A stretch of 64,000 nt of DNA. Origin: a virus. Taxonomy: Duplodnaviria; Heunggongvirae; Uroviricota; Caudoviricetes. The stretch covers positions 1 through 64,000 of the IMG/VR virus record IMGVR_UViG_3300036860_000563. One strand, given 5' to 3'. The notes under the pieces were generated by a model. The model was not told the DNA's origin, did not search any database, and saw only the letters and a program-made list of their open reading frames with translations. The position numbers and the translations under genes were made by a program. Of this stretch, positions 1 through 64,000 are shown piece after piece. Within the stretch, counting starts at the first letter, position 1, and every line of letters begins with the position of its first letter.

Positions 1-1218
1 TGGCGCGAACGAGGTTATTTGGTGAGATCAAGATCGTTCCGTCGTCCAACTGGGTGATGAGCTGCCGCTCGAGCTCGCGGTAGGCGCGCTCCTGCTTCGG
101 AACCAGCTCGACCCAGCGGGTCGCTCGTACGACCCTCGGTAGTTGGTCCAACACCAGCGCCTTGAGTGTGCGCCGGTAGCGCGGGTAGAAGACCCGGTAG
201 AACTCATCGCGTGTGGCTGGGTTGAGTCCGACGACGTCGAGACCACCGAACGCGTTCCACGACATGAGCCCGTACCTGTCGATAAAGCGAGACTTAGTGG
301 GGTACTCATCCGGCTGGGCAAAGTGCATGAGTGACCACAGGTCACCGACGTGGTTGGCGATCGGAGTTCCGGTGAGCAACCAGCGGCGCCGGACGGACGG
401 GTCGTGCCCCACGGCCCAGCAGGCGCGCGTCTGTTGACTCTTAGGTTCCTTGATCTTATGAGCCTCATCGAGTATGACGGTCTTAAACCCGAAGCCGTTG
501 AGCTCCTTCGCGTGCGTCTCACACCGTGACGTGGTGAGGCCTACCTCACCGTTGCGTGGGTCGCACTCACGGCAGCGCCTGAGCCTGATCGACCCGAACG
601 GCGCGAGCCGGGACAGCAGGCGCACCGCCTCGACGTTGATGATGACCAGTGCGGACGGGTCCAGCTTCGCCTGAGCGAGCAGCTTCCGCCGACCGGCCGC
701 ACCACCTCGGATGACGTACGGGGTCACCTCCGGTGACCACTTAGCGGCCTGGCGCTCCCACGCGAGCTTCGTGGAGTTGGGGCAGATCACGAGCGCGGGT
801 AGCGCGTCCACAACCTCGCTCAGCGCCGCGAGTGCTGTGATGGTCTTACCTAGGCCGAGTTCGTCACCGATCAGCGTGTTGCCGCTGACGCCGATGAACG
901 TGGCACCAACGCTCTGAAACGGGTGTAGGTTCGGTGCGAGTAGGGCGTCGTCGGCACAGGTGATCACCGTGCGCAGCTCGGTGGTAGGTTGAACCCGCTG
1001 GGTGAACTCGGCCCACGACCACAGGGTGAGTTGTTCACCGATCGTGACGTTAGCGCCGAACACACCACGCAGTTGTTGACACGCCACCCAGGTGAGCGGA
1101 ACGGTCCACACGCGCTCATCGGAGCTCCAGCGGGCACCCGGGATGAGCTTGATGAGCTCCTTCTCCGTCCACGCCGTCGCGACGGTTATGAGGTCACCGG
1201 CACGTTCAGCGTGAGCCA
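1..1218 (-). CDS. SNF2/Rad54-family DNA helicase, N-terminal part (gene continues beyond left edge)
   Basis: Reverse-strand frame reads VAHAERAGDL...GDELGLGKTITALAAL (Walker A), VILDEAHKIK (DEAH box), LLTGTPIANHVGDLWSLMHF (motif III). GTG start at 1218 is preceded by an in-frame TAA. No stop before position 1, so it is absent from the ORF table. Confidence 0.8.
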
Positions 1219-1461
1219 CTACACGTCGTTCTTACTCATAGTGTTCTTAACGATGATCAGGAGCTCGTTGAGACACGGTAAGCACAACCAAGTGGTCGTC
1301 CACGGTGTGGTCAGACGACGCCACCAACGTGGACGATCATCGCTGCGGTAGACACGATACTTGAAGTGCGCGTTCGCGTGAGCGTCACACCTATGATACT
1401 CACACTCGCACTCACGCTCACACTCACGCTTAAGAGCTCCGTGAGCGTTCGTCTTCATCTT
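1219..1461 (-). CDS. small Cys-rich hypothetical protein
   Basis: ORF whose TAG overlaps the helicase GTG (TAGTG). GGAG just upstream of ATG 1461. Contains a CTCACG/CTCACA repeat giving ECERECECE, and a CLPC motif. Confidence 0.35.
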   Translation of the reverse strand, partial: KMKTNAHGALKRECERECECEYHRCDAHANAHFKYRVYRSDDRPRWWRRLTTPWTTTWLCLPCLNELLIIVKNTMSKNDV

Positions 1462-1507
1462 CATCACTCCGATCTCTTCAACAACACACCGGTCACTCTC
1501 TGGGTCG

Positions 1508-1966
1508 CTACGAAGATTCTACTACACGGGTCAGCGAGTGGATGAAGCCGATCGGGTCTCGCTCTTGGTAGGCGAGCGCGACCTGCGCGGCCGCCTTGTT
1601 CATGTGATCTCCCGGTTTGGGCCGGTACCAGCCCAGGCGACGCAGCACGTCGTGTGACCCCGCGCGCGACGCCTCGGCGGCGCCACGAAGCGCGAACCAC
1701 GCACGGTGTTCACACGCGAGCCAGCGCATCACACCGATCACCTCAAGTGCGTCGTTCTGAGCGGTGCGTGGTCGTCCGGGTGCCTGGGTGAAGCGCTCCA
1801 CGGTCAGGGTGGCACCGGGGTACGCGATGAGCCACGACCTCACCCAGCCACACACGTGAAGTGAGGCACCGCTGAGCGCCGTGAACGCTCGCGCCTCGGG
1901 TAGGTAGAGCGCCGCGGCGGTCACCAGACCAGGATCCACACCAACGTACGCGGGAGGGCCGGTCAC
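1508..1966 (-). CDS. RuvC-like Holliday junction resolvase
   Basis: VTGPPAYVGVDPGLVTAAALYL matches the RuvC N-terminal G(I/V)DPG motif. C-terminal DHMNKAAAQVALAY. GTG start. Confidence 0.65.
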   Translation of the reverse strand: MTGPPAYVGVDPGLVTAAALYLPEARAFTALSGASLHVCGWVRSWLIAYPGATLTVERFTQAPGRPRTAQNDALEVIGVMRWLACEHRAWFALRGAAEASRAGSHDVLRRLGWYRPKPGDHMNKAAAQVALAYQERDPIGFIHSLTRVVESS

Positions 1967-1970
1967 GTCA

Positions 1971-3881
1971 TCACACCAACGTCTCAGTCGTGGAGATGTG
2001 GGAAGTTGACTCGTCGAAGACGTACGGGAGCTTAGCACCCCACGACTCACCGCGTGACACGGACGCGGTGATCGGAACGTTGAGTAGCTGATCGTCGTTC
2101 ATGATCTTACGAAGAGTGTGAGCGACGTCAGCGACGTGCTCACCGGGTACGTCCAGCAGCACCTCGTCGTGCACAGGTGCGAACATCCACTCATCGAGAC
2201 CCGCGCTGGCGAGCTCCACGAGCTTCATCTTAAAGATCTCACCAGCGCCGCACTGGATGATGAAGTTGACGAGCGCGTACTCCTTGCCCTCGTCGGCGAT
2301 GAGCCACCGCTGGGTGAACGGTGAGCGCACCCCACGCACACCACTACCGCGCGCCGCGCTTAGTGCGGTGTTGATCACGTCGCTCTGAAACCGTTGAACA
2401 CCCGGGAACCGCTGGTTCCACACACCGCGAAACGCGCGTGCGTTCTCGAGCGATATTCCGGCGGTCTGTGCGAACTTCGGTACGCCGGCGCCATATAGAG
2501 TAGCGTACGTGGCGTTCTTCGTTACCTGTCGCCGTGGATCGCTCTTAGTGATCGTGTCGTCATCATAGATCAGGCGCGCGAGGTTGACGAAGAAGTCACC
2601 ACCGTCGGTGAACGCCTTGATCATCGTGTGTTCATCCGCGACGTGAGCGAGTAGGCGAGCCTCGATCTGATCGAAGTCACACATCACGAGTGACCCACCC
2701 GCGTGACGAGTTGTGATCATGTTACGCACCACGTCACCGGGACGACTCGTGCCGAACCGTGGCAGGTTCTGCACGTTGGGACTGTCCATCGACATACGTG
2801 ACGTCCGCGCACCGAGTGTGTTGATGGACGGGTGAAGCAGGTCGTCCGCGTCGGCCTCCTCGACGTAGAACCGCAGGTAGGTCGACGCCATCTTCTGCAC
2901 CTGCCGACGCTGCAGCACAGCGCGCGCGAGCGGGTGATCGATCCCGTCGAGAACGTCGGCGTCGAGTGACTTTGCGCCCGACTTCGTCGCCTTGGAGAAC
3001 GTGAACCCGGCGTCTTCGAGGATCTCAATGATCGCAGTACTGGAGCCAGGTTTCACACCGTACTCCCGCCGACACCACTCTTCGACGCGTTCACAGTAGT
3101 CCTCGAACTCACGCAGCTTCTGCGTGGCGAGTGCTCGATCGACGTGCACACCGTAGCGCTCCATGCGCTCGGTGACCCAGAGGACGGCGCGCTCCAGGTC
3201 ATACGCCTTTGGTGCCTCTCGCTGGGTTATCGGGTAGTGGTGCTCGAAGAGCCTATACGTCAGCACCGGGTCCAGGGCGGCGTACGCCCAGTACGGCTGG
3301 TAGTCCAGCGGAACCGTAGCCCACGTCCACTTCGTGCCCGCGAGCTCGGTCTGCAGACCGGCGGCGGCGGCGTCGACGTGTCGCGTCGCCTGGTTCTTCA
3401 GTGCCATCGACATGTGAGGTTCGTTGATCCGTGACAACACCATGGTGTCATGCACCCGGTGACGCGGTAAACACACACCAGCGCGGTCGAGGAACGCCAT
3501 GTCAAAGGTGCTGTTGTGTAAGATCCAGTCACCCTGCCACGAGCGCACGAGCGACTCCATGATGCCACTCCACCGGTCCCACGAGAACGCGAAGCCACGC
3601 GCACCGTCGCCGACCTGCACGAGACGAAGTGTGTCTCGTTGCTTATTCAACCCGGTCGTCTCGGTGTCCAGTCCCAGCGCGTTCACCGGACGACGCTCGC
3701 CCAGCCATGAGTGAAGGGTGATGACGTCCTCGAGTGAGTTGACGAGGTGAAGCTTAACGTCACCGAGTGTCACGAGTTCACAGCTTCTTCCTCTTCCTCT
3801 TCCTCTTCCTCTTCCTCTTCCTCTTCCTCTTCCCACAGTGCCACACTGTGTCCGGTCATAGCACTGTGGAATGAGTGCCAC
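1971..3881 (-). CDS. polA: DNA polymerase I (family A) with 3'-5' exonuclease domain
   Basis: Exo motif LGLDTETTGLN. Polymerase motif B KNATYATLYGAG and motif C APVHDEVLLDVP. N-terminus uncertain: GTG 3881 includes (GR)9 encoded by (CTCTTC)n; alternative GTG at 3773 (VTLGDVKLHL). Neither has a good RBS. Confidence 0.85.
   Translation of the reverse strand: MALIPQCYDRTQCGTVGRGRGRGRGRGRGRGRSCELVTLGDVKLHLVNSLEDVITLHSWLGERRPVNALGLDTETTGLNKQRDTLRLVQVGDGARGFAFSWDRWSGIMESLVRSWQGDWILHNSTFDMAFLDRAGVCLPRHRVHDTMVLSRINEPHMSMALKNQATRHVDAAAAGLQTELAGTKWTWATVPLDYQPYWAYAALDPVLTYRLFEHHYPITQREAPKAYDLERAVLWVTERMERYGVHVDRALATQKLREFEDYCERVEEWCRREYGVKPGSSTAIIEILEDAGFTFSKATKSGAKSLDADVLDGIDHPLARAVLQRRQVQKMASTYLRFYVEEADADDLLHPSINTLGARTSRMSMDSPNVQNLPRFGTSRPGDVVRNMITTRHAGGSLVMCDFDQIEARLLAHVADEHTMIKAFTDGGDFFVNLARLIYDDDTITKSDPRRQVTKNATYATLYGAGVPKFAQTAGISLENARAFRGVWNQRFPGVQRFQSDVINTALSAARGSGVRGVRSPFTQRWLIADEGKEYALVNFIIQCGAGEIFKMKLVELASAGLDEWMFAPVHDEVLLDVPGEHVADVAHTLRKIMNDDQLLNVPITASVSRGESWGAKLPYVFDESTSHISTTETLV
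3785..3833. repeat. (CTCTTC)n hexanucleotide microsatellite, about 8-9 units
   Basis: Seen directly. Translates as (GR)n in the polA frame and as poly-Glu in overlapping ORF 3770..4015. Confidence 0.9.
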
Positions 3882-3900
3882 TCAGCTCGTGCGAGTGGCA
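3874..3900 (-). other. perfect 9-bp inverted-repeat hairpin (GTGCCACTC / GAGTGGCAC) between dCMP deaminase and polA
   Basis: Seen directly. A second small hairpin, CACAGTG-CCA-CACTGTG, sits at 3833..3849. Confidence 0.3.
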
Positions 3901-4002
3901 CCGAGAACACTGTGGTGATTTGACAACTCTCACATCGACCACGATATCTCGTTAAGATTGACGACAACAGCGGCGACCATGGTGCGTTGCTTCTCGTCGC
4001 AG

Positions 4003-4476
4003 TCACGACACGCACGTAACCTCCAGCTCGCAGTTGGTGAGAAGTTCGTATGATCTCTCCGGGTTACGATGAGTGCCGCGCTCACGTCGACGTACGACGA
4101 CACGTCGTAGGCCCGAGTTGGCGATGACCTTAGCACACCCGAAGCAGACGTCACTCGTGACGTAGATCGTACCGCCCTCACGCGCCGATCGATCACAGAC
4201 TGACAACCCGTTGAGCTCAGCGTGTGATGATGGGCAGTCTGTGTAGTCCGAGTTGAGCTTCTCATCACGGTTAGTTAACGCTGCTCGCTGACACCACGCA
4301 CGACACGGTAGGTTACTGTGCGTGAAACCCCTGGGTGGGCCGTTGTAGCCCGTCGCGACGATGCGGTTACTCACGTTCACGATGACAGCACCCACCTGGT
4401 CGCGAACACAGAGACTACGCCGTGCGACGACGTCAGCGACGTTGAGCCACGTCTCGTCCCACGACGAGCGCGTCAC
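4003..4476 (-). CDS. dCMP deaminase (deoxycytidylate deaminase zinc-binding fold)
   Basis: SHAELNGL (HxE zinc ligand) and DVCFGCAKVI (CxxC zinc ligands). Extra LPCRAWC Cys pair. Confidence 0.75.
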   Translation of the reverse strand: MTRSSWDETWLNVADVVARRSLCVRDQVGAVIVNVSNRIVATGYNGPPRGFTHSNLPCRAWCQRAALTNRDEKLNSDYTDCPSSHAELNGLSVCDRSAREGGTIYVTSDVCFGCAKVIANSGLRRVVVRRRERGTHRNPERSYELLTNCELEVTCVS

Positions 4477-4733
4477 GATGAGTCTCCGTCATCACGCGGC
4501 GTAGTCTTTGCACGACGCGGGCACGACGGACACGAACACACGCCCTCGGCGCACAACACGTACCCGACTCCCTCCCGGAACAGGTCACTGATTGTAATGT
4601 CACGCCGGTTCGCGATGTCACGTAGCGTGGCGGCTAGGCCGAACGGAAGTCGCACCGAGTGCACCGACCCGAGCATCTTAGGATCTACGGGTGTAGGACT
4701 TGGATCGTGACCGGGTTCGGTGAGCTCAGTCAT
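4473..4733 (-). CDS. ribbon-helix-helix (CopG/Arc-like) small DNA-binding protein with Cys-rich tail
   Basis: VRLPFGLAATLRDIANRRDITISDLFREGVGYVL resembles an RHH strand plus two helices. C-terminal CSCPSCP. ATG 4733 lies 2 nt after the ThyA-like stop. ATGA overlap with the downstream gene. Confidence 0.4.
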   Translation of the reverse strand: MTELTEPGHDPSPTPVDPKMLGSVHSVRLPFGLAATLRDIANRRDITISDLFREGVGYVLCAEGVCSCPSCPRRAKTTPRDDGDSS

Positions 4734-4735
4734 GG

Positions 4736-5572
4736 CTATGATGAAAGTTCCGTGAGTGGTGTGAGCTGATCGCGGTACCAACACTCACTCATAGTCATCG
4801 TGGGGATGTCAGAGTAGGGTAACGTCCGGGCGCGCATCATGATCGAGTGAAAGTTGTCCTCCACGCTTCCGAGACCACGCGGCTGCCACTCGGGTGGTCC
4901 AACCGCCGGGCGTAGCCACTCGACTCTCTCCACGTCTGCCTCGTAAATGTGTGTTGACCACGTGGTGTGACGATACGGGCCGGGTGATACACCCAGCGCG
5001 CGCGCCGCCGTCTGCTGGAGCTGAGTGAACTGAAACCAGTCGTAGGGGGACCCGAGCCAGACGTCCTGTGAGCGCATGGTGGTGCGTAGGTGCAACTGAT
5101 CGTTCTTGAGCTCGAAGTGGAGCGCCACGGTGCACGGGTAGTCACGGTGCCCCGGTAGGTTGTCCAACCACGGGTCCCACAGTGTGATGACGGCCTGCCG
5201 TGTCGCTGGGTCAGCGCGTAGCTTGTGGAGTGCGGCGGGCACCTGCAACCGAACCCGGTCACCGTACGCCCCGTAGAACCGCTGGGTGTCGGGTTCGAGA
5301 AACCGCTGAAAGTTTGGCGACGCGGTGATGAGTAACCGTGGGTCGCTAAACCCGCCGATGAGCTGCACCGCCTCCGCCGCCGCCACACGTCGGTTGACGT
5401 CACGACAGACGCCCAGTGGGAGTGATCGGCTAACGTCGTACATGATGACGGTCAGCTCACCTGCGTCCAGCGTCGGCAGGCCTCGCGGCGCGCGTCGTTC
5501 CCCGTGCTTGATGACGTAGTTCACGACATCGGCGTAGCCGACCACACCGTTCTCGATCTCGATGGTACTCAC
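4736..5572 (-). CDS. ThyA-family enzyme (thymidylate synthase / dNMP (hydroxy)methylase homolog) with Asp at the pyrimidine-specificity position
   Basis: Aligns to E. coli ThyA. GERRAPRGLPTL ~ dRTGTGTL. DPATRQAVITLWDP ~ DPDSRRIIVSAWNV. YPCTVALHFEL ~ APCHAFFQFYV (catalytic Cys). MRSQDVWLGSPYDWFQF ~ QRSCDVFLGLPFNIASY, where the ThyA N177 / T4 dCMP hydroxymethylase D179 equivalent is Asp. The Cys-to-Arg spacing (20) is conserved. Confidence 0.7.
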   Translation of the reverse strand: MSTIEIENGVVGYADVVNYVIKHGERRAPRGLPTLDAGELTVIMYDVSRSLPLGVCRDVNRRVAAAEAVQLIGGFSDPRLLITASPNFQRFLEPDTQRFYGAYGDRVRLQVPAALHKLRADPATRQAVITLWDPWLDNLPGHRDYPCTVALHFELKNDQLHLRTTMRSQDVWLGSPYDWFQFTQLQQTAARALGVSPGPYRHTTWSTHIYEADVERVEWLRPAVGPPEWQPRGLGSVEDNFHSIMMRARTLPYSDIPTMTMSECWYRDQLTPLTELSS

Positions 5573-5705
5573 GATGATGAGTCTCGTCGGTGCATTTCAC
5601 GCTTATTCTCGTACTTAGCCATCAACCATAGTGAACCGAGCGTCATCATCACGACACAAACACACGTGACGGAGAATATCCAAGCGAACAGCTGCTCGAG
5701 ACCGG

Positions 5706-6662
5706 TCACAGTGTTACCTCCGATGAGCGTGAACCGTGGAGTAAAGGTGTGGTGACTCCAGCCGCGTCGAGAAGCCGTGTGACGTACTCTCGTTGAGCGT
5801 GATGATGAAAGCGACGAGCGTGCTGCGGGTGCTCAACGCGACCGAACCCCACCAGCCCGGCGCTCGTCGCGGCGATCGCAGAGTTGTGACCCAGCGTCAC
5901 GGCCGGTGGGGCGCCGAGCGTCGTGTACGTAGCGCGTAGCTCGTCACCTGACAGCTCACACGCGTTGAGGACACCCACCCGCTGGACGTTCACATCGGCG
6001 CTCACCAGGGCGTCGAACAACCAGAGGCCGGACGTGCCGACAGCTGGGCCGAAGGGCCACGGTAACGCGCTCGCCGGGGTGTGGCCGGGGTTTCGGCGGT
6101 CGCCGAGTAGCAGTAAGCCGGGGTCGGGTGGACCGACGTAACTGGGCAGTGAGACCGGACGAGTCCTCTCCGCCAACCTTATGACGTCGACGGGGTCGTG
6201 GGGTTCGTCGGTCAGCAGGGTGAACCAGTGAGCGTGTGAGCGTGAACCACAGTACTCATCATATCGCAGCGCAACGTGTGCGAGCTGTTCGACGTCGATG
6301 AGATCATCACCACGCTCGACGAATCGGCCCAGGAGTGTCTCGGGTTGAGCTGTCACGTGAATGAACGTCGCACCGAGGGTACGTAGCACCAGCTCTACGT
6401 ACGCGGCCTGCCCCAGTGATAAGATCGATCTCTCGCGTAAGAGCGGACCGTAGATGAGCTCGCCCACGTGCCAACGATCCAACACGTGATGTCGTTCATC
6501 CCCGACCAGCGCACCCAGTGGTACGAGGTACTCACCCATCCCGGTGGCAGCGTGGGGTGGTGGACCCTTCTTCCAGTGGTGTGTGGTGCCGAGGTGTCGT
6601 ACCAGCTCGCGCGCGAGTGTCGTCTTACCCCCGCAGTCAGGCCCCTCTAGTACGATAATCAC
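5706..6662 (-). CDS. dNMP (thymidylate-kinase-like) kinase fused to a C-terminal uracil-DNA-glycosylase-superfamily-like domain
   Basis: N-terminal IIVLEGPDCGGKTTLAREL (P-loop) and LDRWHVGE (DR[YH] motif). C-terminal LGDRRNPGHTP...LPWPFGPAVGTSGLWLFDAL resembles UDG family 4/5 motif A (GEAPG..E..G.PFvG.AG.LL). TLGHNSAIA resembles motif B. Confidence 0.55.
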   Translation of the reverse strand: MIIVLEGPDCGGKTTLARELVRHLGTTHHWKKGPPPHAATGMGEYLVPLGALVGDERHHVLDRWHVGELIYGPLLRERSILSLGQAAYVELVLRTLGATFIHVTAQPETLLGRFVERGDDLIDVEQLAHVALRYDEYCGSRSHAHWFTLLTDEPHDPVDVIRLAERTRPVSLPSYVGPPDPGLLLLGDRRNPGHTPASALPWPFGPAVGTSGLWLFDALVSADVNVQRVGVLNACELSGDELRATYTTLGAPPAVTLGHNSAIAATSAGLVGFGRVEHPQHARRFHHHAQREYVTRLLDAAGVTTPLLHGSRSSEVTL

Positions 6663-6667
6663 GGTGA

Positions 6668-7048
6668 CTACACTACCACCGTTCGGGCAACCGGTGTGAA
6701 CGTGACGAGGGTGACGTCATGTGACCTAGCCCACGTCACGTCACTCTTCGTAGGTGCTGGCTTGGTGATGAAGTCGAGGACACGGCGCGCGTTGGGCCGG
6801 CCGAGGTGATGACGTCCACGCGCTCGTCGTAGCGCGTGACGCTGGAGCCGTGGACGCGCACCCCGACCGGTCGTGAACCGGCCGTCATCTTCATCGTGAG
6901 GACGCGCGTCACGTCGCTCGAGCTGATGATCACGGCGCGCGAGCACCGTGACGGCCAGCGACGCGGCGATGAACAGCACGAGACCGACCAGCACCGTCGA
7001 CCCGAAGAAGCCGAGCGCCAAGAAACCAAGACCACCGGCGAGTGTCAC
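6668..7048 (-). CDS. small membrane protein
   Basis: About 35 hydrophobic N-terminal residues (two TM-like segments), followed by an Arg-rich region. Confidence 0.35.
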   Translation of the reverse strand: MTLAGGLGFLALGFFGSTVLVGLVLFIAASLAVTVLARRDHQLERRDARPHDEDDGRFTTGRGARPRLQRHALRRARGRHHLGRPNARRVLDFITKPAPTKSDVTWARSHDVTLVTFTPVARTVVV

Positions 7049-7108
7049 AGCTTACCTACCTCTTCTCCTGCTTCTCTAAAGACCGTTCGGCGCTCTCTGA
7101 CGTCGTCA

Positions 7109-7837
7109 TCACCGCACGAGATCCAGCTCAGTCTGCACAGCGACAAGTCGATCCCACTTTTGCGCCTTCTCGGTGACCACGCCGTCGGCGCCCGCGGTGC
7201 TCTGCACGAGTTGAGCGAGCGTCACGAGCTCGGTCGTTAGCGTCACCAGGGTTGAGACGACGGTCTCGAGTGATGTGGCCACCGCGAGCACGCGCCGGCC
7301 CAGCTCGTGAGCGTTCTCGTCGGCGAGTTCCGGAACGGCGCCGTTGCTCGCGCTCGGTGTCGTCCGAGAAGCGCGTGATTCGTACCGAGTGCGTAGGTTA
7401 GGGAAGCGCTCGGTGTGCTTGCGGTACAGGACCGACACCTGTGAGCCCGTCCACAGGCCGCCACGAAGTGTACGTACACCGCGATCGTTCAGGTCGGAGG
7501 CCGCGAGTTCGTAGCGGTTGTGACGATCGAGGTGTCGGCACACGGCGCGGATCAGGGTGCGAAGTGTCTCGTCGGAGTAGGCCGGTCGTCGCTTGCCGAC
7601 GTAGTGAGCGAACATGTGCGACGTCACCGACTTGACGTTGGGAGCGACGTACTCGTAGTTCGGATGCTCGCACTCGAAGAGCTCGGTTTCGTCGGCGAGC
7701 AGCAGCTTCGTCACGTTCCGGTACGGTACCAGCTTACCGCCGTACTGGGGGTGTGGGTGAGGACCAACGGCTCGCTCACGCGCGATGATCTCGCGGCCGT
7801 CGGGGGTCATCTTCGTCGTCTTCATCACTCGTACCAC
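7109..7837 (-). CDS. hypothetical protein
   Basis: 242-aa ORF with high third-position GC. Helical, Thr/Leu-rich C-terminus. Confidence 0.45.
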   Translation of the reverse strand: MVRVMKTTKMTPDGREIIARERAVGPHPHPQYGGKLVPYRNVTKLLLADETELFECEHPNYEYVAPNVKSVTSHMFAHYVGKRRPAYSDETLRTLIRAVCRHLDRHNRYELAASDLNDRGVRTLRGGLWTGSQVSVLYRKHTERFPNLRTRYESRASRTTPSASNGAVPELADENAHELGRRVLAVATSLETVVSTLVTLTTELVTLAQLVQSTAGADGVVTEKAQKWDRLVAVQTELDLVR

Positions 7838-8109
7838 TCTCTGTGATCACTCTCTCGCCCAGCGGTTGGGTGAGACCTCTCGCCTCGCTACGCTGGATCA
7901 TACCAGGTACCTGCGCTAAAACCGTAGGTTACGTTGTGTGGACGACGACGCCCGGCGACCGCTTGTCAACTCGTCGGGAGTCGCCGCCGTCTCACCTTGT
8001 GGTACCGGTTCTTCACTCTTCCCCTCACAAGAAGCAAAGAACCACTCACTAGGTGTCCTCGCCGGGCTCGCCGCTGCACGACTCAAACAAGCTTAGACAC
8101 CTACGAGCG

Positions 8110-8183
8110 TAGCGGGAACCGGACTCGAACCGGTGACCTCTAGGTTATGAGCCTAGTGAGCTGCCGAGCTGCTCCACCCCGCG
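8110..8183 (-). tRNA. tRNA with CAT anticodon (Met or Ile2-type)
   Basis: Manual fold of the reverse strand: D-stem GAGC/GCTC, anticodon stem CTAGG/CCTAG with loop CTCATAA, variable loop AGGTC, T-arm ACCGG-TTCGAGT-CCGGT. Acceptor pairs 6/7 (position 1-72 is a C-U mismatch). Confidence 0.55.
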
Positions 8184-8191
8184 CTGAGTGC

Positions 8192-8246
8192 GAGTGATCC
8201 GGGTGGGTTGATGACTCTTGGGGAGGTCGCAACACCCGGATCACTC
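8192..8246 (-). terminator. 14-bp perfect stem-loop (GAGTGATCCGGGTG ... CACCCGGATCACTC, 27-nt loop) between ORF 8289..8678 and the tRNA
   Basis: Seen directly. No U-tract. Confidence 0.35.
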
Positions 8247-8288
8247 ACGAGAGTTATCCTACCAGGTCGGGGTGAAGGTAAGTTAGTT

Positions 8289-8678
8289 TCACACCGGCTG
8301 AGGGGATTGGTGGGACCGGTGTGAGTCGATGAACGTGTTGAGCGCGTTGATGAGCTCACCGAGCAGGTGATTTGTGACGTGCTGCTGGGCGACGAGCTCC
8401 GCCACGCCGTACATCACCGTGAGACGACCACCCCAGCGTTCGTTCGCGATCGCGAGCCGCACGTACGCGTCTCTGACGGCCGCGACGTCCGCCGCGACGT
8501 CCACCTCACGCTTCGTCGGTGGTGAAGCACGTCGGACCCGGTACGTGCGCCCGAGCTGGCGCTCCACGCGGTCACGGATCGGCCGTGACAGCCGTAGGAC
8601 GTCACCGCGGTTGGCCTCCGCGAACTTGATCGCCTCGAGCATGCGCTCCAGTGTGGAACCGTTGAGTGATACGCTCAC
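8289..8678 (-). CDS. hypothetical protein
   Basis: 129-aa ORF with high GC3. Confidence 0.4.
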   Translation of the reverse strand: MSVSLNGSTLERMLEAIKFAEANRGDVLRLSRPIRDRVERQLGRTYRVRRASPPTKREVDVAADVAAVRDAYVRLAIANERWGGRLTVMYGVAELVAQQHVTNHLLGELINALNTFIDSHRSHQSPQPV

Positions 8679-8683
8679 GTCGG

Positions 8684-8878
8684 TCAGTCCTCCACGTCGA
8701 GTACGTCGACGTTCACAACGTCGTACGACGTACGATCGTCGGCGAGTGAGTGTGGGTCGTGCACCCAGATCGTTCGACCTAGGAGTAGCTGCTCACCCAG
8801 CTCCTCCGTCACGCGGTGTGGGTTCTGCTCCCAGCCCTCCAGACGATCGAGGGTGATGCGTAGTGTGATCTTCATCAC
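8684..8878 (-). CDS. hypothetical protein
   Basis: 64-aa ORF. Its start overlaps the next gene as ATGA. Confidence 0.3.
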   Translation of the reverse strand: MMKITLRITLDRLEGWEQNPHRVTEELGEQLLLGRTIWVHDPHSLADDRTSYDVVNVDVLDVED

Positions 8879-9168
8879 TAGGTCACATCGCTTATGAAGT
8901 GACCGGGTGACGCGGGTGTAAACCGAATGGCCGCAGTTAGATCAACGCCACGGCGAGGTGCGTCGGTGCACATCTTGGCCCACGTCAGCGGGCCAACGTT
9001 CCGATCGTCGTACATGTTAGGTGTGAACCAGTGACGAGTTGGTTCGCCGAAGAGTACCATCGCAGCTACGTCATCTCGCACCACGACGGTGCTGTAGTTG
9101 TCTTCGGTCTCCGGCCAGTAGAGAACCGTGCCGTCGGGTGGCTCCGGTAGAGTGAGGTCATCGGTCAT
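8878..9168 (-). CDS. hypothetical protein
   Basis: 96-aa ORF. Confidence 0.35.
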   Translation of the reverse strand: MTDDLTLPEPPDGTVLYWPETEDNYSTVVVRDDVAAMVLFGEPTRHWFTPNMYDDRNVGPLTWAKMCTDAPRRGVDLTAAIRFTPASPGHFISDVT

Positions 9169-9781
9169 CGAACGTCTCCTCGGTGTTTACTCGCCGCTGG
9201 TGAAACGCCTCGGCGATCAGTAGCGCGACCGATCGTAGTGTCGTTGTGGTCGCGTGCTCGGCCTCCAACTCCCAGTGTTCTTGACCCGCGCGAAGGGCGT
9301 CGTCAACCGCGGTAGCCGTGATGGCCGCGGCGCGCACCATCTCCCGGGCTTCGACGGCCGCGAGCGCGGTCACGGTCGCTCGCACCAACCGGGACTCGTA
9401 CTCATCACGCACGAGTCGTCGTTCGTCCTCGACGCGCTGAGCGGCGAGTCGCTCCACGGCCGTGACGCGCGCCGCCTCCGTGACACTCTGATCCAGTTCG
9501 TAACCGGTCGCCCACGCGAACAGCGTCGCGAGGTTGACACAGGCGAGTGCCTCGACACGCTGTCGTCCCGTGGCATCAAAGTCGCCGTGCCACAGAGTGA
9601 CATGCTGCTCAACACTAGCGTCCGCCGAGCAGTCAGCCCCGGGCCAGAATCCCGCGTTGTCGAAGATCGTACCCTCGACGGTCACGCACAGCTCCTGCTC
9701 GTCGGGCTCGTGCCAGTTCGGGCGAACACCGAGCTCACGCGCGAGTTCGACCAGCTCAGCACGCCGGGTGATTCGTCTCAC
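9158..9781 (-). CDS. hypothetical protein
   Basis: 207-aa ORF, Ala/Glu-rich and helical. Confidence 0.4.
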   Translation of the reverse strand: MRRITRRAELVELARELGVRPNWHEPDEQELCVTVEGTIFDNAGFWPGADCSADASVEQHVTLWHGDFDATGRQRVEALACVNLATLFAWATGYELDQSVTEAARVTAVERLAAQRVEDERRLVRDEYESRLVRATVTALAAVEAREMVRAAAITATAVDDALRAGQEHWELEAEHATTTTLRSVALLIAEAFHQRRVNTEETFDDR

Positions 9782-9879
9782 TAGGTCGCTCCTATCTCTC
9801 GATCACTCTCTACCTCACGAGCTACATCATATCAAGTTAACGTGATGTCGGCAACAACGACGGCTACGACCACGTAAGA

Positions 9880-10731
9880 TCACTCATAAAAGTGATCCGG
9901 AAGACCAAACATGTCCGGGCTCTCAAGGATCATCGCGCCAATGTCAGTGTCCCGGTTGCTCTCGTTGCGCACGAACGGCTCGATCATCCGGCCACGGGGA
10001 TCGAAGTTGCTGAAGTACATGATGGACTTACGCTCGGGATCGTACTCCTCCGGCGAGCTGACTCGTAGGTTGCGTGCCTGGTGGAACAACGGCGGGATCT
10101 CCTCACCGGTCATCGCCGTCAGGATGCTGCCCGGCATGATGAACACCTCGTCCGAGGCCGGTGTCAACGATGTGATCACGTCGTTGTGAAAGATCTCCAA
10201 ACCCGGCGCGCTGGTCCAGATCACGGTGGCCACCACGCCGTCCTCGTGCCTGGTCTGCAGCAGCTCGCGCTCGGTCGGCGTGTGGAACGAGTTGAACTGA
10301 AGCACCGAGGTCGCCTCAAACGGCAACGCGGCAACACTCTCCACACCCTCGCCGTAGTACTCGCACAACTCGGCGACCAGGCGGGACATCAGCACGACGC
10401 AGACGTCGCGACGGTAGTCCTCCAGCGCGGTCAGCAACGGCCTGATCAGACCAAACTCTGGGATCGAGTAGGCCGACCTCACACCCCAGAAGAGAAAGGA
10501 GTCGTTGAGGTCCACGGCGTTGGGATCACCCGCGTGTGCGGCGCCCAGTGGCCGGTACCCGTTGTTCAACTTTGGCGATTGGTGCAGCGCTTGGCGCTCG
10601 GGATCGCGCTGGCTGAACTCCGTGGTCTGATCGTACAGCTCGGTGAGCAGGCGCGCCTGCCACGCGCCGAGCTGAACCCGGGCGAACCCCGCCACACGGA
10701 ACTGGGTCAACAGCGGCAACGCTACGCACAC
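9880..10731 (-). CDS. 2-oxoglutarate/Fe(II)-dependent oxygenase (isopenicillin-N-synthase-like fold)
   Basis: RHEDGVVATVIWTSAPGLEIF (HxD plus GLQV-like strand), FHQARN (distal His), RKSIMYFSNFD (Arg-x-Ser 2OG binding). Confidence 0.6.
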   Translation of the reverse strand: MCVALPLLTQFRVAGFARVQLGAWQARLLTELYDQTTEFSQRDPERQALHQSPKLNNGYRPLGAAHAGDPNAVDLNDSFLFWGVRSAYSIPEFGLIRPLLTALEDYRRDVCVVLMSRLVAELCEYYGEGVESVAALPFEATSVLQFNSFHTPTERELLQTRHEDGVVATVIWTSAPGLEIFHNDVITSLTPASDEVFIMPGSILTAMTGEEIPPLFHQARNLRVSSPEEYDPERKSIMYFSNFDPRGRMIEPFVRNESNRDTDIGAMILESPDMFGLPDHFYE

Positions 10732-11009
10732 CGTGAAGAACCCGTCGCGGGTGCGAGACGCGCTGTGTCGAGACCGGCGACGAACTCGGCGCTACGCAGA
10801 GTAAACTCAGCGCGAAGAGCGCGCCACTCTCGCCAGGCGAAGATGCCACCGTGATAGCCGTACCACGTGGTGATCGCGGTGCGACGCCGTGCGTCGTCGC
10901 GGAGCGCGCTCAGGTAGCGAGCGTTGACGACGGTGAGCTCGCCCAGCGCGTGGTAGTCGCGCTCACCCAGCGCCCGGTCATACGGTGCGTGGCACGAGTG
11001 TGTGGTCAC
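10722..11009 (-). CDS. hypothetical protein
   Basis: 95-aa ORF overlapping the oxygenase start by 10 nt. Confidence 0.25.
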   Translation of the reverse strand: MTTHSCHAPYDRALGERDYHALGELTVVNARYLSALRDDARRRTAITTWYGYHGGIFAWREWRALRAEFTLRSAEFVAGLDTARLAPATGSSRCA

Positions 11010-11503
11010 CCGACACCCGCCTCCAGCCAGCGATCATACGCGACGGACAACCCGTGATCACGCGCGGCGGCGAGCTCGATCGCCTCCACGGACGCGTCCG
11101 GCAGCACCGGACGTCGCTGCCGCCACTGGGTGAGCAGCTCCATCACCTTGAACGCTGTGTCGGCCCAGGCGACGCGCGCGAAGTCGATCTCATCGGGCAC
11201 GCGAGTGCGCCCGAGTGTGTGTACGAGGTACGTCGCGCGCTCGGACACGACGTCGTCAACCACACGGTAGATCGCCACCTCGAACCAGCGACACGCGCGG
11301 CAGCGCCAACCCGGGGGTGCGGTGTCACCCAGGTGCTGGTGCTCCCGCTGGTGGGATGACGCCTCACCGAGCAGGCTTCCCCGGAACGAGACGTTCTCCC
11401 CACCGCGTCCACGCACGGTGTACACTCGTGTGAGTGCGTCACCCTGTGTGGTGACCCCGGTGGGTGGGCCGACGTTGGCGGAGTCCGCCACCTCATCGAT
11501 CAC
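11006..11503 (-). CDS. hypothetical protein
   Basis: 165-aa ORF. Confidence 0.4.
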   Translation of the reverse strand: MIDEVADSANVGPPTGVTTQGDALTRVYTVRGRGGENVSFRGSLLGEASSHQREHQHLGDTAPPGWRCRACRWFEVAIYRVVDDVVSERATYLVHTLGRTRVPDEIDFARVAWADTAFKVMELLTQWRQRRPVLPDASVEAIELAAARDHGLSVAYDRWLEAGVG

Positions 11504-11555
11504 GGTGTTTTCCTCTCACTCGATCACTACTATCCGTGGGATCAATCTTACCAGG

Positions 11556-11582
11556 AGCGCCCACCAACGGGTGCGTTGGTGG
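11556..11582 (-). terminator. 10-bp perfect hairpin GCCCACCAAC-GGGTGC-GTTGGTGGGC just downstream of the bL12-like gene
   Basis: Seen directly. Confidence 0.4.
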
Positions 11583-11600
11583 GCCGCCTCATGATCTTAT

Positions 11601-12122
11601 CTACGTACGGTGTGAAGATGAGGGTTGAACGATCGCCGTCGCACCCTCGTTCGTGAGAGCACGATGTACACGGTTGGCCTCATCGAGGTCGGTGTGGGTG
11701 AGCACGTCGACGGGCGCGGACTCGACGAACTCCTTCGCATCGCGAATGCCGAGGGCGAGTAGTCGACGAATCGTCCGGATGATGGGCAGCTTGTTGGGGC
11801 CAACGTCGACGAGCCGAACCGTGAACTCGGTGGGCTCATCTTCCACGCTCAACTCGCCGACGGCATCACCAACCGCATCACCAGGTGGTGACACGAGACG
11901 TGCCGGCTCGGCTGTGACGTCGAACGTCTCCGCGAACCGACGATGAAACTCGGTCAGCTCGACGAGAGTGAGGCCCCCGAACGCTTCGAGTAGGTCAGAG
12001 ACACGACTCTCACCACTCTCACCACTCTCACCACTCTCACCACTCTCACCACTCTCACCACTCTCACCACTCTCACCACTCTCACCGCTCTGCTCCACGG
12101 GTCTTTGCCTCCTCACAACCAC
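11601..12122 (-). CDS. ribosomal protein bL12 (L7/L12)-like protein with an inserted (ESG)9 repeat
   Basis: C-terminal domain EFTVRLVDVGPNKLPIIRTIRRLLALGIRDAKEFVESAPVDVLTHTDLDEANRVHRALTNEGATAIV matches the L7/L12 CTD pattern (EFDV.L...G.NK..VIK.VR..TGLGLKEAK.LVE.AP). N-terminal-domain-like SDLLEAFGGLTLVELTEF. The ESG repeat is encoded by (CACCACTCT)9. Confidence 0.65.
   Translation of the reverse strand: MVVRRQRPVEQSGESGESGESGESGESGESGESGESGESRVSDLLEAFGGLTLVELTEFHRRFAETFDVTAEPARLVSPPGDAVGDAVGELSVEDEPTEFTVRLVDVGPNKLPIIRTIRRLLALGIRDAKEFVESAPVDVLTHTDLDEANRVHRALTNEGATAIVQPSSSHRT
12005..12089. repeat. (CACCACTCT)n 9-nt tandem repeat, about 9 units
   Basis: Seen directly. In frame as (ESG)n within the bL12-like gene. 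Confidence 0.9.
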
Positions 12123-13768
12123 GGCCAGTGTGCGTCACGACCGGCCTCTAAGAGTGGGATCAACGTGAACGCCGCGTCGGTGAGGCCACCGAAGGTGTGA
12201 CGGTTGTGACTACCCGCCGGCGCGTGACCGCGCTCGTAGCCCGCGAGGTTCCACGTGTAGAGTGGCGTCGTCGTGGGAACGACGGCGCTCACCTCGACGT
12301 GAGTGGCGTCCGCGGCGGCCTGCTCGTCGGTGATGATGATGACGCGATCGTGACCAGCGTGGTGTTGACGCAGCGCCGCGGCGGTCGCGGTGCCACCACC
12401 GAGGAAGAAGCCGTCACTCGCCCAGCGGGAGAGTGTCGTGAGTAACGACTCACCGTCCCGGAGTGCGAACGTCTTCGTGTGCGCGCCGTGTGCGTCGCCC
12501 CACACTCGGGCGGCCGACGAGAACGACACGAGGTCGGCGCTCTTCGCGCGACCGGCGAGCGCCGCGCCAAAGATCACCGCGACGTCCCAGCGCTTAAGTG
12601 TGCTGTTGTGCGAGAACTGCTCGTCCATCGAGGACGACGTGTCCACCAGGATGAGCGTCCTGCCGGTGAGCCGAGGAACGTTCGCGAGACAGTAGTTGAG
12701 CGCGCGCTCGAGCGGGTACGCCCAGCGGAGGCTGGGTGCCGCGCGGTGCGCCGCGAGAAGCCGGAGGGGAAGCTGCCGTGACCGCGCGACCTCGATCGGG
12801 TCGGCGAGCCTCGCTGCCACGGTCTGTGCGACCGCGTCTCGGACGCCCGCCTCGTCGAGGTTGCGCAGGTTACGTAGTAGTGCCATGTACCCCATCGAGG
12901 GCGCGAGTGCCTCCCACAGTAGGTTCTTCGGTAGCCGGTCGCCGGCTAGCGAGAGCACGTTCTCCCACGTCATACCCGCCGCGGCCAACGTCTCTACGTC
13001 GAGTAGCCCTGAGATACTGCTCTCTGCGACCAGCGAGCGCAGCTCAGCGTTGCGACGAACCGTCGTCAGCAGCTTGGGAACGGCGTTGTCGTGGCCGTGC
13101 CGCCGGTCCAGGGCGTACTTGAACAGCTCACCTTGCCACGGTGCGGTCGGACGTGGGTGAGTCAGCTCGACGACGTCCCCGAACCGAAACGCGTGTGATG
13201 TGGTGTCGTACTTGAGCAGCGCGCGCTCGGTGTAGAGTCGCCGAACGGCGTCGGTGACGCCACGCTTAACCGGCTGGGGTAGGTTCCGACCGTAGGACAC
13301 GACGTAGTACGCCAGCAGCTCACCCGGCTCGTCGGCGCGCCGCAACACCGCGTCGACGAGCGCCCGCGCCAGTCCCCTGTCGTCGGAGAGGCCCGGTACC
13401 TCGTAGGCCGGTACGGACCCGAGGTCAGGACGCTCGCGGCGCGCTCGGATGAACTCGACGGCCCCGACGAGCGGCGCGGAGCGAAGGTCGGCGTCGGCGC
13501 GGAGCCAGCGGAGAAGCTGGAACACCCACACCGGGTCGGTGACCGCGACGGCACGCACCAGCTCACGAAACCGTGTGTCTCGCCGGGACGCTGACTCGTA
13601 GAACGCATCCTCACCCACGAGGTTTGACACGGCGAGCAGGAACAGCTCACTCTTCTCGTCACGGGCGTAGCCGGGTGCGCCCTCGTGTGTGAGACCGCCG
13701 GGTGTAGCCTCGGTGGTGACCGGGCTGGTCGTCGCCGGACGGACGCCGAGAACGTTGAACTTAGTCAT
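12113..13768 (-). CDS. rsr: Ro60/Rsr ortholog (TROVE domain + vWA with MIDAS)
   Basis: Blocks matching human Ro60: ALLRNL (identical to Ro60 LTALLRNLG); RTLILVDTSSSMDEQ ~ RFLLAVDVSASMNQ (DxSxS MIDAS); GGGTA ~ GGTD; RVIIITDEQ ~ VFIVFTDNE; GGLTDAAFTLI ~ CGFDTGALDVI. Confidence 0.7.
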   Translation of the reverse strand: MTKFNVLGVRPATTSPVTTEATPGGLTHEGAPGYARDEKSELFLLAVSNLVGEDAFYESASRRDTRFRELVRAVAVTDPVWVFQLLRWLRADADLRSAPLVGAVEFIRARRERPDLGSVPAYEVPGLSDDRGLARALVDAVLRRADEPGELLAYYVVSYGRNLPQPVKRGVTDAVRRLYTERALLKYDTTSHAFRFGDVVELTHPRPTAPWQGELFKYALDRRHGHDNAVPKLLTTVRRNAELRSLVAESSISGLLDVETLAAAGMTWENVLSLAGDRLPKNLLWEALAPSMGYMALLRNLRNLDEAGVRDAVAQTVAARLADPIEVARSRQLPLRLLAAHRAAPSLRWAYPLERALNYCLANVPRLTGRTLILVDTSSSMDEQFSHNSTLKRWDVAVIFGAALAGRAKSADLVSFSSAARVWGDAHGAHTKTFALRDGESLLTTLSRWASDGFFLGGGTATAAALRQHHAGHDRVIIITDEQAAADATHVEVSAVVPTTTPLYTWNLAGYERGHAPAGSHNRHTFGGLTDAAFTLIPLLEAGRDAHWPWL

Positions 13769-14443
13769 AATAAGCAGCTCTACTTCCTGCCCGCGTAGAA
13801 GTCGTCACACGAAAACGTGCGACCCAGGGTGATCGGCGCACCGAGCGCGTGAGAACCCATACCTACGCTCTCACACCCGCACACTCGCTAGGTCGCACGT
13901 TCTCACATCGTGCTCCCCGAGGACGTGTCGTTCACGGCTTGTCACAAACCGGAGAAGTAACCGTGAACTTCGCACCGAGGAGATAAGACGAGGACAGTGA
14001 TGATCAACGTTGACCGTCATCGTCCCACTTCAGCTGATGCTCGTATCTCGTTGAGTTGACCGAGTTCAGGGTGACCAACGGTGTGATTTCAGCCAATTTG
14101 AAGTAACCGTCGGTCGGCGCACCGGTCAACCTATGACAACACTAACAGGATCTTGTCGAGCGTGCAAACTCGTACCCACCGAGTGGCCGTCTAACGACAC
14201 TTGATGATCACTTGGTGATCGTCCGGTGGTGTCACTGGGTGACACCCGCACGCCGGAGTGGTTGTAGATTCAAGGCAGTAGACGACGGTGGGCGCCCAGC
14301 CGCCAAGCCTAGGCGCCCACTCACACAACTAGATAAACAGGAGTAGCTGTGTTGGATCCTATCATCACCTACAGACGGGAGTTGCCACAGGTGCTTAAGC
14401 TAATAGTACCACAACCGCGCTACGTCCACGGTTGTGAGCTGCC
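13769..14443. promoter_or_regulatory. 670-bp divergent intergenic region between rsr and primase: several palindromes/hairpins, candidate location of a Y-RNA-like ncRNA
   Basis: No ORF with coding signature. Palindrome GGTGTCAC-TGG-GTGACACC at about 14227..14245. GC hairpin GGTGGGCGCC...GGCGCCCAC at about 14288..14320. Long-range 8-bp pairing GTTGACCG (14063) / CGGTCAAC (14133). Confidence 0.4.
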
Positions 14444-14468
14444 GTGACGACGGAGAAGATCACGGCAG
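14409..14468 (+). promoter_or_regulatory. two adjacent inverted repeats (CACAACCG/CGGTTGTG and GCTGCCGTGA/TCACGGCAGC) bracketing the primase GTG start
   Basis: Seen directly. The second 10-bp stem contains the start codon (14444). Confidence 0.4.
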
Positions 14469-17068
14469 CGCGTGGTTACACCGAGCGTGGTTGGTACGTG
14501 TTCGTACTCGGAACTGGTAAGACACCACTGCCGAACTGCGAGAACTGCCGGCCGGAGATCACCGGGCCTTACCACGATCGCACCAACTGCGCGTGTCTCA
14601 CGTGTCACGCGTTCTACGCGGCGACGCGTGACGTTGACCGACTCACCGAGATGATCGAGCATCACCCGCTCGGCATGCTCGCGGTCCGAACGGGTAACGT
14701 GAGTCGATTGCTCGTCGTGGACGCGGAGGCTACGAAGAGTGAACCAAACGGACCCACCGGTCTGGAGGTTCTCGACGCTTGGGAGTCGTGGACCAACGGT
14801 GTTACGCTGCCAGCGACGCTTCAGCAGCGCACCGGCGGCGGTGGGCTTCACGCGCTCTACCGACTACCGGTAAGTGCGCCCATCATACGCAGTCGGCGCG
14901 TCTTGCCCAGCGTTGACGTCAAGGCCGAGCACGGCTACGTGGCGGTGGGACCGGGCGGTGACGGCCGTCACTGGGTGGATGAGGTTACGCCGGTCGCCGA
15001 CGCACCGTCGGAGCTCATCGCGTGGCTCAGCACCCAGCGGAACGTAGTGTTGCGAGCCCACGGTGGTGAAGACACCACTCCGATCGACTACTCATTTGCC
15101 GTTGCCCGAACGCTGGACGTCATACCGGACGGCTGGCGTGAGGTGTTCACGCGTGACTTATCGTTCGTGCTTCGAAAGTCCGGTGTCTCACGTGAGCGCG
15201 CGACCGAGGTGCTGCGTGAGCGCTGGACGACGTTCGCCCAGCCACCCAACGCGCAGCACTACGTACCGTGGGAGCACGTCGAGTACAAGATCGAGCGTGA
15301 TTGGACCAACTTGTTGCCAGACACACCTAGCGGCGGCATGACCTGGGCGCAGAACATCATTGATGAGGCAGCACGACGACTTACAGCGAGCTCGGCATTG
15401 GTCCCTATAAACAGCTTAGTGAACGACGAAGAGATCGATGAAGAGATCGCGGGCAGTGGTGAGAGTGATGAGCCACCGGCGCTCACAACACCTCCGTTGG
15501 CCGTCGGAGAGCTGGACCCGGACCGGTGGTATGGCACCCATGACGACGGCACGGCCGCTCGGTTGGTGGCCGTCTGGGGTGACTGGTTCCGGGCCATCCC
15601 ACGACAACGTGGCGGCTACACCTGGCTGTACTACGACGGTGTCACCTGGCACCAGGACACACGCGAGCAGATCTGGCAGGCGGTCGCCGAGGTCGTTAGA
15701 CGACTGCCGGACGAGCTGCACGCCTGGGAAGCTCGGTGTGCCGCACTAACCGTGGAGGGCGTGCAAGACTGGCGAACGGCGGTGATCGGAGGCAACGGAC
15801 AGAACGCCGGTGAGTTTCAGGTCGTCGTCGCTCTTAGGAAGTACGGTGCGGCCTGCCGCGAAAACGCGCGAAAAGAGACGGGGGCCCGAGCGTTCGCGCG
15901 CCTGCGCGCGGTGGCAGAGGCGGACCTGGACGCTAACACACGGTACCTGGGGTTACCGGATGGTCGAGCGCTCGACGTGAGAGCTGTTCACGTAGGCTCA
16001 GACCGCTCCACGTGGTTGGTGCCGGCACGACCAGAGATGCTGCTGACCAAGCAACTCGGGTGTGCGTACGTCCCGGTAGACCAGACGTACCCGGGCACCT
16101 GCTACGAGTTCTCCAACTTCCGCCGGTACCTGGAGGGCGTGTTGCCGGACGCGAAGGTTCGAAGCACGCTGCAGGAGTTCGTCGGCTACGCGCTACTCGG
16201 TGAACCAAACGAGAAGATCGTAGTGCTGCTCCACGGCCCCCCGGACTCCGGCAAGACGGTGTTACTGGAGGTCCTAGAGGCACTCTTTGGCGACTACGGT
16301 GGCTGGACGGACGCGCAGGCCCTGGTCGCGGGTAAGGCTAAGTCTGCGCATCAAGAGTGGTTGAACAACATCCGTGGACTGCGACTGGTTTGCACCCCAG
16401 AGACCGCGCGTGGTGCGAAGATCGACGCCGCGTGGATGAAGTCGTACTCTGGTCGAGAGCCACAGACCACGCGAGGCGCGTACGGTGACACATCGGTCAC
16501 GTGGAAGCCGACCGGGATAATCTTCAACGCGTCGAACCACTACGTCGAATATGACGCGGATGACACCGCGGTGGCGGAACGAACCCAAGTTATCGAGTTT
16601 GAGCGGCAGTTTCTACGCGGTAATGATGAGCGTGATGATCAGTTGCCACAAAAGATCCAGGACGGTGAGCTACCCATCGTACTCAACTGGGCGCTGGACG
16701 GACTGCGCCGGCACGGCGAGCGCGGTGGCCTACTCATCGCCGATCGGATAGTCGAGTGGTCGAACCGTTACCGGATCGCGCAGGATACGACGGGACAGTT
16801 CATCGCGGACGCGAGAGAAGAGGGTTTCCTCGTCGAGGATGAGACCGGTGCCGTGTCGTCAGCGTTCGTAACGGTTAAGGTCGTCTACGAGCTGTACCTG
16901 TCGTGGTGCCGTGTGCAGTCGGTCCGGCACCCGCTCGGTCGCAACAGGTTCAACGCACACCTACGAACGGTCTACGGCTGGCGGGACGTTCGAAGTGGTG
17001 TGACACGCTGGCACGGCTGGACGTCACCGGTAACGAGCGCCGCCTCGGTTGTACTACTCCAGTGGTGA
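14444..17068 (+). CDS. bifunctional primase-polymerase (Prim-Pol) / D5-like SF3 helicase
   Basis: N-terminal prim-pol-like region with zinc motif CENC...CACLTC and LHALYRLP. Walker A VVLLHGPPDSGKT. Long C-terminal D5/helicase-like region. Confidence 0.8.
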   Translation: MTTEKITAARGYTERGWYVFVLGTGKTPLPNCENCRPEITGPYHDRTNCACLTCHAFYAATRDVDRLTEMIEHHPLGMLAVRTGNVSRLLVVDAEATKSEPNGPTGLEVLDAWESWTNGVTLPATLQQRTGGGGLHALYRLPVSAPIIRSRRVLPSVDVKAEHGYVAVGPGGDGRHWVDEVTPVADAPSELIAWLSTQRNVVLRAHGGEDTTPIDYSFAVARTLDVIPDGWREVFTRDLSFVLRKSGVSRERATEVLRERWTTFAQPPNAQHYVPWEHVEYKIERDWTNLLPDTPSGGMTWAQNIIDEAARRLTASSALVPINSLVNDEEIDEEIAGSGESDEPPALTTPPLAVGELDPDRWYGTHDDGTAARLVAVWGDWFRAIPRQRGGYTWLYYDGVTWHQDTREQIWQAVAEVVRRLPDELHAWEARCAALTVEGVQDWRTAVIGGNGQNAGEFQVVVALRKYGAACRENARKETGARAFARLRAVAEADLDANTRYLGLPDGRALDVRAVHVGSDRSTWLVPARPEMLLTKQLGCAYVPVDQTYPGTCYEFSNFRRYLEGVLPDAKVRSTLQEFVGYALLGEPNEKIVVLLHGPPDSGKTVLLEVLEALFGDYGGWTDAQALVAGKAKSAHQEWLNNIRGLRLVCTPETARGAKIDAAWMKSYSGREPQTTRGAYGDTSVTWKPTGIIFNASNHYVEYDADDTAVAERTQVIEFERQFLRGNDERDDQLPQKIQDGELPIVLNWALDGLRRHGERGGLLIADRIVEWSNRYRIAQDTTGQFIADAREEGFLVEDETGAVSSAFVTVKVVYELYLSWCRVQSVRHPLGRNRFNAHLRTVYGWRDVRSGVTRWHGWTSPVTSAASVVLLQW

Positions 17069-17087
17069 GTACAAACTGGTATAAATC

Positions 17088-17440
17088 CTGGCAATGATCT
17101 TGGCAGTTTCACCGTTGTTGATCTATATTGAAAGTGCCAAGGTCTCATATGGGATCATATCGTCTTGGCACTTTCACCTAGGATCTGGCAGTTTCAACGG
17201 CCCGAAAACTCCCAAACTGCCAAGAAAGTGCCAAGGCATCCTACATCATATTGATCTTCATTTAACCAGCTAGATCCTTTATACCAACTAAACTTAATCT
17301 TATTTTAAGTTATGATTGGCAGTTTGGCAGTTTCGCTAGGGTTGTTAGAGGTATAAGGAGGAGGAAATTGGGGATATTTATACCGATTTGTTCCCCACCC
17401 TTCCCTGGTGGTACTAAACTACTCTCAGAACTGCCAAAAT
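17088..17440. repeat. AT-rich iteron array: at least 9 copies of TTGGCA(G/C)TTTC in both orientations; putative replication origin
   Basis: Copies at about 17100, 17130 (rc), 17165, 17185, 17214 (rc), 17224 (rc), 17316, 17325, 17428 (rc). Local GC is far below the window average. Sits immediately downstream of the primase/helicase gene. Confidence 0.6.
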
Positions 17441-17452
17441 GAATCATCTTAA

Positions 17453-17866
17453 TTGATATCAAGAGTTAATGATAACGAAAGTGGTGTTGTACCGGCACCT
17501 ATCACCGGCCTGGACGGCATCCGGTGGGCACTCATGCCGACGAAGTACGCGGAGGCGACACTACGGTCATTCGGGCAGCTAGATCACGTAAATGAGTTCA
17601 TCGAGTGGCTCCGGGACCGCGACGTGCTCCAGGTCGTGGACATGTCCCAGATGCCGGTGTCACACTGCACCAAGGCGACGGAGCTGCACGAGTGGTACGC
17701 GCTCTGGGTTAAGAAGCACGGTGATAAGCAGGACAGGGCCGAGGCGCTCAACCTACGAGACTTCTGTGCGGCGCTACGCGACCGCGGCTGGGTGTCGCGG
17801 CAGAGCGCGGGGACGCGCTGGGTAGGAACTCGGCTCACGCAGGTCCCGGGAATCTGGTCACTTTAA
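17453..17866 (+). CDS. hypothetical protein
   Basis: TTG-start ORF (alternative ATG at 17534). Confidence 0.4.
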   Translation: MISRVNDNESGVVPAPITGLDGIRWALMPTKYAEATLRSFGQLDHVNEFIEWLRDRDVLQVVDMSQMPVSHCTKATELHEWYALWVKKHGDKQDRAEALNLRDFCAALRDRGWVSRQSAGTRWVGTRLTQVPGIWSL

Positions 17867-18314
17867 GTCACCCCACTGACCAGCGACGAGTAATGATTCA
17901 GTAATACTGGTTGGGTAAACTGGGTGCCAAATGAGAGTACAGATCACTGACATCACTATGTGATGGACTACTACTAGCTTAGTTTGTACTTAGTTTGTAC
18001 CTTATTGTAAGTAGAGAGTATAGGGGGATTTGGGGAGAGTTACCAGCTAGATGACTTGCCCGTGAACGATTGTAACCTTGTACCCACTAGTCGTGAAAGC
18101 TCGCGCGAGCGTCTGCGCGACGTGCGCGTCTGAGGAGGCTGGGGAAACTTTTCGGAGCCAGGTGCTTACAGGGTACAAAGTGGAGTTAATGACACAGAAT
18201 CACGTAGTTGAGGACCTCACGTCGCCCGGGCCTCTCAACACGGCGAGCACGACAGCCTAACGCACGAGTGCGTGAACTTTGTGGAATTAGCACACATGTG
18301 AAGAACTGTCGCCC

Positions 18315-19280
18315 GTGCCCGGTGCACGTAGTATGATTGTGTTTGTGCCACAGGTTACGCGGAGACACGTCGAGGAGGGTGTCGTCGGGGCGGAGCGAGC
18401 CGCGACGCTGAGCGACGCGCAGCGACGCGGCCTGCGCCACGCGACGAACCGCTGGGCGACCGGTCCCCGTGAACTGGCGCTCGGGGCCGTGCTCTCACGG
18501 CTGGGCACACCGCGAAAGCTGCGAGGCATGGGCCTAGGTCACGGTGGTCTCGTCCGCTGGGTCACGGACCCGGACGGAGCTCGCTGGCCCGCGTTCACGG
18601 TCGCCGAGCTGATGGCGAACGGGATCAAGGGACCGCGTTGTCCGGAGCGACGCCGCCGGGCCCGGGGAACACCGTGGTGTCACAACCTGGCGGGTGCGCG
18701 AACGGATCACCTGGGAGTGGGGCGTTGTCGTTCGCACAGTGGCAACCGGTCGAGCATGAGGGCGGAAGGTGCCTGGGTCATGTCACACGCGTTCTCTCAA
18801 GAATTCAACTGCTCTCCCTGGGAGGGACTTCTCTGGGCGGTCCGCGTCGCCGCCGGGAAGCTCGCGTACTGCGAGCGGGTGATCGGCACGGCGACGTCGG
18901 ACCTCCAGCTGGAGGGCCGGCTCGCTCGTAACGAGGCGGGTGTCCAGGTGGATCCCGACACGGGCGAGCCGCTGGGCGTCGGTGGCCTGCGTGACCTGTC
19001 GTTCTGGGTCGCGAAGTCCGAGCTGTGGCACGAGCGACTCGCGCGAGTGAGCAAGCTCGCGGTGGACGCGGGTGTGGCCGAGCGCGTCGTCGAGGCGCAG
19101 ATCCTGCAGGTGCAGCTCATGACGCGACCCGTCGAGGCGGCACTCGCCGCGCTGGATCTTACGGTCGAGCAGGAGAGTGTCGCGCGTCACGCGCTTCGAA
19201 CGGAGCTGCTGGCGATCGAGGCCGAGCGCGTGGGAGTCATCGTCGGGTCGTCGCCGGACGAGTGGAGTGAGACGTCGTGA
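18315..19280 (+). CDS. hypothetical protein with a Cys/His cluster
   Basis: High GC3 across the ORF. PRCPERRRRARGTPWCHNLAGARTDHLGVGRCRSH. Preceded by a 450-bp low-GC non-coding stretch containing the TTAGTTTGTAC x2 direct repeat. Confidence 0.4.
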   Translation: MPGARSMIVFVPQVTRRHVEEGVVGAERAATLSDAQRRGLRHATNRWATGPRELALGAVLSRLGTPRKLRGMGLGHGGLVRWVTDPDGARWPAFTVAELMANGIKGPRCPERRRRARGTPWCHNLAGARTDHLGVGRCRSHSGNRSSMRAEGAWVMSHAFSQEFNCSPWEGLLWAVRVAAGKLAYCERVIGTATSDLQLEGRLARNEAGVQVDPDTGEPLGVGGLRDLSFWVAKSELWHERLARVSKLAVDAGVAERVVEAQILQVQLMTRPVEAALAALDLTVEQESVARHALRTELLAIEAERVGVIVGSSPDEWSETS

Positions 19281-19537
19281 CCGCCGGCGCCCGCTCGAGG
19301 CACGCCGGCCGGCCCGCCAACTCACCCTCGACCGCCGTAGGGCCGGCCCTAGCCTCCTGGAGCGGCCTCGGTGGCGTAGCATGCTAAAACCTGTCGGTGG
19401 CGGCGGGTCGCTCGACTAGCTGGGTGGTAGCGCCGTCGATAAGATCTTGATCGGTGGTGTACATTCGTCACACTCGCTGGTATAGTAAGAGGTAGCGGAA
19501 GTGACGGTAGGAGTGATCGAACGACGCAGGAGGACGA

Positions 19538-20512
19538 GTGGTCAGGGTTGATGAGATCTTAGAGCTGCAGGCGGACCTCCACGCTTGGCTGGGTGATGAG
19601 ACGTTCCGCTCGGTCATTGAGAAGATCATGCAGCAGCGCACCCGGCTGAGCGACCGGGGGCTGCGGAACCTCTCACAGGCCGTGAGACGTCACGCGCGCG
19701 ACGGCTACGCGTACCACGTGGCGCCGGGCATGTCACCACTGGTCGAGACCGCGGCGGCGACGCTACCGGGCACCACGACGTTTCGACTCAACATGTGTCC
19801 CACGCTCGCGGGGGTCGTCCGGTTCGTAGAACCACTGCCGATCACGGACGTCCGGGGCAACGTCATGCTCGTGCACCTCATGACGTGGGGACCGGCCGGG
19901 GTGCGTCGTAGTGGTGACAGTGGTGAGCAGCCGGGGGTGCTCATCTCACTCTGGAACGACCTCAACGCGCTGCCGGACCACTACGGTCGTGAGATCTTAA
20001 CCCAGTACGGTAAGCGGGTGAGGCAGGTGTTGGGCCGGTGGTCGTTCATCGGGTGTGAGATACTCTACGAGGGCTTGCGCGTCGGACCGTGGCTCATCAC
20101 ACCCGGTCGTGACTCACTTCCGGCCCACCTCGCGGGAGAACTACGACCGTTCACCAACGTGCTGCGGTACTTCGCGGCACTGCTCGAGCTGCTCGACCAG
20201 ACCATCGTGATGACACGCACCGAGCGAGCGAACGTACACACGCGCCGCGTTCTCCGTGAGCGTAAGCTACGAGACGTCGCGGCGCGTGACGTCACCGTCA
20301 TCACACTACGTCGCGCGTACGACGAGCTGGGCACGCATCACAGCGGTGGCCGTGAGTACTCGTGCCGCTGGTTAGTCCGGGGCTTCTGGCGTGATCAGCG
20401 GGTTGGCCCAGGTCGCGCGGAGGTAAGACGCACGTGGGTCACCGGTCACGTCAAGGGACCCGCCGACCAACCGTTCCGCGTTCTCAAGAAGATCTACAAG
20501 CTGAGTCGGTAG
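19538..20512 (+). CDS. hypothetical protein
   Basis: GTG start with AGGAGG upstream. 324 aa. Confidence 0.55.
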   Translation: MVRVDEILELQADLHAWLGDETFRSVIEKIMQQRTRLSDRGLRNLSQAVRRHARDGYAYHVAPGMSPLVETAAATLPGTTTFRLNMCPTLAGVVRFVEPLPITDVRGNVMLVHLMTWGPAGVRRSGDSGEQPGVLISLWNDLNALPDHYGREILTQYGKRVRQVLGRWSFIGCEILYEGLRVGPWLITPGRDSLPAHLAGELRPFTNVLRYFAALLELLDQTIVMTRTERANVHTRRVLRERKLRDVAARDVTVITLRRAYDELGTHHSGGREYSCRWLVRGFWRDQRVGPGRAEVRRTWVTGHVKGPADQPFRVLKKIYKLSR

Positions 20513-20598
20513 GAGTGCGTTGTCGACGGTTCGTTCGGCAGCACCGAGCGACCGTTGCGGGCGCTCAGACGGAGCTGGAGCGGTCGTAGTGGCTCGGT

Positions 20599-20916
20599 GT
20601 GTTGCAAACCGTCGGTGACGACTCGTCAACCCACCGACTGGGTGAGAGGGAGGATGATGTGAGGGCACACGGTCGCGTGTCGACGTACACCAACGGGGGT
20701 TGTCGCTGCCTCGCCTGCACCGAAGCGAACACCGCTCGCGTTCGACGAGCCCAGCTTAAGCGCGCCGAGCGGCTCATCGTGAATCCTCAACTCGTTGTTC
20801 ACGGCCGTGCGTCGACGTACACCAACTGGGGTTGTCGTTGTAGACCGTGCACCGATGCGAACACCGCTTCGAGCCTAGTTTATAAGCGTAGTCGACGAGC
20901 TGCGGCCGGTGCGTGA
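20599..20916 (+). CDS. small protein with tandemly duplicated HGR(V/A)STYTN(G/W)GCRCxxCT(E/D)ANTA motif (putative zinc/DNA-binding)
   Basis: Two roughly 22-aa copies are visible in the translation. Confidence 0.45.
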   Translation: MLQTVGDDSSTHRLGEREDDVRAHGRVSTYTNGGCRCLACTEANTARVRRAQLKRAERLIVNPQLVVHGRASTYTNWGCRCRPCTDANTASSLVYKRSRRAAAGA

Positions 20917-20935
20917 CGAGAACGATGGGAGTAAC

Positions 20936-21391
20936 GTGAGGTACGTCGAGGCGCCTCATCCACTGTACGACGTGCGCGAGCGAGCGCTGTTTCTCGCCGG
21001 TGGCATCACCAACTGTGTTGACTGGCAGAGTGACGTGGTGACGTGGCTGCGCGACCAGCGCATCACAGTGCTGAACCCACGGCGGCCGAACTTCGACGTC
21101 GGGAACCGGGCCGCGGCGTACGCCCAGGTTGCGTGGGAGCATCGTCACCTGCGACTCGCCGACGTCATCCTGTTCTGGTTCCCGGCGTCGGGCGACGTCG
21201 CGCAGCCGATCGCGCTCTACGAGCTCGGCTACTGGGTTAACTCCAGTAAGCAACTCGCGGTGGGAGCGCACCCGGACTACGTGCGACGATACGACGTAGA
21301 GCTGCAAGTTAAGCTCACGCGGCCGGCGCAGGTGATTCACGGTGACCTCATGAACACGGTGGCGGACGCCGTCGAGCTGCTAAAGTGGTGA
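20936..21391 (+). CDS. nucleoside 2-deoxyribosyltransferase / DNPH1(Rcl)-like enzyme
   Basis: ALFLAGGITNCVDWQ and IALYELGYWVNSSKQLAV fit the family's YLAG and E.G.A...K motifs. GGGAG RBS before GTG 20936 (the ORF opens at 20909). Confidence 0.55.
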   Translation: MRYVEAPHPLYDVRERALFLAGGITNCVDWQSDVVTWLRDQRITVLNPRRPNFDVGNRAAAYAQVAWEHRHLRLADVILFWFPASGDVAQPIALYELGYWVNSSKQLAVGAHPDYVRRYDVELQVKLTRPAQVIHGDLMNTVADAVELLKW

Positions 21392-21576
21392 TAAAGAGCG
21401 TGAGAGCGGAGCCGGTACGCTGTGAGGCGTGTCACCGCGTGAACGTCTCGTGTGAGAAGAAGCTCGTCAATGGTAACATGATGTGGTTGTGCCGAGACGC
21501 GCGTGACTGCCGGGTTCACTGGACGGCTCTACGTGTTGCGCCGCGCGGCTCTCGACGAGATCGGAACCGCGGGTGA
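21385..21576 (+). CDS. zinc-ribbon small protein
   Basis: CEACHRVNVSC...C...C. GTGA overlap. Confidence 0.4.
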   Translation: MVIKSVRAEPVRCEACHRVNVSCEKKLVNGNMMWLCRDARDCRVHWTALRVAPRGSRRDRNRG

Positions 21577-21773
21577 GTAGCCCATGCCCGTTCTGCGATC
21601 GGGATTGCGAGGCCTGTGGCTACCCCATCGACGGGGGATGGGAGCACGAGACTCGCCACTTCACCAACGTACTCACCTGCACAGTTCGACGCGTTACCCG
21701 CCCGCTAGTCGAGATCGTCCCGCTCTTCTTCGCACACGCCCAACACCGCTCGACCAAGGAGACTGCTGAATGA
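21573..21773 (+). CDS. zinc-ribbon small protein
   Basis: CPFCDRDCEAC. GTGA overlap. Confidence 0.4.
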   Translation: MSSPCPFCDRDCEACGYPIDGGWEHETRHFTNVLTCTVRRVTRPLVEIVPLFFAHAQHRSTKETAE

Positions 21774-22069
21774 CCGAGGATCACCAAGATTATCTTCAGG
21801 TAACGACGAGTGATCGTGGCCTCGACCAGCTCCCGCCGATCCTCGGCTCGTACGGTGATCGGTTGACCGGTAGCTCGGTGAGGGTGTACGAGTCGAGTTC
21901 GGCGCGGGGGCCGCACGTCTGGCTGTGTGCCGAGGCGCCGGTGGACCTGAACAGGCCGGACGGGCTAAAGGTGGAGGCGTCGGTTCATCTCACGGAGGAG
22001 AACGCCTGGCACCTCGCCGAACAGATCATGTACCTGGTGCGCAACCACTACCAAAGGGACGGCCCGTAA
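21770..22069 (+). CDS. hypothetical protein
   Basis: AAGGAG RBS. ATGA overlap. Confidence 0.5.
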   Translation: MTEDHQDYLQVTTSDRGLDQLPPILGSYGDRLTGSSVRVYESSSARGPHVWLCAEAPVDLNRPDGLKVEASVHLTEENAWHLAEQIMYLVRNHYQRDGP

Positions 22070-22455
22070 TGCGAGCACGGCGTGCCCAGCGGCGCTGGCA
22101 GCTACCCGACATCAGGGGAACCGCTTTGTTCGCTGTGCTGAGCGCGAGCACGTGTTGCGTCTTGATCACCCGATCTCGAGGAGTCGACTCAGCCGTGATC
22201 AGCATTGAACCCACACTGTGCGTGATCGACGCCACCCTGTCCGCGGTGCAGCCCGAGCGTCTGCCCTTCGGCATGTGCGTCTACCCCGACACCCCGCGTG
22301 CCCGGCGTACGCCGCCGGCTGGTCGACCACCGCGTCCCGGTGATCTCGACCCGGCGTACGGCGAGGCGCTCGCCGCGAGACTTGCCCGTGTGGTTGATCG
22401 GCTGGCCGCCGAGTGGTGCCCTCGCCGCGACCGCAGCGATGGCCGTCATGGCTGA
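22068..22455 (+). CDS. hypothetical protein
   Basis: TAATG overlap with the previous gene. The ORF table shows the longer 21925 frame opening inside the upstream gene. Confidence 0.4.
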
Positions 22456-22603
22456 CCGCGCGCGTTGTTCGGAGTGCTCAGGCGAGTTCGTCCTGAAGAA
22501 GGACGGCACCCCGCGCTGGCACAACGGCGACACCTTTGTGAACGGCTGGCGGCAGACGTGCACGGGCGTCGGGAAGCCGCCCGCGTTAATCGAGAAGGAG
22601 TGA
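22449..22603 (+). CDS. small zinc-ribbon protein (CSECSGEF...C)
   Basis: ATGGCTGA start/stop overlap. Confidence 0.35.
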
Positions 22604-22608
22604 AAACG

Positions 22609-22800
22609 TTGAGAGTTACCACGGTGACGCTGGCCGCGATCGCCAAGAAGGTGAGCGAGCTGGAGCGTGTCGGCGCCGACGTTCCGGAGCTACGGGTTCA
22701 CGGCTACCGGGTCACACTGGAGCGGCAGGACAGTCAGCGGGACGGTCTGATCATCTGGATCACCGGCATCGAACCACTGAGCACCCAACCAGCGTCGTGA
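22609..22800 (+). CDS. hypothetical small protein
   Basis: TTG start with AAGGAG 8 nt upstream. Confidence 0.35.
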   Translation: MRVTTVTLAAIAKKVSELERVGADVPELRVHGYRVTLERQDSQRDGLIIWITGIEPLSTQPAS

Positions 22801-23285
22801 CCGACTTTTCCGACGCTGACATTGGCCGACTGGCGAGCGTGTTGCACGCCGACATGTGTGGCTGGAACTGCCCGGGTCATGGCGCTATGCAGCCGATTCA
22901 GGACGCCACGTACCGCTCGGCCGCCACCGCCGCGCTGCGACACCTCGCTAAGACCGGCCGGCTCGTTCCAGAGGGCGCGGAGACCCTACGTCAAGTGGAT
23001 CACGGCGGTGCTGACCAAAAGGTGACTGTAACTGGCCAACCGCGTCTTGGCGACAGGGTACGGGTTCGGTGTGGTGCGACTGGCCGCTACCTCACCAACG
23101 GACTGGCGTTGTACGTCTCCGTGCAGGACAACGAGCTCGGCATTGATGAGATCAACTCTGACGGAGTGGCGCCACACCCGACGTTGTCGGTGCCGACCGA
23201 CGACGAACTACGTGGTGCGCTCGCCGGGTTGATCACTATGAACGTAAGACGTGAGAGTTCATCGAGGAGGCGACGTGAAGATTGA
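22797..23285 (+). CDS. hypothetical protein
   Basis: GTGA overlap at the start. Confidence 0.4.
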   Translation: MTDFSDADIGRLASVLHADMCGWNCPGHGAMQPIQDATYRSAATAALRHLAKTGRLVPEGAETLRQVDHGGADQKVTVTGQPRLGDRVRVRCGATGRYLTNGLALYVSVQDNELGIDEINSDGVAPHPTLSVPTDDELRGALAGLITMNVRRESSSRRRRED

Positions 23286-23868
23286 ACTCACCACCGTCGG
23301 CCCAACGCTTCATCGAGGAGGCGACGTGAAGATTGAAGATATGACGTGGTCAAGGTCAAGTGAACTTATGTTATCACCGTCGACGCTCCACGCCGTGCAG
23401 GTTGAGGCGATGCGCGCGCACTTGAAGCACGGTGATCGATCGTTGCTCAACCCGACGATGCTGGCGGTCGAGAAGCTGGCCGCACTCGTCGAGGAGGTCG
23501 GCGAGGTGGGTCGCGCGCTGACCTATGACCAGGACCACTCCGAGGGACTGATCAGGGAGCTGATCCAGGTGGCTAGCGTCGCACTGTCCTGGGTTGAGTC
23601 ACTCACGGTGACGCTCGCTCGCGGAGAGCTGGCCGAGAGCGACGTGAGCACGTCACCGGCCGTGGCCGTAGCGGGTGACCGGCCGGTCGCGGGCGACGGT
23701 CACACCTACTCTTCCGCGGACGGGGTGGACATCACACGTCCCACGGTGTGTCCCTGCGGTCACTCAACGATCGATCACATCGGTACTCGGACCGGCGCCC
23801 AGGTGCGGACGGTGTGTGCGATCAGTGGATGTGAGTGCTTCGGTACCTCGTGGCACTCCGACCGGTGA
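23275..23868 (+). CDS. MazG-like nucleoside triphosphate pyrophosphohydrolase (all-alpha NTP-PPase)
   Basis: LAVEKLAALVEEVGEVGRAL...EGLIRELIQVASVALSWV fits the MazG helical EExxE core. Two possible GTG starts (23275, 23326), each inside a 29-bp exact direct repeat carrying a GAGGAGG RBS. C-terminal Cys/His cluster CPCGHSTIDH...CAISGCEC. Confidence 0.6.
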   Translation: MKIELTTVGPTLHRGGDVKIEDMTWSRSSELMLSPSTLHAVQVEAMRAHLKHGDRSLLNPTMLAVEKLAALVEEVGEVGRALTYDQDHSEGLIRELIQVASVALSWVESLTVTLARGELAESDVSTSPAVAVAGDRPVAGDGHTYSSADGVDITRPTVCPCGHSTIDHIGTRTGAQVRTVCAISGCECFGTSWHSDR

Positions 23869-23952
23869 AGCGTCTAGAGTTGTGTTGTGAACAGAAGAGC
23901 GTTGCTCAGTGGCGTGTTTACGGCCGTTACGTCACCGTTGATCGGAGGAGAT

Positions 23953-24609
23953 GTGGGACAACCTACCGCGCTGCCGTCGGTCGCGCAGGACACGTCACTC
24001 GTGGGCGTCAACGAGACCGCCGAGAACGCGGCGGTCCTGCGCGTGGGACGAGTGACTGGGTACACGGGTGGTGTCATCACCGTTGCGATCTCGGGTTCGG
24101 ACGTGCTCGCCAACGCGGCGTACCTGACCCGGTACAACCCAACGGTAGGTGATCTCGTCGTGGTGTTGAGGTCGGGAGCGTCGTGGGTGGTGCTGGACAG
24201 CTTTGCCACAACGCCCGGGCGGTTCGTGCCCGTGTCAGGCACCGTAGCGACGTACGAGAGCACGGCGTCGGTGTCGTTCACCAACCTCACCACCGTCGGC
24301 CCAACGCTGTCCGACGTGGTGATCGGATCGTCGGGTCGTCTCCTACTGTTCATCTCTGCACTCATCAACATCATCGGTGCGAGTGATGGGCAGATGGGGG
24401 TGGACATCACCGGTGCCACCGTGTTGCCGGCGACGTTCCAGCGGGTGTTCGGGTTCGCCGGTCCGGCGGGATCGGGAGTCGAGGGCACGCGACTGCACCT
24501 GCTCGAGGGGCTCAACCCCGGCCCCACGACGTTCGTCGCAAAGTACGCCTCACTGTCGGGAGTCAGCGTCGACTTCGCACGACGTAACCTCACCGCCGTC
24601 GTCTTGTGA
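23953..24609 (+). CDS. Gly/Thr/Val-rich hypothetical protein
   Basis: AGGAGG RBS before GTG 23953. The ORF opens at 23887 with an RRALL stretch that is probably not translated. Confidence 0.4.
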   Translation: MGQPTALPSVAQDTSLVGVNETAENAAVLRVGRVTGYTGGVITVAISGSDVLANAAYLTRYNPTVGDLVVVLRSGASWVVLDSFATTPGRFVPVSGTVATYESTASVSFTNLTTVGPTLSDVVIGSSGRLLLFISALINIIGASDGQMGVDITGATVLPATFQRVFGFAGPAGSGVEGTRLHLLEGLNPGPTTFVAKYASLSGVSVDFARRNLTAVVL

Positions 24610-24732
24610 GAGAAAAAGTGAGTGATGATCGTCGTATGGCCAACATAAAGTATGATATAGTTATGATGTAGTAACGCTAAGACGTAAGTGATCTAAGCGA
24701 GAGGTGAGAGTGATGCGACGAGAAGGTGCGTC

Positions 24733-25860
24733 ATGGTGATGACGACACTCGCTGACGTTCTCGATCCGCACGCGCTTCGGCGCGCGCTGACGAGTGGACA
24801 CGTCCGCGCCCAAGCTCACCCCGAGCTACCCTACACGATCTTGAACTACACCGAGCGAGCGGCGTATGACGTCGCCTGGAATGACGTCACGTTGTCGTGT
24901 CGTGGTCTGATCTACGATCACAGCACGGACGTGGTGCTCGCGCGACCGTTTCGGAAGTTCTTCAACTACGGACAGCTCTTCAGCCACGGACAGTCTAGCG
25001 GACCGATCCTCGACCTCGACTCCGCGGCGGTGGTCACGGACAAGGCGGACGGTAGCCTGGGCATCTTATACCCAACACCGGACGACTGGGCGATCGCGAC
25101 CCGTGGTTCGTTCACGAGCGACCAGGCGGTGCACGCCACCGAGGTCCTGCGGTCACGGTACGCCACGTTCGAACCGCCGCCCGGGCTGACCGTCCTGGTG
25201 GAGATCGTGTACCCGGGCAACCGGATCGTGCTGAACTACGGCGACCTGGACGACCTGATCCTGCTCGGCGCGGTGGACATCGCCACAGGTCGCTCATTCG
25301 ATCCTGGCGTCTTGATGGGTTGGCCCGGACCGGTAACCGAGGTCTTCTCCTACGCCACCCTGGCACAAGCGCTGGTGGCTCCGCCACGACCGAACGCGGA
25401 GGGGCTCGTGGTGCACCTATCCCACAGTGATAACCGGGTGAAGTTTAAGCAGGAGGACTACGTCGCGCTACACCGCATCGTCACCGGGCTCAACGCTCGC
25501 ACGGTGTGGCGGCACGTCGTCAGTGGTGAGCCGCTCGGTGAACTAATCACTCCGCTGCCCGACGAGTTTCACCCGTGGGTGCGCGCTGTCACCGCCGAGC
25601 TCACCGCTCGCGTCGAGCGACAGCGCGCCGAGCTGGTGCGGGCGTACGACGACGTGCTGTGGGAGCTGTCGCAGCTGACGAAGACGGCAGAGGACTGGAC
25701 GCGTAAGGACTTCGCGCTCCACGTAGCGTCCCACCCTCACCGCTGGGCGATGTTTATGCTACTAGATCGGCGTGACATCTGCCCAACACTGTGGCAGCGC
25801 GCTCAACCCGAGGCGTCGTGGACGCCGTCCGGACGCACCTACTCGGAGGACACAGCGTGA
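24733..25860 (+). CDS. ATP-dependent RNA ligase
   Basis: Nucleotidyltransferase motif I VVTDKADGSLGIL (KxDG), motif IV EGLVVH, motif V RVKFKQ. GAGAAGG RBS. Confidence 0.65.
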   Translation: MVMTTLADVLDPHALRRALTSGHVRAQAHPELPYTILNYTERAAYDVAWNDVTLSCRGLIYDHSTDVVLARPFRKFFNYGQLFSHGQSSGPILDLDSAAVVTDKADGSLGILYPTPDDWAIATRGSFTSDQAVHATEVLRSRYATFEPPPGLTVLVEIVYPGNRIVLNYGDLDDLILLGAVDIATGRSFDPGVLMGWPGPVTEVFSYATLAQALVAPPRPNAEGLVVHLSHSDNRVKFKQEDYVALHRIVTGLNARTVWRHVVSGEPLGELITPLPDEFHPWVRAVTAELTARVERQRAELVRAYDDVLWELSQLTKTAEDWTRKDFALHVASHPHRWAMFMLLDRRDICPTLWQRAQPEASWTPSGRTYSEDTA

Positions 25861-25918
25861 ACATGTTCTTCTTCATCGGCTTTGTGGTGGGACTACCGGT
25901 CTTCTACGTGATCGCTCG

Positions 25919-27055
25919 ATGGATCATGAGACGATGATGGACCTGTCGGGTGCGAGTCTTCAGGTGCTGCTCACCGTACACACGAACCTGCGCAACGGCC
26001 TGAGTCGCGTCGCTGAGACGCTGGACGACGGCACGTTTCACGTCGTTGGAGCGCACGGTGAGGCGTCACCGGCCCAGTTTGGTCAGCTCATTCTCATCCT
26101 ACTCAGAGAGATCAACGCCGAGCTCTATCGGAGAACGGAAGCCCTCATGCCGACGCTGACGATCACCCGCGGCCTGCCCGCCTGCGGCAAGACGACCTGG
26201 GCTCGGGCCTGGGTGGCGCGTGACCCGACCCACCGGGCCAGGGTGAACCGGGACGACCTGCGCGCCATGGTCCACGACGGGGTGTGGCTCGGGCAGGACA
26301 CCGAGAAGCAGATCGTCGCCGGCCGCGACGCCACGATCCGGGCACTGCTACGGCGCGGGGTCGACGTGGTGTGCGACGACACCAACCTGCCGCAGCGAAC
26401 CGCCCGGGACCTGCGCCGCCTCGCCGTTGTGGCCGGTGCCGAGTTCCTGGTGGTTGACTTGAGCGACGTGCCGGTCGGCGAGTGCGTGCGCCGCGACGCC
26501 GTCCGTGACCGGCCGGTCGGCGAGTCGGTGATCCGGGACATGTGGAACCGGCACGTGCGTGGCCGGCCGCGTCCGCTGCCGCTCGCCGACGAGCCGCAGG
26601 ACGGGGGCGACCAGCCGGTGCCCTACGTTCCGCCGCCGGGCGCACCCAGCGCGGTGCTCGTCGACGTCGACGGCACAGTGGCGCTGATGGCCGCCCGGTC
26701 GCCGTACGACGAGACGCGCGTGCGCGAGGATCGTCCCAACCTGCCGGTGATCGCTGTGGTGAACGCACTCTACGACGCCGGCCACGCCGTGGTGTTCTGC
26801 TCGGGCCGCACCGAGGGCTGCCGCGTCGAGACCGAACGCTGGCTCTGTGAGCACGTGATGGCGCCGGTCACCGCTCTTCACATGCGCGCCGTTGGCGACA
26901 CTCGCAGAGACGCGATCGTGAAGCTGGAGCTGTTCGACCGCCACATCCGCGACGCGTACCGCGTGGTGTGCGTCCTCGACGACCGCGACCAGGTCGTAGA
27001 GATGTGGCGTGCGCTGGGCCTGACGGCGCTGCAGGTGGCACCCGGCGACTTCTAG
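25919..27055 (+). CDS. polynucleotide kinase-phosphatase (P-loop kinase + DxDxT phosphatase)
   Basis: TRGLPACGKTTWA (P-loop); VLVDVDGTVA (DxDGT); VCVLDDRDQVV (HAD motif IV). The catalytic core probably starts at ATG 26147. 25919..26146 is in the same frame with no stop, so the N-terminal limit is uncertain. Confidence 0.7.
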   Translation: MDHETMMDLSGASLQVLLTVHTNLRNGLSRVAETLDDGTFHVVGAHGEASPAQFGQLILILLREINAELYRRTEALMPTLTITRGLPACGKTTWARAWVARDPTHRARVNRDDLRAMVHDGVWLGQDTEKQIVAGRDATIRALLRRGVDVVCDDTNLPQRTARDLRRLAVVAGAEFLVVDLSDVPVGECVRRDAVRDRPVGESVIRDMWNRHVRGRPRPLPLADEPQDGGDQPVPYVPPPGAPSAVLVDVDGTVALMAARSPYDETRVREDRPNLPVIAVVNALYDAGHAVVFCSGRTEGCRVETERWLCEHVMAPVTALHMRAVGDTRRDAIVKLELFDRHIRDAYRVVCVLDDRDQVVEMWRALGLTALQVAPGDF

Positions 27056-27062
27056 GAGACGT

Positions 27063-27434
<372 letters not shown>

Positions 27435-27634
27435 GTGAAGAACGTGAGTGACGAGATGAAGGTGCTCGTGGGGTTGGTGCTGATCGTCGTAGCGGCCGTG
27501 AGCCTGTGGTGGGTGTTCACACACGTGGCGGCCGGACCGGCGCTTCCACCCACCCCGCGCGTGACGTCATCGCAGTGATGACGTCGATAACGTTAATGAT
27601 GATCTTGTTTCTCTACGAGCAATTCACCTCTTCT

Positions 27635-27643
27635 TGGTAGAAT
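27635..27643 (+). promoter_or_regulatory. extended -10-like promoter element TGGTAGAAT
   Basis: TGn + TAGAAT, about 60 nt upstream of the NADAR gene. Shares GGTAGAATC with the element at 33218. Followed by a (GAGAAGAG)4 repeat. Confidence 0.3.
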
Positions 27644-27700
27644 CGTAGCAGAGCGAGTGAAGAGGAGAAGAGGAGAAGAGGAGAAGAGGTGAGTGATGTG

Positions 27701-28162
27701 ATGATCATCGATCGGTTCACCGGTGAGTACCGGCTCCTCAGCAACTTTAGCCCACACTCGGTCACACTGAGTGATGACGGGATCGAGTACCCGACGCTGG
27801 AACACGCCTTCCAGGCCGTGAGAACGCACGACGCCGGTGAGCGTGCGTTGATCCGCGAGACGCTGTCTCCCACGCGGGCTAGAAAACTAGGGCAGTTCGT
27901 GGAGCTACGGCCTAGGTGGGACGAGACCCGGTACGCCGTCATGTTGGAGCTCGTGCGCCTGAAGTTCATCACCCACCCGGACGCGCTCACGGGGCTGCTC
28001 GCCACCGGGGACGCGACGCTCATCGCGGGTAACGACTGGCACGACAACGTCTGGGGTAACTGCACGTGCCTTCGGCGTGTGTGCGCCGCACCCGGGAGCA
28101 ACGTGCTCGGCCGGACGCTGATGAAGGTGCGTGGTGAACTCCGTGCCGCGACGAGAGTGTGA
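27701..28162 (+). CDS. NADAR-family (YbiA-like / DUF1768) ADP-ribose-processing enzyme
   Basis: FTGEYRLLSNFSP (F.G.Y..LSNF), YPTLEHAFQA, ...DNVWGNC fit the NADAR signature. Confidence 0.7.
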   Translation: MIIDRFTGEYRLLSNFSPHSVTLSDDGIEYPTLEHAFQAVRTHDAGERALIRETLSPTRARKLGQFVELRPRWDETRYAVMLELVRLKFITHPDALTGLLATGDATLIAGNDWHDNVWGNCTCLRRVCAAPGSNVLGRTLMKVRGELRAATRV

Positions 28163-28424
28163 CGGAAGTAGTGGCTCGCGTTGAGTGGAACGTGTTCGTG
28201 CAAGGTGTGAAGTTAGGGGGTCTTGACGTTGACGATTGAGCGTGTCATCCTGCTGGTTGTGTTCGGCGCGCTGGGCGTGGGGCTCGTGCTCTACGTCCTC
28301 AGCGTTGGACGTGGACGTGGGCGTCGTAGGTGACGTCACACACGCCACAGCTCATATCACCTCACCTGATATGATAAGAGTAAGAGACAGCTAAGAAAAC
28401 TCATCGACAGGAGATGATGATCGA

Positions 28425-28715
28425 GTGCTCAAGAACTTGGGTGCGTGGAAGCGCGTGTCGTTCGTACTCGTAGTTCTCGCACTGGCCGTCACAATCGGTG
28501 GCTGCGGTAAGATGCGTGAGAAGGTCAAGGACGCACCGATGAATGACCAGCTGGACAACACCGGTGTCGCGACGCGAGTCGTGATGCCGGACGGCTACTC
28601 GAACGTGGCCACTAAGTGCGATCACGGTAACCGGATCTACGTGGCGTTTCACGGAGACTCGCCCTACACCGCGATCGCGATCGTACCCGGTGACCCAACT
28701 TGTCCTAAGAACTAG
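28425..28715 (+). CDS. small secreted lipoprotein
   Basis: Signal peptide KRVSFVLVVLALAVTIGGC with lipobox-like IGG|C. AGGAG RBS, GTG start. Preceded by a TGATATGAT -10-like element at about 28367. Confidence 0.45.
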   Translation: MLKNLGAWKRVSFVLVVLALAVTIGGCGKMREKVKDAPMNDQLDNTGVATRVVMPDGYSNVATKCDHGNRIYVAFHGDSPYTAIAIVPGDPTCPKN

Positions 28716-28741
28716 GTGAGAGAAGGAGAGGCACGAGAGTC

Positions 28742-29746
28742 GTGGACGGAACGTTCATCGGCACGATCGTGTTCGGGGTGCTCACGCTCGTGGGAGTCGT
28801 CGTGTGGCTTGCCACGCGGGTGACCAACCCACGACCACACTCTGATCAGTATGACACACTCTCCGGTCACCGCCGAGCGGTAGCAGCGTGGGAGCTGCGC
28901 GGTACCGCGCGACGAGCCGCCCGCTGGACGGTCATCGCGCTCGGTGGGTGCACGGTGTTACTCTTCACGCTGTCGTGCTTCACGCGCGTCGGTACCAACC
29001 AGATCGGGATCATGAACTCGTTCGGGCGACCCGTGGACGCGCTGTCCAACGGCGTGCACCCGAAGTCGCCGTGGGAGACGAAGGTCGAGTTTGACGCGTC
29101 GCGGCAGTTCCTGCGCTTCCAGGAGCGCGGCAACGGCAAGGAGACGCACAGCGAGAAGGTGTTCCCGGCCTTCAAGGTTCGCATCGCGAACAACGCGGGC
29201 GCGGAGGTCTGGGGCGTCGTGACGTGGCAGATGCGCGCCGACACCCCGGAGGAGAAGTTGCAGGCGGTGCAGCTGTACCGGCAGTACCGCACGTTCGAGC
29301 GACTGAACGACAACTACGTCGCACAGTCGACGCAGGCCGTGCTGCTCGCGACGTTCGCGGACGTCAACCCGCTGGTGCCGGACAAGAACCCATCGTTCGC
29401 GGAGCTGTCCGTGACGACGGAGCGGCACCTGCGCGAGCTCGTCGGCGCGCAGCTGGACGTCATCTCGGTGCAGCTCACGTTCGTGGACTACGATGATAAG
29501 ACGGACGATGCGATTAAGTCTGTGCAGGCGCAGATCGCGAAGACCGCCGAGGAGACCCAGCGACAGAAGACCAACGAGGCGGCGGCTCGCGCCGCAGCCG
29601 CGCTGGGTAGCACCGCGCAGGGACCACCGCCCAGCGAGGCGGTGCTCATCAACAAGTGTCTGGACATCGCACAGGCACTGGGTAAGGAACCCGGCTACTG
29701 CTTCATCCGAGGTGCCACTCCGATCATCGGGCGCTCACCGCAGTAG
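28742..29746 (+). CDS. SPFH/band-7 (stomatin/prohibitin-like) membrane protein
   Basis: Two N-terminal TM segments, then a band-7-like core (IMNSFGRPVDAL...HPKSPWETKVEFD...FKVRIANNAGAEVWGVVTWQMR), then a coiled-coil/Ala-rich tail. Confidence 0.5.
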   Translation: MDGTFIGTIVFGVLTLVGVVVWLATRVTNPRPHSDQYDTLSGHRRAVAAWELRGTARRAARWTVIALGGCTVLLFTLSCFTRVGTNQIGIMNSFGRPVDALSNGVHPKSPWETKVEFDASRQFLRFQERGNGKETHSEKVFPAFKVRIANNAGAEVWGVVTWQMRADTPEEKLQAVQLYRQYRTFERLNDNYVAQSTQAVLLATFADVNPLVPDKNPSFAELSVTTERHLRELVGAQLDVISVQLTFVDYDDKTDDAIKSVQAQIAKTAEETQRQKTNEAAARAAAALGSTAQGPPPSEAVLINKCLDIAQALGKEPGYCFIRGATPIIGRSPQ

Positions 29747-29774
29747 GGTTCACTCGCGCTACGTTGACCGATGA

Positions 29775-30491
29775 GTGACGAGGAGAGTGACGCCCGTGAA
29801 CACGGTGCTGCTGAATGGGATCGTCGGGTCGACCGCGTACAACTTAGCGGACTCTGACTCGGACGTGGACAGACTCGGGATCTTCGCCGTTGACACGGTG
29901 GAGCTGCACGGGTTGAGGCGTCCGGTTGAGAGCATCGTTAGGACGCATCCGGATCGCACGCTTCACGAGGTGGGTAAGTGGTGTCGACTCGCACTTAACG
30001 GTAACCCCACCGTGATGGAGCTCGTGTGGTTACCGCGTGACCTGTACGAGGAGAGCACCGAGCTCGGCGAGGAACTCATCGCGTTACGTGGCGAGTTCTT
30101 GAGTGCGAGTCGCGTGCGAGACGCGTACCTGGGCTACGCCACCCAGCAGTTCTACAAGCTTCAGGCGCGCGGTGATGGGTCGTTCTCTGCCGACACGCGT
30201 AAGCGTATGGCGAAGCACGCACGACACCTACTTCGGCTGCTCGAGCAGGGCGTCGAGCTGCACCGGACCGGCACGTTGACGATCCGGCTCTCACCAGAAG
30301 TCGCCGCCGCGGTGCGCGAGTTCGGCGACCGGGTCGCGACCGGTGACGTGGAGGAAGCGCGTGTAAAGCTCTCACTGTTCGAGGAGGTGTTCCGCACGGT
30401 GTCGACGCCACTGCCCGCTGAGCCCAACGTCGAGCGCGTGGAGCGCTGGCTGCGTGAGGTGCGACGACAACACTACGCTTCTGAGAAGTAA
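29775..30491 (+). CDS. minimal pol-beta-superfamily nucleotidyltransferase
   Basis: LLNGIVGSTAYNLADSDSDVDRLGIF is the GS-x9-DxD NTase signature. Alternative GTG starts at 29787 and 29796. Confidence 0.55.
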   Translation: MTRRVTPVNTVLLNGIVGSTAYNLADSDSDVDRLGIFAVDTVELHGLRRPVESIVRTHPDRTLHEVGKWCRLALNGNPTVMELVWLPRDLYEESTELGEELIALRGEFLSASRVRDAYLGYATQQFYKLQARGDGSFSADTRKRMAKHARHLLRLLEQGVELHRTGTLTIRLSPEVAAAVREFGDRVATGDVEEARVKLSLFEEVFRTVSTPLPAEPNVERVERWLREVRRQHYASEK

Positions 30492-30558
30492 GTTCACGCA
30501 CGAACGAACCCGGTGAGGAAGTACCGTGTTGCAGAAGATACCACGTCGAAGCTCGAGT

Positions 30559-30951
30559 ATGCGACCGTTGATGATCGTCATGTTGATCATCGCACCGCTG
30601 GTCATGACGGTGATGTGGTTCGGTCCTAGGATCAACGGTCGGGTTCCGTTCACCGGTGGGCCCGGCCGGATCTTAGTGTCGGTGGTGTTCGCTCCGACGA
30701 CTCGTCAGCTGTCCGTTCACGTTGAAGAGTTCGTCGACGACGTCAAGGTAGTTGATGATAAGACGAAAGAGTCCCCCTGGGCGATGGCCCAGGTCATCTA
30801 CCCGGGTCAAGTTGTGCGACTGGAGGCGACGCAGGTTGAGTCGGGCGTCCTCACGTGCCGGATCGCTCACTGGAACGGCACGGTGATAGACACCCAGACA
30901 CGAACCGCGTACGGAACGGTCGCCTGCTCGACGTCGAGGAAAAAGACGTGA
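30559..30951 (+). CDS. membrane-anchored/secreted hypothetical protein
   Basis: Hydrophobic N-terminus MRPLMIVMLIIAPLVMTVMWF. Confidence 0.4.
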   Translation: MRPLMIVMLIIAPLVMTVMWFGPRINGRVPFTGGPGRILVSVVFAPTTRQLSVHVEEFVDDVKVVDDKTKESPWAMAQVIYPGQVVRLEATQVESGVLTCRIAHWNGTVIDTQTRTAYGTVACSTSRKKT

Positions 30952-31550
30952 CGGTGTGGTTCACCGCCGACCTGCACCTTGGGCACGCGCGCATCATTGA
31001 GCTGTGTAACCGGCCGTTCGCGTCCGTCGCTGAGATGAACGAGACGATCATCGAGCGCTGGAACGCCGTCGTAGCGCGCACGGACATGGTGTTCGTGCTC
31101 GGTGATGTGGCACTCGGCCGGCTCTCAGAGACGCTACCGCTGGTCAGACGACTGCACGGCCGGAAGTGCCTGGTACCGGGTAACCACGACCGGTGCTGGT
31201 CTGGTCACGACCGGGTGAGCCCGGCTGACCTGCGACGCTACACCGACGTCGGCTTCGTGGTGCTGCCCGGGCACACGTTTCACCGTGGTCTGGACGCCCA
31301 GCTGTGTCACTTCCCGGCGACGGTGGACGTCACATCCAGCGCTCACGGTGATGATCGTTTCGCGGCGTTTAGACCCGTGATACGCCCCGGAAAGTGGCTC
31401 GTGCACGGTCACGTGCACAACCGCTGGCGGGTGAGTGATGATCAGGTGAACGTCGGCGTGGATGTGTGGGACTTCACACCCGTCTCGATCGAGACGCTAC
31501 GTGTCATACGCTCTGGGATGATCGCTTGGGAAGACGCGAGTGAGTGCTGA
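30948..31550 (+). CDS. calcineurin-like metallophosphoesterase
   Basis: WFTADLHLGH (DxH), VLGDVALG (GD), PGNHD (GNHD/E), VHGHVH. GTGA overlap. GAGGA RBS. Confidence 0.65.
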   Translation: MTVWFTADLHLGHARIIELCNRPFASVAEMNETIIERWNAVVARTDMVFVLGDVALGRLSETLPLVRRLHGRKCLVPGNHDRCWSGHDRVSPADLRRYTDVGFVVLPGHTFHRGLDAQLCHFPATVDVTSSAHGDDRFAAFRPVIRPGKWLVHGHVHNRWRVSDDQVNVGVDVWDFTPVSIETLRVIRSGMIAWEDASEC

Positions 31551-31628
31551 TCGTGACGATGACACGCGGTGCAATACGATGATAAACACTCACGGCGTAC
31601 GAGTGATCGGAGAGACGGAGGAGAGAAC

Positions 31629-32015
31629 GTGAGTGACACCACGGTCAACTGGACGCTCCTCAACTCGCTCGCGGCGCGACCGCACAGGCACGACGGCGCG
31701 CCGCACCGAGGGTACCGCAGAGTCGTTCAGCACCTGCTGGACGTGGCCGGTGTACCGGACGGCGTCGGTGTGGACACGCGCGTCGACGCGCGGGTGTACC
31801 TGCTACTCGTCGAGGTTCTTAAGCTGCGAGAGACGCTCGGCCGACTCAGGGACCGGCACTCACGTGAGACCGGTCCGGCGGGAACGGTGGGTGTTTACTG
31901 CACCGAGTGTGACGCTCGCTGGCCGTGCAGCACGCGTCGTCTGGTCGACGGAACGTACGTCGAGGACGACGGAACGTACGTCGAGGACGACACGCCGGAA
32001 GTTGACACGCGGTGA
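31629..32015 (+). CDS. hypothetical protein with a C-terminal 21-bp tandem duplication (GTYVEDD x2)
   Basis: GGAGGAG RBS before GTG. Confidence 0.4.
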   Translation: MSDTTVNWTLLNSLAARPHRHDGAPHRGYRRVVQHLLDVAGVPDGVGVDTRVDARVYLLLVEVLKLRETLGRLRDRHSRETGPAGTVGVYCTECDARWPCSTRRLVDGTYVEDDGTYVEDDTPEVDTR

Positions 32016-32311
32016 GGTACCGGCCGTGGCTGCCCGCACCGGTCGTCGTGCCTAGCTGCCCACTCTGCTGGCAGGGTGACGAGTACGTCGTCGGAGCGTG
32101 GTTCCCCGACCCGGTGTTCACGCCACTCGCGGTGGACGGTGCGCGACAGCTCAGCGTTCGAGGTGAGGTGCCGGAGCTCGTCGCTTATCGACTGCGCTGT
32201 GGTCACGACGTTCAAGTGACCGAGTACGAGCTGTGCGAGACGCGCGTCACGGGGCGCGTGACTCACCGACTCCAACCCGTGCGTGATGACGACGATGAGG
32301 TAGAGAGGTGA
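32012..32311 (+). CDS. Cys-containing small protein (putative zinc ribbon)
   Basis: GTGA overlap. CPLC...C...C. Confidence 0.4.
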   Translation: MRYRPWLPAPVVVPSCPLCWQGDEYVVGAWFPDPVFTPLAVDGARQLSVRGEVPELVAYRLRCGHDVQVTEYELCETRVTGRVTHRLQPVRDDDDEVER

Positions 32312-32318
32312 ACAACCG

Positions 32319-33112
32319 GTGAACCCACTTCAGGGTGATGATGATCACGTCACGTGGGTCAAGGTACTGCTAGCTCTCGGGTTGGTGGTGCTGTTCGTAG
32401 GCACCTGCGTGGGTTGCCTAGCGTGGCTCTCGGGTCTCGGCTGACGGGAGAAGAGTGAGATGAACAACGGACGGACTAGGTTCGGTGACGTCATCGCGTT
32501 CGTGGTGGCCGTCATCGCGGTTGTGATCGCGGTTTTAGTGATCTTCGGTGCGCTCGACGGCCTCGGCGGTGGTGGGTGATGCGAGGCGTTCTCGGCCTCC
32601 TGGTGCTGCTGGCCGGCCTGGGTGTTGGTGTTGGTACTACCTGGGCGGTTCTCTCTCCGCTAGCTCTCCCAAGGAGCGCCCGAAGGTGGCACCACCGGGT
32701 GTCAACGGGGTGGCAGATCACGCGACGAAGGGTGGTGATGACGCCGCTAGCTGGCTGACGACGTTGACGCCCAACACGTGGAAGATCATCATTATCGCCG
32801 TCATCGCTCTTGTGATCTTATGGGCGTGGCGGTCGTTCCCGGCGTTCAAGTGGATGATCATCGGATGCGGGCTCGCGGCGCTCGTGTTTCTCGTGTTCAT
32901 AGCGTGAGCTGGCGATGATGAGTGAGGATAAGCGTGCGGCGATCGGCGTTCTGATCGGTGTGATGATGATCGTACTCGCGCTCGTAGGCATCATCTACGA
33001 GCGAAGAGATCGTAAGTAAGCAAAGAGGAAGGGGAAGAGTTAGCGTGAGCGACGTACAGGTAGAGTGGGGAGTGACTCTCTCACTCATCGCGATGAGCGT
33101 AGGACTGGTGTG
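32319..33112 (+). other. cluster of at least 5 tiny predicted single-TM peptides (22-60 aa) immediately upstream of terminase
   Basis: Examples: 32319..32444 VNPLQGDDDHVTWVKVLLALGLVVLFVGTCVGCLAWLSGLG; 32460..32579 MNNGRTRFGDVIAFVVAVIAVVIAVLVIFGALDGLGGGG; 32577..32907 region with KIIIIAVIALVILWAW and MIIGCGLAALVFLVFIA; 32916..33020 MMSEDKRAAIGVLIGVMMIVLALVGIIYERRDRK. Confidence 0.35.
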
Positions 33113-33219
33113 ATCGCTGCTGTCGGCGCTGTTCGGCGGTAAGTCTAAGAGGTAGGACGTACTCACCGTGTAGATGTGACGTGGTGCGCTGTGATACGTT
33201 GTGATACGGTGTGGTGCGG

Positions 33220-33225
33220 TAGAAT
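33220..33225 (+). promoter_or_regulatory. TAGAAT -10-like hexamer 6 nt upstream of the terminase ATG (leaderless-type arrangement), preceded by a GTGATACG(T/G)T x2 direct repeat
   Basis: Seen directly. Confidence 0.3.
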
Positions 33226-33231
33226 CAACGC

Positions 33232-34740
33232 ATGATGGGGTTGGGTGAGAGCGCGTCACTCGAGCGCACGCTCGCGGACGCGCTCGACCCGCCCGAACTA
33301 CGCTGGCGACGCGACCCGGTGGCGTGGGCCATCGAGCGCGCGCGGGTGGAGTTGTGGTCCAAGCAGCGTGAGATTCTCGAGTCCGTCCGGGACAACGCCA
33401 ACACGGCGGTGCGCTCGGCTCACTCCTCGGGGAAGAGCTGGCTCGCGTCCCTACTCACGTGCTGGTGGGTGGACGTTCACCCGGCGGGTCAGGCGCGCGT
33501 CATCACGACGGCACCGACGTCGAAGCAGGTCGACGCCGTGCTCTGGTACGAGATCAACCGGATGCACGCGCGGCTTGGATTACGTGGTCGTACGAACATG
33601 TCGGAGTGGTTTCTCGGTGACCGGATGCTCGTCGCGCTGGGTCGTAAGCCGCCGGACCACGTGGAGGCCGCGTTTCAGGGTTTACACGCGCGGTTCTTGC
33701 TTGCGATCCTAGACGAGGCATATGGCATCCCAAAGCACCTGTGGGACGAGGCCTCGACGTTGGCCAGCAACGAACACGGACGGGTGCTCGCGATCGGTAA
33801 CCCGGACGGACCCGGTGAGTTTGAAGAGAACTGCAAGGCCGGCTCCGGCTGGAACGTCATTCACATTGGGTACGCGGACACACCTAACTTCACGGGTGAG
33901 CCGGTGTCACGTGAGCTCGGTGAGTTGCTCGTGTCGCGCCGTTGGGTGGACGAGCGCCGGCACAAGTGGGGCGCTCACTCCGCGCTCTTTCAATCGAAGG
34001 TGGAGGGTAACTTTCCCAGCGGTGGTGACCCGTACGCCGTCATGCAGCATGACTGGGTGACGCGGTGCCGGCACCTGGAGCTACCCAGTGGTGAGCCGGT
34101 CGAGGCGGGCATCGACGTCGCGGCCGGTGGTGATCGAACCGTCATCCGGGAGCGACGCGGTGCGCGCGCCGGTCGTGAGGAATCGTTCCAGGACAACGAC
34201 CCGATGCGCACGGTGGGTCGACTCGTCGAAAAGATCGTTGAGTGGGAGATCCAGCGTGTGAAGATCGACGTGACGGGTCTCGGCTGGGGCATCTACGGCC
34301 GAGTCCGTGAACTGTCGTCCCGACACAACCCAGCGGGAGAGACGACACACTCGGCGGAGGTGATCGACGTCAACTTCGGCGCCGGACCACCGCCCGGCTA
34401 CGCGAAGAAGTTCCTCAACATGCGCGCCTACCTGTGGTGGGAGGTCGGGCGTGAGCTGTCGCGCCTCGGTCTCTGGGACCTCACCGAGGTGGATGACGAC
34501 ACGGTTCACGAGCTCACAACGCCGCGCTATCAGATCCTCGACTCGTACGGAAAGATTAAGATTGAGTCGAAGGACCACGTCATCAAGCGGCTCGGTCTCT
34601 CACCGGACCGCGCGGAGGCGCTCATCCTGGCGTTCTACGACGCTCGGACGACGGCCCGGGTCATCGGGTGGGCACACATGGCGAGCGCCGACCTGCTCCG
34701 GGACACGTCGCCCAGCGACAACGTGGCGGCGTACGAGTGA
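33232..34740 (+). CDS. terminase large subunit
   Basis: Walker A AVRSAHSSGKSW. Walker B-like LLAILDEAYGIP. C-terminal nuclease-like region with acidic residues (GIDVAAGGDRTV, KIDVTGLGWG). Confidence 0.8.
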   Translation: MMGLGESASLERTLADALDPPELRWRRDPVAWAIERARVELWSKQREILESVRDNANTAVRSAHSSGKSWLASLLTCWWVDVHPAGQARVITTAPTSKQVDAVLWYEINRMHARLGLRGRTNMSEWFLGDRMLVALGRKPPDHVEAAFQGLHARFLLAILDEAYGIPKHLWDEASTLASNEHGRVLAIGNPDGPGEFEENCKAGSGWNVIHIGYADTPNFTGEPVSRELGELLVSRRWVDERRHKWGAHSALFQSKVEGNFPSGGDPYAVMQHDWVTRCRHLELPSGEPVEAGIDVAAGGDRTVIRERRGARAGREESFQDNDPMRTVGRLVEKIVEWEIQRVKIDVTGLGWGIYGRVRELSSRHNPAGETTHSAEVIDVNFGAGPPPGYAKKFLNMRAYLWWEVGRELSRLGLWDLTEVDDDTVHELTTPRYQILDSYGKIKIESKDHVIKRLGLSPDRAEALILAFYDARTTARVIGWAHMASADLLRDTSPSDNVAAYE

Positions 34741-34955
34741 GAACGCCGCGGCTCGTGTCGCCGTGGGAGCGTCACTGTGGTTGCCCAACGTGTCACGTCC
34801 GGCCCGGCGAGCGCTGTGTCACGACCCGGCCGGTGCACTTACCGCCCTGGCGTGAGAGTGATCTCCGGTACGTCGGCACGCCGACGACGGCTCACCAGGC
34901 GCGCTACCGCCTCTGGTGCCACCTGTGGGGGCGTGATCTCTGCGAGCTGGCCTAA
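34738..34955 (+). CDS. small Cys/His-rich protein
   Basis: HCGCPTCH...C. GTGA overlap with the terminase stop. Confidence 0.35.
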
Positions 34956-35006
34956 GAAGATCTTAAGACTCGGCGTTGTAGGGCATCATTAATCCTGATA
35001 TGATTA

Positions 35007-35098
35007 ACTAGCTGGGGGTCGGAGAGGGAGGAATACCCGAAGGGCTTCGCGCCCTCCAGGCGGAATCAAGCTGCCTGGACCGCCTCAGCTCCAAAAAT
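35007..35098 (+). ncRNA. candidate structured small RNA (three internal hairpins closed by a terminal 8-bp helix; 3' end ...GCUCCA then AAAAUU)
   Basis: Preceded by a TGATATGAT -10-like element at about 34996..35004. No ORF. Terminal helix AGCTGGGG/CCTCAGCT is followed by CCA. Internal hairpins CGAAG-GG-CTTCG and CCAGGCG...TGCCTGG. Confidence 0.3.
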
Positions 35099-35166
35099 TA
35101 GTCATTTCAAACGAGAAGAGGGTATCGGCTTTCCGAGGATCACACACGTAGAGAAAGACGAAGGTC

Positions 35167-35433
35167 ATGGCGACGATTGAGGAATCTTCGTGCCCTGCGT
35201 GCGGCGCCGCCGACACGCTTCAGCTCGACCAGGCACTTGAGACTCAGCCGATCGGCTCGTTCTCGCTCGCCGGTGCTCAGATGAAGTTCTCCGCCCGGTC
35301 CCGGCCGCGGCTGACTTGCTCGGTGTGCACACTCGACCTGCTCGGTGAGTATGACCAGGACGGCCGGCACGTCACGTTCGACTCTCCGAAGGAGGTCACG
35401 GATGATCGTTCGCGTGGTGTACGTCCGCTGTGA
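35167..35433 (+). CDS. zinc-ribbon protein
   Basis: CPAC...CSVC. GAAGG RBS. Confidence 0.45.
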   Translation: MATIEESSCPACGAADTLQLDQALETQPIGSFSLAGAQMKFSARSRPRLTCSVCTLDLLGEYDQDGRHVTFDSPKEVTDDRSRGVRPL

Positions 35434-35614
35434 TGGGTGCGGGCAACCGTGCGGCAATGCTGATGATCTACGGGTCACGGCGGCCGAGGCCCGACAACTC
35501 GCGCGCCGACGGGGTTGGGTTCGACAGCCCCGTGACGTTACCTCGCAGCGCCCGGCAGGAGCCGACTGGTGTCCGGCGTGTGCGTTAATGGTTGATTCGG
35601 GGCTCTTGGTGTGA
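35417..35614 (+). CDS. zinc-ribbon protein
   Basis: CDGCGQPC...CPAC. AAGGAGG RBS. ATGA overlap. Confidence 0.45.
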   Translation: MYVRCDGCGQPCGNADDLRVTAAEARQLARRRGWVRQPRDVTSQRPAGADWCPACALMVDSGLLV

Positions 35615-35666
35615 TCAACGTGCCTAGCGCGGCCGTGGACGACGTCGGTTGCACGTTTGCATCACA

Positions 35667-35677
35667 TGTGATATAGT
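35667..35677 (+). promoter_or_regulatory. extended -10-like element TGTGATATAGT about 60 nt upstream of the tRNA cluster
   Basis: The 12-mer ATGTGATATAGT recurs at 37438..37449. TGATAT(A/G)(A/G)T-type elements also occur at about 24654, 28367, 34996 and 37890. Confidence 0.35.
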
Positions 35678-35737
35678 TCTACTTAAGAACGAGAACAGAG
35701 GGCGCCGGGTGGACGACGGGTGTCGGTCGGCGTTCGA

Positions 35738-35807
35738 GGGATGATAGCTTAACGGGAAAAGCCCGGGTCGCTCCCGGCGTACGCTGGTTCGAGGCCAGCT
35801 CATCCCA
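35738..35807 (+). tRNA. tRNA-like element with perfect acceptor, D- and T-arms but a non-canonical anticodon arm (CGC at the anticodon position)
   Basis: Manual fold: acceptor GGGATGA/TCATCCC + A73; D-stem GCTT/AAGC; T-arm GCTGG-TTCGAGG-CCAGC; variable loop CGTAC. Anticodon arm is either CCGGG-TCGCT-CCCGG (5-nt loop) or a 4-bp stem with loop GTCGCTC. Confidence 0.45.
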
Positions 35808-35951
35808 CGAGAGACACTCGTCCTAGGAGTGAGCGTCACTCGAGGATGTGAGTGGCGGAGGAAGTGGAGCCGGTTGGACCGTCCGGCGCGCGACACACCG
35901 GTACGATCGCTTGGTCAGCGAGGGACTACCGGTACCCGATCTCACATCCGA

Positions 35952-36023
35952 ACCTACGTAGCTCAACGGACAGAGCACCGGTCTACGAAGCCGGTGGTGG
36001 AGGTTCGACTCCTCTCGTAGGTA
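35952..36023 (+). tRNA. tRNA-Arg (anticodon ACG)
   Basis: Manual fold: acceptor ACCTACG/CGTAGGT; D-stem GCTC/GAGC; anticodon stem CCGGT/GCCGG with loop CTACGAA; T-arm GGAGG-TTCGACT-CCTCT; discriminator A. Confidence 0.7.
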
Positions 36024-36039
36024 CGAAGATCTTGATAGG

Positions 36040-36213
36040 ATGACTTCTATGATGACGAACGAAGATCGCATGACGCTGGTGCTCAGCGTGATCTACGAGG
36101 GTCCGATCGACTCGGACGAGCAGGTGACGGACGCCGCCCGGAAGATCGTAGCTGCGTGGGAGAACGACGTCACGGAGCTCCAGACGGTGACGACGAACAG
36201 TGCGTCCCCGTGA
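36040..36213 (+). CDS. small hypothetical protein
   Basis: 57-aa ORF directly after tRNA-Arg. GTGA overlap with the next gene. Confidence 0.3.
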   Translation: MTSMMTNEDRMTLVLSVIYEGPIDSDEQVTDAARKIVAAWENDVTELQTVTTNSASP

Positions 36214-36893
36214 TCGAGCGCGCGTTCGGGCGCAGGCCACAGTTCGATGAGAGGTCTCGTCTCTTCAACGTACGATCGCTCGCCGACCAACTGACACCAC
36301 GCTCGTACACGTGGCGCGTGCCGGAGCACCTGGACCAGGGTAGCGAGGGCTCGTGTGTTGGCTTCGGCTTCGCGCACGAGCTGGCGGCCCAGCCCGTCTC
36401 CGTGAAGAACGTCACCACTCGCACCGCACATGAGATCTACTGGAGCGCGCAGCACGATGACCCGTGGCCGGGTGGTGCCTACCCCGGCGCGTCACCGCTC
36501 TACGAGGGCACGTCGGTGCTCGCCGGTGCGACGGCGCTGCGCGCACTCGGTCACTACCGTGAGTACCGCTGGGCGTTCTCCGAACCGGACGTCGCGGTCG
36601 TCGTGGGACGTCACGGACCGGTGGTGATCGGCGTCAACTGGTACACCGGCATGATGAGCACCGACGCGAGTGGCTTCATTAGGCCGACGGGCGTCATCGA
36701 GGGTGGTCACTGCACCCTACTTCACGGGATCAGCTTGCGCGGTGACCGGTACTCGGTGTGGCAGAGCTGGGGGTCGGACTGGGGCCTCGGTGGCCGGGCG
36801 TTCATCTGGCGTGAGGACCTCGCTCGTCTACTAGCCGAGGACGGTGACGCGTGCGTGCCGGTTCGAAAGAAGCTGCCGGTGGTGACGGTGTAG
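36210..36893 (+). CDS. papain-like (C1 family) cysteine peptidase
   Basis: QGSEGSCVGFGFAHEL (oxyanion Gln + catalytic Cys; compare QGxCGSCWAF), IEGGHCTLLHG (catalytic His region), SVWQSWGSDWGLGG (compare NSWGxxWG). Confidence 0.6.
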   Translation: MIERAFGRRPQFDERSRLFNVRSLADQLTPRSYTWRVPEHLDQGSEGSCVGFGFAHELAAQPVSVKNVTTRTAHEIYWSAQHDDPWPGGAYPGASPLYEGTSVLAGATALRALGHYREYRWAFSEPDVAVVVGRHGPVVIGVNWYTGMMSTDASGFIRPTGVIEGGHCTLLHGISLRGDRYSVWQSWGSDWGLGGRAFIWREDLARLLAEDGDACVPVRKKLPVVTV

Positions 36894-36961
36894 TTGGTGA
36901 TGACACCGCAGCTACGCACGTCACCCCACGCACCACGAGCCTGCCGTGTGTCGTCCACCGG

Positions 36962-37207
36962 GTGCACCGTCCTCGGCCGCGAAGCAACGACGTGCATCAC
37001 GTCTGGCCCCTCGCGGCCGGCGGTCCCGACGTGTTGGAAAATCGTGTGATCATCTGCCCGACGGGTCACCGCAACGTCCACCAGCTGCTGGACGCGTACC
37101 GGCGACTGCTCGGCACGCCTCCCTGGGTGGTGCGCCGGCGCTACTCTGCCGGTGAACGTCGTCTCGCTGCGCTCGGGTACGCGAGACTCACGCGTGGTTC
37201 ACTCTAG
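36962..37207 (+). CDS. HNH endonuclease
   Basis: DVHHVWPLAAGGPDVLENRVIICPTGHRNVH is the H-N-H motif. N-terminal boundary uncertain: the ORF opens at 36851 inside the peptidase gene. Confidence 0.55.
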   Translation: MHRPRPRSNDVHHVWPLAAGGPDVLENRVIICPTGHRNVHQLLDAYRRLLGTPPWVVRRRYSAGERRLAALGYARLTRGSL

Positions 37208-37488
37208 AGGTCATTGTCTCGAGAGAAAAGGTGAGGGAAGAGTTTTTGATGCCCCGCTGGATGCTCAAGTTGTGCTTCACTGGTCGGCGTGTTAAAGGAG
37301 AGAGGATGGTCCGATGGACGCTAAGATCATTATAATGCTGGTGTGCTTTGGACTCGCCGCTCTGTTCATCAGTGTCGCGTTCTGGGGCAATGATGACGAC
37401 AGCTAACTCTTCGTTGGTGGTTGCACGACGTACAGTAATGTGATATAGTCGACGTAGAAGTGATCGAGTGACGAGGGAGTGATCAAGG

Positions 37489-37830
37489 ATGGTCAAGAAC
37501 CAGTTCGGGGACGGTCTCGTCTACGTAGGTGATGAGGATGAGTTCTCCGTCTACGAGATGTTCATGCGAGACCGGGTCGTCATGCGCGTCTCGGTGCGTA
37601 ACACAGACCTGGCGATCCGTGTGAACCGCCCGGACACCGGTGCCGGCTTCGAGCTGAAGACACACGCGCACACGGCGCTACACTCGTACCAGGTTGGCCC
37701 GGAGCCGGTCGACGTTGAGGTGCGGGAGCACGTCGACTCCGCTCACTTGCAGTATGTGATCTACGGTAAGCTACCGTGGCTACTCGCCGACCTGTACGTG
37801 CCGATGACGACGGCTGAGTACCCTGAGTAA
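37489..37830 (+). CDS. hypothetical protein
   Basis: Good RBS. Preceded by the ATGTGATATAGT element. Confidence 0.5.
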   Translation: MVKNQFGDGLVYVGDEDEFSVYEMFMRDRVVMRVSVRNTDLAIRVNRPDTGAGFELKTHAHTALHSYQVGPEPVDVEVREHVDSAHLQYVIYGKLPWLLADLYVPMTTAEYPE

Positions 37831-37852
37831 GATCTCACACACGAGGTGTGAA

Positions 37853-37886
37853 GTCACAGCACCGTGTTGTTGCACGGTGTTGTGAC
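37853..37886 (+). terminator. 14-bp near-perfect hairpin GTCACAGCACCGTG-TTGTTG-CACGGTGTTGTGAC after gene 37489..37830
   Basis: Seen directly. Immediately followed by a TGATATAAT element. Confidence 0.4.
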
Positions 37887-37889
37887 TTA

Positions 37890-37898
37890 TGATATAAT
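37890..37898 (+). promoter_or_regulatory. extended -10 promoter element TGATATAAT
   Basis: TGnTATAAT consensus, upstream of gene 37936. Confidence 0.4.
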
Positions 37899-37935
37899 AG
37901 AACTAGAAGAGATCGAGAGATAAGGAGTGATCAAC

Positions 37936-38514
37936 ATGTGGGTTATGACGTCATTTGGTATCTTGATGCCGGGTCTTCGACCACCACACACCGTGCCCGC
38001 GGGCGATGAGCGCTTACTTCAGGTTCGAGCGCGTCGACGTCGAGATCTTGAGATCTTGCGCGTTGAGTACATGCCGACTCTCGGTGAGATCATCTCGCTG
38101 CCACACACCGACTATGAGTACCGGGCGTACTGCACGCACGAGCAGTGGGCCGCGGCACTCGCTAAGATCGCGCTGGACATCGACTACGTGAAGTTCAAGG
38201 AGACGACCGAGTCGAAGTACCACGATCGTAAGCTTCACGACATGTACCTGGCGCTGTGGAGTAAGATCTTTTCGTCACTGTCCACCCAGCGGCACCAGGA
38301 TGAGTACTGGCGACCAATCACTCGTCGGCGTCAACCGGTCCTAAGCGACCTGGTGGGCACCGTCACGCGCGTAGGTGATGACGGTGACCTAGACGGTCGC
38401 TACGCGGAGATCACGGTGATCCGTGACGCACACGGTCGGATCGATCACACGTGGTGTGAACACGGCGACTCACGAAACGCTAAGCGTCGTTGTCAGCGTC
38501 GCAACGCGCGGTGA
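37936..38514 (+). CDS. hypothetical protein
   Basis: AAGGAG RBS. Confidence 0.5.
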   Translation: MWVMTSFGILMPGLRPPHTVPAGDERLLQVRARRRRDLEILRVEYMPTLGEIISLPHTDYEYRAYCTHEQWAAALAKIALDIDYVKFKETTESKYHDRKLHDMYLALWSKIFSSLSTQRHQDEYWRPITRRRQPVLSDLVGTVTRVGDDGDLDGRYAEITVIRDAHGRIDHTWCEHGDSRNAKRRCQRRNAR

Positions 38515-38562
38515 GACGACAGCATTGGTACGATCTAGCTCTGAGAGACGGAGGTGAGAAGA

Positions 38563-38784
38563 GTGAACCGTGAGAAGGCGCTCAACCTCGTGCGCACGAT
38601 CATCTCAACGCATCGCAACGCGCTCGGTGCCGGTGATGAGCGCGCCGCCGAGGCGCTGCGCAACGCCGAGCAGGACATTCGTGGTCTCGTCGAAGAGATC
38701 TTTGACGAGTGTGAGTTTAAGTTTGACCGACACGTCGATGACGCCATCGACGTTGCCAACGTCGATGAAGGTGAGAAGGCATGA
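38563..38784 (+). CDS. hypothetical small acidic protein
   Basis: GGAGGTGAG RBS. GTG start. Confidence 0.4.
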   Translation: MNREKALNLVRTIISTHRNALGAGDERAAEALRNAEQDIRGLVEEIFDECEFKFDRHVDDAIDVANVDEGEKA

Positions 38785-38805
38785 GCTATGACATCTAGAT
38801 GAGGA

Positions 38806-39000
38806 GTGGTCAGAGTGAACAACGACAAGGAGCTCTACGAGGCACTCGGTGCGATCGCCGACGCGCTCGTACCGGTGTACCGGGGTGAGTTCGCGATACT
38901 CGTCCGGAAGCTCGCGCACGGATCGTACGGTGACGCAGACCGGTACCATGAGATCGTCACCATTGTGCGCCGCTGGCTACGCGACGCCGGTTACGAGTGA
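38806..39000 (+). CDS. hypothetical protein
   Basis: GAGGAG RBS. Confidence 0.4.
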   Translation: MVRVNNDKELYEALGAIADALVPVYRGEFAILVRKLAHGSYGDADRYHEIVTIVRRWLRDAGYE

Positions 39001-39009
39001 TCGGAGGAG

Positions 39010-39198
39010 ATGAGAGTGACGCGAAAGAAGGCTAAGCGACTGCGCTCGGGGCAGCACGTCAGCGTGGCGGGACGAACACTCACGGTAGCGATCACCAAGC
39101 TCGTGCACGACGAGAAACTAGGTGAGCTGGTCGAGGTTCGCTTCATCGACGGCACCGTCATCAGGCGAGCACCTCACGCGCTGCTGGATGTGATCTAG
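39010..39198 (+). CDS. hypothetical basic protein
   Basis: GGAGGAG RBS. Confidence 0.4.
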   Translation: MRVTRKKAKRLRSGQHVSVAGRTLTVAITKLVHDEKLGELVEVRFIDGTVIRRAPHALLDVI

Positions 39199-39462
39199 GT
39201 GAATGAGACCAACGAGACCCACGAGACCCACGAGGTTGACGAGATCGACGAGATCGAGCGCGTCGTGCGCGCACACCCAGCGACCATCATCTTTCAGGAC
39301 CACCTCATCGAGGAACTGCGTAAGATCGATCATCGGTGCGTGCGGACGTACGACGGGTACGGGCGGTGTGTCCGCGTGACGCACACCGACGACGTCCGGT
39401 GCGTGACGGACGACGGGACCCCCTGGCCCGCGTGGGCTGCGAGTATGACGACGAAGGTGTGA
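39199..39462 (+). CDS. hypothetical protein with N-terminal NETNETHETHEVDEIDEIE repeat and 4 Cys
   Basis: 9-bp tandem repeats at 39202..39258. Confidence 0.4.
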   Translation: MNETNETHETHEVDEIDEIERVVRAHPATIIFQDHLIEELRKIDHRCVRTYDGYGRCVRVTHTDDVRCVTDDGTPWPAWAASMTTKV

Positions 39463-39639
39463 TGTGAGAATCAGTGAGGTCTGGGCCGCGATGAAGGCGC
39501 GCGGACGTGTGCCCACCGCGAAGGACGTGGGCTCACGTAACAAGGGTGTTAGGCGCGTGTGGCGTGACAGGCTACGAGTAGACGCTCTGTGCCGGCGTGA
39601 CCAGGTTCTCCCGAGTCGAGCACTCCGGAGGTCACAACC

Positions 39640-40128
39640 GTGACGTTGACCGTCACGTGGGTTGCCGCGTGGATCACGTTTAGCATAACTGTTATCATCG
39701 CCGCGTGGCGAGTCGACCAACTACTAGCCAACTACGTACGCGCGCACACGCCGAGCGCCGATGAACGTGACGTCGCGATCACGGAGCGACGTAACGCGGC
39801 TGAACTCACGCGACTTACACTCGCCGAGACGGCGGAGTTGCGACGCGCTGAGCTGCTCGTGAAGATCGCCGAGGCGCGCGACGTCGAGGCAGGAGTGAGC
39901 GCACTCGCCGCGGACCGGTTAGCCGGTCAACGTGAGATCCTCACGGCGTGGGTAGCGGCGGAGCGTGAGCTCGCGGTGGAGACGGTTCGTAAGAATCATG
40001 ACGCTCGACTGCGCACGGAGGATGTGCTCGACAAGTATGAGCGCTACATGCAGACGACACATAATCGTGGTGCATCATACATGACATTCGATGACTTCAC
40101 CAACACGTTGAGTGACTATGAGGTGTAA
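39640..40128 (+). CDS. membrane-anchored coiled-coil protein
   Basis: N-terminal TM helix WVAAWITFSITVIIAAW. GTGA overlap. Confidence 0.45.
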   Translation: MTLTVTWVAAWITFSITVIIAAWRVDQLLANYVRAHTPSADERDVAITERRNAAELTRLTLAETAELRRAELLVKIAEARDVEAGVSALAADRLAGQREILTAWVAAERELAVETVRKNHDARLRTEDVLDKYERYMQTTHNRGASYMTFDDFTNTLSDYEV

Positions 40129-40130
40129 CG

Positions 40131-40694
40131 GTGACTACGATAGATCGGTGCGTGCGCTACCTGACGAGTGGCACCGACTGGGTGAGTGAACTTCGCGGCC
40201 TGCAGATGTTTGAGCTACTGCGCAGGCAAAATACGATGGCCCGACTGTCGACCGGTGCGAAGCACGGTTACGTTCACATCGGCAACTTGATCGATCGTGC
40301 ACCGTGCTCGGACGAACTGTGGTTCATACTCATGCCCGGAAGCTCAGACGTCGTGGACGTGATCGAGTGGCGTGACGCGCAGGACAGCATGCCTACGATC
40401 GTAGACGTACACGCCGACGTCCTACGTCTCGTGCACAACCCGAGTGACGACATGATTCGACATGGTCACAGCGTCACGGCGGACGCGTGGGAGTGGTGGT
40501 CCGACCCAGAGCGGCAGGAAACACTCACTCGTTCACTACGCGCCGCCGACGTCATCACAACGTCGTACGCCGAGCTGGTGCTGCCACTGCGTGCGTACAA
40601 CGAGAACGTAGTGCACCTGCCGGACGTGCAACCCGACTCGGCGAGTGAGTTCCTCGTCGGGTGGAGCGTCGCACTGGGCCTACTGACGCGGTGA
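40131..40694 (+). CDS. hypothetical protein
   Basis: GAGGTG RBS. Confidence 0.45.
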   Translation: MTTIDRCVRYLTSGTDWVSELRGLQMFELLRRQNTMARLSTGAKHGYVHIGNLIDRAPCSDELWFILMPGSSDVVDVIEWRDAQDSMPTIVDVHADVLRLVHNPSDDMIRHGHSVTADAWEWWSDPERQETLTRSLRAADVITTSYAELVLPLRAYNENVVHLPDVQPDSASEFLVGWSVALGLLTR

Positions 40695-41176
40695 GCGTGG
40701 TCATTCGCCGTGGAATCACTCGCACCGTCCTGCTGACCAGACGGTACGCGGTGAAGGTGCCGAGCCTACGTCGTCACGGCGATGGGTTGACCGGGCTGCT
40801 GTGGTCCGTCTCCCGCGGGATCCTGGCGAACCAGAGTGAGGCCGAGTGGTGGCGGAACGGTCAACCCAGCGTGCGGCGATACCTGTGTCCGGTGCTGCAC
40901 TCGTGGCTCGGGGGTGTCGTCAACGTCTACCCACGGTGCGCGTCATACGTCGACACCGGGCACGGTCACTGGAACGACGTAGCTCACCGATGGGAGCGAC
41001 CCGCGGAGCTGGCCGAGGCCGAGTTCCTGCCGGGTGACCTAAAGCCGGACAACCTGGGTTACCTGGCCGGGAAGTTGGTGGTTCTCGACTACGACATGAA
41101 CTGGAACGGCTGCCCACACGATCGCTCAGGTGTGCCGAACCGGTTCGTAGCCGACGACCTCGGTGAGAGTGCCTGA
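40690..41176 (+). CDS. minimal protein-kinase-like protein
   Basis: RRYAVKVP (VAIK-like Lys), HGDLKPDNLGYL (HRDLKPxN-type catalytic loop), VVLDYD (DFG-like). Confidence 0.5.
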
Positions 41177-41214
41177 AGTGATCGAGTGATCATCAACCTG
41201 GTACCGTAGCTCTC

Positions 41215-41589
41215 GTGCCACTCTGGCTACTCATCGTGCTGGCGTCACTCGCCACCTACCGGGTGACGCGGTTCATCGCCACGGATGAGTTTCCGCTCGT
41301 GGCGGAGCCACGTGACGCGTTCGTCAACCGCTGGGCGACCAAACCCAACCCACAGACGCGGGTGGAGAAGCGCGTGGCGCTGGGTGGACAACGCACCAAC
41401 CTGCTCATGCGCTCCGTCGCGTACCTCTGGGAGTGTGAGTGGTGCCTCGGTGTCTGGGTGAGTGGTGGCGTGACGTACGGGACGTGGCGACTGACGACGC
41501 TCGGCGCCCAGCCGGTGTGGATCGGCGCGCTGGTGTGGCTCACCGCCGCGGCCGTGACCGGCATGATAGCCCAGCGTGAGCCGCACTAG
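41215..41589 (+). CDS. membrane protein
   Basis: Several hydrophobic segments. CEWC motif. Confidence 0.4.
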   Translation: MPLWLLIVLASLATYRVTRFIATDEFPLVAEPRDAFVNRWATKPNPQTRVEKRVALGGQRTNLLMRSVAYLWECEWCLGVWVSGGVTYGTWRLTTLGAQPVWIGALVWLTAAAVTGMIAQREPH

Positions 41590-41608
41590 CCGACTGTGAG
41601 GAGCGCCC

Positions 41609-41818
41609 GTGGACCCAGCTGACCTGGTGAACCGGTTCACGTACCACCCACCACAGCCCGAGCAGATTAAGATCTACGAGGCGATCCGGCGCTCGACGCT
41701 GGCACTCGCACTTGAGATCAACCAGTTCGTGCCGGACTCACGCGAGAAGAGTCTCGCGCTGACTCACCTCGAAGATGTCGTCTACTGCGCCAACGCGGCG
41801 GTGGCGCGTCACGCATAG
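41609..41818 (+). CDS. hypothetical protein
   Basis: GAGGAG RBS. GTG start. Confidence 0.4.
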   Translation: MDPADLVNRFTYHPPQPEQIKIYEAIRRSTLALALEINQFVPDSREKSLALTHLEDVVYCANAAVARHA

Positions 41819-41829
41819 GGCGGTGCCCG

Positions 41830-44541
41830 GTGGCAGATCGACGACGTGATGTCGCTCACCTCATCGTGCCACACGGTGAGCTTTCACACGGTGCGAACGG
41901 TCACACACTTATCACAGCCACGGTCGGTAGTAGCGTCTCACCGATCAACGCGGCCGCCCAGCGGTTGGTTCCGATCGACACGTACCGTGCCCAGTACACC
42001 CAGCCGTGGCAGGACGAGGCCTGGGAATTCTACGCGTCGCTTGGAGAACTTAACCAGGGCGTTGAGTGGTTTGGTGAGGCGGTCTCACGTGTGCGACTAC
42101 TCGCCGCCGAGGTCACCCCCGGCGGGGATGAACCGAGGGTGCTGGACACCGGCCCGGCCGTCGACCTCGTCCAGCGGCTCTGCGGTGGCACGGACGGGCA
42201 GTCTCAGCTGCTCCGATCACTGGGTGTTCAGCTCTCGATACCGGGAGAGTGTTACTTCGTCGGCCGCGACGTGGGGCAGCTGAGCTCACTCGACACCACG
42301 TCGTTGGACGCCGAGCCCGACGAGGACGGTCGTGTCTGGACCGTTCAGCCGACGAACACGGTGCGGCAATCACAGCGTGGCGTCTGGCGGACGCTAGGTC
42401 GTCGCAATCGTACCGATACCCGGCGCGGCTGGGACCTACAGGTCGATGAGGCGGTGTGGGTACCACTGCCCGCCGAGACCCTCATCACTCGCGTCTGGGA
42501 CCGTGATGAGCGCTCTCCGTGGCTGGCCGCGTCACCCGCGCGGGCGGCGCTACCCATCATGCGTGAGATCGACATGTACAACCGGTACGTCATCGCGACG
42601 CTCATCTCACGTGTGGCGTCCAATGGCATCTTGCTGATCCCGGACGAGGTGACGCTACCCGTCAACCCCAACTACGAGACGGCCGCCGACCCGTTCATGG
42701 CCGAGCTGATCGACGTCATGCGCGCCGCGATCAAGAACCCCGGTTCACCGGCGTCCGCGGCACCGGTGCCACTCCGAGTGCGCTCCGAGTACATCGAACG
42801 GTTCCGACACCTCACGTTCGCGACGCCGTTTGACGACAAGATCTTTCAGGCACGCGCCGACGCGATCAAGCGACTCGCCACGACGCTCAACCTGCCGACC
42901 GAGGTTCTAACCGGTCTGGGTTCCGTAAATCATTGGTGCGGAGATGACTCCACGCAAGCATACGTGCGTGATCGTGGCTGGGTGAGCCAGCGAGAACTTA
43001 ACGTCGGTGACGTGATTCTTACCCTCAACCACGAGACCGGGCTGTCCGAGTGGCAACCCGTGCTTGACATCTACCGAGCTGACGTTACCGACGAACAGAT
43101 GCTGGCACTTACTAGCCGGTTTCACTCATCGGTGTCGACGATGGGTCACCGCTGGCCCGTCGTCACGTCGACGGGCTACGACTGGCGCACATCACAGACG
43201 CTCGAGGCGAGTGATCGACTCGTGCTCGCCGTTCCTCACACCGACCTACCGACGACGATGAAGTACAGCGATGAGTTCGTCGAGCTCGTCGCGTGGATGA
43301 CGACGGATGGCTCGATTCGTCGGTGGCAACCTAAGTATAAAGGATCACTCCAGGCCGCCGTCCACCAGTCACATCGTGCTCATCCTGGGCGAGTGGCGGA
43401 GATCAGGCGAGTGCTCACCGCACTGTACGGACCGGCGAGCGTGCACCCGCACGGGTGTGAACGAGCCACCGAGCCTCGCTGGCGTGAGCACCGGTACGAG
43501 TCGTACGGCATGACGACGTGGGTGCTCAACCGAGTCGCTGCCGAGTCGCTCACCGAGGTGATGAATGTTCCTGAGAAGATCGTTACGCGTGACTTTATCT
43601 ACTCACTGACGCGGGCGCAGCTCGACCTGTTCATCAACTCGTACGCGGCCGGTGATGGACGTCAGGGGCCTACCGGCAGCGTGATAAGCTCGCAGCGAGA
43701 CGCCCGCCGACTCGACGCACTCGAGCTCGCGGCGACGCTCGCCGGTTACGTGACGTCGCGTGGGGTCGGTACCGACGGTGGTTTTAAGACCGGGCCGATC
43801 ACCACTCAACGCGTTGTGCACCCGGACAACCAGAACGTACGTGGTGGGCGGTGTAGCGTGGGCGTTGGGAGCGTGACGTCGTACACGGGTGTTGTGTGGT
43901 GTCCCACGACGAAGAACGGTACGTGGTTCGCTCAGCACAACGGTAAGACGTTCTTCACCGGCAACAGCGCGTGGGCACTCAACGAGGACGGCATCAAGAT
44001 TCACATCTCACCCAAGGTTGAGATCATGACGCGGTGCCTCACCGTCGGCTACCTGCACCCGATGCTGCGAGCGCTGGGTGAGCCGACGACCACCGCGGCG
44101 GGTAACCGGATCATCATGTGGTACGACACGTCCGAGCTCACCCAGCGACCCGACCGGTCCCCGCTGGCCGTCCAGCTTCGGGAGATGCTGGTCATCAACG
44201 ACACCGCCGCACGGCGTGAGTCGGGTTTTGACGAGGCGGACGCTCCGACGGATGATGAGCTCGAGAAGATGATCCTCGAGAAGCTCGCCGTTAACCCACA
44301 GACGGCGACGGCTGCGCTGAAGGAGCTCACCGGGCTCAACATCGCCGAGCCGCCGCCCACGGTCCCGGTGGTCGGCACCCCGTCACAGCCCAGCGGCCCA
44401 GCTGGCGACGCGGGTGACGGAACCTCCGTGGAGTCGGCACCTCCGGTGTCGACCACCGGACCACCTAAGACGCGCGACGCACCGCCGCCGGCACCCGACG
44501 AGGGAGCCAACGCGGTCACGACCGGTAGCCGTGGTAACTAG
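41830..44541 (+). CDS. portal protein interrupted by an intein
   Basis: Lies immediately upstream of the MuF-like gene. Portal-like N-terminal region (YTQPWQDEAWEFYASLGEL). Hint + LAGLIDADG insertion. Pro/Gly/Ala-rich C-terminal tail. Confidence 0.6.
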   Translation: MADRRRDVAHLIVPHGELSHGANGHTLITATVGSSVSPINAAAQRLVPIDTYRAQYTQPWQDEAWEFYASLGELNQGVEWFGEAVSRVRLLAAEVTPGGDEPRVLDTGPAVDLVQRLCGGTDGQSQLLRSLGVQLSIPGECYFVGRDVGQLSSLDTTSLDAEPDEDGRVWTVQPTNTVRQSQRGVWRTLGRRNRTDTRRGWDLQVDEAVWVPLPAETLITRVWDRDERSPWLAASPARAALPIMREIDMYNRYVIATLISRVASNGILLIPDEVTLPVNPNYETAADPFMAELIDVMRAAIKNPGSPASAAPVPLRVRSEYIERFRHLTFATPFDDKIFQARADAIKRLATTLNLPTEVLTGLGSVNHWCGDDSTQAYVRDRGWVSQRELNVGDVILTLNHETGLSEWQPVLDIYRADVTDEQMLALTSRFHSSVSTMGHRWPVVTSTGYDWRTSQTLEASDRLVLAVPHTDLPTTMKYSDEFVELVAWMTTDGSIRRWQPKYKGSLQAAVHQSHRAHPGRVAEIRRVLTALYGPASVHPHGCERATEPRWREHRYESYGMTTWVLNRVAAESLTEVMNVPEKIVTRDFIYSLTRAQLDLFINSYAAGDGRQGPTGSVISSQRDARRLDALELAATLAGYVTSRGVGTDGGFKTGPITTQRVVHPDNQNVRGGRCSVGVGSVTSYTGVVWCPTTKNGTWFAQHNGKTFFTGNSAWALNEDGIKIHISPKVEIMTRCLTVGYLHPMLRALGEPTTTAAGNRIIMWYDTSELTQRPDRSPLAVQLREMLVINDTAARRESGFDEADAPTDDELEKMILEKLAVNPQTATAALKELTGLNIAEPPPTVPVVGTPSQPSGPAGDAGDGTSVESAPPVSTTGPPKTRDAPPPAPDEGANAVTTGSRGN
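42937..43965 (+). mobile_element. intein (Hint domain + LAGLIDADG homing endonuclease) inside the portal gene
   Basis: N-terminal Cys block CGDDSTQAYV...NVGDVILTLNHETG. LAGLIDADG-like motifs LVAWMTTDGSI and LFINSYAAGDGRQG. C-terminal block VVWCPTTKNGTWFAQHNGKTFFTGN|S. The C-terminal junction is ambiguous: HN at 43936..43941 is followed by Gly. Confidence 0.6.
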
Positions 44542-44543
44542 CC

Positions 44544-47500
44544 GTGGTACGCGTCCCGAGGTGGTCAGAGGATGAACTGGAGCGCCGCTCCGGCCAGCTA
44601 GCGGCGCTCATCCGGCGTGCCTGGCGCGCCGTCGCGCGCGTCGTCGCCGGCGACATCGGCCGGCGGAGACCGATGAGCGACGTCACACCTGACCTCATGC
44701 ACCACAATCGCGTCGCGTTCGCGTGGCACGTCGAGCTCGAGGATCAGGTTCTCGCGTACGTCGCGCGAACGTACGAGGACGCCGCGGCCGATGTGCTCAT
44801 CCCACTGGGTGATGCGGTCGCAAACCTAGCGCCACTGGGACCGGAACCCGCGCACCGACACCTCGCACTCGCGCGCAACCGACTGCGCGACGTCGCCGAT
44901 GACGTCTGGGTGATCGTGCGAGAGCAGCTCGTCCTGGGCAGCCAGGCGGGTGAGTCGACCCAGCAGCTCGCGCTCCGCGTTCAGAACGTCACGGGCATCT
45001 CCGACGCCCGGGCGTTCACGATCGCGCGGACGGAGGTGCACGCGGCCCACGAGGCCGGCGCGCACGACCAGGCGCTCTGGGTCGACCCAGACGGTAAGAA
45101 GGAGTGGCTCGCCACCGCGGACGACCGCACGCGTGAGTCACACCGCGTGGCAAGTGGGCAGACCGTCGCGCTGACGAAGTCGTTCAGCGTGGGAGAGGGC
45201 ACACTTCGCTACCCGGGCGACCCACTGGGCGACCCCGGTGAGACGATCAACTGCCGGTGCAGCACCGCGTTTCACATATCACTTGATATGATAGGCCCTG
45301 TGAGTGATCAGAGTGATCAGAGTGACCAGAGTGATCAGAGTGACGTTCACACCGTGACGGCCGGCGCGTGGAAGCCGCAGCAGCACCCGCGCGGGGCGGA
45401 CGGTAAGTTCATCGAGGCCGGCGCGATCAAGAACTTCTTGAGCGCGAAGAAGCCAACGTTTGATCACGCAGCGTCCGCTATAGCCGAGCTCAACCAGCAG
45501 AAGTGGAGCAAGCTTACCGACGAGCAGCGTCAACGCTTTGCGAGTGTCGTCGCCGCCTGGCCCGACGACAACATACTCAAAAAGAAGATCACTAAGCTCT
45601 CGCAGGTACCGGAGCCGGCGACGTCAAGCTCGCCACCAGGTGACTTCTCTCATCTTAAGAAGGTCGGCGCACAGCGGGGCTCCAACCCCGGTGGGATCTT
45701 CGAGGGGCCGGACGGGCAGCGCTACTACGTTAAGAAGGCGAAGACGCCGCAGCACGCGGCCAACGAGCGAGCGGCCGCGCAGCTGTACGAACTCGCCGGG
45801 ATCGACGTGCCTCAAGTCACACAGGGTGAGGGCGCACCGGGGCTCGGTGCTGGGTTGCAGACGCGCACGAAGCTCGTACCAGGCGCGCAGACCGATCTTA
45901 AGAAGAAGCTGCACGACCCGGCCTACGTAGCCGTGCTGCGCGAGGGTTTCGTCGTGGACGCGTGGCTCGCCAACTGGGACGTGGCGGGTCTGACGTACGA
46001 CAACGTCGTCACCGATGAGTACGGTGACCCGTGGCGGATCGACGTCGGGGGCGCGCTACTCTACCGTGCGATGGGCGCGCCGAAGGGTGTGGCGTTCGGT
46101 GATGAGGTGACCGAGCTCGACACGCTTCGTGATCCGGCGAAGAACCCGCAGGCGGCGTCCATCTTCGCGGGTATGACCGACGCCGAGCTGCGCGAGTCCG
46201 CGAAGCGCGTCGTTTCGATCACACCAGAGCAGATCGACCAAGTGATCACACAGGCGGGTTTACCGGCGTCCGTGGCGGAGACGCTCAAGAAGCGCCGCGA
46301 GTACATCATGAAGATGTACCCACCGATCTCCTGGGTCTCACCGGACGAGGTGCCCGCGGCGACCGAGCCTCACACGCCGGTCCCGGCGAAGCTGAAGAAG
46401 CTCACACCCTCCACGAAGAAGGTTGTACCTGCGACAATCTACAAGTCGCACGACGTGGGTGACGTCGTCGCGATCGACGAGCACAGCTCGATGCGGATCC
46501 GCTGGACGAGCGCGGGTTACACGCTCGACGTCAGCGATGACGATGGGGCCACCTGGACCCTAAAGACGAAGCTCACGAAGAGTCAGGCGTACCAGTCACT
46601 CAAGAGTAACACGATGTGGCGAGAACCGACTCTCGACGTCGTCGCTGGTCCGGAGGTAACGCCACCGGCGCCAACACCGGTGAAACCGCCTGTGACGACG
46701 AAGTTGGTGCCGAAACCAGAGTCGAAACCAGAGTCGAAACCGAAACCGAAACCGAAACCAGAGCAGCTCAGCGATGGCACCAACTACGAATCGGATGACG
46801 TACCGAACTGGCAGGACGTCATCGATCCAGATGTTCTTAACGCGCTGTCACCGGGCACGGTCATCGCCGTCTCGACCGACGGCAACTACCGACTCGTGAA
46901 GGCGCCGGGCGGTAACCTCATACTTGACATGCAAAAGCTTAGTGACGCTGGGTGGCTGCCGTGGGGAGGTATCTACACTCCTAACTATGATGACGGTGAC
47001 GAGCTCTTCGCCGAAGAACTCTCGCACTACGCGTCCGCGTGGGTGAAACCTAACTCACCACTAGGCCAACAGCTGTTAGATAAGAGTGACAAATTACCGA
47101 CGTTACCCGCACCGGTGGAAGACTTTCATTACTGGGTTGAGAAGTTGGTGCCACCATCACCCCCACCGGTTGAGCTCGCCGGTGTGTCCGGCACCAACAT
47201 CACACTTCACGAGTACAAGGACCTAGTTAACGTCGCGCTGAGCTCACCGGGCACGACCGTCGCGAAGACACCGGTGGGTGATGTACTACGGTCATCGAGT
47301 AGCGGGCACCTCATCTGGTACCACGCCGGTGACGAGCCCACCTCCGAGCAGTTGAACAAGCTCAAAGCGATTCAGTTGATGCGCAGTCCTACCGCTGGCT
47401 GGGTGATCGACGCTCAACTACTCGCGCAATCGTCTCACCCAAGTGTAGTTGACCTGGACTATGAACCGGATGACACACCCAACTGGGAAGAGATTCAGCA

Positions 47501-50042
47501 CCCAGCGGTTGACCCACCAACGGGTACCGTGCTCGCTGTCTCTACTGATGGTGAGTACATTCTCGTGTCGGAAGCACCGTTCGGTGACTTTATCGTAAAA
47601 CGTAAAGTTAACGGAGAGTGGTCGGACGTTAGTAGTTACGCACCTGAGGAGCTCAACGCGCTCGGTTGGTCCATTGATCACGCGCTTGAGTCGTACTCGT
47701 CTGCGTGGGTGACTCCCAGCTCTCCGTTAGGCCAGCGACTGCTCGAGAACGCACCGCCGCCGTCGCCGCAGTTACTACCACCGTCACCACCATCATCGGT
47801 GGGTGGCCAACCACTCGTTGGGTGGACCAGTGAGGACGTCGTCGAAGATTGGACGTTCCCGGACGCTAAGACTTGGCAACCAGGTGATGTCATCGCGCTA
47901 GCGGTGAGTGGCACAGGTCGGATCGTCGCACGTGATGATCCAATCTACGTGTACGCACTTCAACGTTGGTCTAACGGTGCGTGGAAGGATGAGTACTACG
48001 AGGAGAAGGGTGGGCTTCTTAAGTATCACACCCCCTCCTTCATCGACGATGGGGTGTGGGTGGTGCCACACCCGGGCATTAAGATTAACACGGACGAGCA
48101 GCTCACCACGCAGTCATCGGTCGTCACTCCGTCCGGTACCGTCGTCGACGTCACGCAGGTGCCAACCGCGACGCAGGTTGCGATGAAGAAGCACCTGAAG
48201 AAGCTCGGTGTTGGTTACTGGTCTAAGCCAGAGAAGATCTGGGAGGCTGTCAAGGAGCTGCAGAGTTCGTACGTTGGTACGAATGATGAGCAGCTCACAC
48301 CACTGCAGGTGCTGCAGTCGCTGGACGTGCAGACAAAGACGAAGGAACCGTCACCCTTTGAGACGAAGGTGACGAAGTGGCTCAGCACCGAGGCTGGGCA
48401 GGCGTACCTAGCGAAGCAGTACGAACCATCGCCATCACCGACGAGTGCGATCGAAACGTTTCTCGCACAGAAGACTAAGACACTTGGTTACCTCGACGAT
48501 GCGGTGTTTGATCTCACGCAAGAGAAGTGGGACGCGCTCACAGTTGATGATCAGCAGCAGTTCCTGGTCGCCGTCGACGCCGTTGTGGACCAGGATGACT
48601 CAAACGCGATCAAAGAGAAGATCGTTGGGTTGATGACTGGGTCGTGGTCAACGCCGACGACGTCGACGTCGACACCGTTGCCCGGGTTGCCCGGTTATCC
48701 AACCGTGAACTCCAACGTCAACGTGCCGTACACTCTAAAGAACAACCCCGCGACGACCGGAAATGAGATCTTCGCGCAGCTTCAGCACGCAGCAGACGGG
48801 CAAGTGCTCGCGTACGGTAACTCAGGAGCGTTCAAGTATCGGTTCGTAGTCGTTGAGACCGACGGTGTTAAGGGTGTCACTGTAGAGTCTTACAGCGTGG
48901 GTACGTGGCACACGTGGACCGGCTCGTGGGCGACGTCATTCTCGACGATGCCAGCTTTTGCTAAGTACGGTCTCACTAATCTCGTAACCGCCAAGAACGC
49001 AAAGATCGTTAATACAAAGAAGTCGAAGACGACGACGACGACGAAGACGACGACTAGGGCCAAGGCTGAGGCTGAGGTCGAGGTGGTTACACCACTGCCC
49101 ACCGCGGGTAAGCTCAACCTGGGCAGTGGTGACATCGAGCACCTCACCGACGAGAAGAAGGCGAAGCTCTACGCCGAGTTTAAGAAGCAACCTGCGACGT
49201 ACCTCAGCTCACCACCGGAGGACATCTACGCCGCACTGAGCACCATCGCCGACACGTACGGTATGAGCACCCTGCAGCTGCTGCGCGTCATCGACGACGT
49301 TGGTGCTAAGAAGGTCAACAAGACCGACGAGCACCTCTTTGAGCAGACCATCATTAAGTGGCTCGGCACACCTAAGGGTCACGCGGTTGTGACCGGCCAG
49401 CCGATCCCAAAGCCGCCCGCGCCACTACTGAGCGCGGGTGTCGACCCAACGAAGATTCCGACGTTCGAGGAGTCGTCGAAGTACTCGTACGGTGTCATCT
49501 TCATGGGTAAGCCGATCGACGAGTTCTGGGCCGAGGCCGTCGCGGCGCACGGTGAGTGGACCGACGATCAGAAGAAGGGCCTGCGCGCGTACACCGGTGG
49601 CATCTACTACTCGATCAACTCATACCTGTTCGGTAAGATCGAGACGATCAGCTCCACGAACTCAAAGGCGATGCACCAGGTGCAGCTCGGCATGCGATCG
49701 TCCACTCGTCCACTACTACTGCACCGGGGCGTCGGTTACAACGCTCTGGGTGTTCACAGTCACGAGCAGCTGGAGAAGCTCGTCGGCCAGACGCGCGTGC
49801 AGGAGGGCTTTGGCTCCACCAGCGTGGGTGGTCACGCCGCGTTCTCAGGACAGATGACGTTGGAGGTCGAGGCACCACCTGGTACTCCGATGGCGTGGGT
49901 GCAACCGATCTCACACTACAAAAGTGAGAACGAAATGGTGCTCGCCGCCGGTCTTCACTACCGGATCGTCAGCGTGAAGAAGGTGGGGTATCGGAGCGTG
50001 GTGCGCGTCCGGGTCGTACCACCGCCGAAGGAGACGAAGTGA
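44544..50042 (+). CDS. giant MuF-like (Mu F / SPP1 gp7) minor capsid protein with an internal kinase-like domain, tandemly duplicated modules and a C-terminal ADP-ribosyltransferase domain
   Basis: MuF motif DDRTRESHRVASGQTV...GETINCRCS. ART motifs LRAYTGGIYYSINSYL, LLLHRGVGY (Arg), GFGSTSV (STS), SENEMVL (ExE). Internal duplicated about-150-aa modules (YESDDVPNWQDV...WVKPNSPLGQQLL / YEPDDTPNWEEI...WVTPSSPLGQRLL). Confidence 0.75.
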   Translation: MVRVPRWSEDELERRSGQLAALIRRAWRAVARVVAGDIGRRRPMSDVTPDLMHHNRVAFAWHVELEDQVLAYVARTYEDAAADVLIPLGDAVANLAPLGPEPAHRHLALARNRLRDVADDVWVIVREQLVLGSQAGESTQQLALRVQNVTGISDARAFTIARTEVHAAHEAGAHDQALWVDPDGKKEWLATADDRTRESHRVASGQTVALTKSFSVGEGTLRYPGDPLGDPGETINCRCSTAFHISLDMIGPVSDQSDQSDQSDQSDVHTVTAGAWKPQQHPRGADGKFIEAGAIKNFLSAKKPTFDHAASAIAELNQQKWSKLTDEQRQRFASVVAAWPDDNILKKKITKLSQVPEPATSSSPPGDFSHLKKVGAQRGSNPGGIFEGPDGQRYYVKKAKTPQHAANERAAAQLYELAGIDVPQVTQGEGAPGLGAGLQTRTKLVPGAQTDLKKKLHDPAYVAVLREGFVVDAWLANWDVAGLTYDNVVTDEYGDPWRIDVGGALLYRAMGAPKGVAFGDEVTELDTLRDPAKNPQAASIFAGMTDAELRESAKRVVSITPEQIDQVITQAGLPASVAETLKKRREYIMKMYPPISWVSPDEVPAATEPHTPVPAKLKKLTPSTKKVVPATIYKSHDVGDVVAIDEHSSMRIRWTSAGYTLDVSDDDGATWTLKTKLTKSQAYQSLKSNTMWREPTLDVVAGPEVTPPAPTPVKPPVTTKLVPKPESKPESKPKPKPKPEQLSDGTNYESDDVPNWQDVIDPDVLNALSPGTVIAVSTDGNYRLVKAPGGNLILDMQKLSDAGWLPWGGIYTPNYDDGDELFAEELSHYASAWVKPNSPLGQQLLDKSDKLPTLPAPVEDFHYWVEKLVPPSPPPVELAGVSGTNITLHEYKDLVNVALSSPGTTVAKTPVGDVLRSSSSGHLIWYHAGDEPTSEQLNKLKAIQLMRSPTAGWVIDAQLLAQSSHPSVVDLDYEPDDTPNWEEIQHPAVDPPTGTVLAVSTDGEYILVSEAPFGDFIVKRKVNGEWSDVSSYAPEELNALGWSIDHALESYSSAWVTPSSPLGQRLLENAPPPSPQLLPPSPPSSVGGQPLVGWTSEDVVEDWTFPDAKTWQPGDVIALAVSGTGRIVARDDPIYVYALQRWSNGAWKDEYYEEKGGLLKYHTPSFIDDGVWVVPHPGIKINTDEQLTTQSSVVTPSGTVVDVTQVPTATQVAMKKHLKKLGVGYWSKPEKIWEAVKELQSSYVGTNDEQLTPLQVLQSLDVQTKTKEPSPFETKVTKWLSTEAGQAYLAKQYEPSPSPTSAIETFLAQKTKTLGYLDDAVFDLTQEKWDALTVDDQQQFLVAVDAVVDQDDSNAIKEKIVGLMTGSWSTPTTSTSTPLPGLPGYPTVNSNVNVPYTLKNNPATTGNEIFAQLQHAADGQVLAYGNSGAFKYRFVVVETDGVKGVTVESYSVGTWHTWTGSWATSFSTMPAFAKYGLTNLVTAKNAKIVNTKKSKTTTTTKTTTRAKAEAEVEVVTPLPTAGKLNLGSGDIEHLTDEKKAKLYAEFKKQPATYLSSPPEDIYAALSTIADTYGMSTLQLLRVIDDVGAKKVNKTDEHLFEQTIIKWLGTPKGHAVVTGQPIPKPPAPLLSAGVDPTKIPTFEESSKYSYGVIFMGKPIDEFWAEAVAAHGEWTDDQKKGLRAYTGGIYYSINSYLFGKIETISSTNSKAMHQVQLGMRSSTRPLLLHRGVGYNALGVHSHEQLEKLVGQTRVQEGFGSTSVGGHAAFSGQMTLEVEAPPGTPMAWVQPISHYKSENEMVLAAGLHYRIVSVKKVGYRSVVRVRVVPPPKETK

Positions 50043-53000
50043 GCGCGCTCGAGGACGACATTGGCTTCACACTCACCACCGTCGTTGAGATGCCACGCGG
50101 TCTGACCACGGACGAGGCACACCGGTTTCTCGCCACAGGTGAGTTGCTAACCGACGTGAATGTCGAGCTGACGTTAGCGACCACGGAGGTAGGTCCCACG
50201 GTGGCGCGGAGAGCACCGAGTGCGAGTGAGGTGCGAGCGTGGCTCGCGGGTGTGGCACCAGCGATCACGGCCGGAGGGTCCAGCGCTAACGTACGTCACG
50301 AGAAGTACGTTGGTGAACTAGGTGATGATGACCAGACGGGTGAACACGCAGGCCGATGGTGTGAGTCAGCTGAGCTGGTTAAACCGGTTGAACTGGCTAA
50401 AACTGGTACAAAATTGGTGCCGGTAACCTCCTCCGAGACGCCCGAACCGTCACCGGCCGTAGTCGAACCAACGGTGAAATCAGTGATGGATGTGACGCAT
50501 ACCGGAGCTATGATCGCATTAAGGCCCGCCGACGTCGACGCCCAGCGACTCGCCATTGACGGCGGTGAGGAACCGAACGAGCTGCACTGCACGCTCTACT
50601 ACCTGGGAGACGCCACCAACTTCTCCGAGGACGCGCGTGCGCAACTCATCGACCTCGTGCGTGAGTACGTGTACGACTCACCCACGCTCACGGTGGATGG
50701 CTTTGCGATCTCCATGTTCAACCCACCGGGTACCGAGCGAGTTGACGATGACATGGAGCGTGAGCCGTGCGTCGTGCTGGGCCTGTCCGGGTCCGCGTTG
50801 ACGTCGGTGCACGACGCCGTCGCGACCGCCATCGAGGACCACGGTGTCGACCTACCGGAGCAGCACTCACCCTGGGTTCCGCACATCACACTCGTCTACA
50901 CCGATGACGCGGACCTGAGTGCGTTCACCGAGAAGACCGGACCGGTGACACTTGATACGGTGTGCGTGTACTTCGGTGATGACCGATACGAGATTCCACT
51001 GGACGAGAGTAGTGACGATGACGATGACGACGAGCAAACGACGGGTGACGCTGCGTACGACGTTGAGCTGAGTGACGCGGGTGAGCTGATCGTACCGAAC
51101 GTGCTGCTCGACTGGCGAGCGTGGGTGACGCTCGAGAGAGAACGTGACGTCAACCTACCGAGTGGGCCCGGTCACCAGCTTCGGGACTACTGGGTTCACG
51201 GTCCCGGCGCACTGAAGATCAGGTGGAACACGGAGGGTGACGGCACGCGGTGCATCCGGTACCTTCGTAAGTACGTGAAGGATCCGGGTGGCCTGTGCCA
51301 AGAGTATCACCGACTCGCGACCGGTAAGAGCATGCACCCACACCCGGGACGAGTCACCGAGTCCAGCGACACCGTAACACTGAGTGACACCTCGTTGTAC
51401 GGTAGACCTAACGCCGAGGGAGGTGCTGACGTGCCCTGGCACGTTGAGAAGCGTGGTGATGAGTTCTGCGTCGTGAAGGACGCCGATGACAGTGTGGCTG
51501 GGTGTCACAACCTACGAACAGACGCGATCAACCAGCTGCGCGCGCTCTACGCGAGTGAACCAGATGTGGCCGCCGACGCGCGCGTCGTAGGTGACTGCCC
51601 ACCGGGACATCATCGTATGCCCAGCGGTGAGTGCATGGCCGACGAGGACATGACGTCACCAACACCAACGTCAACACCGGCAGTAGGCCCGAGTGGCGCG
51701 TACGAGCTCGACCCGGCCGCGACGATCGCACCGTGGGAGGGTGTGCTGACCCTGGAGGGTGTCGAGTCCGGTGACGGTCGAATGTTCGCCGCCGGTTCAC
51801 TGTCGTGGGACACAACGCCGAGTGACGGTCTACCGCTGATGTGGCAGAAGGAGACGAGTCACGGTGGTCAGGGTGACGTCTCGGTGCGAGTTGGTAGCGT
51901 TCAGGAGGTGTGGCGTGAGCCCGACCCGGGTGGACGCGCCGACGTTAACATGATCAGGGGTCGGGGCGTCTTCGACCTGCGCAACCCGGACGGCCACGAG
52001 GCCCACCGACGCATGTGGGACGGCTTCATGTCCGGCAACTCGGTGGACGTGGACTCGGTGAAGGACGCGAGCGTCGAGGTCGTCTACCCAGCGACGGTAA
52101 CGGAGAGTGGTAGCGCGAGTTCTCAGGTGTTCGGCACGCCCGAGCTCACGGTGTTTCACCGTGGACGCATCCGCGGCACGACGCTCGTCGAGTTTCCAGC
52201 GTTCACCGAGGCGCGGCTGCACCTCATCAACCCGGTGACGGCGAGCGCCGAAGAGTCCGGTGACGATGACGTGACGAGCGCAGAGACGGCGACGACGACT
52301 CTCACCGGCTCCAGCACCGGTGCGACCGAGGTGCACGTCGCGGCGTCATCAGACGCGTCGTGGGACGCCGGTGCCAACGAGACCAGGCTACCGTCGCCGT
52401 TACCACTGAGCGTCGCTAAGAAGATGTTCGCGTACGTGGACACGTCGCAGGTCGAGAACGGTCACGTACCGAAGAGTGCGGGTAAGCTGCCCCACCACGA
52501 GGTGAGCGTGACCGGTGCTCCGGGGGCGGCCAACCTCACCGGTGTGTCGGCCGCGATCGGCGCGCTGCACGGCGCGCGAACGCCGGTGAGCGTTCCGAGT
52601 GGAGCGCGTCACGCGATCTACGAGCACCTCGCGGCTCACCTGCGTGCCGCTGGGCGTGAGCCACCGCCGTTCTCACTCGTGGCTGAGCGAACGCAGACCC
52701 TCGTGGCGGCGACCAGCGTCATTCAGATCTCGGACACACCGCCACGTGAGTGGTTCGCCGAGCCGGTCGACGTGCCGGCGCACGGTGCGCTGACCGTCAC
52801 CGCCGAGGGCCGTGTGTACGGCTACCTCGCACCGCTCAACGTACGTCACCGTTCGTTCTCCGGGCGCAACCAACTCGTACCGTTTAAGAACGTCGACTAC
52901 GACCGGTTCATGGGTGGTGAGACGATCGTCGCGGACGGCGGGCGTGTGACGACCGGCCCGATCACGATGAACTGTGGCCACCTACCACCGGTTCCGGGTT

Positions 53001-53479
53001 TCGACGCGTTGGACGCGCAGGAGCACTACGACAACTCGTGCTCGGTGGTGGCGGCGGTGCGAGTTGGTGAGAACCAGACCGGTGTCTGGGTGGCCGGCGC
53101 GCTGCTGCCCGACGTCACACCGGCGCAGGTCACACGTATGATGACGTGCCGGCTGTCCGGTGACTGGAGACCGCACCTGGACCGGTTCGGTTGGCGTGAG
53201 CTCACCGCCGCGCTGCTGGTGCCCGTGCCCGGCTTTCCGATGGCGCGCGTCGCACCTAGCGTCTCCGTCGATGACGGTCAGCTCGTCGCGGCCGCCGTCC
53301 CACTTGAGTTTCTCGGTGGTGAACCGCAAGTTAACTTGCGACTCACCGTCGACGCGCTACGTGCGGAGACGTCGTCGCTACGCAGGACGTTGGTGCAGGT
53401 CCTCGCGCGCCGGGTAGGACGTGATCCTCGATCACGCGCCGATCAACTACGCGCGCGCGTGCACGAGAGTGAGGGGTGA
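50039..53479 (+). CDS. capsid maturation (prohead) protease with an N-terminal 2H-phosphoesterase (LigT-like) domain and a large C-terminal extension
   Basis: 2H motifs HCTLYYLG and HITLVYT (two HxTx). HK97-type protease region GDGRMFAAGSL...LPLMWQKETSH...GFMSGNSVDVD. Poly-Asp linker SDDDDDDEQ. Confidence 0.6.
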   Translation: MSALEDDIGFTLTTVVEMPRGLTTDEAHRFLATGELLTDVNVELTLATTEVGPTVARRAPSASEVRAWLAGVAPAITAGGSSANVRHEKYVGELGDDDQTGEHAGRWCESAELVKPVELAKTGTKLVPVTSSETPEPSPAVVEPTVKSVMDVTHTGAMIALRPADVDAQRLAIDGGEEPNELHCTLYYLGDATNFSEDARAQLIDLVREYVYDSPTLTVDGFAISMFNPPGTERVDDDMEREPCVVLGLSGSALTSVHDAVATAIEDHGVDLPEQHSPWVPHITLVYTDDADLSAFTEKTGPVTLDTVCVYFGDDRYEIPLDESSDDDDDDEQTTGDAAYDVELSDAGELIVPNVLLDWRAWVTLERERDVNLPSGPGHQLRDYWVHGPGALKIRWNTEGDGTRCIRYLRKYVKDPGGLCQEYHRLATGKSMHPHPGRVTESSDTVTLSDTSLYGRPNAEGGADVPWHVEKRGDEFCVVKDADDSVAGCHNLRTDAINQLRALYASEPDVAADARVVGDCPPGHHRMPSGECMADEDMTSPTPTSTPAVGPSGAYELDPAATIAPWEGVLTLEGVESGDGRMFAAGSLSWDTTPSDGLPLMWQKETSHGGQGDVSVRVGSVQEVWREPDPGGRADVNMIRGRGVFDLRNPDGHEAHRRMWDGFMSGNSVDVDSVKDASVEVVYPATVTESGSASSQVFGTPELTVFHRGRIRGTTLVEFPAFTEARLHLINPVTASAEESGDDDVTSAETATTTLTGSSTGATEVHVAASSDASWDAGANETRLPSPLPLSVAKKMFAYVDTSQVENGHVPKSAGKLPHHEVSVTGAPGAANLTGVSAAIGALHGARTPVSVPSGARHAIYEHLAAHLRAAGREPPPFSLVAERTQTLVAATSVIQISDTPPREWFAEPVDVPAHGALTVTAEGRVYGYLAPLNVRHRSFSGRNQLVPFKNVDYDRFMGGETIVADGGRVTTGPITMNCGHLPPVPGFDALDAQEHYDNSCSVVAAVRVGENQTGVWVAGALLPDVTPAQVTRMMTCRLSGDWRPHLDRFGWRELTAALLVPVPGFPMARVAPSVSVDDGQLVAAAVPLEFLGGEPQVNLRLTVDALRAETSSLRRTLVQVLARRVGRDPRSRADQLRARVHESEG

Positions 53480-53738
53480 ACCCAGTGCCGTGCCCCTGCC
53501 GGGAGAGAAGTCACGACGAGGCGAGAACCTCAGTACAGCTCGACGCTTCTGTGGAGTCAACGTCGACGTCGAGCGACACCACCGATCAACCGACCGAGGC
53601 GACGTTAGCGCGCTGAACTCGCTCGAATAAATCTCAACGTGTCACCGTGCGTTGTTGCATCATGTGACATTGCACCGTAGTATGGTACTTGGGCCGCACG
53701 TCAACGTTGAAGTCCACACCGATGAGTGAGGTAACCCA

Positions 53739-55469
53739 GTGGACGAGAACGAGGCTGTGGTCTTTCCTCAGAACCTCTCAGCGCTCTCCGTCGAGACGCT
53801 CTCCACGCTGGAGACGCAGGCACTCACGGAGTTCGACGCGCTCTCCGACCCCCAGACCGACATCGATGACACCGGCGTTCAGCGACTGGTGGTGCTCGCC
53901 GACGGCATCGAGGCCGTGAAGACCGAGCTCACCGGTCGGCGTGCCACCCAGCAGGAACGTCTGGTAACCGCCGCGAGTCAACGTGATCGCGTTCAGCGCA
54001 TGCGCACGGTGGAGCTGATGACCGCCGAGACGCCCGTGACCCCGGTCGTCGTGGACGACGAGCCCGAGACCGGTACACCCACCGAACCCGTGGTGTCAGA
54101 TGTCGCGCCGGTGGCCACACCAACGATCACACCGAGCGCCGAGTCGCCGCGCCGGCGCGCGTCACTCGCCGTCGCGCAGGCACGCGCACCCCACGTGCCG
54201 AGTGGAGTGAACGGCCCAGCGATGCACATCACGGCCGCGGCACCGACGTCCGGGGTGCAGATCGGAGCCCAGTTCGCCGACGTGGACGCGCTGGTCTCCG
54301 CGGTGCAGAGTCACGCGCGCAGCCTGATCACCACACGGGGCACACCGAGCTTCCTCACCGTCGCGACCATCGCGAACGAGTACGAGGAGGTCGTCGACGG
54401 CGGTGATCGGACGTCCCTCCAGGACTTCGAGTACATGGCACGGCGACTGCGCACACCCGAGGTACTCGATGCACTCGTCGCCGGCGGTGGCTGGTGCTCA
54501 CCGTCCGAGATCAGGTACAACTTCTTCAACGTCGCGTGTCAGGACGGCATGGTCGACCTGCCAACGTTCGGCGTGAAGCGTGGCGGCGTGCAGGTACCGA
54601 TCTCACCCTCGCTGGCCGACGTGTTCACCGGTACGTTCACCAACGCCACCAACCCCTGGCTGTGGACCGAGGCCGACGACATTCTCACCGTCACCGGTGT
54701 GCCGAACAAGCCGGTCGTCCGGGTACCGTGTGCGGGCTTCGTCGACCGGCGACTCGAGTGCTATGGCATCGCTCTCACCGCGGGCAACCTGACCGACAAC
54801 GCGTGGCCCGAGGCGACGCGCAACTTCCTCTCGCTGCTGATGTCGGCGCACTTCCACGCGTCCAACCAGCGGTACCTGCAGACGATGGCCGCGCTGTCCA
54901 GCTCGATCGTGAGCGTCACCGGCGGCGTCGGTACCGCGATCTCGGCGGACCTGCCGGACGCCGTCGCGATCGCGGCGAACGACTACCGGGTGCGCTACGG
55001 CATGTGTGAGAACGACGTCCTCGAGGTCATCCTCCCCCGCTGGGTGAGGGACGCCATCCGTGGTGACCTGTCACGACGCTCCGGTGACGCGACGTACCTG
55101 ATGATGACGGACGCGCAGGTCAACGCGCTGTTCACCGCTCGCAACGTCCGGGTGCAGTTCGTGATGGACTGGCAGGTACGCTCGGCGGGTCAGTTCGGCG
55201 GCACCACGCCGCTGACGGCCTGGCCGTCCACGGTCGACTTCATGATCTACGCCGCCGGGACGTTCATGCTCGGCAACGGCCTGACGCTCGATCTGGGTGT
55301 CGTCCGGGACAGCGTGCTCAACGCCGAGAACGATCACACAGCCGCGTGGACGGAAGAGTGTCACCTCATCACGCGCGTCGGCAACGAGTCACGGCAGTAC
55401 CGCGTGCCGGTCTGCGTCGGTGGCAAGACCGGTGGTACGTTCACCAGCTGCTTCACGATCGCCGGCTGA
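53739..55469 (+). CDS. major capsid protein (HK97 fold) with N-terminal delta/scaffolding-like domain
   Basis: C-terminal AAGTFMLGNGLTLDLGVVRDSVLNAENDHTAAWTEECHLITRVG aligns with HK97 gp5 AAGTFTVGGFDMASQVWDRMDATVEVSREDRDNFVKNMLTILCEERLALA. Coiled-coil then Pro-rich N-terminal region. Confidence 0.6.
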   Translation: MDENEAVVFPQNLSALSVETLSTLETQALTEFDALSDPQTDIDDTGVQRLVVLADGIEAVKTELTGRRATQQERLVTAASQRDRVQRMRTVELMTAETPVTPVVVDDEPETGTPTEPVVSDVAPVATPTITPSAESPRRRASLAVAQARAPHVPSGVNGPAMHITAAAPTSGVQIGAQFADVDALVSAVQSHARSLITTRGTPSFLTVATIANEYEEVVDGGDRTSLQDFEYMARRLRTPEVLDALVAGGGWCSPSEIRYNFFNVACQDGMVDLPTFGVKRGGVQVPISPSLADVFTGTFTNATNPWLWTEADDILTVTGVPNKPVVRVPCAGFVDRRLECYGIALTAGNLTDNAWPEATRNFLSLLMSAHFHASNQRYLQTMAALSSSIVSVTGGVGTAISADLPDAVAIAANDYRVRYGMCENDVLEVILPRWVRDAIRGDLSRRSGDATYLMMTDAQVNALFTARNVRVQFVMDWQVRSAGQFGGTTPLTAWPSTVDFMIYAAGTFMLGNGLTLDLGVVRDSVLNAENDHTAAWTEECHLITRVGNESRQYRVPVCVGGKTGGTFTSCFTIAG

Positions 55470-55527
55470 GTCGGGTAAGTGATCGTTCTTACCCAGGCTC
55501 ACGGTAGACGGAGGGAGGTGAACGCTG

Positions 55528-56448
55528 GTGCCTAACGCGCGACAACCACGCCGGTCCGTCGAGTCGCCAACGTTCACCCCTCTTCCGTACGGGTTGCTGT
55601 CGACGCTCACGCCCGAACTACGCTCACCGGCCGATCCCCACTGGCAGGCGGGTGTCACCTACGAGCCACTGTGTGGTGGTAGTGGTACGACGTTTGAGGA
55701 GTGCTTCTCCGTCACCGGAGTGGGGTTCGCGCCACCGACGGCGTCAAAGGTGGACACCGGTGGCCTCGACCGACGCGGTGCGACCGCGTTCACCGTCTAC
55801 GACCGCGTCGACTGCAGCGCGCCTGGGTTCTGGGAGCGCGCCGAGGAGGTCGTCGGCGAGCTGCTCACCGAGACCGAGCAGTGGCAGGTGGAGCGGACGT
55901 TCTGGACCGGCGTCGCGGGTGGTCAGACCGTCGTCTTTCCACACCTAGCGGCCAACGCGCCGGTGCTCGACGAGTCGGGCATTGTGCTGCAGACCGCGGC
56001 GGTGACGGTGACCGGTGCTGCACTCGACGTCGTCGAGGGACTCGGGCGCCTCGAGTCCACGGTGGCGGACTGCTACTCCGGCGTGGCGGTCATTCACGTA
56101 CCACGCACACTCGCACCCGCGCTCGCCAACGCGCAGCTGCTGGTGCGGGACGGCACGCGCTACCGAACGCACAACGGCAACCTGGTGGTGCTGGGAGCGG
56201 GTTACCGCGGGACGGCACCGGACGGCTCAACGCCCAGCGGTTCCGCGTGGGTCTACGCCACCGGGGCGATGTTCATCTACCGTGGTCGTCCGGTCATACT
56301 ACCGATCCGAGACTCGGTCGACCGCGCCGAAAACACGATCAACGCGATCGCCGAACGTACGTACGTCATCGGCTGGGACTGCTGTCACGTAGGAGTTAAC
56401 CTCTCCACCGGCGGGATCATCACAGGCGCCGTCAACGGCGCGAGCTAG
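55528..56448 (+). CDS. virion structural protein (hypothetical)
   Basis: Position in the head/tail module. 306 aa. Confidence 0.4.
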   Translation: MPNARQPRRSVESPTFTPLPYGLLSTLTPELRSPADPHWQAGVTYEPLCGGSGTTFEECFSVTGVGFAPPTASKVDTGGLDRRGATAFTVYDRVDCSAPGFWERAEEVVGELLTETEQWQVERTFWTGVAGGQTVVFPHLAANAPVLDESGIVLQTAAVTVTGAALDVVEGLGRLESTVADCYSGVAVIHVPRTLAPALANAQLLVRDGTRYRTHNGNLVVLGAGYRGTAPDGSTPSGSAWVYATGAMFIYRGRPVILPIRDSVDRAENTINAIAERTYVIGWDCCHVGVNLSTGGIITGAVNGAS

Positions 56449-56457
56449 GAGTGTGAC

Positions 56458-57120
56458 ATGGTAGCCCAGTGCGCGTCCGCCATCCAAGCGAGGGTGGCGC
56501 GACTCATCAAGCTGGACGTCTGTGGTAACCCGGTCACCGGAGCGGGCAGCGCCGTCGTCGTCACAGACGGCTTCGTCAGCATCCAGCCGTCGCCGCAGTA
56601 CCTCGACGGCGAGGAGCACCAGCAGCGCAAGGCCAACGGCTCACTCTGCCTCTACCAGAAGGACCCGTCCGAGCTGACGCGTGTCGAGCTCACAGTCAAC
56701 TGGTGTGTGATGGACCCGGACGCGATTGTGATCGTCACCGGGGAGCGACTACTCGCCAACGCGGGTGTGACTGGCACGGGTGTCGCGCTGGGCGAGGGCC
56801 AGCTGACGGCACACTTCTCACTCGAGGTGTGGCAACCCATCGTCGGGGCGGGAGCGTGTGACACGTCTGGCCTGCAGCGTTTCCTCTACTGGGCGTTCCC
56901 CAACGTCACCAACACCAAGGTCAACCAGTTCACGTTCGAGAACGCACCGCTGCAGTTTACCACACAGTCGGAGACGATGGCCGTGGGCTCACTGTGGGGT
57001 GACGGTCCGGGCAGCGCCGGCCCCTGGGCGCCCGTGTTTCAGACCGGTGAGCACTTCATGTTCAACATCACAACCGTCGCGCTACCGACCGCGACGTGCG
57101 GAGCTGTGCTACTCTCGTGA
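56458..57120 (+). CDS. virion structural protein (hypothetical)
   Basis: 220 aa, beta-rich composition. Confidence 0.4.
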   Translation: MVAQCASAIQARVARLIKLDVCGNPVTGAGSAVVVTDGFVSIQPSPQYLDGEEHQQRKANGSLCLYQKDPSELTRVELTVNWCVMDPDAIVIVTGERLLANAGVTGTGVALGEGQLTAHFSLEVWQPIVGAGACDTSGLQRFLYWAFPNVTNTKVNQFTFENAPLQFTTQSETMAVGSLWGDGPGSAGPWAPVFQTGEHFMFNITTVALPTATCGAVLLS

Positions 57121-57134
57121 GGTGGTGACGTCGT

Positions 57135-57509
57135 GTGGTAGCCGTTGGTTACACAGCGACGCCACGTCGTGAACAGATCTGGTCACGTGACGGTGTCGTC
57201 ACCGTGGTAGCGAGTCCGCTACGCTGGTACAACCGAACCGGTGGCACACGCACGATTCACGGTGCGTGGGTCGCGGCCGGAACGGCGCCGACCGGCGCGG
57301 ACATCATCGTGGACCTAAACAAGAACGGTGTGACGCTGTTCACGGTGCAGGCCAACCGACCGCGTGTGCTCGTCGGCACGAACGGTGGAGCGCTCGCGAC
57401 ACCCGCTGTGACGACGTTCGCGGACGGTGACTACCTGACGGTGGACGTGGACCAGGTTGGCAGCGGCGTCGCCGGTGCTGACGTCACCGTCGGGGTGCTG
57501 GTGAGCTGA
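57135..57509 (+). CDS. virion structural protein (hypothetical, Gly/Val-rich)
   Basis: 124 aa. Confidence 0.4.
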   Translation: MVAVGYTATPRREQIWSRDGVVTVVASPLRWYNRTGGTRTIHGAWVAAGTAPTGADIIVDLNKNGVTLFTVQANRPRVLVGTNGGALATPAVTTFADGDYLTVDVDQVGSGVAGADVTVGVLVS

Positions 57510-57533
57510 GAACTGAGAGCGTGGTGAACTGAG

Positions 57534-57851
57534 GTGGGAGTCTTCGCGCTGGCGACCGAGTGTCGCTGGGAGTGTCCCAACTGCGCACTCACGCAGGTGA
57601 CGCACGAGGCGACGCCGCACACTCGCTTTCACTCGTGTCGTGGGCTGCGCGGGCTCACCGCACCTATGATCCCAGCGGGTACACGCTGTCGCGTGAGTGC
57701 GATCGAGCGCGAGGACTACGTCCGACGAGAACACGTACAGCGTGACGGAGAGAATCGTCCCATTATGTCGGTGGTGACGACGCGAGACGACGGACGAGAC
57801 TGTGCGGTGCTCGCACCACTGATCGTAGTGCAAAGGAGTGAGTGCGCGTGA
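57534..57851 (+). CDS. Cys-containing hypothetical protein
   Basis: CRWECPNC motif. Confidence 0.35.
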   Translation: MGVFALATECRWECPNCALTQVTHEATPHTRFHSCRGLRGLTAPMIPAGTRCRVSAIEREDYVRREHVQRDGENRPIMSVVTTRDDGRDCAVLAPLIVVQRSECA

Positions 57852-58159
57852 GCTCTGAGGCTGGGCTAGAGGGTCTCGACGCGGTGGTGCGTGTTGATGA
57901 TCCCGCTGTTCGACTGCGGCAGACCGAGGCCACGGTTGAGTACTACGAGCGTGAACACACTCACGCACGAGACATGATCGAGCGACTCGAGCGTAAGCAG
58001 GTCGAGTGGCGAGCGCGCTGCGAGGCGTTCACAGCCGAGGTCGAGCGAGAGCTCGCGGCGGCACACACCGAAGAGTCACTCGCGGCGCAACGGGTCGTGG
58101 ACACTCGCGCACTTCACACGCAACTCACGGAGGAGGTGGCCGCCGGTGGCCTGGGCTGA
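57842..58159 (+). CDS. coiled-coil hypothetical protein
   Basis: 105 aa, Glu/Arg/Ala-rich. Confidence 0.35.
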   Translation: MRVSSEAGLEGLDAVVRVDDPAVRLRQTEATVEYYEREHTHARDMIERLERKQVEWRARCEAFTAEVERELAAAHTEESLAAQRVVDTRALHTQLTEEVAAGGLG

Positions 58160-58616
58160 CAGCCGGATGTTCCGTTCACTCGTCGCGGACGTCTTCGACA
58201 ACACGGCGGCGCTTGACTTTGGCACGGACTCGTTCAAGGTCGCGCTCTACAACAACACGATCACACCGGACAACGACGTAACGTCCGCCAACAGCGCGTA
58301 CAACGTGGGACAGTGGGCCACCGCACAGGAGCAGTTTCAGGCGGGACAGTGGGCACAGGGTGGTGTCGCGCTCACCGGGCAGACGCTCAACTCGGGTACC
58401 GCCGACGTGGTGTTCTTCGACGCCAACGACACGGCGTCCGGCAGCGCGGCGACTCTGGCCAACGTCTACGGCTGCCTGGTCTACGACGACACCATCGCCT
58501 CACCGGTGGCGGACCAGGGTGCGACGTACAACTACTTTGGTGGCACCAACTCGGTGACCAACGGGACGTTTACCGTCGTCTGGCACGTGAACGGCATCTG
58601 GCGAGGGACTCTCTAA
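58146..58616 (+). CDS. virion structural protein (hypothetical)
   Basis: 156 aa, Thr/Asn/Gly-rich. Confidence 0.4.
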   Translation: MAWADSRMFRSLVADVFDNTAALDFGTDSFKVALYNNTITPDNDVTSANSAYNVGQWATAQEQFQAGQWAQGGVALTGQTLNSGTADVVFFDANDTASGSAATLANVYGCLVYDDTIASPVADQGATYNYFGGTNSVTNGTFTVVWHVNGIWRGTL

Positions 58617-58633
58617 GAGCGAGGAGAACGGCA

Positions 58634-58966
58634 GTGAGCTGCGGTGACACCACGATCGCCTGGGTGCCGACCCTGGGTGCCGCGTCCTGGTCGGGTGACG
58701 TCAGTCCGGTCAACAGGTCGTTCTCGGTGGTGTTTACCTCAGCACTGGCCGCCGCGGTCACCGTCATCAACAACGTGCCGCACCTGGGCACCTGGTCGCA
58801 CAACGGCACCGAGTTCCGCTGGACGGCCGCGCTGGAGGGCTTCACCTGGAACTTCGTCGTACTGGCCGAGGGGTGTGATGACCTCGGCAGCGTCACCGGC
58901 GCCAGCGGCACCGCCACGGACGGCAACGCCAACCGGTACGACGCCGACATGACTCGGAACCTGTAG
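58634..58966 (+). CDS. hypothetical protein
   Basis: GAGGAG RBS before GTG. The ORF table shows a longer frame opening at 58313. Confidence 0.4.
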   Translation: MSCGDTTIAWVPTLGAASWSGDVSPVNRSFSVVFTSALAAAVTVINNVPHLGTWSHNGTEFRWTAALEGFTWNFVVLAEGCDDLGSVTGASGTATDGNANRYDADMTRNL

Positions 58967-59191
58967 GCAGGAGACCGTCATGGGACTGAGCACCGACAAC
59001 TTCGTCCAGCCACCCAAGGTCGTGACCTTTAACGGTACGGCCGGGTTTTGGCCCACTGTCCACAACACCGTCGGTTGTGCTGTGGGTTCGCCCGAGGTCA
59101 TCACAATCCACCGATGACTGCACACGGTAACGGGCAGTTGCGGCCGGGGCCTTGATCCTCGACGCGACAACGATGTAGGGAAGGGTGTCGC

Positions 59192-61411
59192 ATGACGACC
59201 GGACTAACCGTCGATAACATCATTCAAAGCAAAGTAGGCAGCTTCGAGTCGACCAGCGGTACGGCAACGCTGGACGCCGGTACGACAGCCGGCAACACCG
59301 TGTGCATCATCGCAGCGATTCGCGGTGATGGTCCCGATACTGGGAACTCGTGGACCATCGCGTTGCCCACCGGGTTCACCCAGGCAGAGGGTCAAGGGGG
59401 TACGTTCCAGAACTACGGCGCGATCTACGCGTTCATCAAGCCTAGTGCGAGCGCGGATGAGACGGCTTGGACCCTGGCGGTTACGGGTAGTGGTGCGCAG
59501 CTCGTCGAGTGGGTCGCGTTTGAGATGACCAACATCGACTGCGACTGGACCGACAAGATCTACTTGCATGCCATCAACACCGGTGCCATCTCGGCTGCCG
59601 CCACGCGATCGACGGGTAGCACCAGCGTGTCGGAGACAATGAGCGGGCTGGCCGTCGCAGCGTTCTGGGCAGTGAGCCCTGACACCACTGTGCCAACGTT
59701 CACTAACTACACCAACGACTTCTTTGAGGTGGCAAGCACGTCAGCGAGCAACTCACCGCGAGCGTGTGCGCTGTCCGTCGTCGCGAAGCAGCAGCGAGTC
59801 CTGCAAACGGTGGAGTGTACCGCAACGATGTCGCCGGACGCTATCACGACAGCGTTCGTGCTCGTGTTTACCGGACTGGATTCTCAACACGCTACGAACG
59901 TGAACGCGTGCTTTGGTGCGGAAGTCGGTACGGCCCAGTCAATCACCGCAGGTGGCGGTGGCGGACTCTCCAGCGGAACACCGATCTGGGACGGCGTCGC
60001 TGGCTCGCCGGCCGTCGTGACGAACAGCCCACGAAGCGGTAACTACTGCCTGGAGTTGTCGTCCGTTGCGTCTGCGGAGAACCTGACGTGGCTGCGAAGT
60101 GATCTGCCGGTGGGTAACCTTGGTGTCGCGGCCGCGCCGGTGCCGGTCGCGGTGGAGCGGTTCCACGTCTACTTCCCGACGGCGCTACCGGTGGTGGACG
60201 TAGACCTGGCGTCCGTAGAAGTCGGGTCACTGGCCAACGGCCTGGTGATCCGGTTCGTAGCGGCCAGCTCGAAGATCGGGGTGAAGATCGGCAGCGGTAC
60301 AGAGGTGCTCTCCGACGCTGTGGTGGTAGCGAACAAGTGGATCGGGATCGACTACTTCTACGATCCTCGAACAACGACGCACACCTGTGCATGGCAGGTT
60401 GACTACGACGCGACCCCCGGTGACGCGACCGAACCTGTGGCGCAATCACCGGCCAGCGCGTCTGGCATGACCGCCGGAAGCGTTACGGTGATTCGGAAGG
60501 GTTGGACAGGTACGACCATTACCGCGACCGTTCGCTACGACGACATCGTCTTTACCCGATTCCGCAAGGCCTACCCCATCGGCGACGTGCGGATCGTACC
60601 ACTGAAGGTCGACCCTGCGGGTACACCCGCCGTGAAGAGTGACCTGGGTGGGGCTGGTACGGAGTCCAACTTCAAGGTGTTCTCCAACAACGGTACCATG
60701 GCGACGTGGAGCGCGACCGGCACCCGTACCGCACTGGATGACATCCCGCCAACGATCGGCGGCAGCTCCGACGGTCTCGCGCAGGTCGCCGTATCTATGA
60801 CGGACTACGTCGAAGTACCCATGGAGACGTACGCACTAGCACCCAACTTCGTGGCGGTAGGTGGACGCTGGTACTGGTGGGGCTGGGCCGCGAGCGCGAA
60901 CCCGGCGAACATTCGGTTCAAGGCCGGCGACGGTGTTACCGACTTCTTTAGCGTTGGCTCTGGTACCGACAACGGCTTCGACGACACGAGCCAGCAGTGT
61001 GTTGCGTGCATGCACAACGCGACGAGCAACCAGAACGTAGCTTACCAACTGACGCAGGCCAAGCTCGACGCTCTCGTCGCCACATTCGGCCGGTCAGGTG
61101 ACGCCAACCCGGACTGCGGTGTTCACGCCGTTCTCTTCGAGTTGGTTCTCAAGCCCGCAGTGGTCGTGGGCGTACTCGAGTCCGAGGGTGGTGCCTTCAA
61201 GGTGTACAGCCGGATGGATGGACTGTCGGGCGCAGTCGTAAGCTACCTGGTCACCACACCGGCAGGTGTGCGTGGTGCGACCTTCTACTGGACGATCAAC
61301 GGTGTCGACGGCAGTCAGTACGTTGGGCCCAACACTACGTGGGAGAAGAACGTAGGCGCGGTCGACCTCAGTGCGGTGACGTACGTCGCACTAGCGTCGG
61401 ATCCAACGTAG
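59192..61411 (+). CDS. large tail / receptor-binding-like structural protein
   Basis: 739 aa, Gly/Thr/Ala-rich. Confidence 0.45.
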   Translation: MTTGLTVDNIIQSKVGSFESTSGTATLDAGTTAGNTVCIIAAIRGDGPDTGNSWTIALPTGFTQAEGQGGTFQNYGAIYAFIKPSASADETAWTLAVTGSGAQLVEWVAFEMTNIDCDWTDKIYLHAINTGAISAAATRSTGSTSVSETMSGLAVAAFWAVSPDTTVPTFTNYTNDFFEVASTSASNSPRACALSVVAKQQRVLQTVECTATMSPDAITTAFVLVFTGLDSQHATNVNACFGAEVGTAQSITAGGGGGLSSGTPIWDGVAGSPAVVTNSPRSGNYCLELSSVASAENLTWLRSDLPVGNLGVAAAPVPVAVERFHVYFPTALPVVDVDLASVEVGSLANGLVIRFVAASSKIGVKIGSGTEVLSDAVVVANKWIGIDYFYDPRTTTHTCAWQVDYDATPGDATEPVAQSPASASGMTAGSVTVIRKGWTGTTITATVRYDDIVFTRFRKAYPIGDVRIVPLKVDPAGTPAVKSDLGGAGTESNFKVFSNNGTMATWSATGTRTALDDIPPTIGGSSDGLAQVAVSMTDYVEVPMETYALAPNFVAVGGRWYWWGWAASANPANIRFKAGDGVTDFFSVGSGTDNGFDDTSQQCVACMHNATSNQNVAYQLTQAKLDALVATFGRSGDANPDCGVHAVLFELVLKPAVVVGVLESEGGAFKVYSRMDGLSGAVVSYLVTTPAGVRGATFYWTINGVDGSQYVGPNTTWEKNVGAVDLSAVTYVALASDPT

Positions 61412-61422
61412 GAGTACGTCCA

Positions 61423-62139
61423 GTGGCTATGCCGCTAGTGGTAGGAGTCGGCACCGGTGCGAGTGGCGCCGGTGCCGTTACTCCTGCGTTTCCCGCAAGT
61501 TACTCCGCAGTCGACTTTCACGTTGCTGTCACCCTCTGTGAGTGTGACACCACTGACACAATTACGCCACCCTCTGGGTGGGCGCAGATCGATGCCGCGA
61601 ACGTCGCTTCCGGTACTACGACGAAGCTCACAGCGTTGTGGAAGCGCCTCGTAGCAGGTGACACCGCGCCACAGATCGCTGACGCCGGTAATCACATCAT
61701 GGCCCGGATGATGATCGTTAGTGGGTGTGTTGCTACCGGGAACCCGTGGAACGTAGAACTGATAGCGACCGAGTTAACAGCAGACACCACTGTGTCGTGC
61801 CCAGCCGTCACCACCACCGCTCCAAACTGCCTGATCCTGAACGCCTTCTCGACGGGTCAAGATATCGCCTCCAACGCCGGCGCTACCGGTTGGGCTAACG
61901 CCAGCCTCGCTAATGTGGTAGAGTGGATGGACGACTGGACGGCATCCGGCACCGGTGGTGGCTTCTCACTGGCCACCGGCGAGCTGGCGATCGCCGGGAG
62001 CACCGGCAACACCACGGCGACGCTGTCGCTGACCGCTAACTTCAAGGGCCTGGTCACGATCGCGCTGAAGGGCGCCGTTGATGTCGCGGCACCACCGGCA
62101 CGTCGTGATCGTGACATGGGCACGTTGCTTCAACTGTGA
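61423..62139 (+). CDS. structural protein (hypothetical)
   Basis: GGAG RBS before GTG 61423 (the ORF opens at 61339). Confidence 0.4.
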   Translation: MAMPLVVGVGTGASGAGAVTPAFPASYSAVDFHVAVTLCECDTTDTITPPSGWAQIDAANVASGTTTKLTALWKRLVAGDTAPQIADAGNHIMARMMIVSGCVATGNPWNVELIATELTADTTVSCPAVTTTAPNCLILNAFSTGQDIASNAGATGWANASLANVVEWMDDWTASGTGGGFSLATGELAIAGSTGNTTATLSLTANFKGLVTIALKGAVDVAAPPARRDRDMGTLLQL

Positions 62140-62154
62140 GGAGAGTGAGTCACC

Positions 62155-62637
62155 GTGGCAGCCCAGCGAGGAGTCTACACCGTCAGCTTTGCGGCGTCAT
62201 CGTTCACCAGTGCCAACGGTGACTACGACTTCTTCGAGTTAACGCCGGTTGATGACCGCCCGATTGAGATCGTAGCCATCTTCGTCGGCAATAAGAGTGA
62301 GGTGGGCGACGTACAGGAGGAGTTCATCGAGTACTCCATCGTCACCGACAACGCGACGACCGGTAACGGCGCCGCCACAACACCACGTCCGTTGGACGCA
62401 CGCGACGGCGCCGCCGGGTTTACCGCCGAGACCGTTGCGTCCACCACCGCGACGACCGGTACCGAGATCTTCTTACACCAGGACACGTTCAACATTCGAT
62501 CGGGTCTGCAGATCGTCTTTCCCGAGATCATGCGACCTAAGTGTGATCAAGGTGACACGATGATGTGTGTTCGCATGGAGCAGGGTCTCGCTGATGATGC
62601 GAGTATCGCGGGCACGATCTACGTTCGTGAGCTGTAG
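62155..62637 (+). CDS. structural protein (hypothetical)
   Basis: GTG start. GGAG RBS. Confidence 0.4.
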   Translation: MAAQRGVYTVSFAASSFTSANGDYDFFELTPVDDRPIEIVAIFVGNKSEVGDVQEEFIEYSIVTDNATTGNGAATTPRPLDARDGAAGFTAETVASTTATTGTEIFLHQDTFNIRSGLQIVFPEIMRPKCDQGDTMMCVRMEQGLADDASIAGTIYVREL

Positions 62638-62681
62638 TCAGGGGACCAGCAACTGACTAGGAGCTAGGAGTCAACGCCTAG

Positions 62682-64000
62682 TGCCGCTACCACTGTTTGG
62701 ACCGGACCCAACCTTCACCGTGGTGCGCCACCGGCGAAGGTTGATCATCAGTGCGCCCGGTGGCACGTACTGTGGTTCACGCGTCTGGAACGGCTCGGCC
62801 GGATTTGACGAGATCATCAACATAACTCCGGGTGGTACGAGTGGTCTCGACGGTGGCCCCATCACCGTCGCCGCGATCTGGCGGCCCGAGTCGACGCACT
62901 CCGGAACGCTCATCAAGGCGGAAGATTCGGCGAACAACGGTGTGTGGACACTGGTCGTCGACGTCGACGGCAAGTACTACACGCTCGCCGGTAGCACCGG
63001 GTTCTCGTCGTACGTGGTGGGAGACTGGCAGTTCATCGCGTATACGAAGGCGTCGGGTAGTGCGGCGATACGCTGGCACTTTAAGAACCTCACCACAGGT
63101 GGTGCGTGGAGTCACACCAACGGCGACACCGTCGGTGACGGCACCGGACCGGTTGACGAGATTCGCCTGGGTGGTGGCTTCGGCCGGCTCGACGGCAAGA
63201 TGTCCGTGCTCGGCGTCTGGTCGTCAGCACTGTCCGACAGTGACCTAGAGAACGTCGTCGGCGTTACGTCACTGCAGGCCTGGCTGGACTCCGGTCCGGC
63301 GGCGCTGTGGCCGTTCAACCAGTCCAGCAGCTCCGACCCGGTGCTCGACCTGACCACCGGTAACGCCGACCAGACCAGCGTCACCGGCACCGCGCCGGTC
63401 ACCGACACCGACGTGTCACCCAGCTGGTCGTGTGCACTCACCGCCGGCACGAACGTCAACGCCGGTGTCGCCACCGCTACGATCGTCGCCAACGGCGCGG
63501 TCACCGCGATCGCACCGCAGGCGGGCTCGGCCGCCACGACGTTAGCGCCCAGCGCACCGAGCGCCCGGGTGCAGCCGAACGCGGGCAGCGCCGCCCTCAC
63601 CGTCGTGGCCAACCCCGCGACGACGACGGTTCAACCGACGAGCGGAAGCGCCGGCGCGGCGCTGATCGGCAACGGAGTCGCGGCGACGGTGGCGCCGAGC
63701 GCGGGCAGCGCGTCCGTGACGTTCACGGCGAACGACGCGACGGTGACCGTCGGGTCCACGACGAACGCCAACGCCGGCGTCGCAGCTCTCACACTCGTCG
63801 CCAACGGAGTCACGGCCACGGTGGCGTCGTCAGCGCAGGCCGCGGCCGGCACGCTGACGGCGGGTGTCGCCAGCGCGAGCGTCAACGCGAGCGCTGGGCT
63901 CACGGGTGCCACACTCATGGCCAACGCGGCGACCACGCGCGTCTCACCAGCGTCACAGTTGACGTCCGTCACACTCACCGCGCTCGGTGCGACGACCGGT
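62682..64000 (+). CDS. tail-fibre-like protein with lectin-like N-terminal region and tandem Ala/Thr/Val-rich repeats; runs past the right edge
   Basis: AGGAG RBS before GTG 62682. Open frame to the end of the window, so it is absent from the ORF table. The minus-strand ORFs 63112..63612 and 63631..63978 are antisense to it. Confidence 0.5.

Follow-up and report, generated by a model that had tools for sequence, protein, structure and literature searches.

The window analysed here is a 64,000-nucleotide stretch of a new actinobacterial phage. Between positions 24733 and 31550 it holds an island of tightly packed genes, all on the plus strand (Table 1). Every domain that the original prediction had listed for this island, from the RNA ligase to the metallophosphoesterase, was found, with family matches for all of these genes except the lipoprotein and the poly-Asp protein, which match no family. 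The GC1/GC2/GC3 patterns are of the coding type for all named genes. The SPFH, RlaP, membrane-protein and metallophosphoesterase genes are packed as in an operon, with gaps of 29 and 35 nt followed by a 4-nt overlap, and the poly-Asp gene starts 8 nt past Pnkp. Candidate transcription units are suggested solely by AT-rich, −10-like elements, and a consensus sigma-70 scan gave no promoter above shuffled controls.

Table 1. Genes and putative promoters of the island, in window coordinates
Feature	Position	Strand	Basis
Putative promoter of the first transcription unit (a lead)	24597..24716	+	AT-rich, 5′ of the ligase gene; −10-like TATGATATAGT; GC down to 0.33
Rnl1-type ATP-dependent RNA ligase, 375 aa	24733..25860	+	PF09511, phrog_562, T4 Rnl1 PDB 2c5u
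Possible 24-aa hydrophobic peptide (MFFFIGFVVGLPVFYVIARWIMRR)	25863..25937	+	Read from sequence; stop overlaps the X start (ATGA)
X, 70-aa helical-hairpin domain	25934..26146	+	In-frame fusion to the Pnkp N-terminus
Pnkp proper, P-loop 5′-kinase and HAD 3′-phosphatase	26147..27055	+	PF25109, PF13671, phrog_505
Orphan poly-Asp protein	27063..27434	+	96-aa basic, Cys/His-containing N-terminal part, then 24 consecutive Asp
47-aa single-pass membrane protein	27435..27578	+	Coding GC pattern, hydrophobic segment
Putative internal promoter 5′ of NADAR	27564..27654	+	AT-rich; extended −10-like TGGTAGAAT in the gap
NADAR ADP-ribosyl-glycohydrolase, 157 aa	27689..28162	+	PF08719, phrog_1017, motifs
Possible 36-aa membrane peptide	28223..28333	+	Read from sequence
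Putative promoter of the lipoprotein-SPFH-RlaP-membrane protein-metallophosphoesterase unit	28340..28424	+	AT-rich gap; −10-like TGATATGAT
Small predicted lipoprotein, 96 aa	28425..28715	+	Signal peptide and lipobox IGGC only
SPFH/Band-7 membrane protein, 334 aa	28742..29746	+	PF01145, phrog_200
RlaP nucleotidyltransferase (RNA-ligase-associating Pol-beta), 238 aa	29775..30491	+	PF10127, phrog_388, GS and DxDxD motifs
Orphan membrane-anchored protein, 141 aa	30526..30951	+	One N-terminal hydrophobic segment
Calcineurin-like metallophosphoesterase, about 200 aa	30948..31550	+	phrog_547, PDB 1xm7, motifs

The ligase scores 37.4 bits against PF09511 (cut-off 28.3) and matches phrog_562 (E=1e-62) and the T4 Rnl1 structure 2c5u (E=6e-10). 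It retains the adenylylation lysine Lys104 (K104-ADG), E157 in VEIV, E223-G and K237-F-K239, with conserved motifs III, IV and V. Pnkp matches HAD_PNKP (PF25109, 183 bits), AAA_33 (PF13671, 60 bits) and phrog_505 (E=2e-88), with the P-loop GLPACGKTT at 26171-26197 and the phosphatase motif DVDGT at 26663-26677. We rejected a longer ORF from 25772 as the Pnkp gene: Pnkp has its own Met at 26147, the equivalent of which begins the ~300-aa homologues, and X lies in frame before it. These matches to Rnl1 and Pnkp bear out the proposal of a T4-type pair for tRNA end healing and sealing.

The nucleotidyltransferase scores 69.3 bits against PF10127 (cut-off 23) and matches phrog_388 (E=4e-31), with the motifs G18-S and D26-S-D-S-D-V-D; NrdC.11, the RlaP of T4 itself, aligns to it with E=1e-5. 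The PF10127 family, RlaP, was named for its place in operons with RNA ligases, and in phages the two reportedly have matching distributions. According to a 2025 preprint, RlaP extends the 3′-OH of damaged RNA by one or two NMPs and helps over-damaged tRNA to regain aminoacylation; compatibility with 5′-phosphate ligases has also been reported. Its relatives adjoin Rnl, Pnkp, HAD_PNKP, Thg1 and X, and distant ones occur with HAD_PNKP and Thg1 in two contigs (L004 and L005), with an RNA ligase in Gordonia phage Daredevil and with a polynucleotide kinase in Streptomyces phage GiJojo. Given the linkage to RNA ligases, the T4 counterpart and the 3′-end addition, the enzyme belongs to a described repair syntax, contrary to the earlier view that it stands outside the Rnl-Pnkp system. 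The accompanying suggestion that it could rebuild 3′ ends is plausible. Since the reported activity is the addition of one or two NMPs to damaged RNA, the expected reaction would be gap filling at the break rather than the CCA/A addition then proposed, or poly(A) addition.

The X domain fused to Pnkp was absent from the earlier description of the island. Among 1.84 billion proteins we found 36 representatives of X at E<1e-3, nearly all of 46-120 aa, and none of the Pfam, NCBIfam and PHROG models matched. Its AlphaFold2 model has a pLDDT of 95 with helices at residues 9-32 and 46-69, for which Foldseek returned no significant structural match. Elsewhere X is a stand-alone protein encoded directly 3′ of RlaP, a position that it holds in all nine loci with sequence upstream of X, and Pnkp is almost always its neighbour too. 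The fusion to Pnkp recurs with 100% identity in a second assembly (P0037). Another fusion (P0044), 59% identical, directly follows RlaP. X is a real, conserved and confidently folded family. From its gene neighbourhood, the one fusion and the generic fold, we infer that X may be an adaptor that keeps RlaP and Pnkp together or on RNA, coupling healing to nucleotide addition. Such physical coupling is less obvious in the window genome than in its relatives, because here RlaP lies 3.6 kb from the fusion instead of adjacent to it.

In related contigs the conserved core consists of Rnl1, RlaP, X and Pnkp. The window ligase is 41-50% identical to ligases adjoining RlaP/Pnkp in six of them (L007, L011, L012 and L031-L033). 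The order Rnl-RlaP-X-Pnkp is contiguous in L031 and carries an insertion of 1-1.5 kb in L032 and L033, and L007 has a contiguous Rnl-Pnkp-RlaP-X. Shorter arrangements are Pnkp-RlaP-X (L020), RlaP-X-Pnkp (L024), HAD_PNKP-RlaP-X-Metallophos (L021), RlaP-X (L019) and RlaP followed by the X~Pnkp fusion (L036-L039). Because the set recurs contiguously in unrelated contigs, its clustering is not due to chance.

We therefore regard the region, with fairly good confidence, as a phage cassette for the repair of tRNA/RNA breaks, of the described type that combines a ligase with end healing and nucleotide restoration, in which unrelated accessory genes are probably interleaved. Cassettes of this kind are known; new are the arrangement and one unnamed component, X. 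All four enzymes of this explanation have kept their active-site motifs. Judging from the characterised families, a host ribotoxin would cut a tRNA and leave a 2′,3′-cyclic or 3′-phosphate end and a 5′-OH end. The HAD domain of Pnkp would then take off the 3′ phosphate while its P-loop kinase domain adds a phosphate to the 5′ end. RloC-type toxins also remove a nucleotide, and after such a loss RlaP would extend the new 3′-OH by one or two NMPs. Finally, Rnl1, which requires 3′-OH and 5′-phosphate ends, would seal the break.

The original prediction went further and described one RNA-repair and ADP-ribose island. In this reading the whole 6.8 kb is a single integrated system, where the metallophosphoesterase opens 2′,3′-cyclic phosphates, NADAR strips ADP-ribose from damaged RNA, and the SPFH protein and lipoprotein scaffold the enzymes at the membrane. 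The linkage of Rnl1, Pnkp and RlaP stands. The extension to the other genes, although all are co-directional and closely spaced, seems improbable to us: the closest relative, L007 (TerL 62% identical), has the core without NADAR, SPFH, lipoprotein or metallophosphoesterase. Also against a single system, the island scan returned no tRNA-like or other known RNA, promoter-like AT-rich gaps precede the NADAR and lipoprotein genes, and co-localisation is inflated in large phages, whose accessory genes and tRNAs tend to be collected in one arm.

NADAR scores 83.8 bits against PF08719 (cut-off 35.1) and matches phrog_1017 (E=2e-35), has the motifs LSNF, EHAFQ and DNVWG, and along its whole length shares 40% identity with NADARs of T5-like phages. 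A NADAR lies less than 6 kb from the repair module in three of eight loci, and only ~0.8% of phage records have one; in L032 it comes directly after Pnkp, and in L021 it is 4 kb from HAD_PNKP. NADARs are able to undo the ADP-ribosylation of guanosine on RNA, and action of the window enzyme on such RNA is possible. Their role in phages against DarT1 has been shown experimentally, and the window protein is most readily explained as an AdfN-type enzyme, which would strip ADP-ribose from guanine and counter a DarT1-type defence.

The metallophosphoesterase matches phrog_547 (E=3e-46) and Aquifex aq_1665 (PDB 1xm7, E=4e-6) and contains DLHLGH (DxH), GDV (GD), GNHD and GHVH (GHxH); a Pfam search up to E<=10 gave no match. 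The GTG at 30948 is a likelier start than 30855; there a GTGA overlaps the end of the membrane-protein gene that precedes it. Metallophosphoesterases adjoin X in two contigs, as a 42%-identical homologue directly before X in L022 and after RlaP-X in L021. In phage Bongo a homologue follows RtcB-Band7-MazG, in MrMagoo one lies 3.4 kb from RtcB, and calcineurin-like phosphatases are listed as occasional components of phage RNA repair. Against a fixed link, the homologue is ~32 kb from Rnl in the Streptomyces BE phages, where both proteins have their best matches, and sits among replication genes in phage Snek. The family is found in ~1,500 phage records; some are 40-kb phages that have it among replication/recombination genes. 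Most likely it is a loosely associated accessory phosphoesterase.

The SPFH protein (PF01145, 50.7 bits, cut-off 23.6; phrog_200, E=4e-26; two N-terminal hydrophobic segments) has homologues in 343 actinophage records. Band-7 genes adjoin RtcB in Bongo and are at most 3.5 kb away from RNA ligases in Grayson (in a tRNA array, at 3.5 kb from Rnl/RtcB) and Sham (3.3 kb from Rnl and Pnk). However, pairing with MazG is commoner in other actinophages than pairing with RNA repair, and in McProf, Sephiroth, MontyDev, Forza and JayJay the homologues are not beside RNA-repair genes and MazG is the commonest neighbour. Family searches gave no match for the lipoprotein, the poly-Asp protein or the 141-aa membrane-anchored protein, and the poly-Asp protein has no homologue in phage records or in a set of 5.8 billion proteins. 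SPFH, the lipoprotein, the poly-Asp protein and the small membrane proteins most likely stand outside the repair chemistry.

Thus, the core without neighbours in L007, the anti-DarT1 role of NADAR and the SPFH and metallophosphoesterase contexts elsewhere indicate that these neighbours probably have separate counter-defence or membrane functions. This verdict is not clean, because of the recurrence of NADAR near the module, the phosphoesterases beside X and the Band-7 genes near RtcB and RNA ligases.

Outside the island, the predicted Ro/TROVE gene rsr was confirmed at 12113-13768 on the minus strand, as were three tRNAs, and a 2H-phosphoesterase domain, likewise predicted, lies in a 1146-aa protein at 50039-53479; bL12 was not among the ORFs of a non-exhaustive scan. 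Ro/TROVE and the tRNAs, a 32-tRNA array and Ro adjoining RlaP-X~Pnkp in relatives, and Ro 4 kb upstream of RlaP-X in L019 would fit a cassette that serves the phage's RNA metabolism (for example tRNA maturation or quality control together with Ro/TROVE) instead of counter-defence. A non-RNA role would fit the dual annotation that phrog_562 bears for T4 gp63 (Rnl1), which has a known tail-fibre attachment activity. Both are very improbable: Rnl and Pnkp would find no protein-spliced introns to act on in bacterial or phage tRNAs, the surroundings of rsr gave no Y-RNA-like element, and the ligase gene has non-structural rather than tail genes around it. For the T4 pair, reversal of ribotoxin damage is the one role that has been demonstrated, and it is also what has been proposed for RlaP.

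The island encodes an RNA-repair system of a known kind, in which an RNA ligase (Rnl1) is combined with a kinase/phosphatase (Pnkp) and a nucleotidyltransferase of the RlaP family. New here are the gene arrangement and one unnamed conserved component, a 70-aa domain fused in frame to the N-terminus of Pnkp that we call X. The island lies in an actinophage genome segment with a GC content of 63%. Searched at the nucleotide level, the island had no match among 50,697 phage records, and the large terminase of the window is at most 42% identical to those of deposited phages. The phage is new and represents a lineage without a nucleotide-level relative among deposited phage genomes. All ORFs of the island are located on the plus strand and show a GC1/GC2/GC3 pattern of the coding type. 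The domains named in the original prediction, which had described the region as an RNA-repair and ADP-ribose island, were each backed by profile searches. Its observation stands, while its interpretation is supported in part and fails for the nucleotidyltransferase.

Features of the window and their coordinates
Feature	Position	Strand	Remark
Family A DNA polymerase, dCMP deaminase, thymidylate synthase, nucleoside 2-deoxyribosyltransferase-like protein	1971-5572; 20909-21391	-; +	
Ro/TROVE homologue (rsr)	12113-13768	-	VWA-like C-terminal part
AT-rich kilobase	17049-18057		GC down to 0.25; just past primase-polymerase gene
-10-like stretch	24640-24665		precedes Rnl1 gene
Island	24733-31550	+	
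Rnl1	24733-25860	+	
X	25934-26146	+	fused to Pnkp
Pnkp	from 26147 (own Met)	+	X~Pnkp from 25934, 373 aa
Poly-Asp protein	27063-27434	+	
-10-like stretch	27632-27643		precedes NADAR gene
NADAR	27689-28162	+	
-10-like stretch	28378-28390		precedes lipoprotein gene
Lipoprotein	28425-28715	+	96 aa, lipobox IGGC
SPFH (Band-7)	28742-29746	+	
RlaP	29775-30491	+	
Metallophosphoesterase (MPE)	30948-31550	+	most likely start
-10-like stretch	33205-33215		precedes terminase gene
Large terminase	33232-34740		
tRNA-Ala(cgc)	35738-35808	+	ARAGORN
MuF-ADP-ribosyltransferase protein	44544-50042	+	1832 aa
2H phosphoesterase protein	50039-53479	+	1146 aa

The ligase is of the Rnl1 type and matches PF09511 (37.4 bits, cut-off 28.3), phrog_562 and the T4 Rnl1 structure 2c5u (E=6e-10). 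Motifs I, III, IV and V are intact (K104ADG, VE157IV, E223G and K237FK239), and they align with K99, E159, E227 and K240/K242 of the T4 enzyme. The alignment with T4 Rnl1 ends at residue 266, and the C-terminal domain cannot be aligned. Since the score against the T4 RnlA equivalog model TIGR02308 is 60.4 bits with a cut-off of 242, we regard the protein as a member of the Rnl1 family and not as an equivalog of T4 RnlA. Pnkp carries an N-terminal kinase P-loop (GLPACGKTT) and a C-terminal HAD phosphatase (DVDGT) on a single chain. It scores 60 bits against PF13671 and 183 bits against PF25109, the full model of which is covered (positions 1-143). Genomes of Micromonospora, Nonomuraea and Streptosporangium contain Pnkp relatives with identities of up to 65%. 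A longer 427-aa ORF starting at 25772 was rejected as the Pnkp gene, as 89 nt of it would lie within the ligase gene. This start was also ruled out by homologues, which begin at the Met corresponding to Pnkp itself or, for the fusions, at the start of X.

The polymerase-beta-type nucleotidyltransferase is RlaP, with 69.3 bits against PF10127 (cut-off 23), the signature G18S and D26SDSDVD, and a pairwise match to T4 NrdC.11 at E=1e-5. An exact-protein look-up of the window RlaP returned no record. According to citing papers, the family was named 'RNA-ligase-associating Pol-beta' by Burroughs & Aravind (2016) for its operonic linkage to RNA ligases. A comparison of jumbo phages reports RlaP as the commonest of the enzymes that restore nucleotides, with a distribution that follows that of RNA ligases; its predicted task is to put back, ahead of ligation, the nucleotides that RloC-like toxins have removed (Iyer et al. 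2021, PMC7824862). Two enzymes of the family from Pseudomonas were shown to extend the 3'-OH of damaged RNA by one or two NMPs and to help restore aminoacylation of over-damaged tRNA; the same work places T4 NrdC.11 in the RlaP family and finds the RlaP product directly compatible with 5'-phosphate ligases (Carruthers et al., December 2025 preprint, PMC12776372). The nucleotidyltransferase had been predicted to lie outside the described Rnl-Pnkp system. This is incorrect, because PF10127 is an RNA-ligase-linked family with published nucleotide addition and T4 itself possesses NrdC.11. By analogy with the studied enzymes, the window RlaP is expected to fill gaps at the break and not to add CCA.

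RlaP relatives are found in an RNA-repair neighbourhood in every locus examined. RlaP directly adjoins Rnl, Pnkp or HAD_PNKP in L007, L020, L021, L031-L033 and L036, which are related contigs and phage loci compared with the window. An RNA ligase adjoins RlaP in Gordonia phage Daredevil, Streptomyces phage GiJojo combines RlaP with a PnuC-like gene and a polynucleotide kinase, and two viral contigs of 70% GC carry RlaP, HAD_PNKP and Thg1 together. In the window RlaP is located 3.9 kb downstream of Rnl1.

When 1.84 billion representative proteins were scanned in full with HMMER, 36 relatives of X emerged at E<1e-3, nearly all of which are stand-alone proteins of 46-120 aa. Their consensus is TETLL..R.NLL.GL..VA....GTF..VG.KG.APP.QSGQLTL.LL..V..EL..R. 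The AlphaFold2 model of X is a two-helix hairpin with a pLDDT of 95, and Foldseek against the PDB returned generic helical hairpins only (best E=2.3). X had no match among PHROGs, Pfam and NCBIfam families, in a tBLASTn search of phage records, in a word-indexed protein search or, for the window X, in IMG/VR, and the RlaP texts consulted (PMC7824862 and PMC12776372) do not mention it. We also asked whether X could be the C-terminal end of longer RlaPs that had become a separate gene; this was rejected, as the X profile has no similarity in T4 NrdC.11 and seven other RlaPs.

Gene order around X in related loci
Locus	Order	Remark
L031	Rnl-RlaP-X-Pnkp	contiguous
L032	Rnl-RlaP-X-(1.5 kb)-Pnkp-NADAR	
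L033	Rnl-RlaP-X-(1.1 kb)-Pnkp	
L007	Rnl-Pnkp-RlaP-X	
L020	Pnkp-RlaP-X	
L024	RlaP-X-Pnkp	
L021	NADAR ... HAD_PNKP-RlaP-X-Metallophos	
L019	Ro ... RlaP-X	
L022	MPE-X	MPE 42% identical to window MPE
L025	Pnkp remnant-X	
L036-L039	RlaP, then X~Pnkp fusion, 32-tRNA array, Ro	fusion 59% identical to window fusion

The gene order around X is conserved. X lies directly 3' of RlaP in all nine loci with upstream sequence, L036-L039 being counted as one. The closest relative of the window phage, L007 (TerL 62% identical), has a 75-aa ORF after RlaP whose homology to the long window ORF covers residues 55-121 of the latter, i.e. X. The fusion of X to Pnkp is real and recurrent, as proteins from other assemblies carry it with 100% (P0037) and 59% (P0044) identity to that of the window. 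In the window the canonical order is rearranged: X stays with Pnkp, and RlaP is found 3.6 kb downstream. From the conserved adjacency and the fusion we infer that X may be an adaptor coupling RlaP to Pnkp. The biochemistry of RlaP is still at its start, and the enzyme by itself is noted to add nucleotides with no selection of the right one (PMC12776372). A dedicated partner is an obvious candidate for substrate selection or for the coupling of steps. In its full form, the proposal is that X would be an unnamed dedicated RNA-repair subunit, a helical-hairpin adaptor that physically links RlaP to Pnkp and possibly to tRNA too. We put this forward tentatively and consider it rather unlikely. If it were true, the X~Pnkp fusion would be a natural 'Rosetta stone' for RlaP-Pnkp coupling via X. 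In the widest version of the adaptor reading, NADAR and the MPE would belong to this complex as optional modules that recur, and repair would extend to ADP-ribosylated or cyclic-phosphate RNA ends.

Judging from the characterised families, the repair cycle would begin with a host ribotoxin cutting a tRNA. Both ends would then be healed by Pnkp, a missing 3' nucleotide would be restored by RlaP where needed, and the break would be sealed by Rnl1.

The NADAR protein scores 83.8 bits against PF08719 (cut-off 35.1), contains the motifs LSNF, EHAFQ and DNVWG, and shares 40% identity with NADARs of T5-like phages along the entire protein. Phage NADARs (AdfN) strip DarT1-made ADP-ribose from guanine in phage DNA and so neutralise DarTG1 (PMC11825919); NADARs also undo guanosine ADP-ribosylation on RNA. 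Three of the eight loci with sufficient flanking sequence (the window, L021 and L032) have a NADAR gene no more than 6 kb from the X module, although only about 0.8% of phage records have a NADAR. This proximity is suggestive, and it fits a counter-defence island equally well as a functional link. By analogy with AdfN, the most likely role of the window NADAR is a separate one, directed against guanine ADP-ribosylation. PADLOC gave a weak match to NADAR only. The window phage also encodes an ADP-ribosyltransferase toxin domain (PF03496), at the C-terminus of a protein whose N-terminal domain is of the MuF-like head-morphogenesis type (PF04233), and thus has both this domain and a member of a family that reverses ADP-ribosylation. 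The MuF protein is presumably polyvalent and virion-delivered. Directly downstream of its gene lies that of a protein matching PF13563 just over the cut-off (27.9 bits), which fits the predicted virion-borne 2H phosphoesterase.

The MPE matches phrog_547 (E=3e-46) and Aquifex aq_1665 (PDB 1xm7, E=4e-6); no Pfam model matches it. Its metal-binding motifs DLHLGH, GDV, GNHD and GHVH are all present. Several placements favour a link to RNA repair. The gene lies downstream of RlaP and is linked by a 4-nt overlap, its most likely start overlapping the stop of the gene before it (GTGA). A relative adjoins X in L022, the X gene of L021 is adjoined by an MPE of a different family, and in cluster M phages the MPE is located 3-4 kb from RtcB. 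Others speak against such a link. L007 has no MPE. The Streptomyces BE phages, which give the best matches to both MPE and Rnl, carry the two about 32 kb apart, and in phage Snek (40 kb) the MPE is found among replication genes, between NrdH and a Holliday-junction resolvase. Members of the MPE family are present in about 1,500 records from many phage families. A metallophosphoesterase with 2',3'-cyclic phosphodiesterase and phosphatase activity in RNA repair has a precedent in Clostridium thermocellum Pnkp (CthPnkp). A role of the window MPE as an accessory end-processing enzyme is possible.

SPFH/Band-7 proteins have reportedly been proposed as RNA-repair scaffolds by Burroughs & Aravind (2016), with linkage to RNA ligase and a tRNA-like RNA beside the gene. 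The window protein scores 50.7 bits against PF01145 (cut-off 23.6), with hydrophobic segments at residues 1-27 and about 63-83. No relatives were found in IMG/VR. We compared its context across ten actinophage lineages. SPFH and an RNA ligase are no more than 4 kb apart in four of them (the window, Bongo, Grayson and Sham); in Bongo RtcB adjoins Band-7, and in Grayson Band-7 is located inside a tRNA array. No annotated RNA-repair gene adjoins SPFH in the flanks examined of McProf, Sephiroth, MontyDev, Forza and the Bxz1-like JayJay, and in BE2 phages, StarPlatinum and Sushi23 among them, SPFH is about 13 kb from Rnl. The commonest neighbour is a MazG-like pyrophosphohydrolase, whose gene directly follows Band-7 in the otherwise unrelated Bongo, Forza, Sephiroth and McProf. 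ARAGORN and Rfam, the latter at gathering and at E<=1, detected no tRNA-like RNA in the island.

Several further ORFs of the island are orphans. Neither a family match nor a homologue was obtained for the lipoprotein, for a membrane protein of 141 aa or for several tiny membrane ORFs. The poly-Asp protein consists of a basic N-terminal part of 96 aa joined to an acidic tail of 24 consecutive Asp, which derive from a (GAT)n run; it matches no family, and none of the collections searched contains a homologue. Like SPFH, these orphans probably have no connection with the repair chemistry.

A scan for consensus promoters and terminators found nothing that exceeds shuffled controls. AT-rich gaps with -10-like elements are present upstream of the Rnl, NADAR and lipoprotein genes, which hints at three transcription units in the island, a proposal to which the consensus scan lends no support. 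Each of the low-GC intergenic stretches listed in the table contains TATGAT or TAGAAT, often with an upstream TG. Such elements may be a phage promoter class overlooked by the consensus scan.

Outside the island, the predicted rsr corresponds to a Ro/TROVE homologue that is 66% identical to the Ro of L019 and 57% identical to that of L036, both of which are near RlaP-X. No Y RNA or tRNA-like partner was found around rsr (11500-18400, Rfam E<=1; flanking gap 13769-14443). The predicted tRNAs are present, three in all. For tRNA-Ala(cgc) the Rfam tRNA model stays under the gathering score, and this tRNA may be degenerate or atypical. L036 contains 32 tRNA genes (11992-15593) directly downstream of RlaP and X~Pnkp, with Ro 9 kb away. 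The predicted bL12 was not found among 30 ORFs scanned with Pfam. The AT-rich kilobase might have a regulatory function or serve as an origin of replication. The set of nucleotide-metabolism and replication genes is what one would expect in a large lytic actinophage. L007 encodes, shortly before its RNA ligase, an SsgA-like sporulation and cell-division protein (6828-7232), which points to a sporulating actinomycete as the host of this phage group.

Taken together, the island confirms the already described bundling of ligase, end-healing enzyme and RlaP in phages against tRNA-cutting defences, and adds an actinophage example of the RlaP-type bundle. X is a useful new lead, as it represents a small, confidently folded and unannotated family. 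The comparisons also yield a shortlist of optional companions (NADAR, metallophosphoesterase and Band-7), whose membership is not assumed.

Among known systems, T4 counters the anticodon nuclease PrrC with Rnl1 (gp63) and Pnkp (PseT); the window ligase belongs to the same family, and its Pnkp has the same kinase-HAD architecture. As T4 also encodes RlaP (NrdC.11) and a NADAR (gp30.3, AdfN), all four enzyme families are common to T4 and the window. However, the four genes are scattered in T4 and lie within 5.8 kb in the window, where Pnkp carries the extra N-terminal X, for which no similarity to T4 NrdC.11 was detected. The CthPnkp of the Pnkp/Hen1 system has kinase, metallophosphoesterase and ligase domains that cooperate on broken RNA ends. 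The window also combines a kinase, a calcineurin-type phosphoesterase and a ligase, but it lacks the Hen1 methyltransferase, its 3' phosphatase is already provided by the HAD domain of Pnkp, and its MPE stands on its own as a small protein from a different phage family that is widespread. The window SPFH is of the same family as the actinophage band-7-like proteins Bongo gp116, McProf gp16 and Bxz1 gp29 (28-34% identity) and shares with them an N-terminal membrane anchor, the SPFH domain and a C-terminal coiled coil. It is followed by RlaP, whereas MazG is usual in other actinophages, and the small lipoprotein gene upstream of it has no homologue in band-7 actinophages. Like AdfN (PMC11825919), the window NADAR is a stand-alone protein of about 155 aa, and we infer that the T5-like NADARs resembling it may correspond to the tested AdfN(Bas32) group. 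It lies 0.6 kb from the RNA-repair module, with similar placement in L032 and L021, whereas no such placement is reported for AdfN. A further parallel is offered by RlaP RNA-repair operons (PMC7824862, PMC12776372), in which, as in the window, RlaP is linked to an RNA ligase and end-healing enzymes, with the shared predicted role of restoring lost nucleotides before a 5'-phosphate ligase seals. While the biochemically studied RlaPs come from Pseudomonas RtcB-RtcA operons, the window RlaP belongs to an actinophage clade, comprises about 230 aa and is accompanied by Rnl1, Pnkp and X.

Follow-up and report, generated by a model that had tools for sequence, protein, structure and literature searches.

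The tRNA cluster of phage T4 encodes the non-tRNA stable RNAs 'species 1' and 'species 2', which are matured with the tRNAs. Phage tRNA clusters are now viewed as weapons in a conflict over host tRNAs, with a focus, so far, on decoding tRNAs. Phage tRNAs counter tRNA-targeting defences (PMC10264068, PMC11555353), and some defence nucleases attack the tails or arms of tRNAs instead of the anticodon (PMC12851939, PMC12445682). Another group of tRNA-related molecules comprises YrlA and the other bacterial Y RNAs (RF02553; Chen et al. 2014, PMC4201824), which are tRNA-mimicking non-coding RNAs of actinobacteria and their phages and are substrates of tRNA enzymes. Published YrlA genes are found at most 4 kb from rsr, on the same strand (PMC4201824).

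The locus described here belongs to an uncultured actinobacterial phage, of which a stretch of 64,000 nucleotides was analysed (the 64-kb window). Directly downstream of the terminase gene lies a cluster of predicted stable RNA genes (34996-36023, plus strand), comprising an 82-nt RNA (E1), a tRNA look-alike (E2), a structured spacer (E3) and a tRNA-Arg. By description, the RNAs of this island can be likened to 'species 1' and 'species 2' of T4; E1, however, is a distinct family, from high-GC actinobacterial phages. The island resembles the tRNA arrays regarded as counter-defence (PMC10264068, PMC11555353) in its gene neighbourhood and, presumably, in the selection acting on it, namely that on tRNA clusters of phages exposed to tRNA-targeting immunity. 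The tRNAs of those arrays decode, and altered bases in their anticodon loops let them evade nucleases; E1 and E2, in contrast, are unable to decode. All phage sequences compared are metagenomic.

Layout of the RNA gene cluster

The earlier note on this DNA had described an ncRNA/tRNA island, and every element of it was found in place when the sequence was read (Table 1). The 106-nt segment bracketed by complementary 9-mers is present, ARAGORN and Rfam both recognise the canonical tRNA-Arg(ACG), and the first segment is indeed a structured RNA, according to its fold and to comparative evidence (family and covariation). The anticodon arm of the tRNA look-alike is as aberrant as had been claimed: the deletions in the Rfam alignment and the fold agree, and the element is no miscalled normal tRNA.

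Table 1. Coordinates of the island features and of the RNA-repair and surveillance genes in the window
Feature	Position	Strand	Basis or detail
TROVE/Rsr gene (rsr)	12113-13768	-	
Ro-module match	13979-13953	-	Ro-binding-module profile
Ro-module match	14127-14099	-	Ro-binding-module profile
Rnl1-like ligase gene	24733-25860		
PNKP gene	25772-27055		
RlaP gene	29775-30491		
P1 promoter-like element	34976-35004	+	sequence read; TTGTAG (34976-34981), 17 nt, TATGAT (34999-35004)
E1, 82-nt structured RNA, four-way junction	35011-35092	+	model R1, 103 bits
Small Cys-rich ORF, zinc-ribbon-like, 88 aa	35167-35433	+	ORF list; CPAC...CSVC
Small Cys-rich candidate ORF, 70 aa	35402-35614	+	ORF list; CDGC...CPAC; overlaps end of preceding ORF
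P2 promoter-like element	35648-35677	+	recurring phage promoter motif; GTTGCAC, 17 nt, TATAGT
Leader hairpin between P2 and E2	35700-35735	+	fold
E2, non-decoding tRNA mimic, 70 nt	35738-35808	+	ARAGORN, Rfam, fold
Short hairpin opening the E2/tRNA-Arg spacer	35809-35841	+	fold of 35809-35951
E3, 106-nt structured spacer	35844-35949	+	ends GGATGTGAG / CTCACATCC
Canonical tRNA-Arg(ACG)	35952-36024	+	ARAGORN; Rfam 66.4 bits

With regard to the promoter-like elements, the -10 hexamer of P1 is separated by 6 nt from E1, which begins at the seventh nucleotide after the hexamer. The identical gap is observed in the related loci L093 and L169, the first base of E1 being the predicted transcription start in all three cases. 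A generic sigma-70 consensus scan of the island region called no promoter, P1 included. The motif of promoter P2 (GTTGCAC-N16-18-TANNNT) is found three times in the 64-kb window, versus 0.13 matches expected by chance, and also occurs upstream of RNA genes in L083, L093, L163 and L164. Between the two promoters, the first small ORF shows a weak Pfam zinc-ribbon match (E=0.004, below the curated cut-off) and has a homologue with 56% identity in locus L029, and the second is without a Pfam match and without a homologue among the related loci compared.

The related loci (L-numbered) were obtained only via profile scans and metagenome look-ups. The sole match of the island in a blastn search of deposited phage genomes was the tRNA-Arg, which has about 80% identity with its counterpart in cluster C mycobacteriophages; no relative of the terminase protein exceeds 42% identity among deposited phage genomes, and a scan of IMG/VR with one protein returned no relatives. 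The closest relative having the island region is L163, whose terminase is 76% identical and in which promoter, leader hairpin (AACAGAGGGGCC...) and tRNA-like element follow one another as in the window. Sister phages exhibit arrays of 9-36 tRNAs at the corresponding position, downstream of the terminase gene, versus a single decoding tRNA in the window. The spacers between the tRNAs of related arrays are structured (mean z = -2.5, n=28 spacers).

The 82-nt RNA E1

The segment containing E1 is free of ORFs. Its minimum-energy fold comprises three hairpins (P2-P4) inside a terminal helix, with helix P1 (35011-35017 with 35083-35089) and helix P1b (35020-35022 with 35080-35082), and the 3' end (...CCUCAGC-U-CCA) leaves a U-CCA tail. 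The folding z-score of the single sequence is modest (-1.8). A covariance model built here (R1) recovers five distinct sequences on five phage contigs with 80-104 bits, the copies besides that of the window being found in L083, L027/L162, L093/L168 and L169. Within this family, 11 of the 25 base pairs have changed on both sides with pairing kept, and 96% of the cells of the alignment are paired, versus at most 47% in slid controls. The strand is fixed by an invariant G·U pair. As judged from this alignment, the comparative evidence for E1 as an RNA family is strong.

Purines predominate in the loops and in the strands of the junction, none of which varies; GGAGAGGGAG, CCCGAAGG and GGAANCNAGCU are the conserved loops and junctions. 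The family is recognisable by the motifs CGGAGAGGGAG, CCCGAAGG, GGAANCNAGCU and ACCG and by its tRNA-array context, all of which are found for the copy in the window. E1 always lies at the head of a tRNA array, as in L168 (36 tRNAs), or inside one; it adjoins tRNA-Gly and tRNA-Glu in L027, tRNA-Ala in L083 and tRNA-Glu in L093. Inside arrays it is spaced like a tRNA gene, at 0-3 nt from the neighbouring tRNAs. E1 itself was rejected as a tRNA: no cloverleaf fits, a T arm is lacking and the middle hairpin has no U33 in its loop. The sequence of this loop varies between copies, and so does the extent to which the stem closes.

In Rfam 15, a 1.2-kb search gave no match for E1 at E<=10, and a 94-nt search at the same threshold gave a single insignificant miRNA match (E=7.2) and no ribozyme or riboswitch family. 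The stretch GGAGAG...CCGAAGGAGCAA is similar to the glycine riboswitch, and GGUCGGA is similar to GGUCCGA, the Ro-binding sequence of metazoan Y RNAs; Rfam returned neither family. A specific E1 pattern had no match in the genomes of 185,579 bacterial and archaeal species. With a loose 24-nt pattern, 18 matches were obtained in bacterial genomes, namely chance matches in coding sequence and six Thermoleophilia loci; the one Thermoleophilia match examined is antisense and adjoins a retron-type reverse transcriptase, and the covariance-model scores were insignificant. On these searches, E1 is a member of a small family of 82-nt RNAs (five distinct sequences) that is without earlier description.

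The four-way junction, with its invariant purine-rich strands and loops, could be that of a small catalytic or ligand-binding RNA, such as an aptamer or a self-cleaving ribozyme that helps to cut the array; in L027 and L083, moreover, E1 starts where the upstream tRNA ends. We consider this reading of E1 very improbable. The 94-nt search matched no known family of that kind, the placement of E1 is not cis-regulatory for any one gene class, and in three cases nothing more than the predicted transcription start marks the 5' end.

It is also conceivable that the tRNA-like elements are mere 'punctuation' for processing. Cuts by RNase P and by 3' endonucleases at E1, E2 and tRNA-Arg would release and stabilise the co-transcribed mRNAs, and the RNAs themselves would be without a function. 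The mRNAs concerned would be those of the zinc-ribbon genes after E1 and of the ORFs from 36040 onward after tRNA-Arg. In the window, as in L027/L162 and L169, small protein genes do follow immediately on E1, tRNAs or tRNA-like elements, and no terminator-like site was found between the island RNAs and the downstream ORFs. A cleavage handle, however, needs no such strongly conserved loops and junctions as those of E1, whose neighbours in large arrays are tRNAs and not mRNAs; this explanation is therefore given a low, though appreciable, probability.

The tRNA look-alike E2 and its spacer

E2 resembles a canonical tRNA (RF00005) in many respects. Every stem is perfectly paired when the sequence is folded, with 7 bp in the acceptor, 4 bp in the D stem and 5 bp each in the anticodon and T stems. 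E2 exhibits U8, GG in the D arm, UUCGA in the T arm and the discriminator A73, its CCA is not encoded, and it has a tRNA-Arg as neighbour. It scores 42.6 bits against the Rfam tRNA model, above the gathering score of 29; the gathering run with default filters missed it. The folding z-score of the single sequence is modest (-2.7). It differs in the anticodon arm, CCGGG-UCGCU-CCCGG, which has 15 nt versus the usual 17. As this arm is closed by a 5-nt loop (UCGCU), codon reading is impossible, and, nucleotide 26 also being missing, no anticodon can be presented. Accordingly, the Rfam alignment shows position 26 and two anticodon-loop positions as deleted. Of the features of a decoding tRNA, E2 has the cloverleaf with its 7-bp acceptor, the D arm and the T arm with a UUCRA loop, and it is without nucleotide 26 and without a 7-nt loop bearing U33 and a purine at position 37.

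The pair G3·U70 is the alanine identity determinant of tRNA. In E2, the acceptor (GGGAUGA/UCAUCCC) has G3-C70 as its third pair, so that alanine identity is lacking, and no known charging identity set is present. ARAGORN, the use of which the earlier note had proposed along with Rfam, nevertheless calls E2 a 'tRNA-Ala(cgc)' and puts its anticodon at position 32. E2 would then be a working tRNA-Ala(CGC) with a 4-bp anticodon stem and a 7-nt loop, GUCGCUC, a reading in which U33 is present. We find this scarcely credible, as it requires that the D stem be broken and that C be opposed to C, and places a U instead of a purine at position 37, as pairing of G32 with C38 would reduce the loop to 5 nt, and as G3-C70 removes the alanine identity pair.

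Look-alikes with loops of 5-6 nt are found in four sister lineages (L105, L093, L163 and L169). They start with GGG, end in UCC-A, exhibit G3·U70 and A73 and are without a usable anticodon; E2 differs from them by C70 instead of U70. The element of L163 has an arm identical to that of E2 (CCGGG-N5-CCCGG), that of L105 shares the acceptor 5' strand GGGAUGA and has a 5-nt loop, and that of L093 has a 6-nt loop. In this family, which numbers 3-5 distinct sequences, the four helices are kept, 8 of the 21 pairs have changed on both sides, and the loop sequences differ. The count is restricted to arms shorter than 17 nt, since the scanner over-counts normal tRNAs with pairable positions 32 and 38. 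A lowered ARAGORN threshold for further aberrant tRNAs gave mostly false positives. The comparative evidence for E2 is good. As helix covariation is expected in any set of tRNA-derived genes, the case for E2 is carried by the repeated occurrence of the short loop and by the orthologue that L163 has at the corresponding position.

With G3·U70, A73 and no usable anticodon, the look-alikes of L093, L105, L163 and L169 are similar to the tRNA-like domain of tmRNA and to the tRNA-Ala acceptor, and the Rfam tmRNA model gives a weak match to the L093 element. In contrast, E2 has G3-C70, is 70 nt long and lacks both an mRNA-like part and pseudoknots. No tmRNA was called in the 64-kb window by either ARAGORN or Rfam.

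Since it has C70 where its relatives have U70, E2 could be a decaying copy. More broadly, the island could be the decaying remnant of a large tRNA array, in which E2 would be a pseudogene (2-3 nt lost from the anticodon arm, U70 changed to C), E3 a leftover spacer, and only tRNA-Arg and possibly E1 functional. This would account for the single tRNA at a position where relatives have 9-36, for G3-C70 being confined to E2 among its relatives, and for the unconserved interior of E3. However, E2 has kept every one of its 21 stem pairs, contrary to what neutral decay would lead one to expect, helix-perfect short-loop relatives with compensatory changes are found in four other lineages, and L163 keeps the arm and the arrangement of promoter and leader despite 24% divergence of the terminase protein. 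We thus regard decay as unlikely, if still a serious alternative. The recurrence of short-loop relatives, the order and arm kept in L163 and the double changes suggest that E2 is maintained and not decaying.

E3 is closed by a terminal helix of GGAUGUGAG with CUCACAUCC. The folding z-score of the entire spacer (35809-35951) is modest (-2.2), and that of 35846-35950, which is close to E3 itself, is -1.15. In L083 (10515-10613), the same terminal helix and the motif CCCGAUC are observed, the interiors being unalignable. E3 was rejected as a definable family, there being no alignable interior in relatives; for this reason, and because it has no Ro-module match, it is kept as a 'structured spacer'. 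E3 is one of the many structured inter-tRNA spacers of such arrays.

Probable Y RNAs of the phage and a proposed role of the island

The phage encodes Rsr, and the earlier note had proposed the tRNA-like RNA as a Y-RNA-type module for this protein, a suggestion that the sequence does not support: neither a Ro module nor YrlA is matched in the island, and E2 is unpermuted. A profile of the Ro-binding module was drawn from 114 5' modules upstream of rsr in 80 viral loci, the best among 503 with rsr. In the 64-kb window it gave two significant matches only, both directly upstream of rsr and about 21 kb from the island (Table 1), and in the island (34996-36023) it gave none even at E<=100. The 5' module, of GNCGAA type and found in actinobacterial units as CCCGGUGCGNAGG...ACGGNUACUUC, is absent from the island. 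The Rfam YrlA model matched nothing in the island at E<=10, nor in the entire window at E<=1. The YrlA-like RNAs of relatives adjoin rsr (41 bits in L082 and 37.6 bits in L164 with the Rfam model).

YrlA is a permuted tRNA (T arm, closed acceptor, D arm) whose two ends are located in the Ro-binding stem; it has a loop-closed acceptor and the GNCGAA-type 5' module, and lies beside rsr. E2, in contrast, has the native tRNA order and an acceptor with open ends, without a Ro-binding module. The island, on the plus strand, is located 21-23 kb from rsr, on the minus strand, whereas published YrlA genes are close by and co-oriented (PMC4201824), and E1 adjoins rsr in none of 80 viral loci, again the best among the 503 with rsr. 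That E2, E1 or E3 is a Y RNA binding the phage Rsr is therefore very improbable, even if TROVE/Rsr is encoded in the window, if bacterial Y RNAs mimic tRNA, the 'anticodon' loop of Yrn1 of D. radiodurans having 6 nt (PMC4201824), and if the GAUCUC motif before the 3' strand of E3 is common to Y RNA units upstream of rsr. From the sequence, no island RNA appears to be a partner RNA of the phage Ro/Rsr protein, and the Y RNAs of the phage are likely located next to rsr, at 14127-13953, in a form missed by the Rfam model.

We consider the best explanation of the island to be a two-promoter cluster of stable RNA genes that includes non-decoding tRNA mimics, possibly acting as decoys; taken as a whole, this is given slightly less than an even chance. 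Its descriptive part is held with high confidence; it covers the anatomy of the island, conservation and covariation, the setting in arrays and the lack of Ro-binding modules in the island. Two phage promoters would drive the cluster, which would be a reduced counterpart of the 14-36-gene tRNA arrays found at the same place in sister phages, with one decoding tRNA (Arg-ACG) and three non-decoding RNAs (E1, E2 and E3). E1, with its first base at the predicted transcription start, would head the transcription unit, and its ends would be made by the enzymes maturing the neighbouring tRNAs. The island RNAs would be expressed and processed like tRNAs. As E2 keeps everything needed for the tRNA L-shape, it should be a substrate for RNase P, for the enzymes that trim 3' ends and for the one that adds CCA. 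In the window, E2 would offer neither codon reading nor the G3·U70 needed for alanine charging; E2, and perhaps E1, would instead compete as tRNA-shaped decoys.

That E2, and perhaps E1, are such competitors for tRNA-binding host or phage factors is a tentative proposal, possible more than probable. It is plausible that they act as decoys where phage and host contend for tRNAs, and this fits with the presence in the phage of tRNA-repair enzymes (Rnl1-like ligase and PNKP), RlaP and Rsr. A bolder proposal, to which we attach only a minor chance, is that these phages make tRNA-shaped RNAs built not to decode. These would comprise an anticodon-less tRNA-Ala-acceptor family (G3·U70, A73), charged by AlaRS, and the unrelated E1, both matured like tRNAs. 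They might act as decoys for immune effectors that recognise either the body of a tRNA or its 3' end, or else as a charged-tRNA cofactor of a new kind, and E1 would represent a functional class of RNA that is new and confined to phage tRNA arrays.

To the decoding tRNAs of phage tRNA clusters, the present analysis adds E1, a conserved and covarying 82-nt RNA that is placed like a tRNA gene and has no match among described families. It further adds tRNA mimics that recur as a family and have an anticodon loop too short to decode, most of which keep the alanine identity pair. It also places the likely Y RNAs of the phage beside rsr, in a form that the Rfam model misses. If expressed, E1 and the E2-type RNAs would be candidate RNA decoys or cofactors.

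Architecture and setting of the RNA island

The elements that the earlier note had placed in the island were all found, at the coordinates given there, on inspection of the sequence. Folding gives the first RNA (E1) a terminal helix closing three hairpins, and the 106-nt structured spacer (E3) is closed by its complementary 9-mers, as had been suggested. Both small ORFs between E1 and the tRNA look-alike (E2) carry paired CxxC motifs, and a related contig has a homologue of one.

We compared the island with 160 loci around terminase relatives and with further contigs retrieved by exact protein look-up. Several relatives have large tRNA arrays at the corresponding site downstream of their terminase genes, with 9 tRNAs in L163 (terminase 76% identical), 14 in L082/L104, 17 in L083 and 36 in the L093/L168 contig. 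Judging from this comparison, what the window carries here is a tRNA array in reduced form. The inter-tRNA spacers of the relatives fold better than shuffled controls (mean z = -2.5, 28 spacers), as does that of the window (z = -2.5). E3 and an L083 spacer have in common the terminal helix (GAUGUGAG/CUCACAUC) and CCCGAUC before its 3' strand. The two interiors cannot be aligned; E3 was set aside as a defined family and is treated as one structured array spacer.

In L105, one tRNA has an anticodon loop of 8 nt, and ARAGORN assigns it an anticodon of four bases, gcct, like that of a +1 frameshift suppressor; the same array has two short-looped tRNA-like elements. RNAs of 84-102 nt in L093 and L095 have a GGUGAG/CUCACC closing helix and the 3' motif GAAUGUGCGGCAGGGAUC in common. 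In L093 this RNA is located within the tRNA array and has a 5' part loosely like the Ro-binding module.

The window is a phage-like contig of high GC content (~63%), which also encodes a family A DNA polymerase, a primase-polymerase and a thymidylate synthase. Its RNA-metabolism set comprises the Rnl1-type ligase, PNKP (polynucleotide kinase-phosphatase), RlaP, the TROVE/Rsr protein and NADAR; at positions 24733-30491, the ligase, PNKP, NADAR, an SPFH protein and RlaP make up a cluster of genes for RNA repair and related functions. The ORF directly downstream of rsr has the N- and C-terminal domains of ribosomal protein L7/L12, preceded by an N-terminal collagen-like stretch, and is unusual as a phage gene. 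No close relative was found among deposited phages: blastn of the island matched through tRNA-Arg only, and the terminase is at most 42% identical to theirs. Metagenomic relatives of the terminase are many (60-79% identity). Some homologues (P0002, P0005, P0071) are 855-879 aa long with LAGLIDADG/intein-type domains, and are thus intein-containing terminases. The host is probably an actinomycete, since Rsr is 58-63% identical to Micromonospora, Dactylosporangium and Streptomyces proteins.

A generic sigma-70 scan of the island region called no promoter. The motif GTTGCAC-N16-18-TANNNT occurs three times in the window (0.13 expected), including before E2, and also upstream of RNA genes in L083, L093, L163 and L164. 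E1 is preceded by a weaker form of the element (TTGTAG, 17 nt, TATGAT). The first base of E1 lies exactly 7 nt past the end of the -10 hexamer in L093 and L169 as well as in the window, which is the predicted position of transcription start. Downstream of the island, the phage promoter motif recurs at two more places as GTTGCACG-N14-TGATATA(G/A)T.

Coordinates of the features in the window and in the comparison loci
Feature	Locus	Position	Strand
tRNA-Met	window	8109-8183	
L7/L12-domain ORF	window	11601-12122	minus
rsr	window	12113-13768	minus
Region upstream of rsr	window	13800-14130	minus
Long hairpin	window	13912-13806	minus
Ro-type 5' modules	window	14127-14099; 13979-13953	minus
Rnl1-type RNA ligase	window	24733-25860	
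PNKP	window	25772-27055	
RlaP	window	29775-30491	
Large terminase	window	33232-34740	
E1	window	35011-35092	plus
E2, ARAGORN 'Ala(cgc)'	window	35738-35808	plus
E3	window	35844-35949	plus
tRNA-Arg(ACG)	window	35952-36024	plus
Further promoter copies	window	37420-37449; 37869-37898	
E2-like, acceptor 5' strand GGGAUGA as in E2, 5-nt loop AUAUG	L105	8257-8326	
Second short-looped element	L105	8391-8458	
tRNA with 8-nt loop	L105	7993-8067	
E2-like, 6-nt loop	L093	10840-10912	
E2-like, directly after E1, no D arm	L169	4306-4378	
GGUGAG/CUCACC RNAs	L093; L095	10126-10209; 9287-9388	
tmRNA and the tRNA-like element after it	L005	8255-8662	
Non-coding element	L265	5050-5200	
Retron-type reverse transcriptase	L265	3600-4964	minus

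The E1 family

Blastn located E1-like sequences in L083 and L027, both within tRNA arrays and abutting neighbouring tRNAs. A covariance model built from the three copies detected further ones in L093/L168 and L169 (~80 bits), and added nothing else over 1.9 Mb of sequence from related loci and loci centred on rsr. In the alignment of five distinct sequences, 96% of cells are paired (at most 47% in slid controls) and 11 of 25 pairs show double-sided changes, mostly in the terminal helix and in P4, a hairpin of 8 bp. The strand is fixed by a G·U pair that never varies. Loops and junction strands are likewise unchanged in all copies (CGGAGAGGGAG, CCCGAAGG, GGAANCNAGCU, ACCG). No Rfam family matched E1, even with a search space of 94 nt, and a specific E1 pattern had no copy in 185,579 bacterial and archaeal species (one genome each). 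On this comparative evidence, E1 is a new, conserved RNA.

A looser pattern matched only coding sequences and six Thermoleophilia loci in the same genomes. The latter were rejected as E1, the one checked locus being antisense and adjoining a retron-type reverse transcriptase. These loci (L251, L258, L264-L267) contain a conserved non-coding element of ~150 nt, which is probably a retron msr-msd RNA because it adjoins the reverse transcriptase in L265, the one locus with ORFs listed. It surfaced solely because a 24-nt E1 pattern is present on its antisense strand.

E1 does not fit a tRNA cloverleaf: it lacks a T arm, and its middle hairpin loop is variable and without U33. In arrays, however, its packing is that of a tRNA gene, and a conserved unpaired U comes after its terminal helix of 7 bp. 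The window copy alone has an encoded 3' CCA.

E2, related tRNA mimics and the Rsr question

E2 is aberrant in its anticodon arm. ARAGORN counts it among the window's three tRNAs and puts its anticodon at position 32. Under default filters, Rfam returned the Met and Arg tRNAs and missed E2; under permissive filters, the tRNA model gave E2 42.6 bits, which exceeds the gathering score, with position 26 deleted and the anticodon loop shortened. Its acceptor, D, anticodon and T stems are all perfect, and the loop is UCGCU (5 nt).

In L163, a promoter and a leader hairpin homologous to the window's precede a tRNA-like element with a T arm and acceptor, no D arm, and an arm (CCGGG-N5-CCCGG) identical to that of E2. 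Similar elements occur in L105, L093 and L169. The three members with D arms keep all four helices, with 8 double changes in 21 pairs and differing loop sequences, and all members begin with GGG and end with CC-A-CG. On this comparison, E2 belongs to a group of tRNA mimics that recurs among these phages and is predicted not to decode. G3·U70 with A73 is the established alanine identity. E2's relatives have this combination; window E2 has G3-C70. Because of the short loop and this pair, E2 is predicted to be unable to decode and, on present knowledge, not chargeable with alanine. Selection appears to act on tRNA shape rather than on the anticodon, which argues against simple decay of E2 and so bears on the rival view of the island as a relic; given the C70 change, decay of the window's particular copy is possible. 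Separately, L005 encodes a phage tmRNA (tag peptide AHTPLRRVLAGVAGGAG) immediately followed by a tRNA-like element with a 6-nt loop and no D arm.

The earlier note was right about the island, the structured RNA and the aberrant tRNA, but its proposal that the latter is a Y-RNA-type module for the phage Rsr does not hold. In the best 80 of 503 viral rsr loci, tandem Y RNA units lie upstream of rsr, with a very regular 5' module (CCCGGUGCGNAGG...ACGGNUACUUC) and 3' ...UUGAUCUCGGG; none of these 80 has E1 beside rsr. A Ro-binding-module profile built from 114 such 5' modules gave exactly two significant matches in the window, directly upstream of rsr; with the cut-off relaxed to E<=100, the island still had no match. 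These modules, near a long hairpin, likely mark Y RNAs of the phage Rsr, at the canonical position (Chen et al., PMC4201824). They seem to lack a tRNA-like domain, which would explain why the Rfam YrlA model misses them; its sub-threshold matches in L082 (41 bits) and L164 (37.6 bits) are both just upstream of rsr. Unlike YrlA, E2 has open acceptor ends and the wrong topology. The Y-RNA reading of the island RNAs and the decoding-tRNA reading of E2 are essentially excluded.

Possible role of the island RNAs

The anatomy, conservation and array context of the island RNAs are observed; their expression can be proposed as follows. Two phage promoters would drive them, E1 would begin at the transcription start or be freed by maturation of flanking tRNAs, RNase P would take off the 54-nt leader of E2, and CCA would be added after A73. 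Part of the phage's gene content is given over to tRNA repair. In bacteria, defence systems are known to attack tRNAs at the anticodon loop, across the entire anticodon arm or at the 3' tail (PMC10264068, PMC12445682, PMC12851939). The reading that we favour, tentatively, is that E2 and perhaps E1 may act as decoys or competitors with the shape of a tRNA; its rivals are a relic, processing punctuation, and a ribozyme or aptamer. What is most valuable here is the E1 family, together with the tRNA mimics that recur without an anticodon. Both add new forms to a long-known, unexplained category, the additional stable RNAs that phages encode in their tRNA clusters.

Follow-up and report, generated by a model that had tools for sequence, protein, structure and literature searches.

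The open reading frame (ORF) at positions 36210-36893 of the viral DNA analysed here very probably encodes an active cysteine hydrolase of the C1 (papain) fold, as predicted from its sequence and from a structural model. Chance cannot account for the similarity of its product to C1 peptidases. The gene belongs, as a new and divergent member, to a phage family that is already annotated. The family is rare in sequenced phage isolates and large in metagenomes. Judging from the domain fusions and gene neighbourhoods of the homologues, we tentatively favour the view that the peptidase is an auxiliary cell-wall hydrolase.

The peptidase gene and its catalytic residues

The window, by which we mean the whole stretch of 64,000 nucleotides that was analysed, appears to belong to a novel actinobacteriophage. 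No sequenced phage has a terminase large subunit more than 42% identical to the one encoded here, and for the major capsid protein the identity to sequenced phages does not exceed 30%, the best matches being actinophages. The peptidase gene shares its strand with the terminase and head genes and is situated in an island between the terminase gene and the portal region. The features of this part of the window are as follows.

33232-34740, plus strand: terminase large subunit
34741-41214, plus strand: variable island between the terminase large subunit and the 124-residue ORF with the portal
35738-35808, plus strand: tRNA-Ala (CGC), upstream of the peptidase gene
35952-36024, plus strand: tRNA-Arg (ACG), ending 186 nt ahead of the peptidase start codon
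36040-36213, plus strand: 57-residue ORF whose stop overlaps the peptidase start
36210-36893, plus strand: coding sequence of the C1-like (papain-fold) cysteine peptidase, 227 residues, GTG start
36851-37207, plus strand: HNH endonuclease ORF (PF01844, 3.1e-5, above the cut-off)
41215-44541, plus strand: conserved 124-residue ORF plus portal
53739-55469: major capsid protein

The GTG codon at 36210 gives the best gene model for the peptidase, and this model is the same as the JGI gene call of 227 residues (P0001). The start codon overlaps the stop codon of the upstream 57-residue ORF by 4 nt (GTGA), and the two genes are probably translationally coupled. A longer peptidase ORF starting at 36156 was ruled out by this overlap and by the GC3 over the 54 nt at 36156-36209, which is 0.94 in the frame of the upstream ORF and 0.50 in the peptidase frame. 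At the other end, the HNH ORF overlaps the 3' end of the peptidase gene by 43 nt. The original prediction had placed the gene after tRNA genes and ahead of an HNH gene, and this arrangement is indeed found, with tRNA-Ala and tRNA-Arg on one side and the PF01844 ORF on the other. The GC content of the gene (66.7%) is in keeping with the genome; that of the window is 62.8%. A scan of 34.6-38.0 kb of the window revealed no promoter or terminator.

The three motifs on which the original prediction was built are all present in the ORF: QGSEGSCVGF is encoded at 36336-36365, GGHCTLLHG at 36702-36728, and WQSWGSDWG at 36759-36785. They contain the following residues.

36336-36338, plus strand: Gln43, equivalent to Gln19 of papain (oxyanion hole), six residues ahead of the catalytic Cys; invariant
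36354-36356, plus strand: Cys49, predicted catalytic nucleophile (EGSCVGF); invariant
36708-36710, plus strand: His167, predicted catalytic base (GGH); invariant
36762-36770, plus strand: Gln185-Ser186-Trp187, equivalent by alignment to Asn175-Ser-Trp177 of papain

Gln43, Cys49, His167, and Trp187 of the window peptidase follow the order of papain, and these four residues and Ser186 are invariant in an alignment of 43 family sequences. Cys49 would act as the nucleophile and His167 as the base, while Gln43 would form the oxyanion hole. Gln185 would stand in for the Asn residue that orients the catalytic His. At this position, 238 of the 249 members with a locatable Asn-Ser-Trp motif have Asn and 10 have Gln, the window protein being one of the latter. 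The change from Asn to Gln is conservative, and the N175Q mutant of papain retains most of its activity.

Three features usual for C1A peptidases, namely a signal peptide, an inhibitory prodomain, and conserved disulfides, are all missing from the window peptidase. Neither a signal peptide nor a hydrophobic N-terminus nor a transmembrane segment was found in it. Since only about 28 residues precede the start of the mature domain, it has no real prodomain. An N-terminal segment beginning FDERSR is conserved. It contains three Cys residues (49, 168, and 215), of which Cys49 alone is invariant, and thus no conserved disulfide cysteines are present. Because a secretion signal, a prodomain, and disulfide cysteines are all lacking, the peptidase should fold and accumulate in the cytoplasm.

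Membership in family C1 and distribution of the phage peptidases

Sequence, profile, and predicted fold all bear out the original assignment to the C1 (papain) family. A phmmer search of the PDB with the window peptidase matched cathepsin B at 2.7e-5. In this alignment, the strong stretch covers the His and Ser-Trp region, and the Gln-Cys motif is placed by a second, weak one (3.5 bits). The profile of the 43-sequence family alignment matched C1 structures, cathepsin B-like peptidases, at 7e-12, and the phage orthologous group PHROG 16701, annotated 'peptidase', scores 3.9e-48 against the window peptidase. The window peptidase alone scores 15.0 bits against Pfam PF00112, under the gathering cut-off of 20.7; many homologues exceed this cut-off, for example P0157 with 37.4 bits and P0256 with 36.5 bits. 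NCBIfam gave no match for the window peptidase.

The AlphaFold2 model of the peptidase has a pLDDT of 92.8 and a pTM of 0.90. When it was compared with the PDB using Foldseek, all of the top 50 matches were C1A peptidases, led by xylellain (2.2e-8, TM 0.73) and followed by cathepsins B, L, and F. The fold thus agrees with the original prediction, which a fold of another clan would have refuted, and neither CHAP nor NlpC/P60 structures are among these 50 matches. In BFVD, some of the fold matches are multi-domain proteins, with names such as N-acetylmuramidase, peptidoglycan-binding-like, lysozyme, and endolysin.

The positions and spacing of the Gln, Cys, His, and Ser-Trp residues are equal in the phage protein, in xylellain of Xylella fastidiosa (PDB 3OIS), and in C1A peptidases of the cathepsin B type. 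Unlike these enzymes, the phage protein is without a signal peptide, an I29-type prodomain, and conserved disulfide cysteines, has Val instead of Trp after the catalytic Cys and Gln in place of Asn, and is encoded by a phage-borne gene. Another virus-encoded C1 peptidase is V-CATH of baculoviruses, which breaks down the host at the end of infection, and a viral cathepsin is among the BFVD fold matches of the window peptidase. However, V-CATH belongs to a eukaryotic virus, is secreted as a proenzyme that carries a prodomain, and degrades the proteins of host tissue, and the evidence for common descent with it goes no further than family C1. The nearest relatives in isolates are the actinophage genes of PHROG 16701, which belong to the same family as the window protein with 29-45% identity by tblastn (GMA2 Orf38, Lilbeanie gp40, Mufasa8 gp26, Muntaha gp82, Sycamore gp66, and gp94 of Mycobacterium phage Barnyard).

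Homologues, all less than 60% identical to the window protein, occur in 41 of 50,697 sequenced phage records. Their carriers are mostly phages of Gordonia, Streptomyces, Mycobacterium, and Arthrobacter, joined by jumbo phages of Xanthomonas and Stenotrophomonas, and in GenBank they are named 'peptidase', 'cysteine protease', 'hydrolase', or 'putative lysin'. No near-identical DNA was found among sequenced phages by megablast, and protein identity to isolates is at most 45%. Metagenomes yielded 2,376 clusters at 90% identity in a word-seeded search, and an exhaustive profile search with a limit of E ≤ 1e-30 gave about 1,480 clusters at 50% identity. From IMG/VR, 238 loci were recovered using two peptide patterns only; their GC contents range from 34 to 73%, and their proteins are still 39-57% identical to the window peptidase. 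The original remark that C1 peptidases are rare in phages is thus correct for sequenced isolates and incorrect for metagenomes. A search of 185,579 species-representative genomes gave only about 45 loci, mostly of Actinomycetota. Around ten Streptomyces chromosomes have a homologue of 256 residues without a signal peptide (L109, L111, L112, L115, L117, L118, L121, and L125); since the flanking genes differ by species, these homologues are not obviously in a shared prophage. We found no experimental study of any family member in the literature.

Domain fusions and lysis genes

Domain fusions were sought among the best 150 of the 1,480 representative clusters at 50% identity, and the following were found.

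P0147, P0150 (plus G5), P0256: GH25 and C1, in three clusters at 50% identity
P0210: VanY and C1
P0124: C1 and PG_binding_1
P0172: C1 and Amidase_2 (1.4e-7)
P0157, P0268: SNase with C1
P0137, P0216, P0268: C1 followed by lipoprotein-signal-like segments
P0127: C1 and DUF1353, a domain of no known function
P0207: Ada zinc-binding partner, a weak match

Except for DUF1353 and the weak Ada match, the identifiable fusion partners are of envelope or secreted type. The C1 domains fused to GH25, G5, VanY, PG_binding_1, and Amidase_2 are 43-48% identical to the window protein over the whole length. For the C1 domains of all multi-domain homologues the range is 43-52%, comparable to the stand-alone homologues, and their catalytic motifs are intact. 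The fusion proteins are metagenomic gene calls, and the window peptidase is single-domain. A continuous ORF of 597 residues at IMG/VR locus L089 is equal in length to P0150. The envelope-type partners are the strongest indication of the role of the C1 domain and suggest that it acts on the cell wall.

In both P0147 and P0150 (the L089 ORF), GH25 and C1 are separated by a Pro-rich linker and by a predicted transmembrane helix, next to which a strongly basic stretch lies towards C1. This intervening helix is a point against the wall reading.

Insertions of intein size are present in 6 of the 150 best representative clusters, and the two that were scanned with Pfam both contain an intein or LAGLIDADG domain. 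In P0122, P0144, P0162, and P0212, the insertion lies directly ahead of the catalytic Cys, which is the +1 residue (...EGA|C...intein...HN|CVxF), and two different intein types occupy this first site. The insertion in P0133 and P0163 lies at a second site, ahead of the conserved (S)YEGTS motif. Inteins are, as far as we know, uncommon in proteins other than those of replication and packaging.

The gene neighbourhoods in several isolates also point to the cell wall. The lysis cassette contains the homologue in Gordonia phages Lilbeanie, Aleemily, and GMA2 and in Arthrobacter phage Mufasa8, where it has lysin A on one side and the holin or lysin B on the other. GMA2 Orf38, which carries cd02619, was published in 2015 as a fourth putative lysin (Dyson et al., PMC4524720). 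The copy in the window differs from these Gordonia and Arthrobacter copies in that it is not in a lysis cassette. We favour the auxiliary wall hydrolase because the fusions are specific and occur in several independent clusters of the same clade, and because four phage lineages have copies in lysis cassettes. The original prediction took a C1 fold to exclude a lysin role; this argument fails, since close C1 homologues are fused to peptidoglycan hydrolase or binding modules and are placed in lysis cassettes.

In Mufasa8, an M23 peptidase is the sole other lysin. Barnyard and Sycamore carry the peptidase gene, and their endolysins are amidase-only. The idea that the C1 gene complements a lysin A without a peptidase was rejected; it fits Barnyard and Sycamore but not Mufasa8, which has the M23 peptidase, nor the Gordonia phages, which have a C39 peptidase. 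Because the C1-like domain co-occurs with a C39-type lysin A in the Gordonia cassettes, it is not a substitute for C39. A C-terminal tag of about 25 residues, NLLGxTDxELAEF...RQLG, is common to the split lysin A proteins of these Gordonia phages, which are a C39 peptidase and a glycosidase or amidase. Their genes are located as follows.

L003, 3293-4605: split lysin A with the shared tag
L004, 3196-4574: split lysin A with the shared tag
L005, 3170-4590: split lysin A with the shared tag

The C1-like protein in the same cassettes is without this tag, which counts against a wall-hydrolase role.

In metagenomes, most peptidase copies have unrelated neighbours. Pfam scans of 300 neighbour proteins from 65 non-redundant IMG/VR loci identified eight peptidoglycan hydrolases (three Amidase_2, one Amidase_3, two GH25, one NlpC/P60, and one Rv2525c-like glycosidase), one holin, and three C92 permuted papain-like amidases. 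The unrelated families include terminase subunits, RtcB, Tpt1, Ro60/TROVE, ClpS, and Acb2/Tad1. These raw counts suggest some enrichment of lysis genes near the peptidase. Small membrane proteins lie beside the peptidase at 23 of the 65 loci on the upstream side and at 16 of 65 on the downstream side, a difference that is not significant. No conserved partner gene emerged when five genes per side at 80 loci were clustered by BLAST, and the flanking small ORFs and the HNH gene of the window have no counterparts beside other peptidase copies. HNH genes also adjoin the peptidase in Indlovu and Muntaha, and they have no homology to the HNH gene of the window.

Taking the fold, catalytic residues, family membership, fusions, and gene contexts as given, we infer a substrate, a timing, and a holin dependence for the auxiliary wall hydrolase. 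The peptidase would accumulate in the cytoplasm and reach the peptidoglycan after a holin opens the membrane. There it would act as an endolysin-type peptidase or amidase, cutting stem-peptide or cross-link bonds alongside the main lysin. Neither a holin nor another peptidoglycan hydrolase was recognised by Pfam, or by tblastn with known lysins, in the window, which covers 64 kb of a 94-kb contig.

Such a role has parallels in endolysins, whose CHAP, NlpC/P60, and C39-like N5 domains are Cys-His hydrolases of the papain superfamily that act on peptidoglycan. The C39-like N5 domain is the cysteine-peptidase catalytic domain of mycobacteriophage Lysin A (PMC3314691). Beside GH25, Amidase_2, and VanY, the C1-like domain takes the same modular place as these cysteine-peptidase domains of endolysins. 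On the other hand, it differs from CHAP, NlpC/P60, and C39-like domains in family and topology, and its muralytic role is putative. A 2025 survey of viral lytic proteins was found to make no mention of C1-type lysins, and in a 2023 classification of papain-like enzymes we did not find C1 listed with the families that degrade peptidoglycan. Should the peptidase indeed be a wall hydrolase, C1-type domains would be an unlisted class of endolysin catalytic module, widespread over phages of very different hosts, and they could serve enzybiotic design. We know of no C1-family enzyme that is established as a peptidoglycan hydrolase.

tRNA arrays, head genes, and the variable island

The second recurrent setting of the gene is the tRNA array. 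At least five tRNA genes are located within about 6 kb of the peptidase in 11 of the 65 non-redundant IMG/VR loci, and in 8 loci of this set a tRNA gene is at most 250 nt from the peptidase gene. The density of tRNA genes peaks beside the peptidase, with counts of 36 and 29 in the adjacent 1-kb bins versus 8-17 at 4-6 kb. The arrays around the peptidase reach 34 tRNA genes, and the peptidase is often the largest ORF in them. Since their GC contents span 41-62%, the loci with tRNA arrays are not one lineage. Those from IMG/VR include L019, L021, L024, L031, L045, L054, L059, L060, L083, and L084. Streptomyces phages Sycamore (L146) and Muntaha (L001) have the gene in this arrangement too, as does the window at 35738-36893. 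As a control, at least five tRNA genes were found at none of 20 polA-centred loci, a small and biased set consisting entirely of close relatives. The tRNA association is about as frequent as the lysin association, and the lysin reading does not predict it. In Muntaha, Sycamore, and the Mycobacterium cluster H phages, the gene lies near terminase, tRNA, and HNH genes and far from the annotated endolysin; the setting in Muntaha and Sycamore is like that in the window.

These contexts bring in the main rival explanation, in which the peptidase is a cytoplasmic protease carried as cargo of tRNA and RNA-repair islands and acting on host or phage proteins; its task might be host takeover, counter-defence, or the recycling of host protein in aid of late translation. 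We regard this explanation as possible but rather unlikely. The window peptidase has no signal peptide, transmembrane segment, or wall-binding domain, as would be expected of a cytoplasmic enzyme, and the tRNA arrays described above are consistent with the rival. So are the neighbours at metagenomic loci, which include RtcB, Tpt1, Ro60/TROVE, ClpS, and Acb2/Tad1-like proteins, and the presence in the window itself of a polynucleotide kinase-phosphatase (PNKP), an RNA ligase, RlaP, TROVE, and an Acb2/Tad1-like protein. For the roles suggested in the original prediction, anti-defence proteolysis or host-protein processing, the tRNA-array setting and a few RNA-repair or ClpS neighbours are the sole hints, and indirect ones. 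Conservation of the family, at 45-55% identity, across phages of 34-73% GC would fit a universal intracellular target; however, the stem peptide of peptidoglycan is likewise conserved across these hosts. A fusion partner of clear cytoplasmic function is absent among the best 150 representatives, the peptidase has no conserved partner gene, and PADLOC matched neither the window protein nor a homologue from a Streptomyces chromosome. Furthermore, tRNA islands are hypervariable hotspots with homing endonucleases, and the co-location may reflect mobility.

A functional placement in the tRNA arrays would make the peptidase part of a translation-maintenance or counter-defence toolkit, for example by destroying a host factor directed against tRNAs or translation, or by recycling host protein for late synthesis; we consider this distinctly unlikely. 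If the link to tRNA islands is functional, the family would indicate that phages use a protease in one step of their control over host translation or defence. Whichever role applies, the family is large and strongly conserved, and phages of Gordonia, Arthrobacter, Mycobacterium, and Streptomyces are tractable carriers.

Relatives of the window phage bear on both the wall-hydrolase and the cytoplasmic readings. They were found by a portal-based search; a pattern search based on the terminase gave none. Their portals are 42-61% identical to that of the window, apart from the distant locus L183 with only 24%, and in the five relatives that also have the terminase gene this is 56-65% identical. 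The relatives keep the gene order of terminase, variable island, conserved 124-residue ORF, portal, and MuF protein, and the island measures 0.4-8.4 kb in the four that are covered from terminase to portal. The region 35167-37207 of the window, comprising two small ORFs, the two tRNA genes, the 57-residue ORF, the peptidase gene, and the HNH gene, has no match in the examined parts of the related contigs. This makes the peptidase gene an accessory one, situated in a hypervariable hotspot, and since no copy was found in the terminase-portal region of the relatives, it is probably dispensable there. This accessory status weakens the claim of an essential lysin and makes a non-functional explanation of the tRNA association possible.

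Several of the relatives L172, L175, L178-L180, and L182 have tRNA arrays ahead of the portal, with up to 26 genes; the window has only two tRNA genes there.

The location of the gene between terminase and portal, near the gene of a MuF-ADP-ribosyltransferase polyprotein, raises the further possibility that the enzyme is virion-associated or ejected, being packaged with the head and opening the wall at entry or acting as an effector. The homologue at L008 is located between head-decoration and capsid genes, and terminase genes are among the neighbours scanned in metagenomic loci, both in line with such a role. Nevertheless, we consider it highly improbable: no copy was found in the same head module of related contigs, the best 150 representatives show no fusion to tail, tape-measure, or MuF domains, and most copies lie outside structural modules. 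A capsid maturation (prohead) protease or a scaffold-processing enzyme is suggested solely by the position upstream of the portal and capsid genes, and we regard this as extremely improbable. Known prohead proteases have other folds, a head maturation protease PHROG is already matched by a neighbouring protein of 1146 residues, a capsid maturation protease is annotated separately in Sycamore, and related contigs with the same head genes yielded no copy of the peptidase.

Two large proteins are encoded between the portal and major capsid genes of the window, and a set of RNA-repair and counter-defence genes is spread over it. The protein directly after the portal (44544-50042, plus strand; 1832 residues) begins with a Phage_Mu_F domain at the N-terminus, carries an ADP-ribosyltransferase exotoxin domain at the C-terminus, and is probably a head-packaged polyvalent effector. 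The next one, ahead of the major capsid gene (50039-53479, plus strand; 1146 residues), is an odd combination: the N-terminal part matches RNA-ligase PHROGs, and the C-terminal part those of portals or head maturation proteases. The RNA-repair and counter-defence set consists of a Ro60-like TROVE+VWA protein, a polynucleotide kinase-phosphatase, RlaP, T4-type RNA ligase and 2'-5' RNA ligase-like proteins, and an Acb2/Tad1 hairpin-domain protein, and its ORFs include those at 12113-13768 (minus strand), 25772-27055 (plus strand), and 29775-30491 (plus strand).
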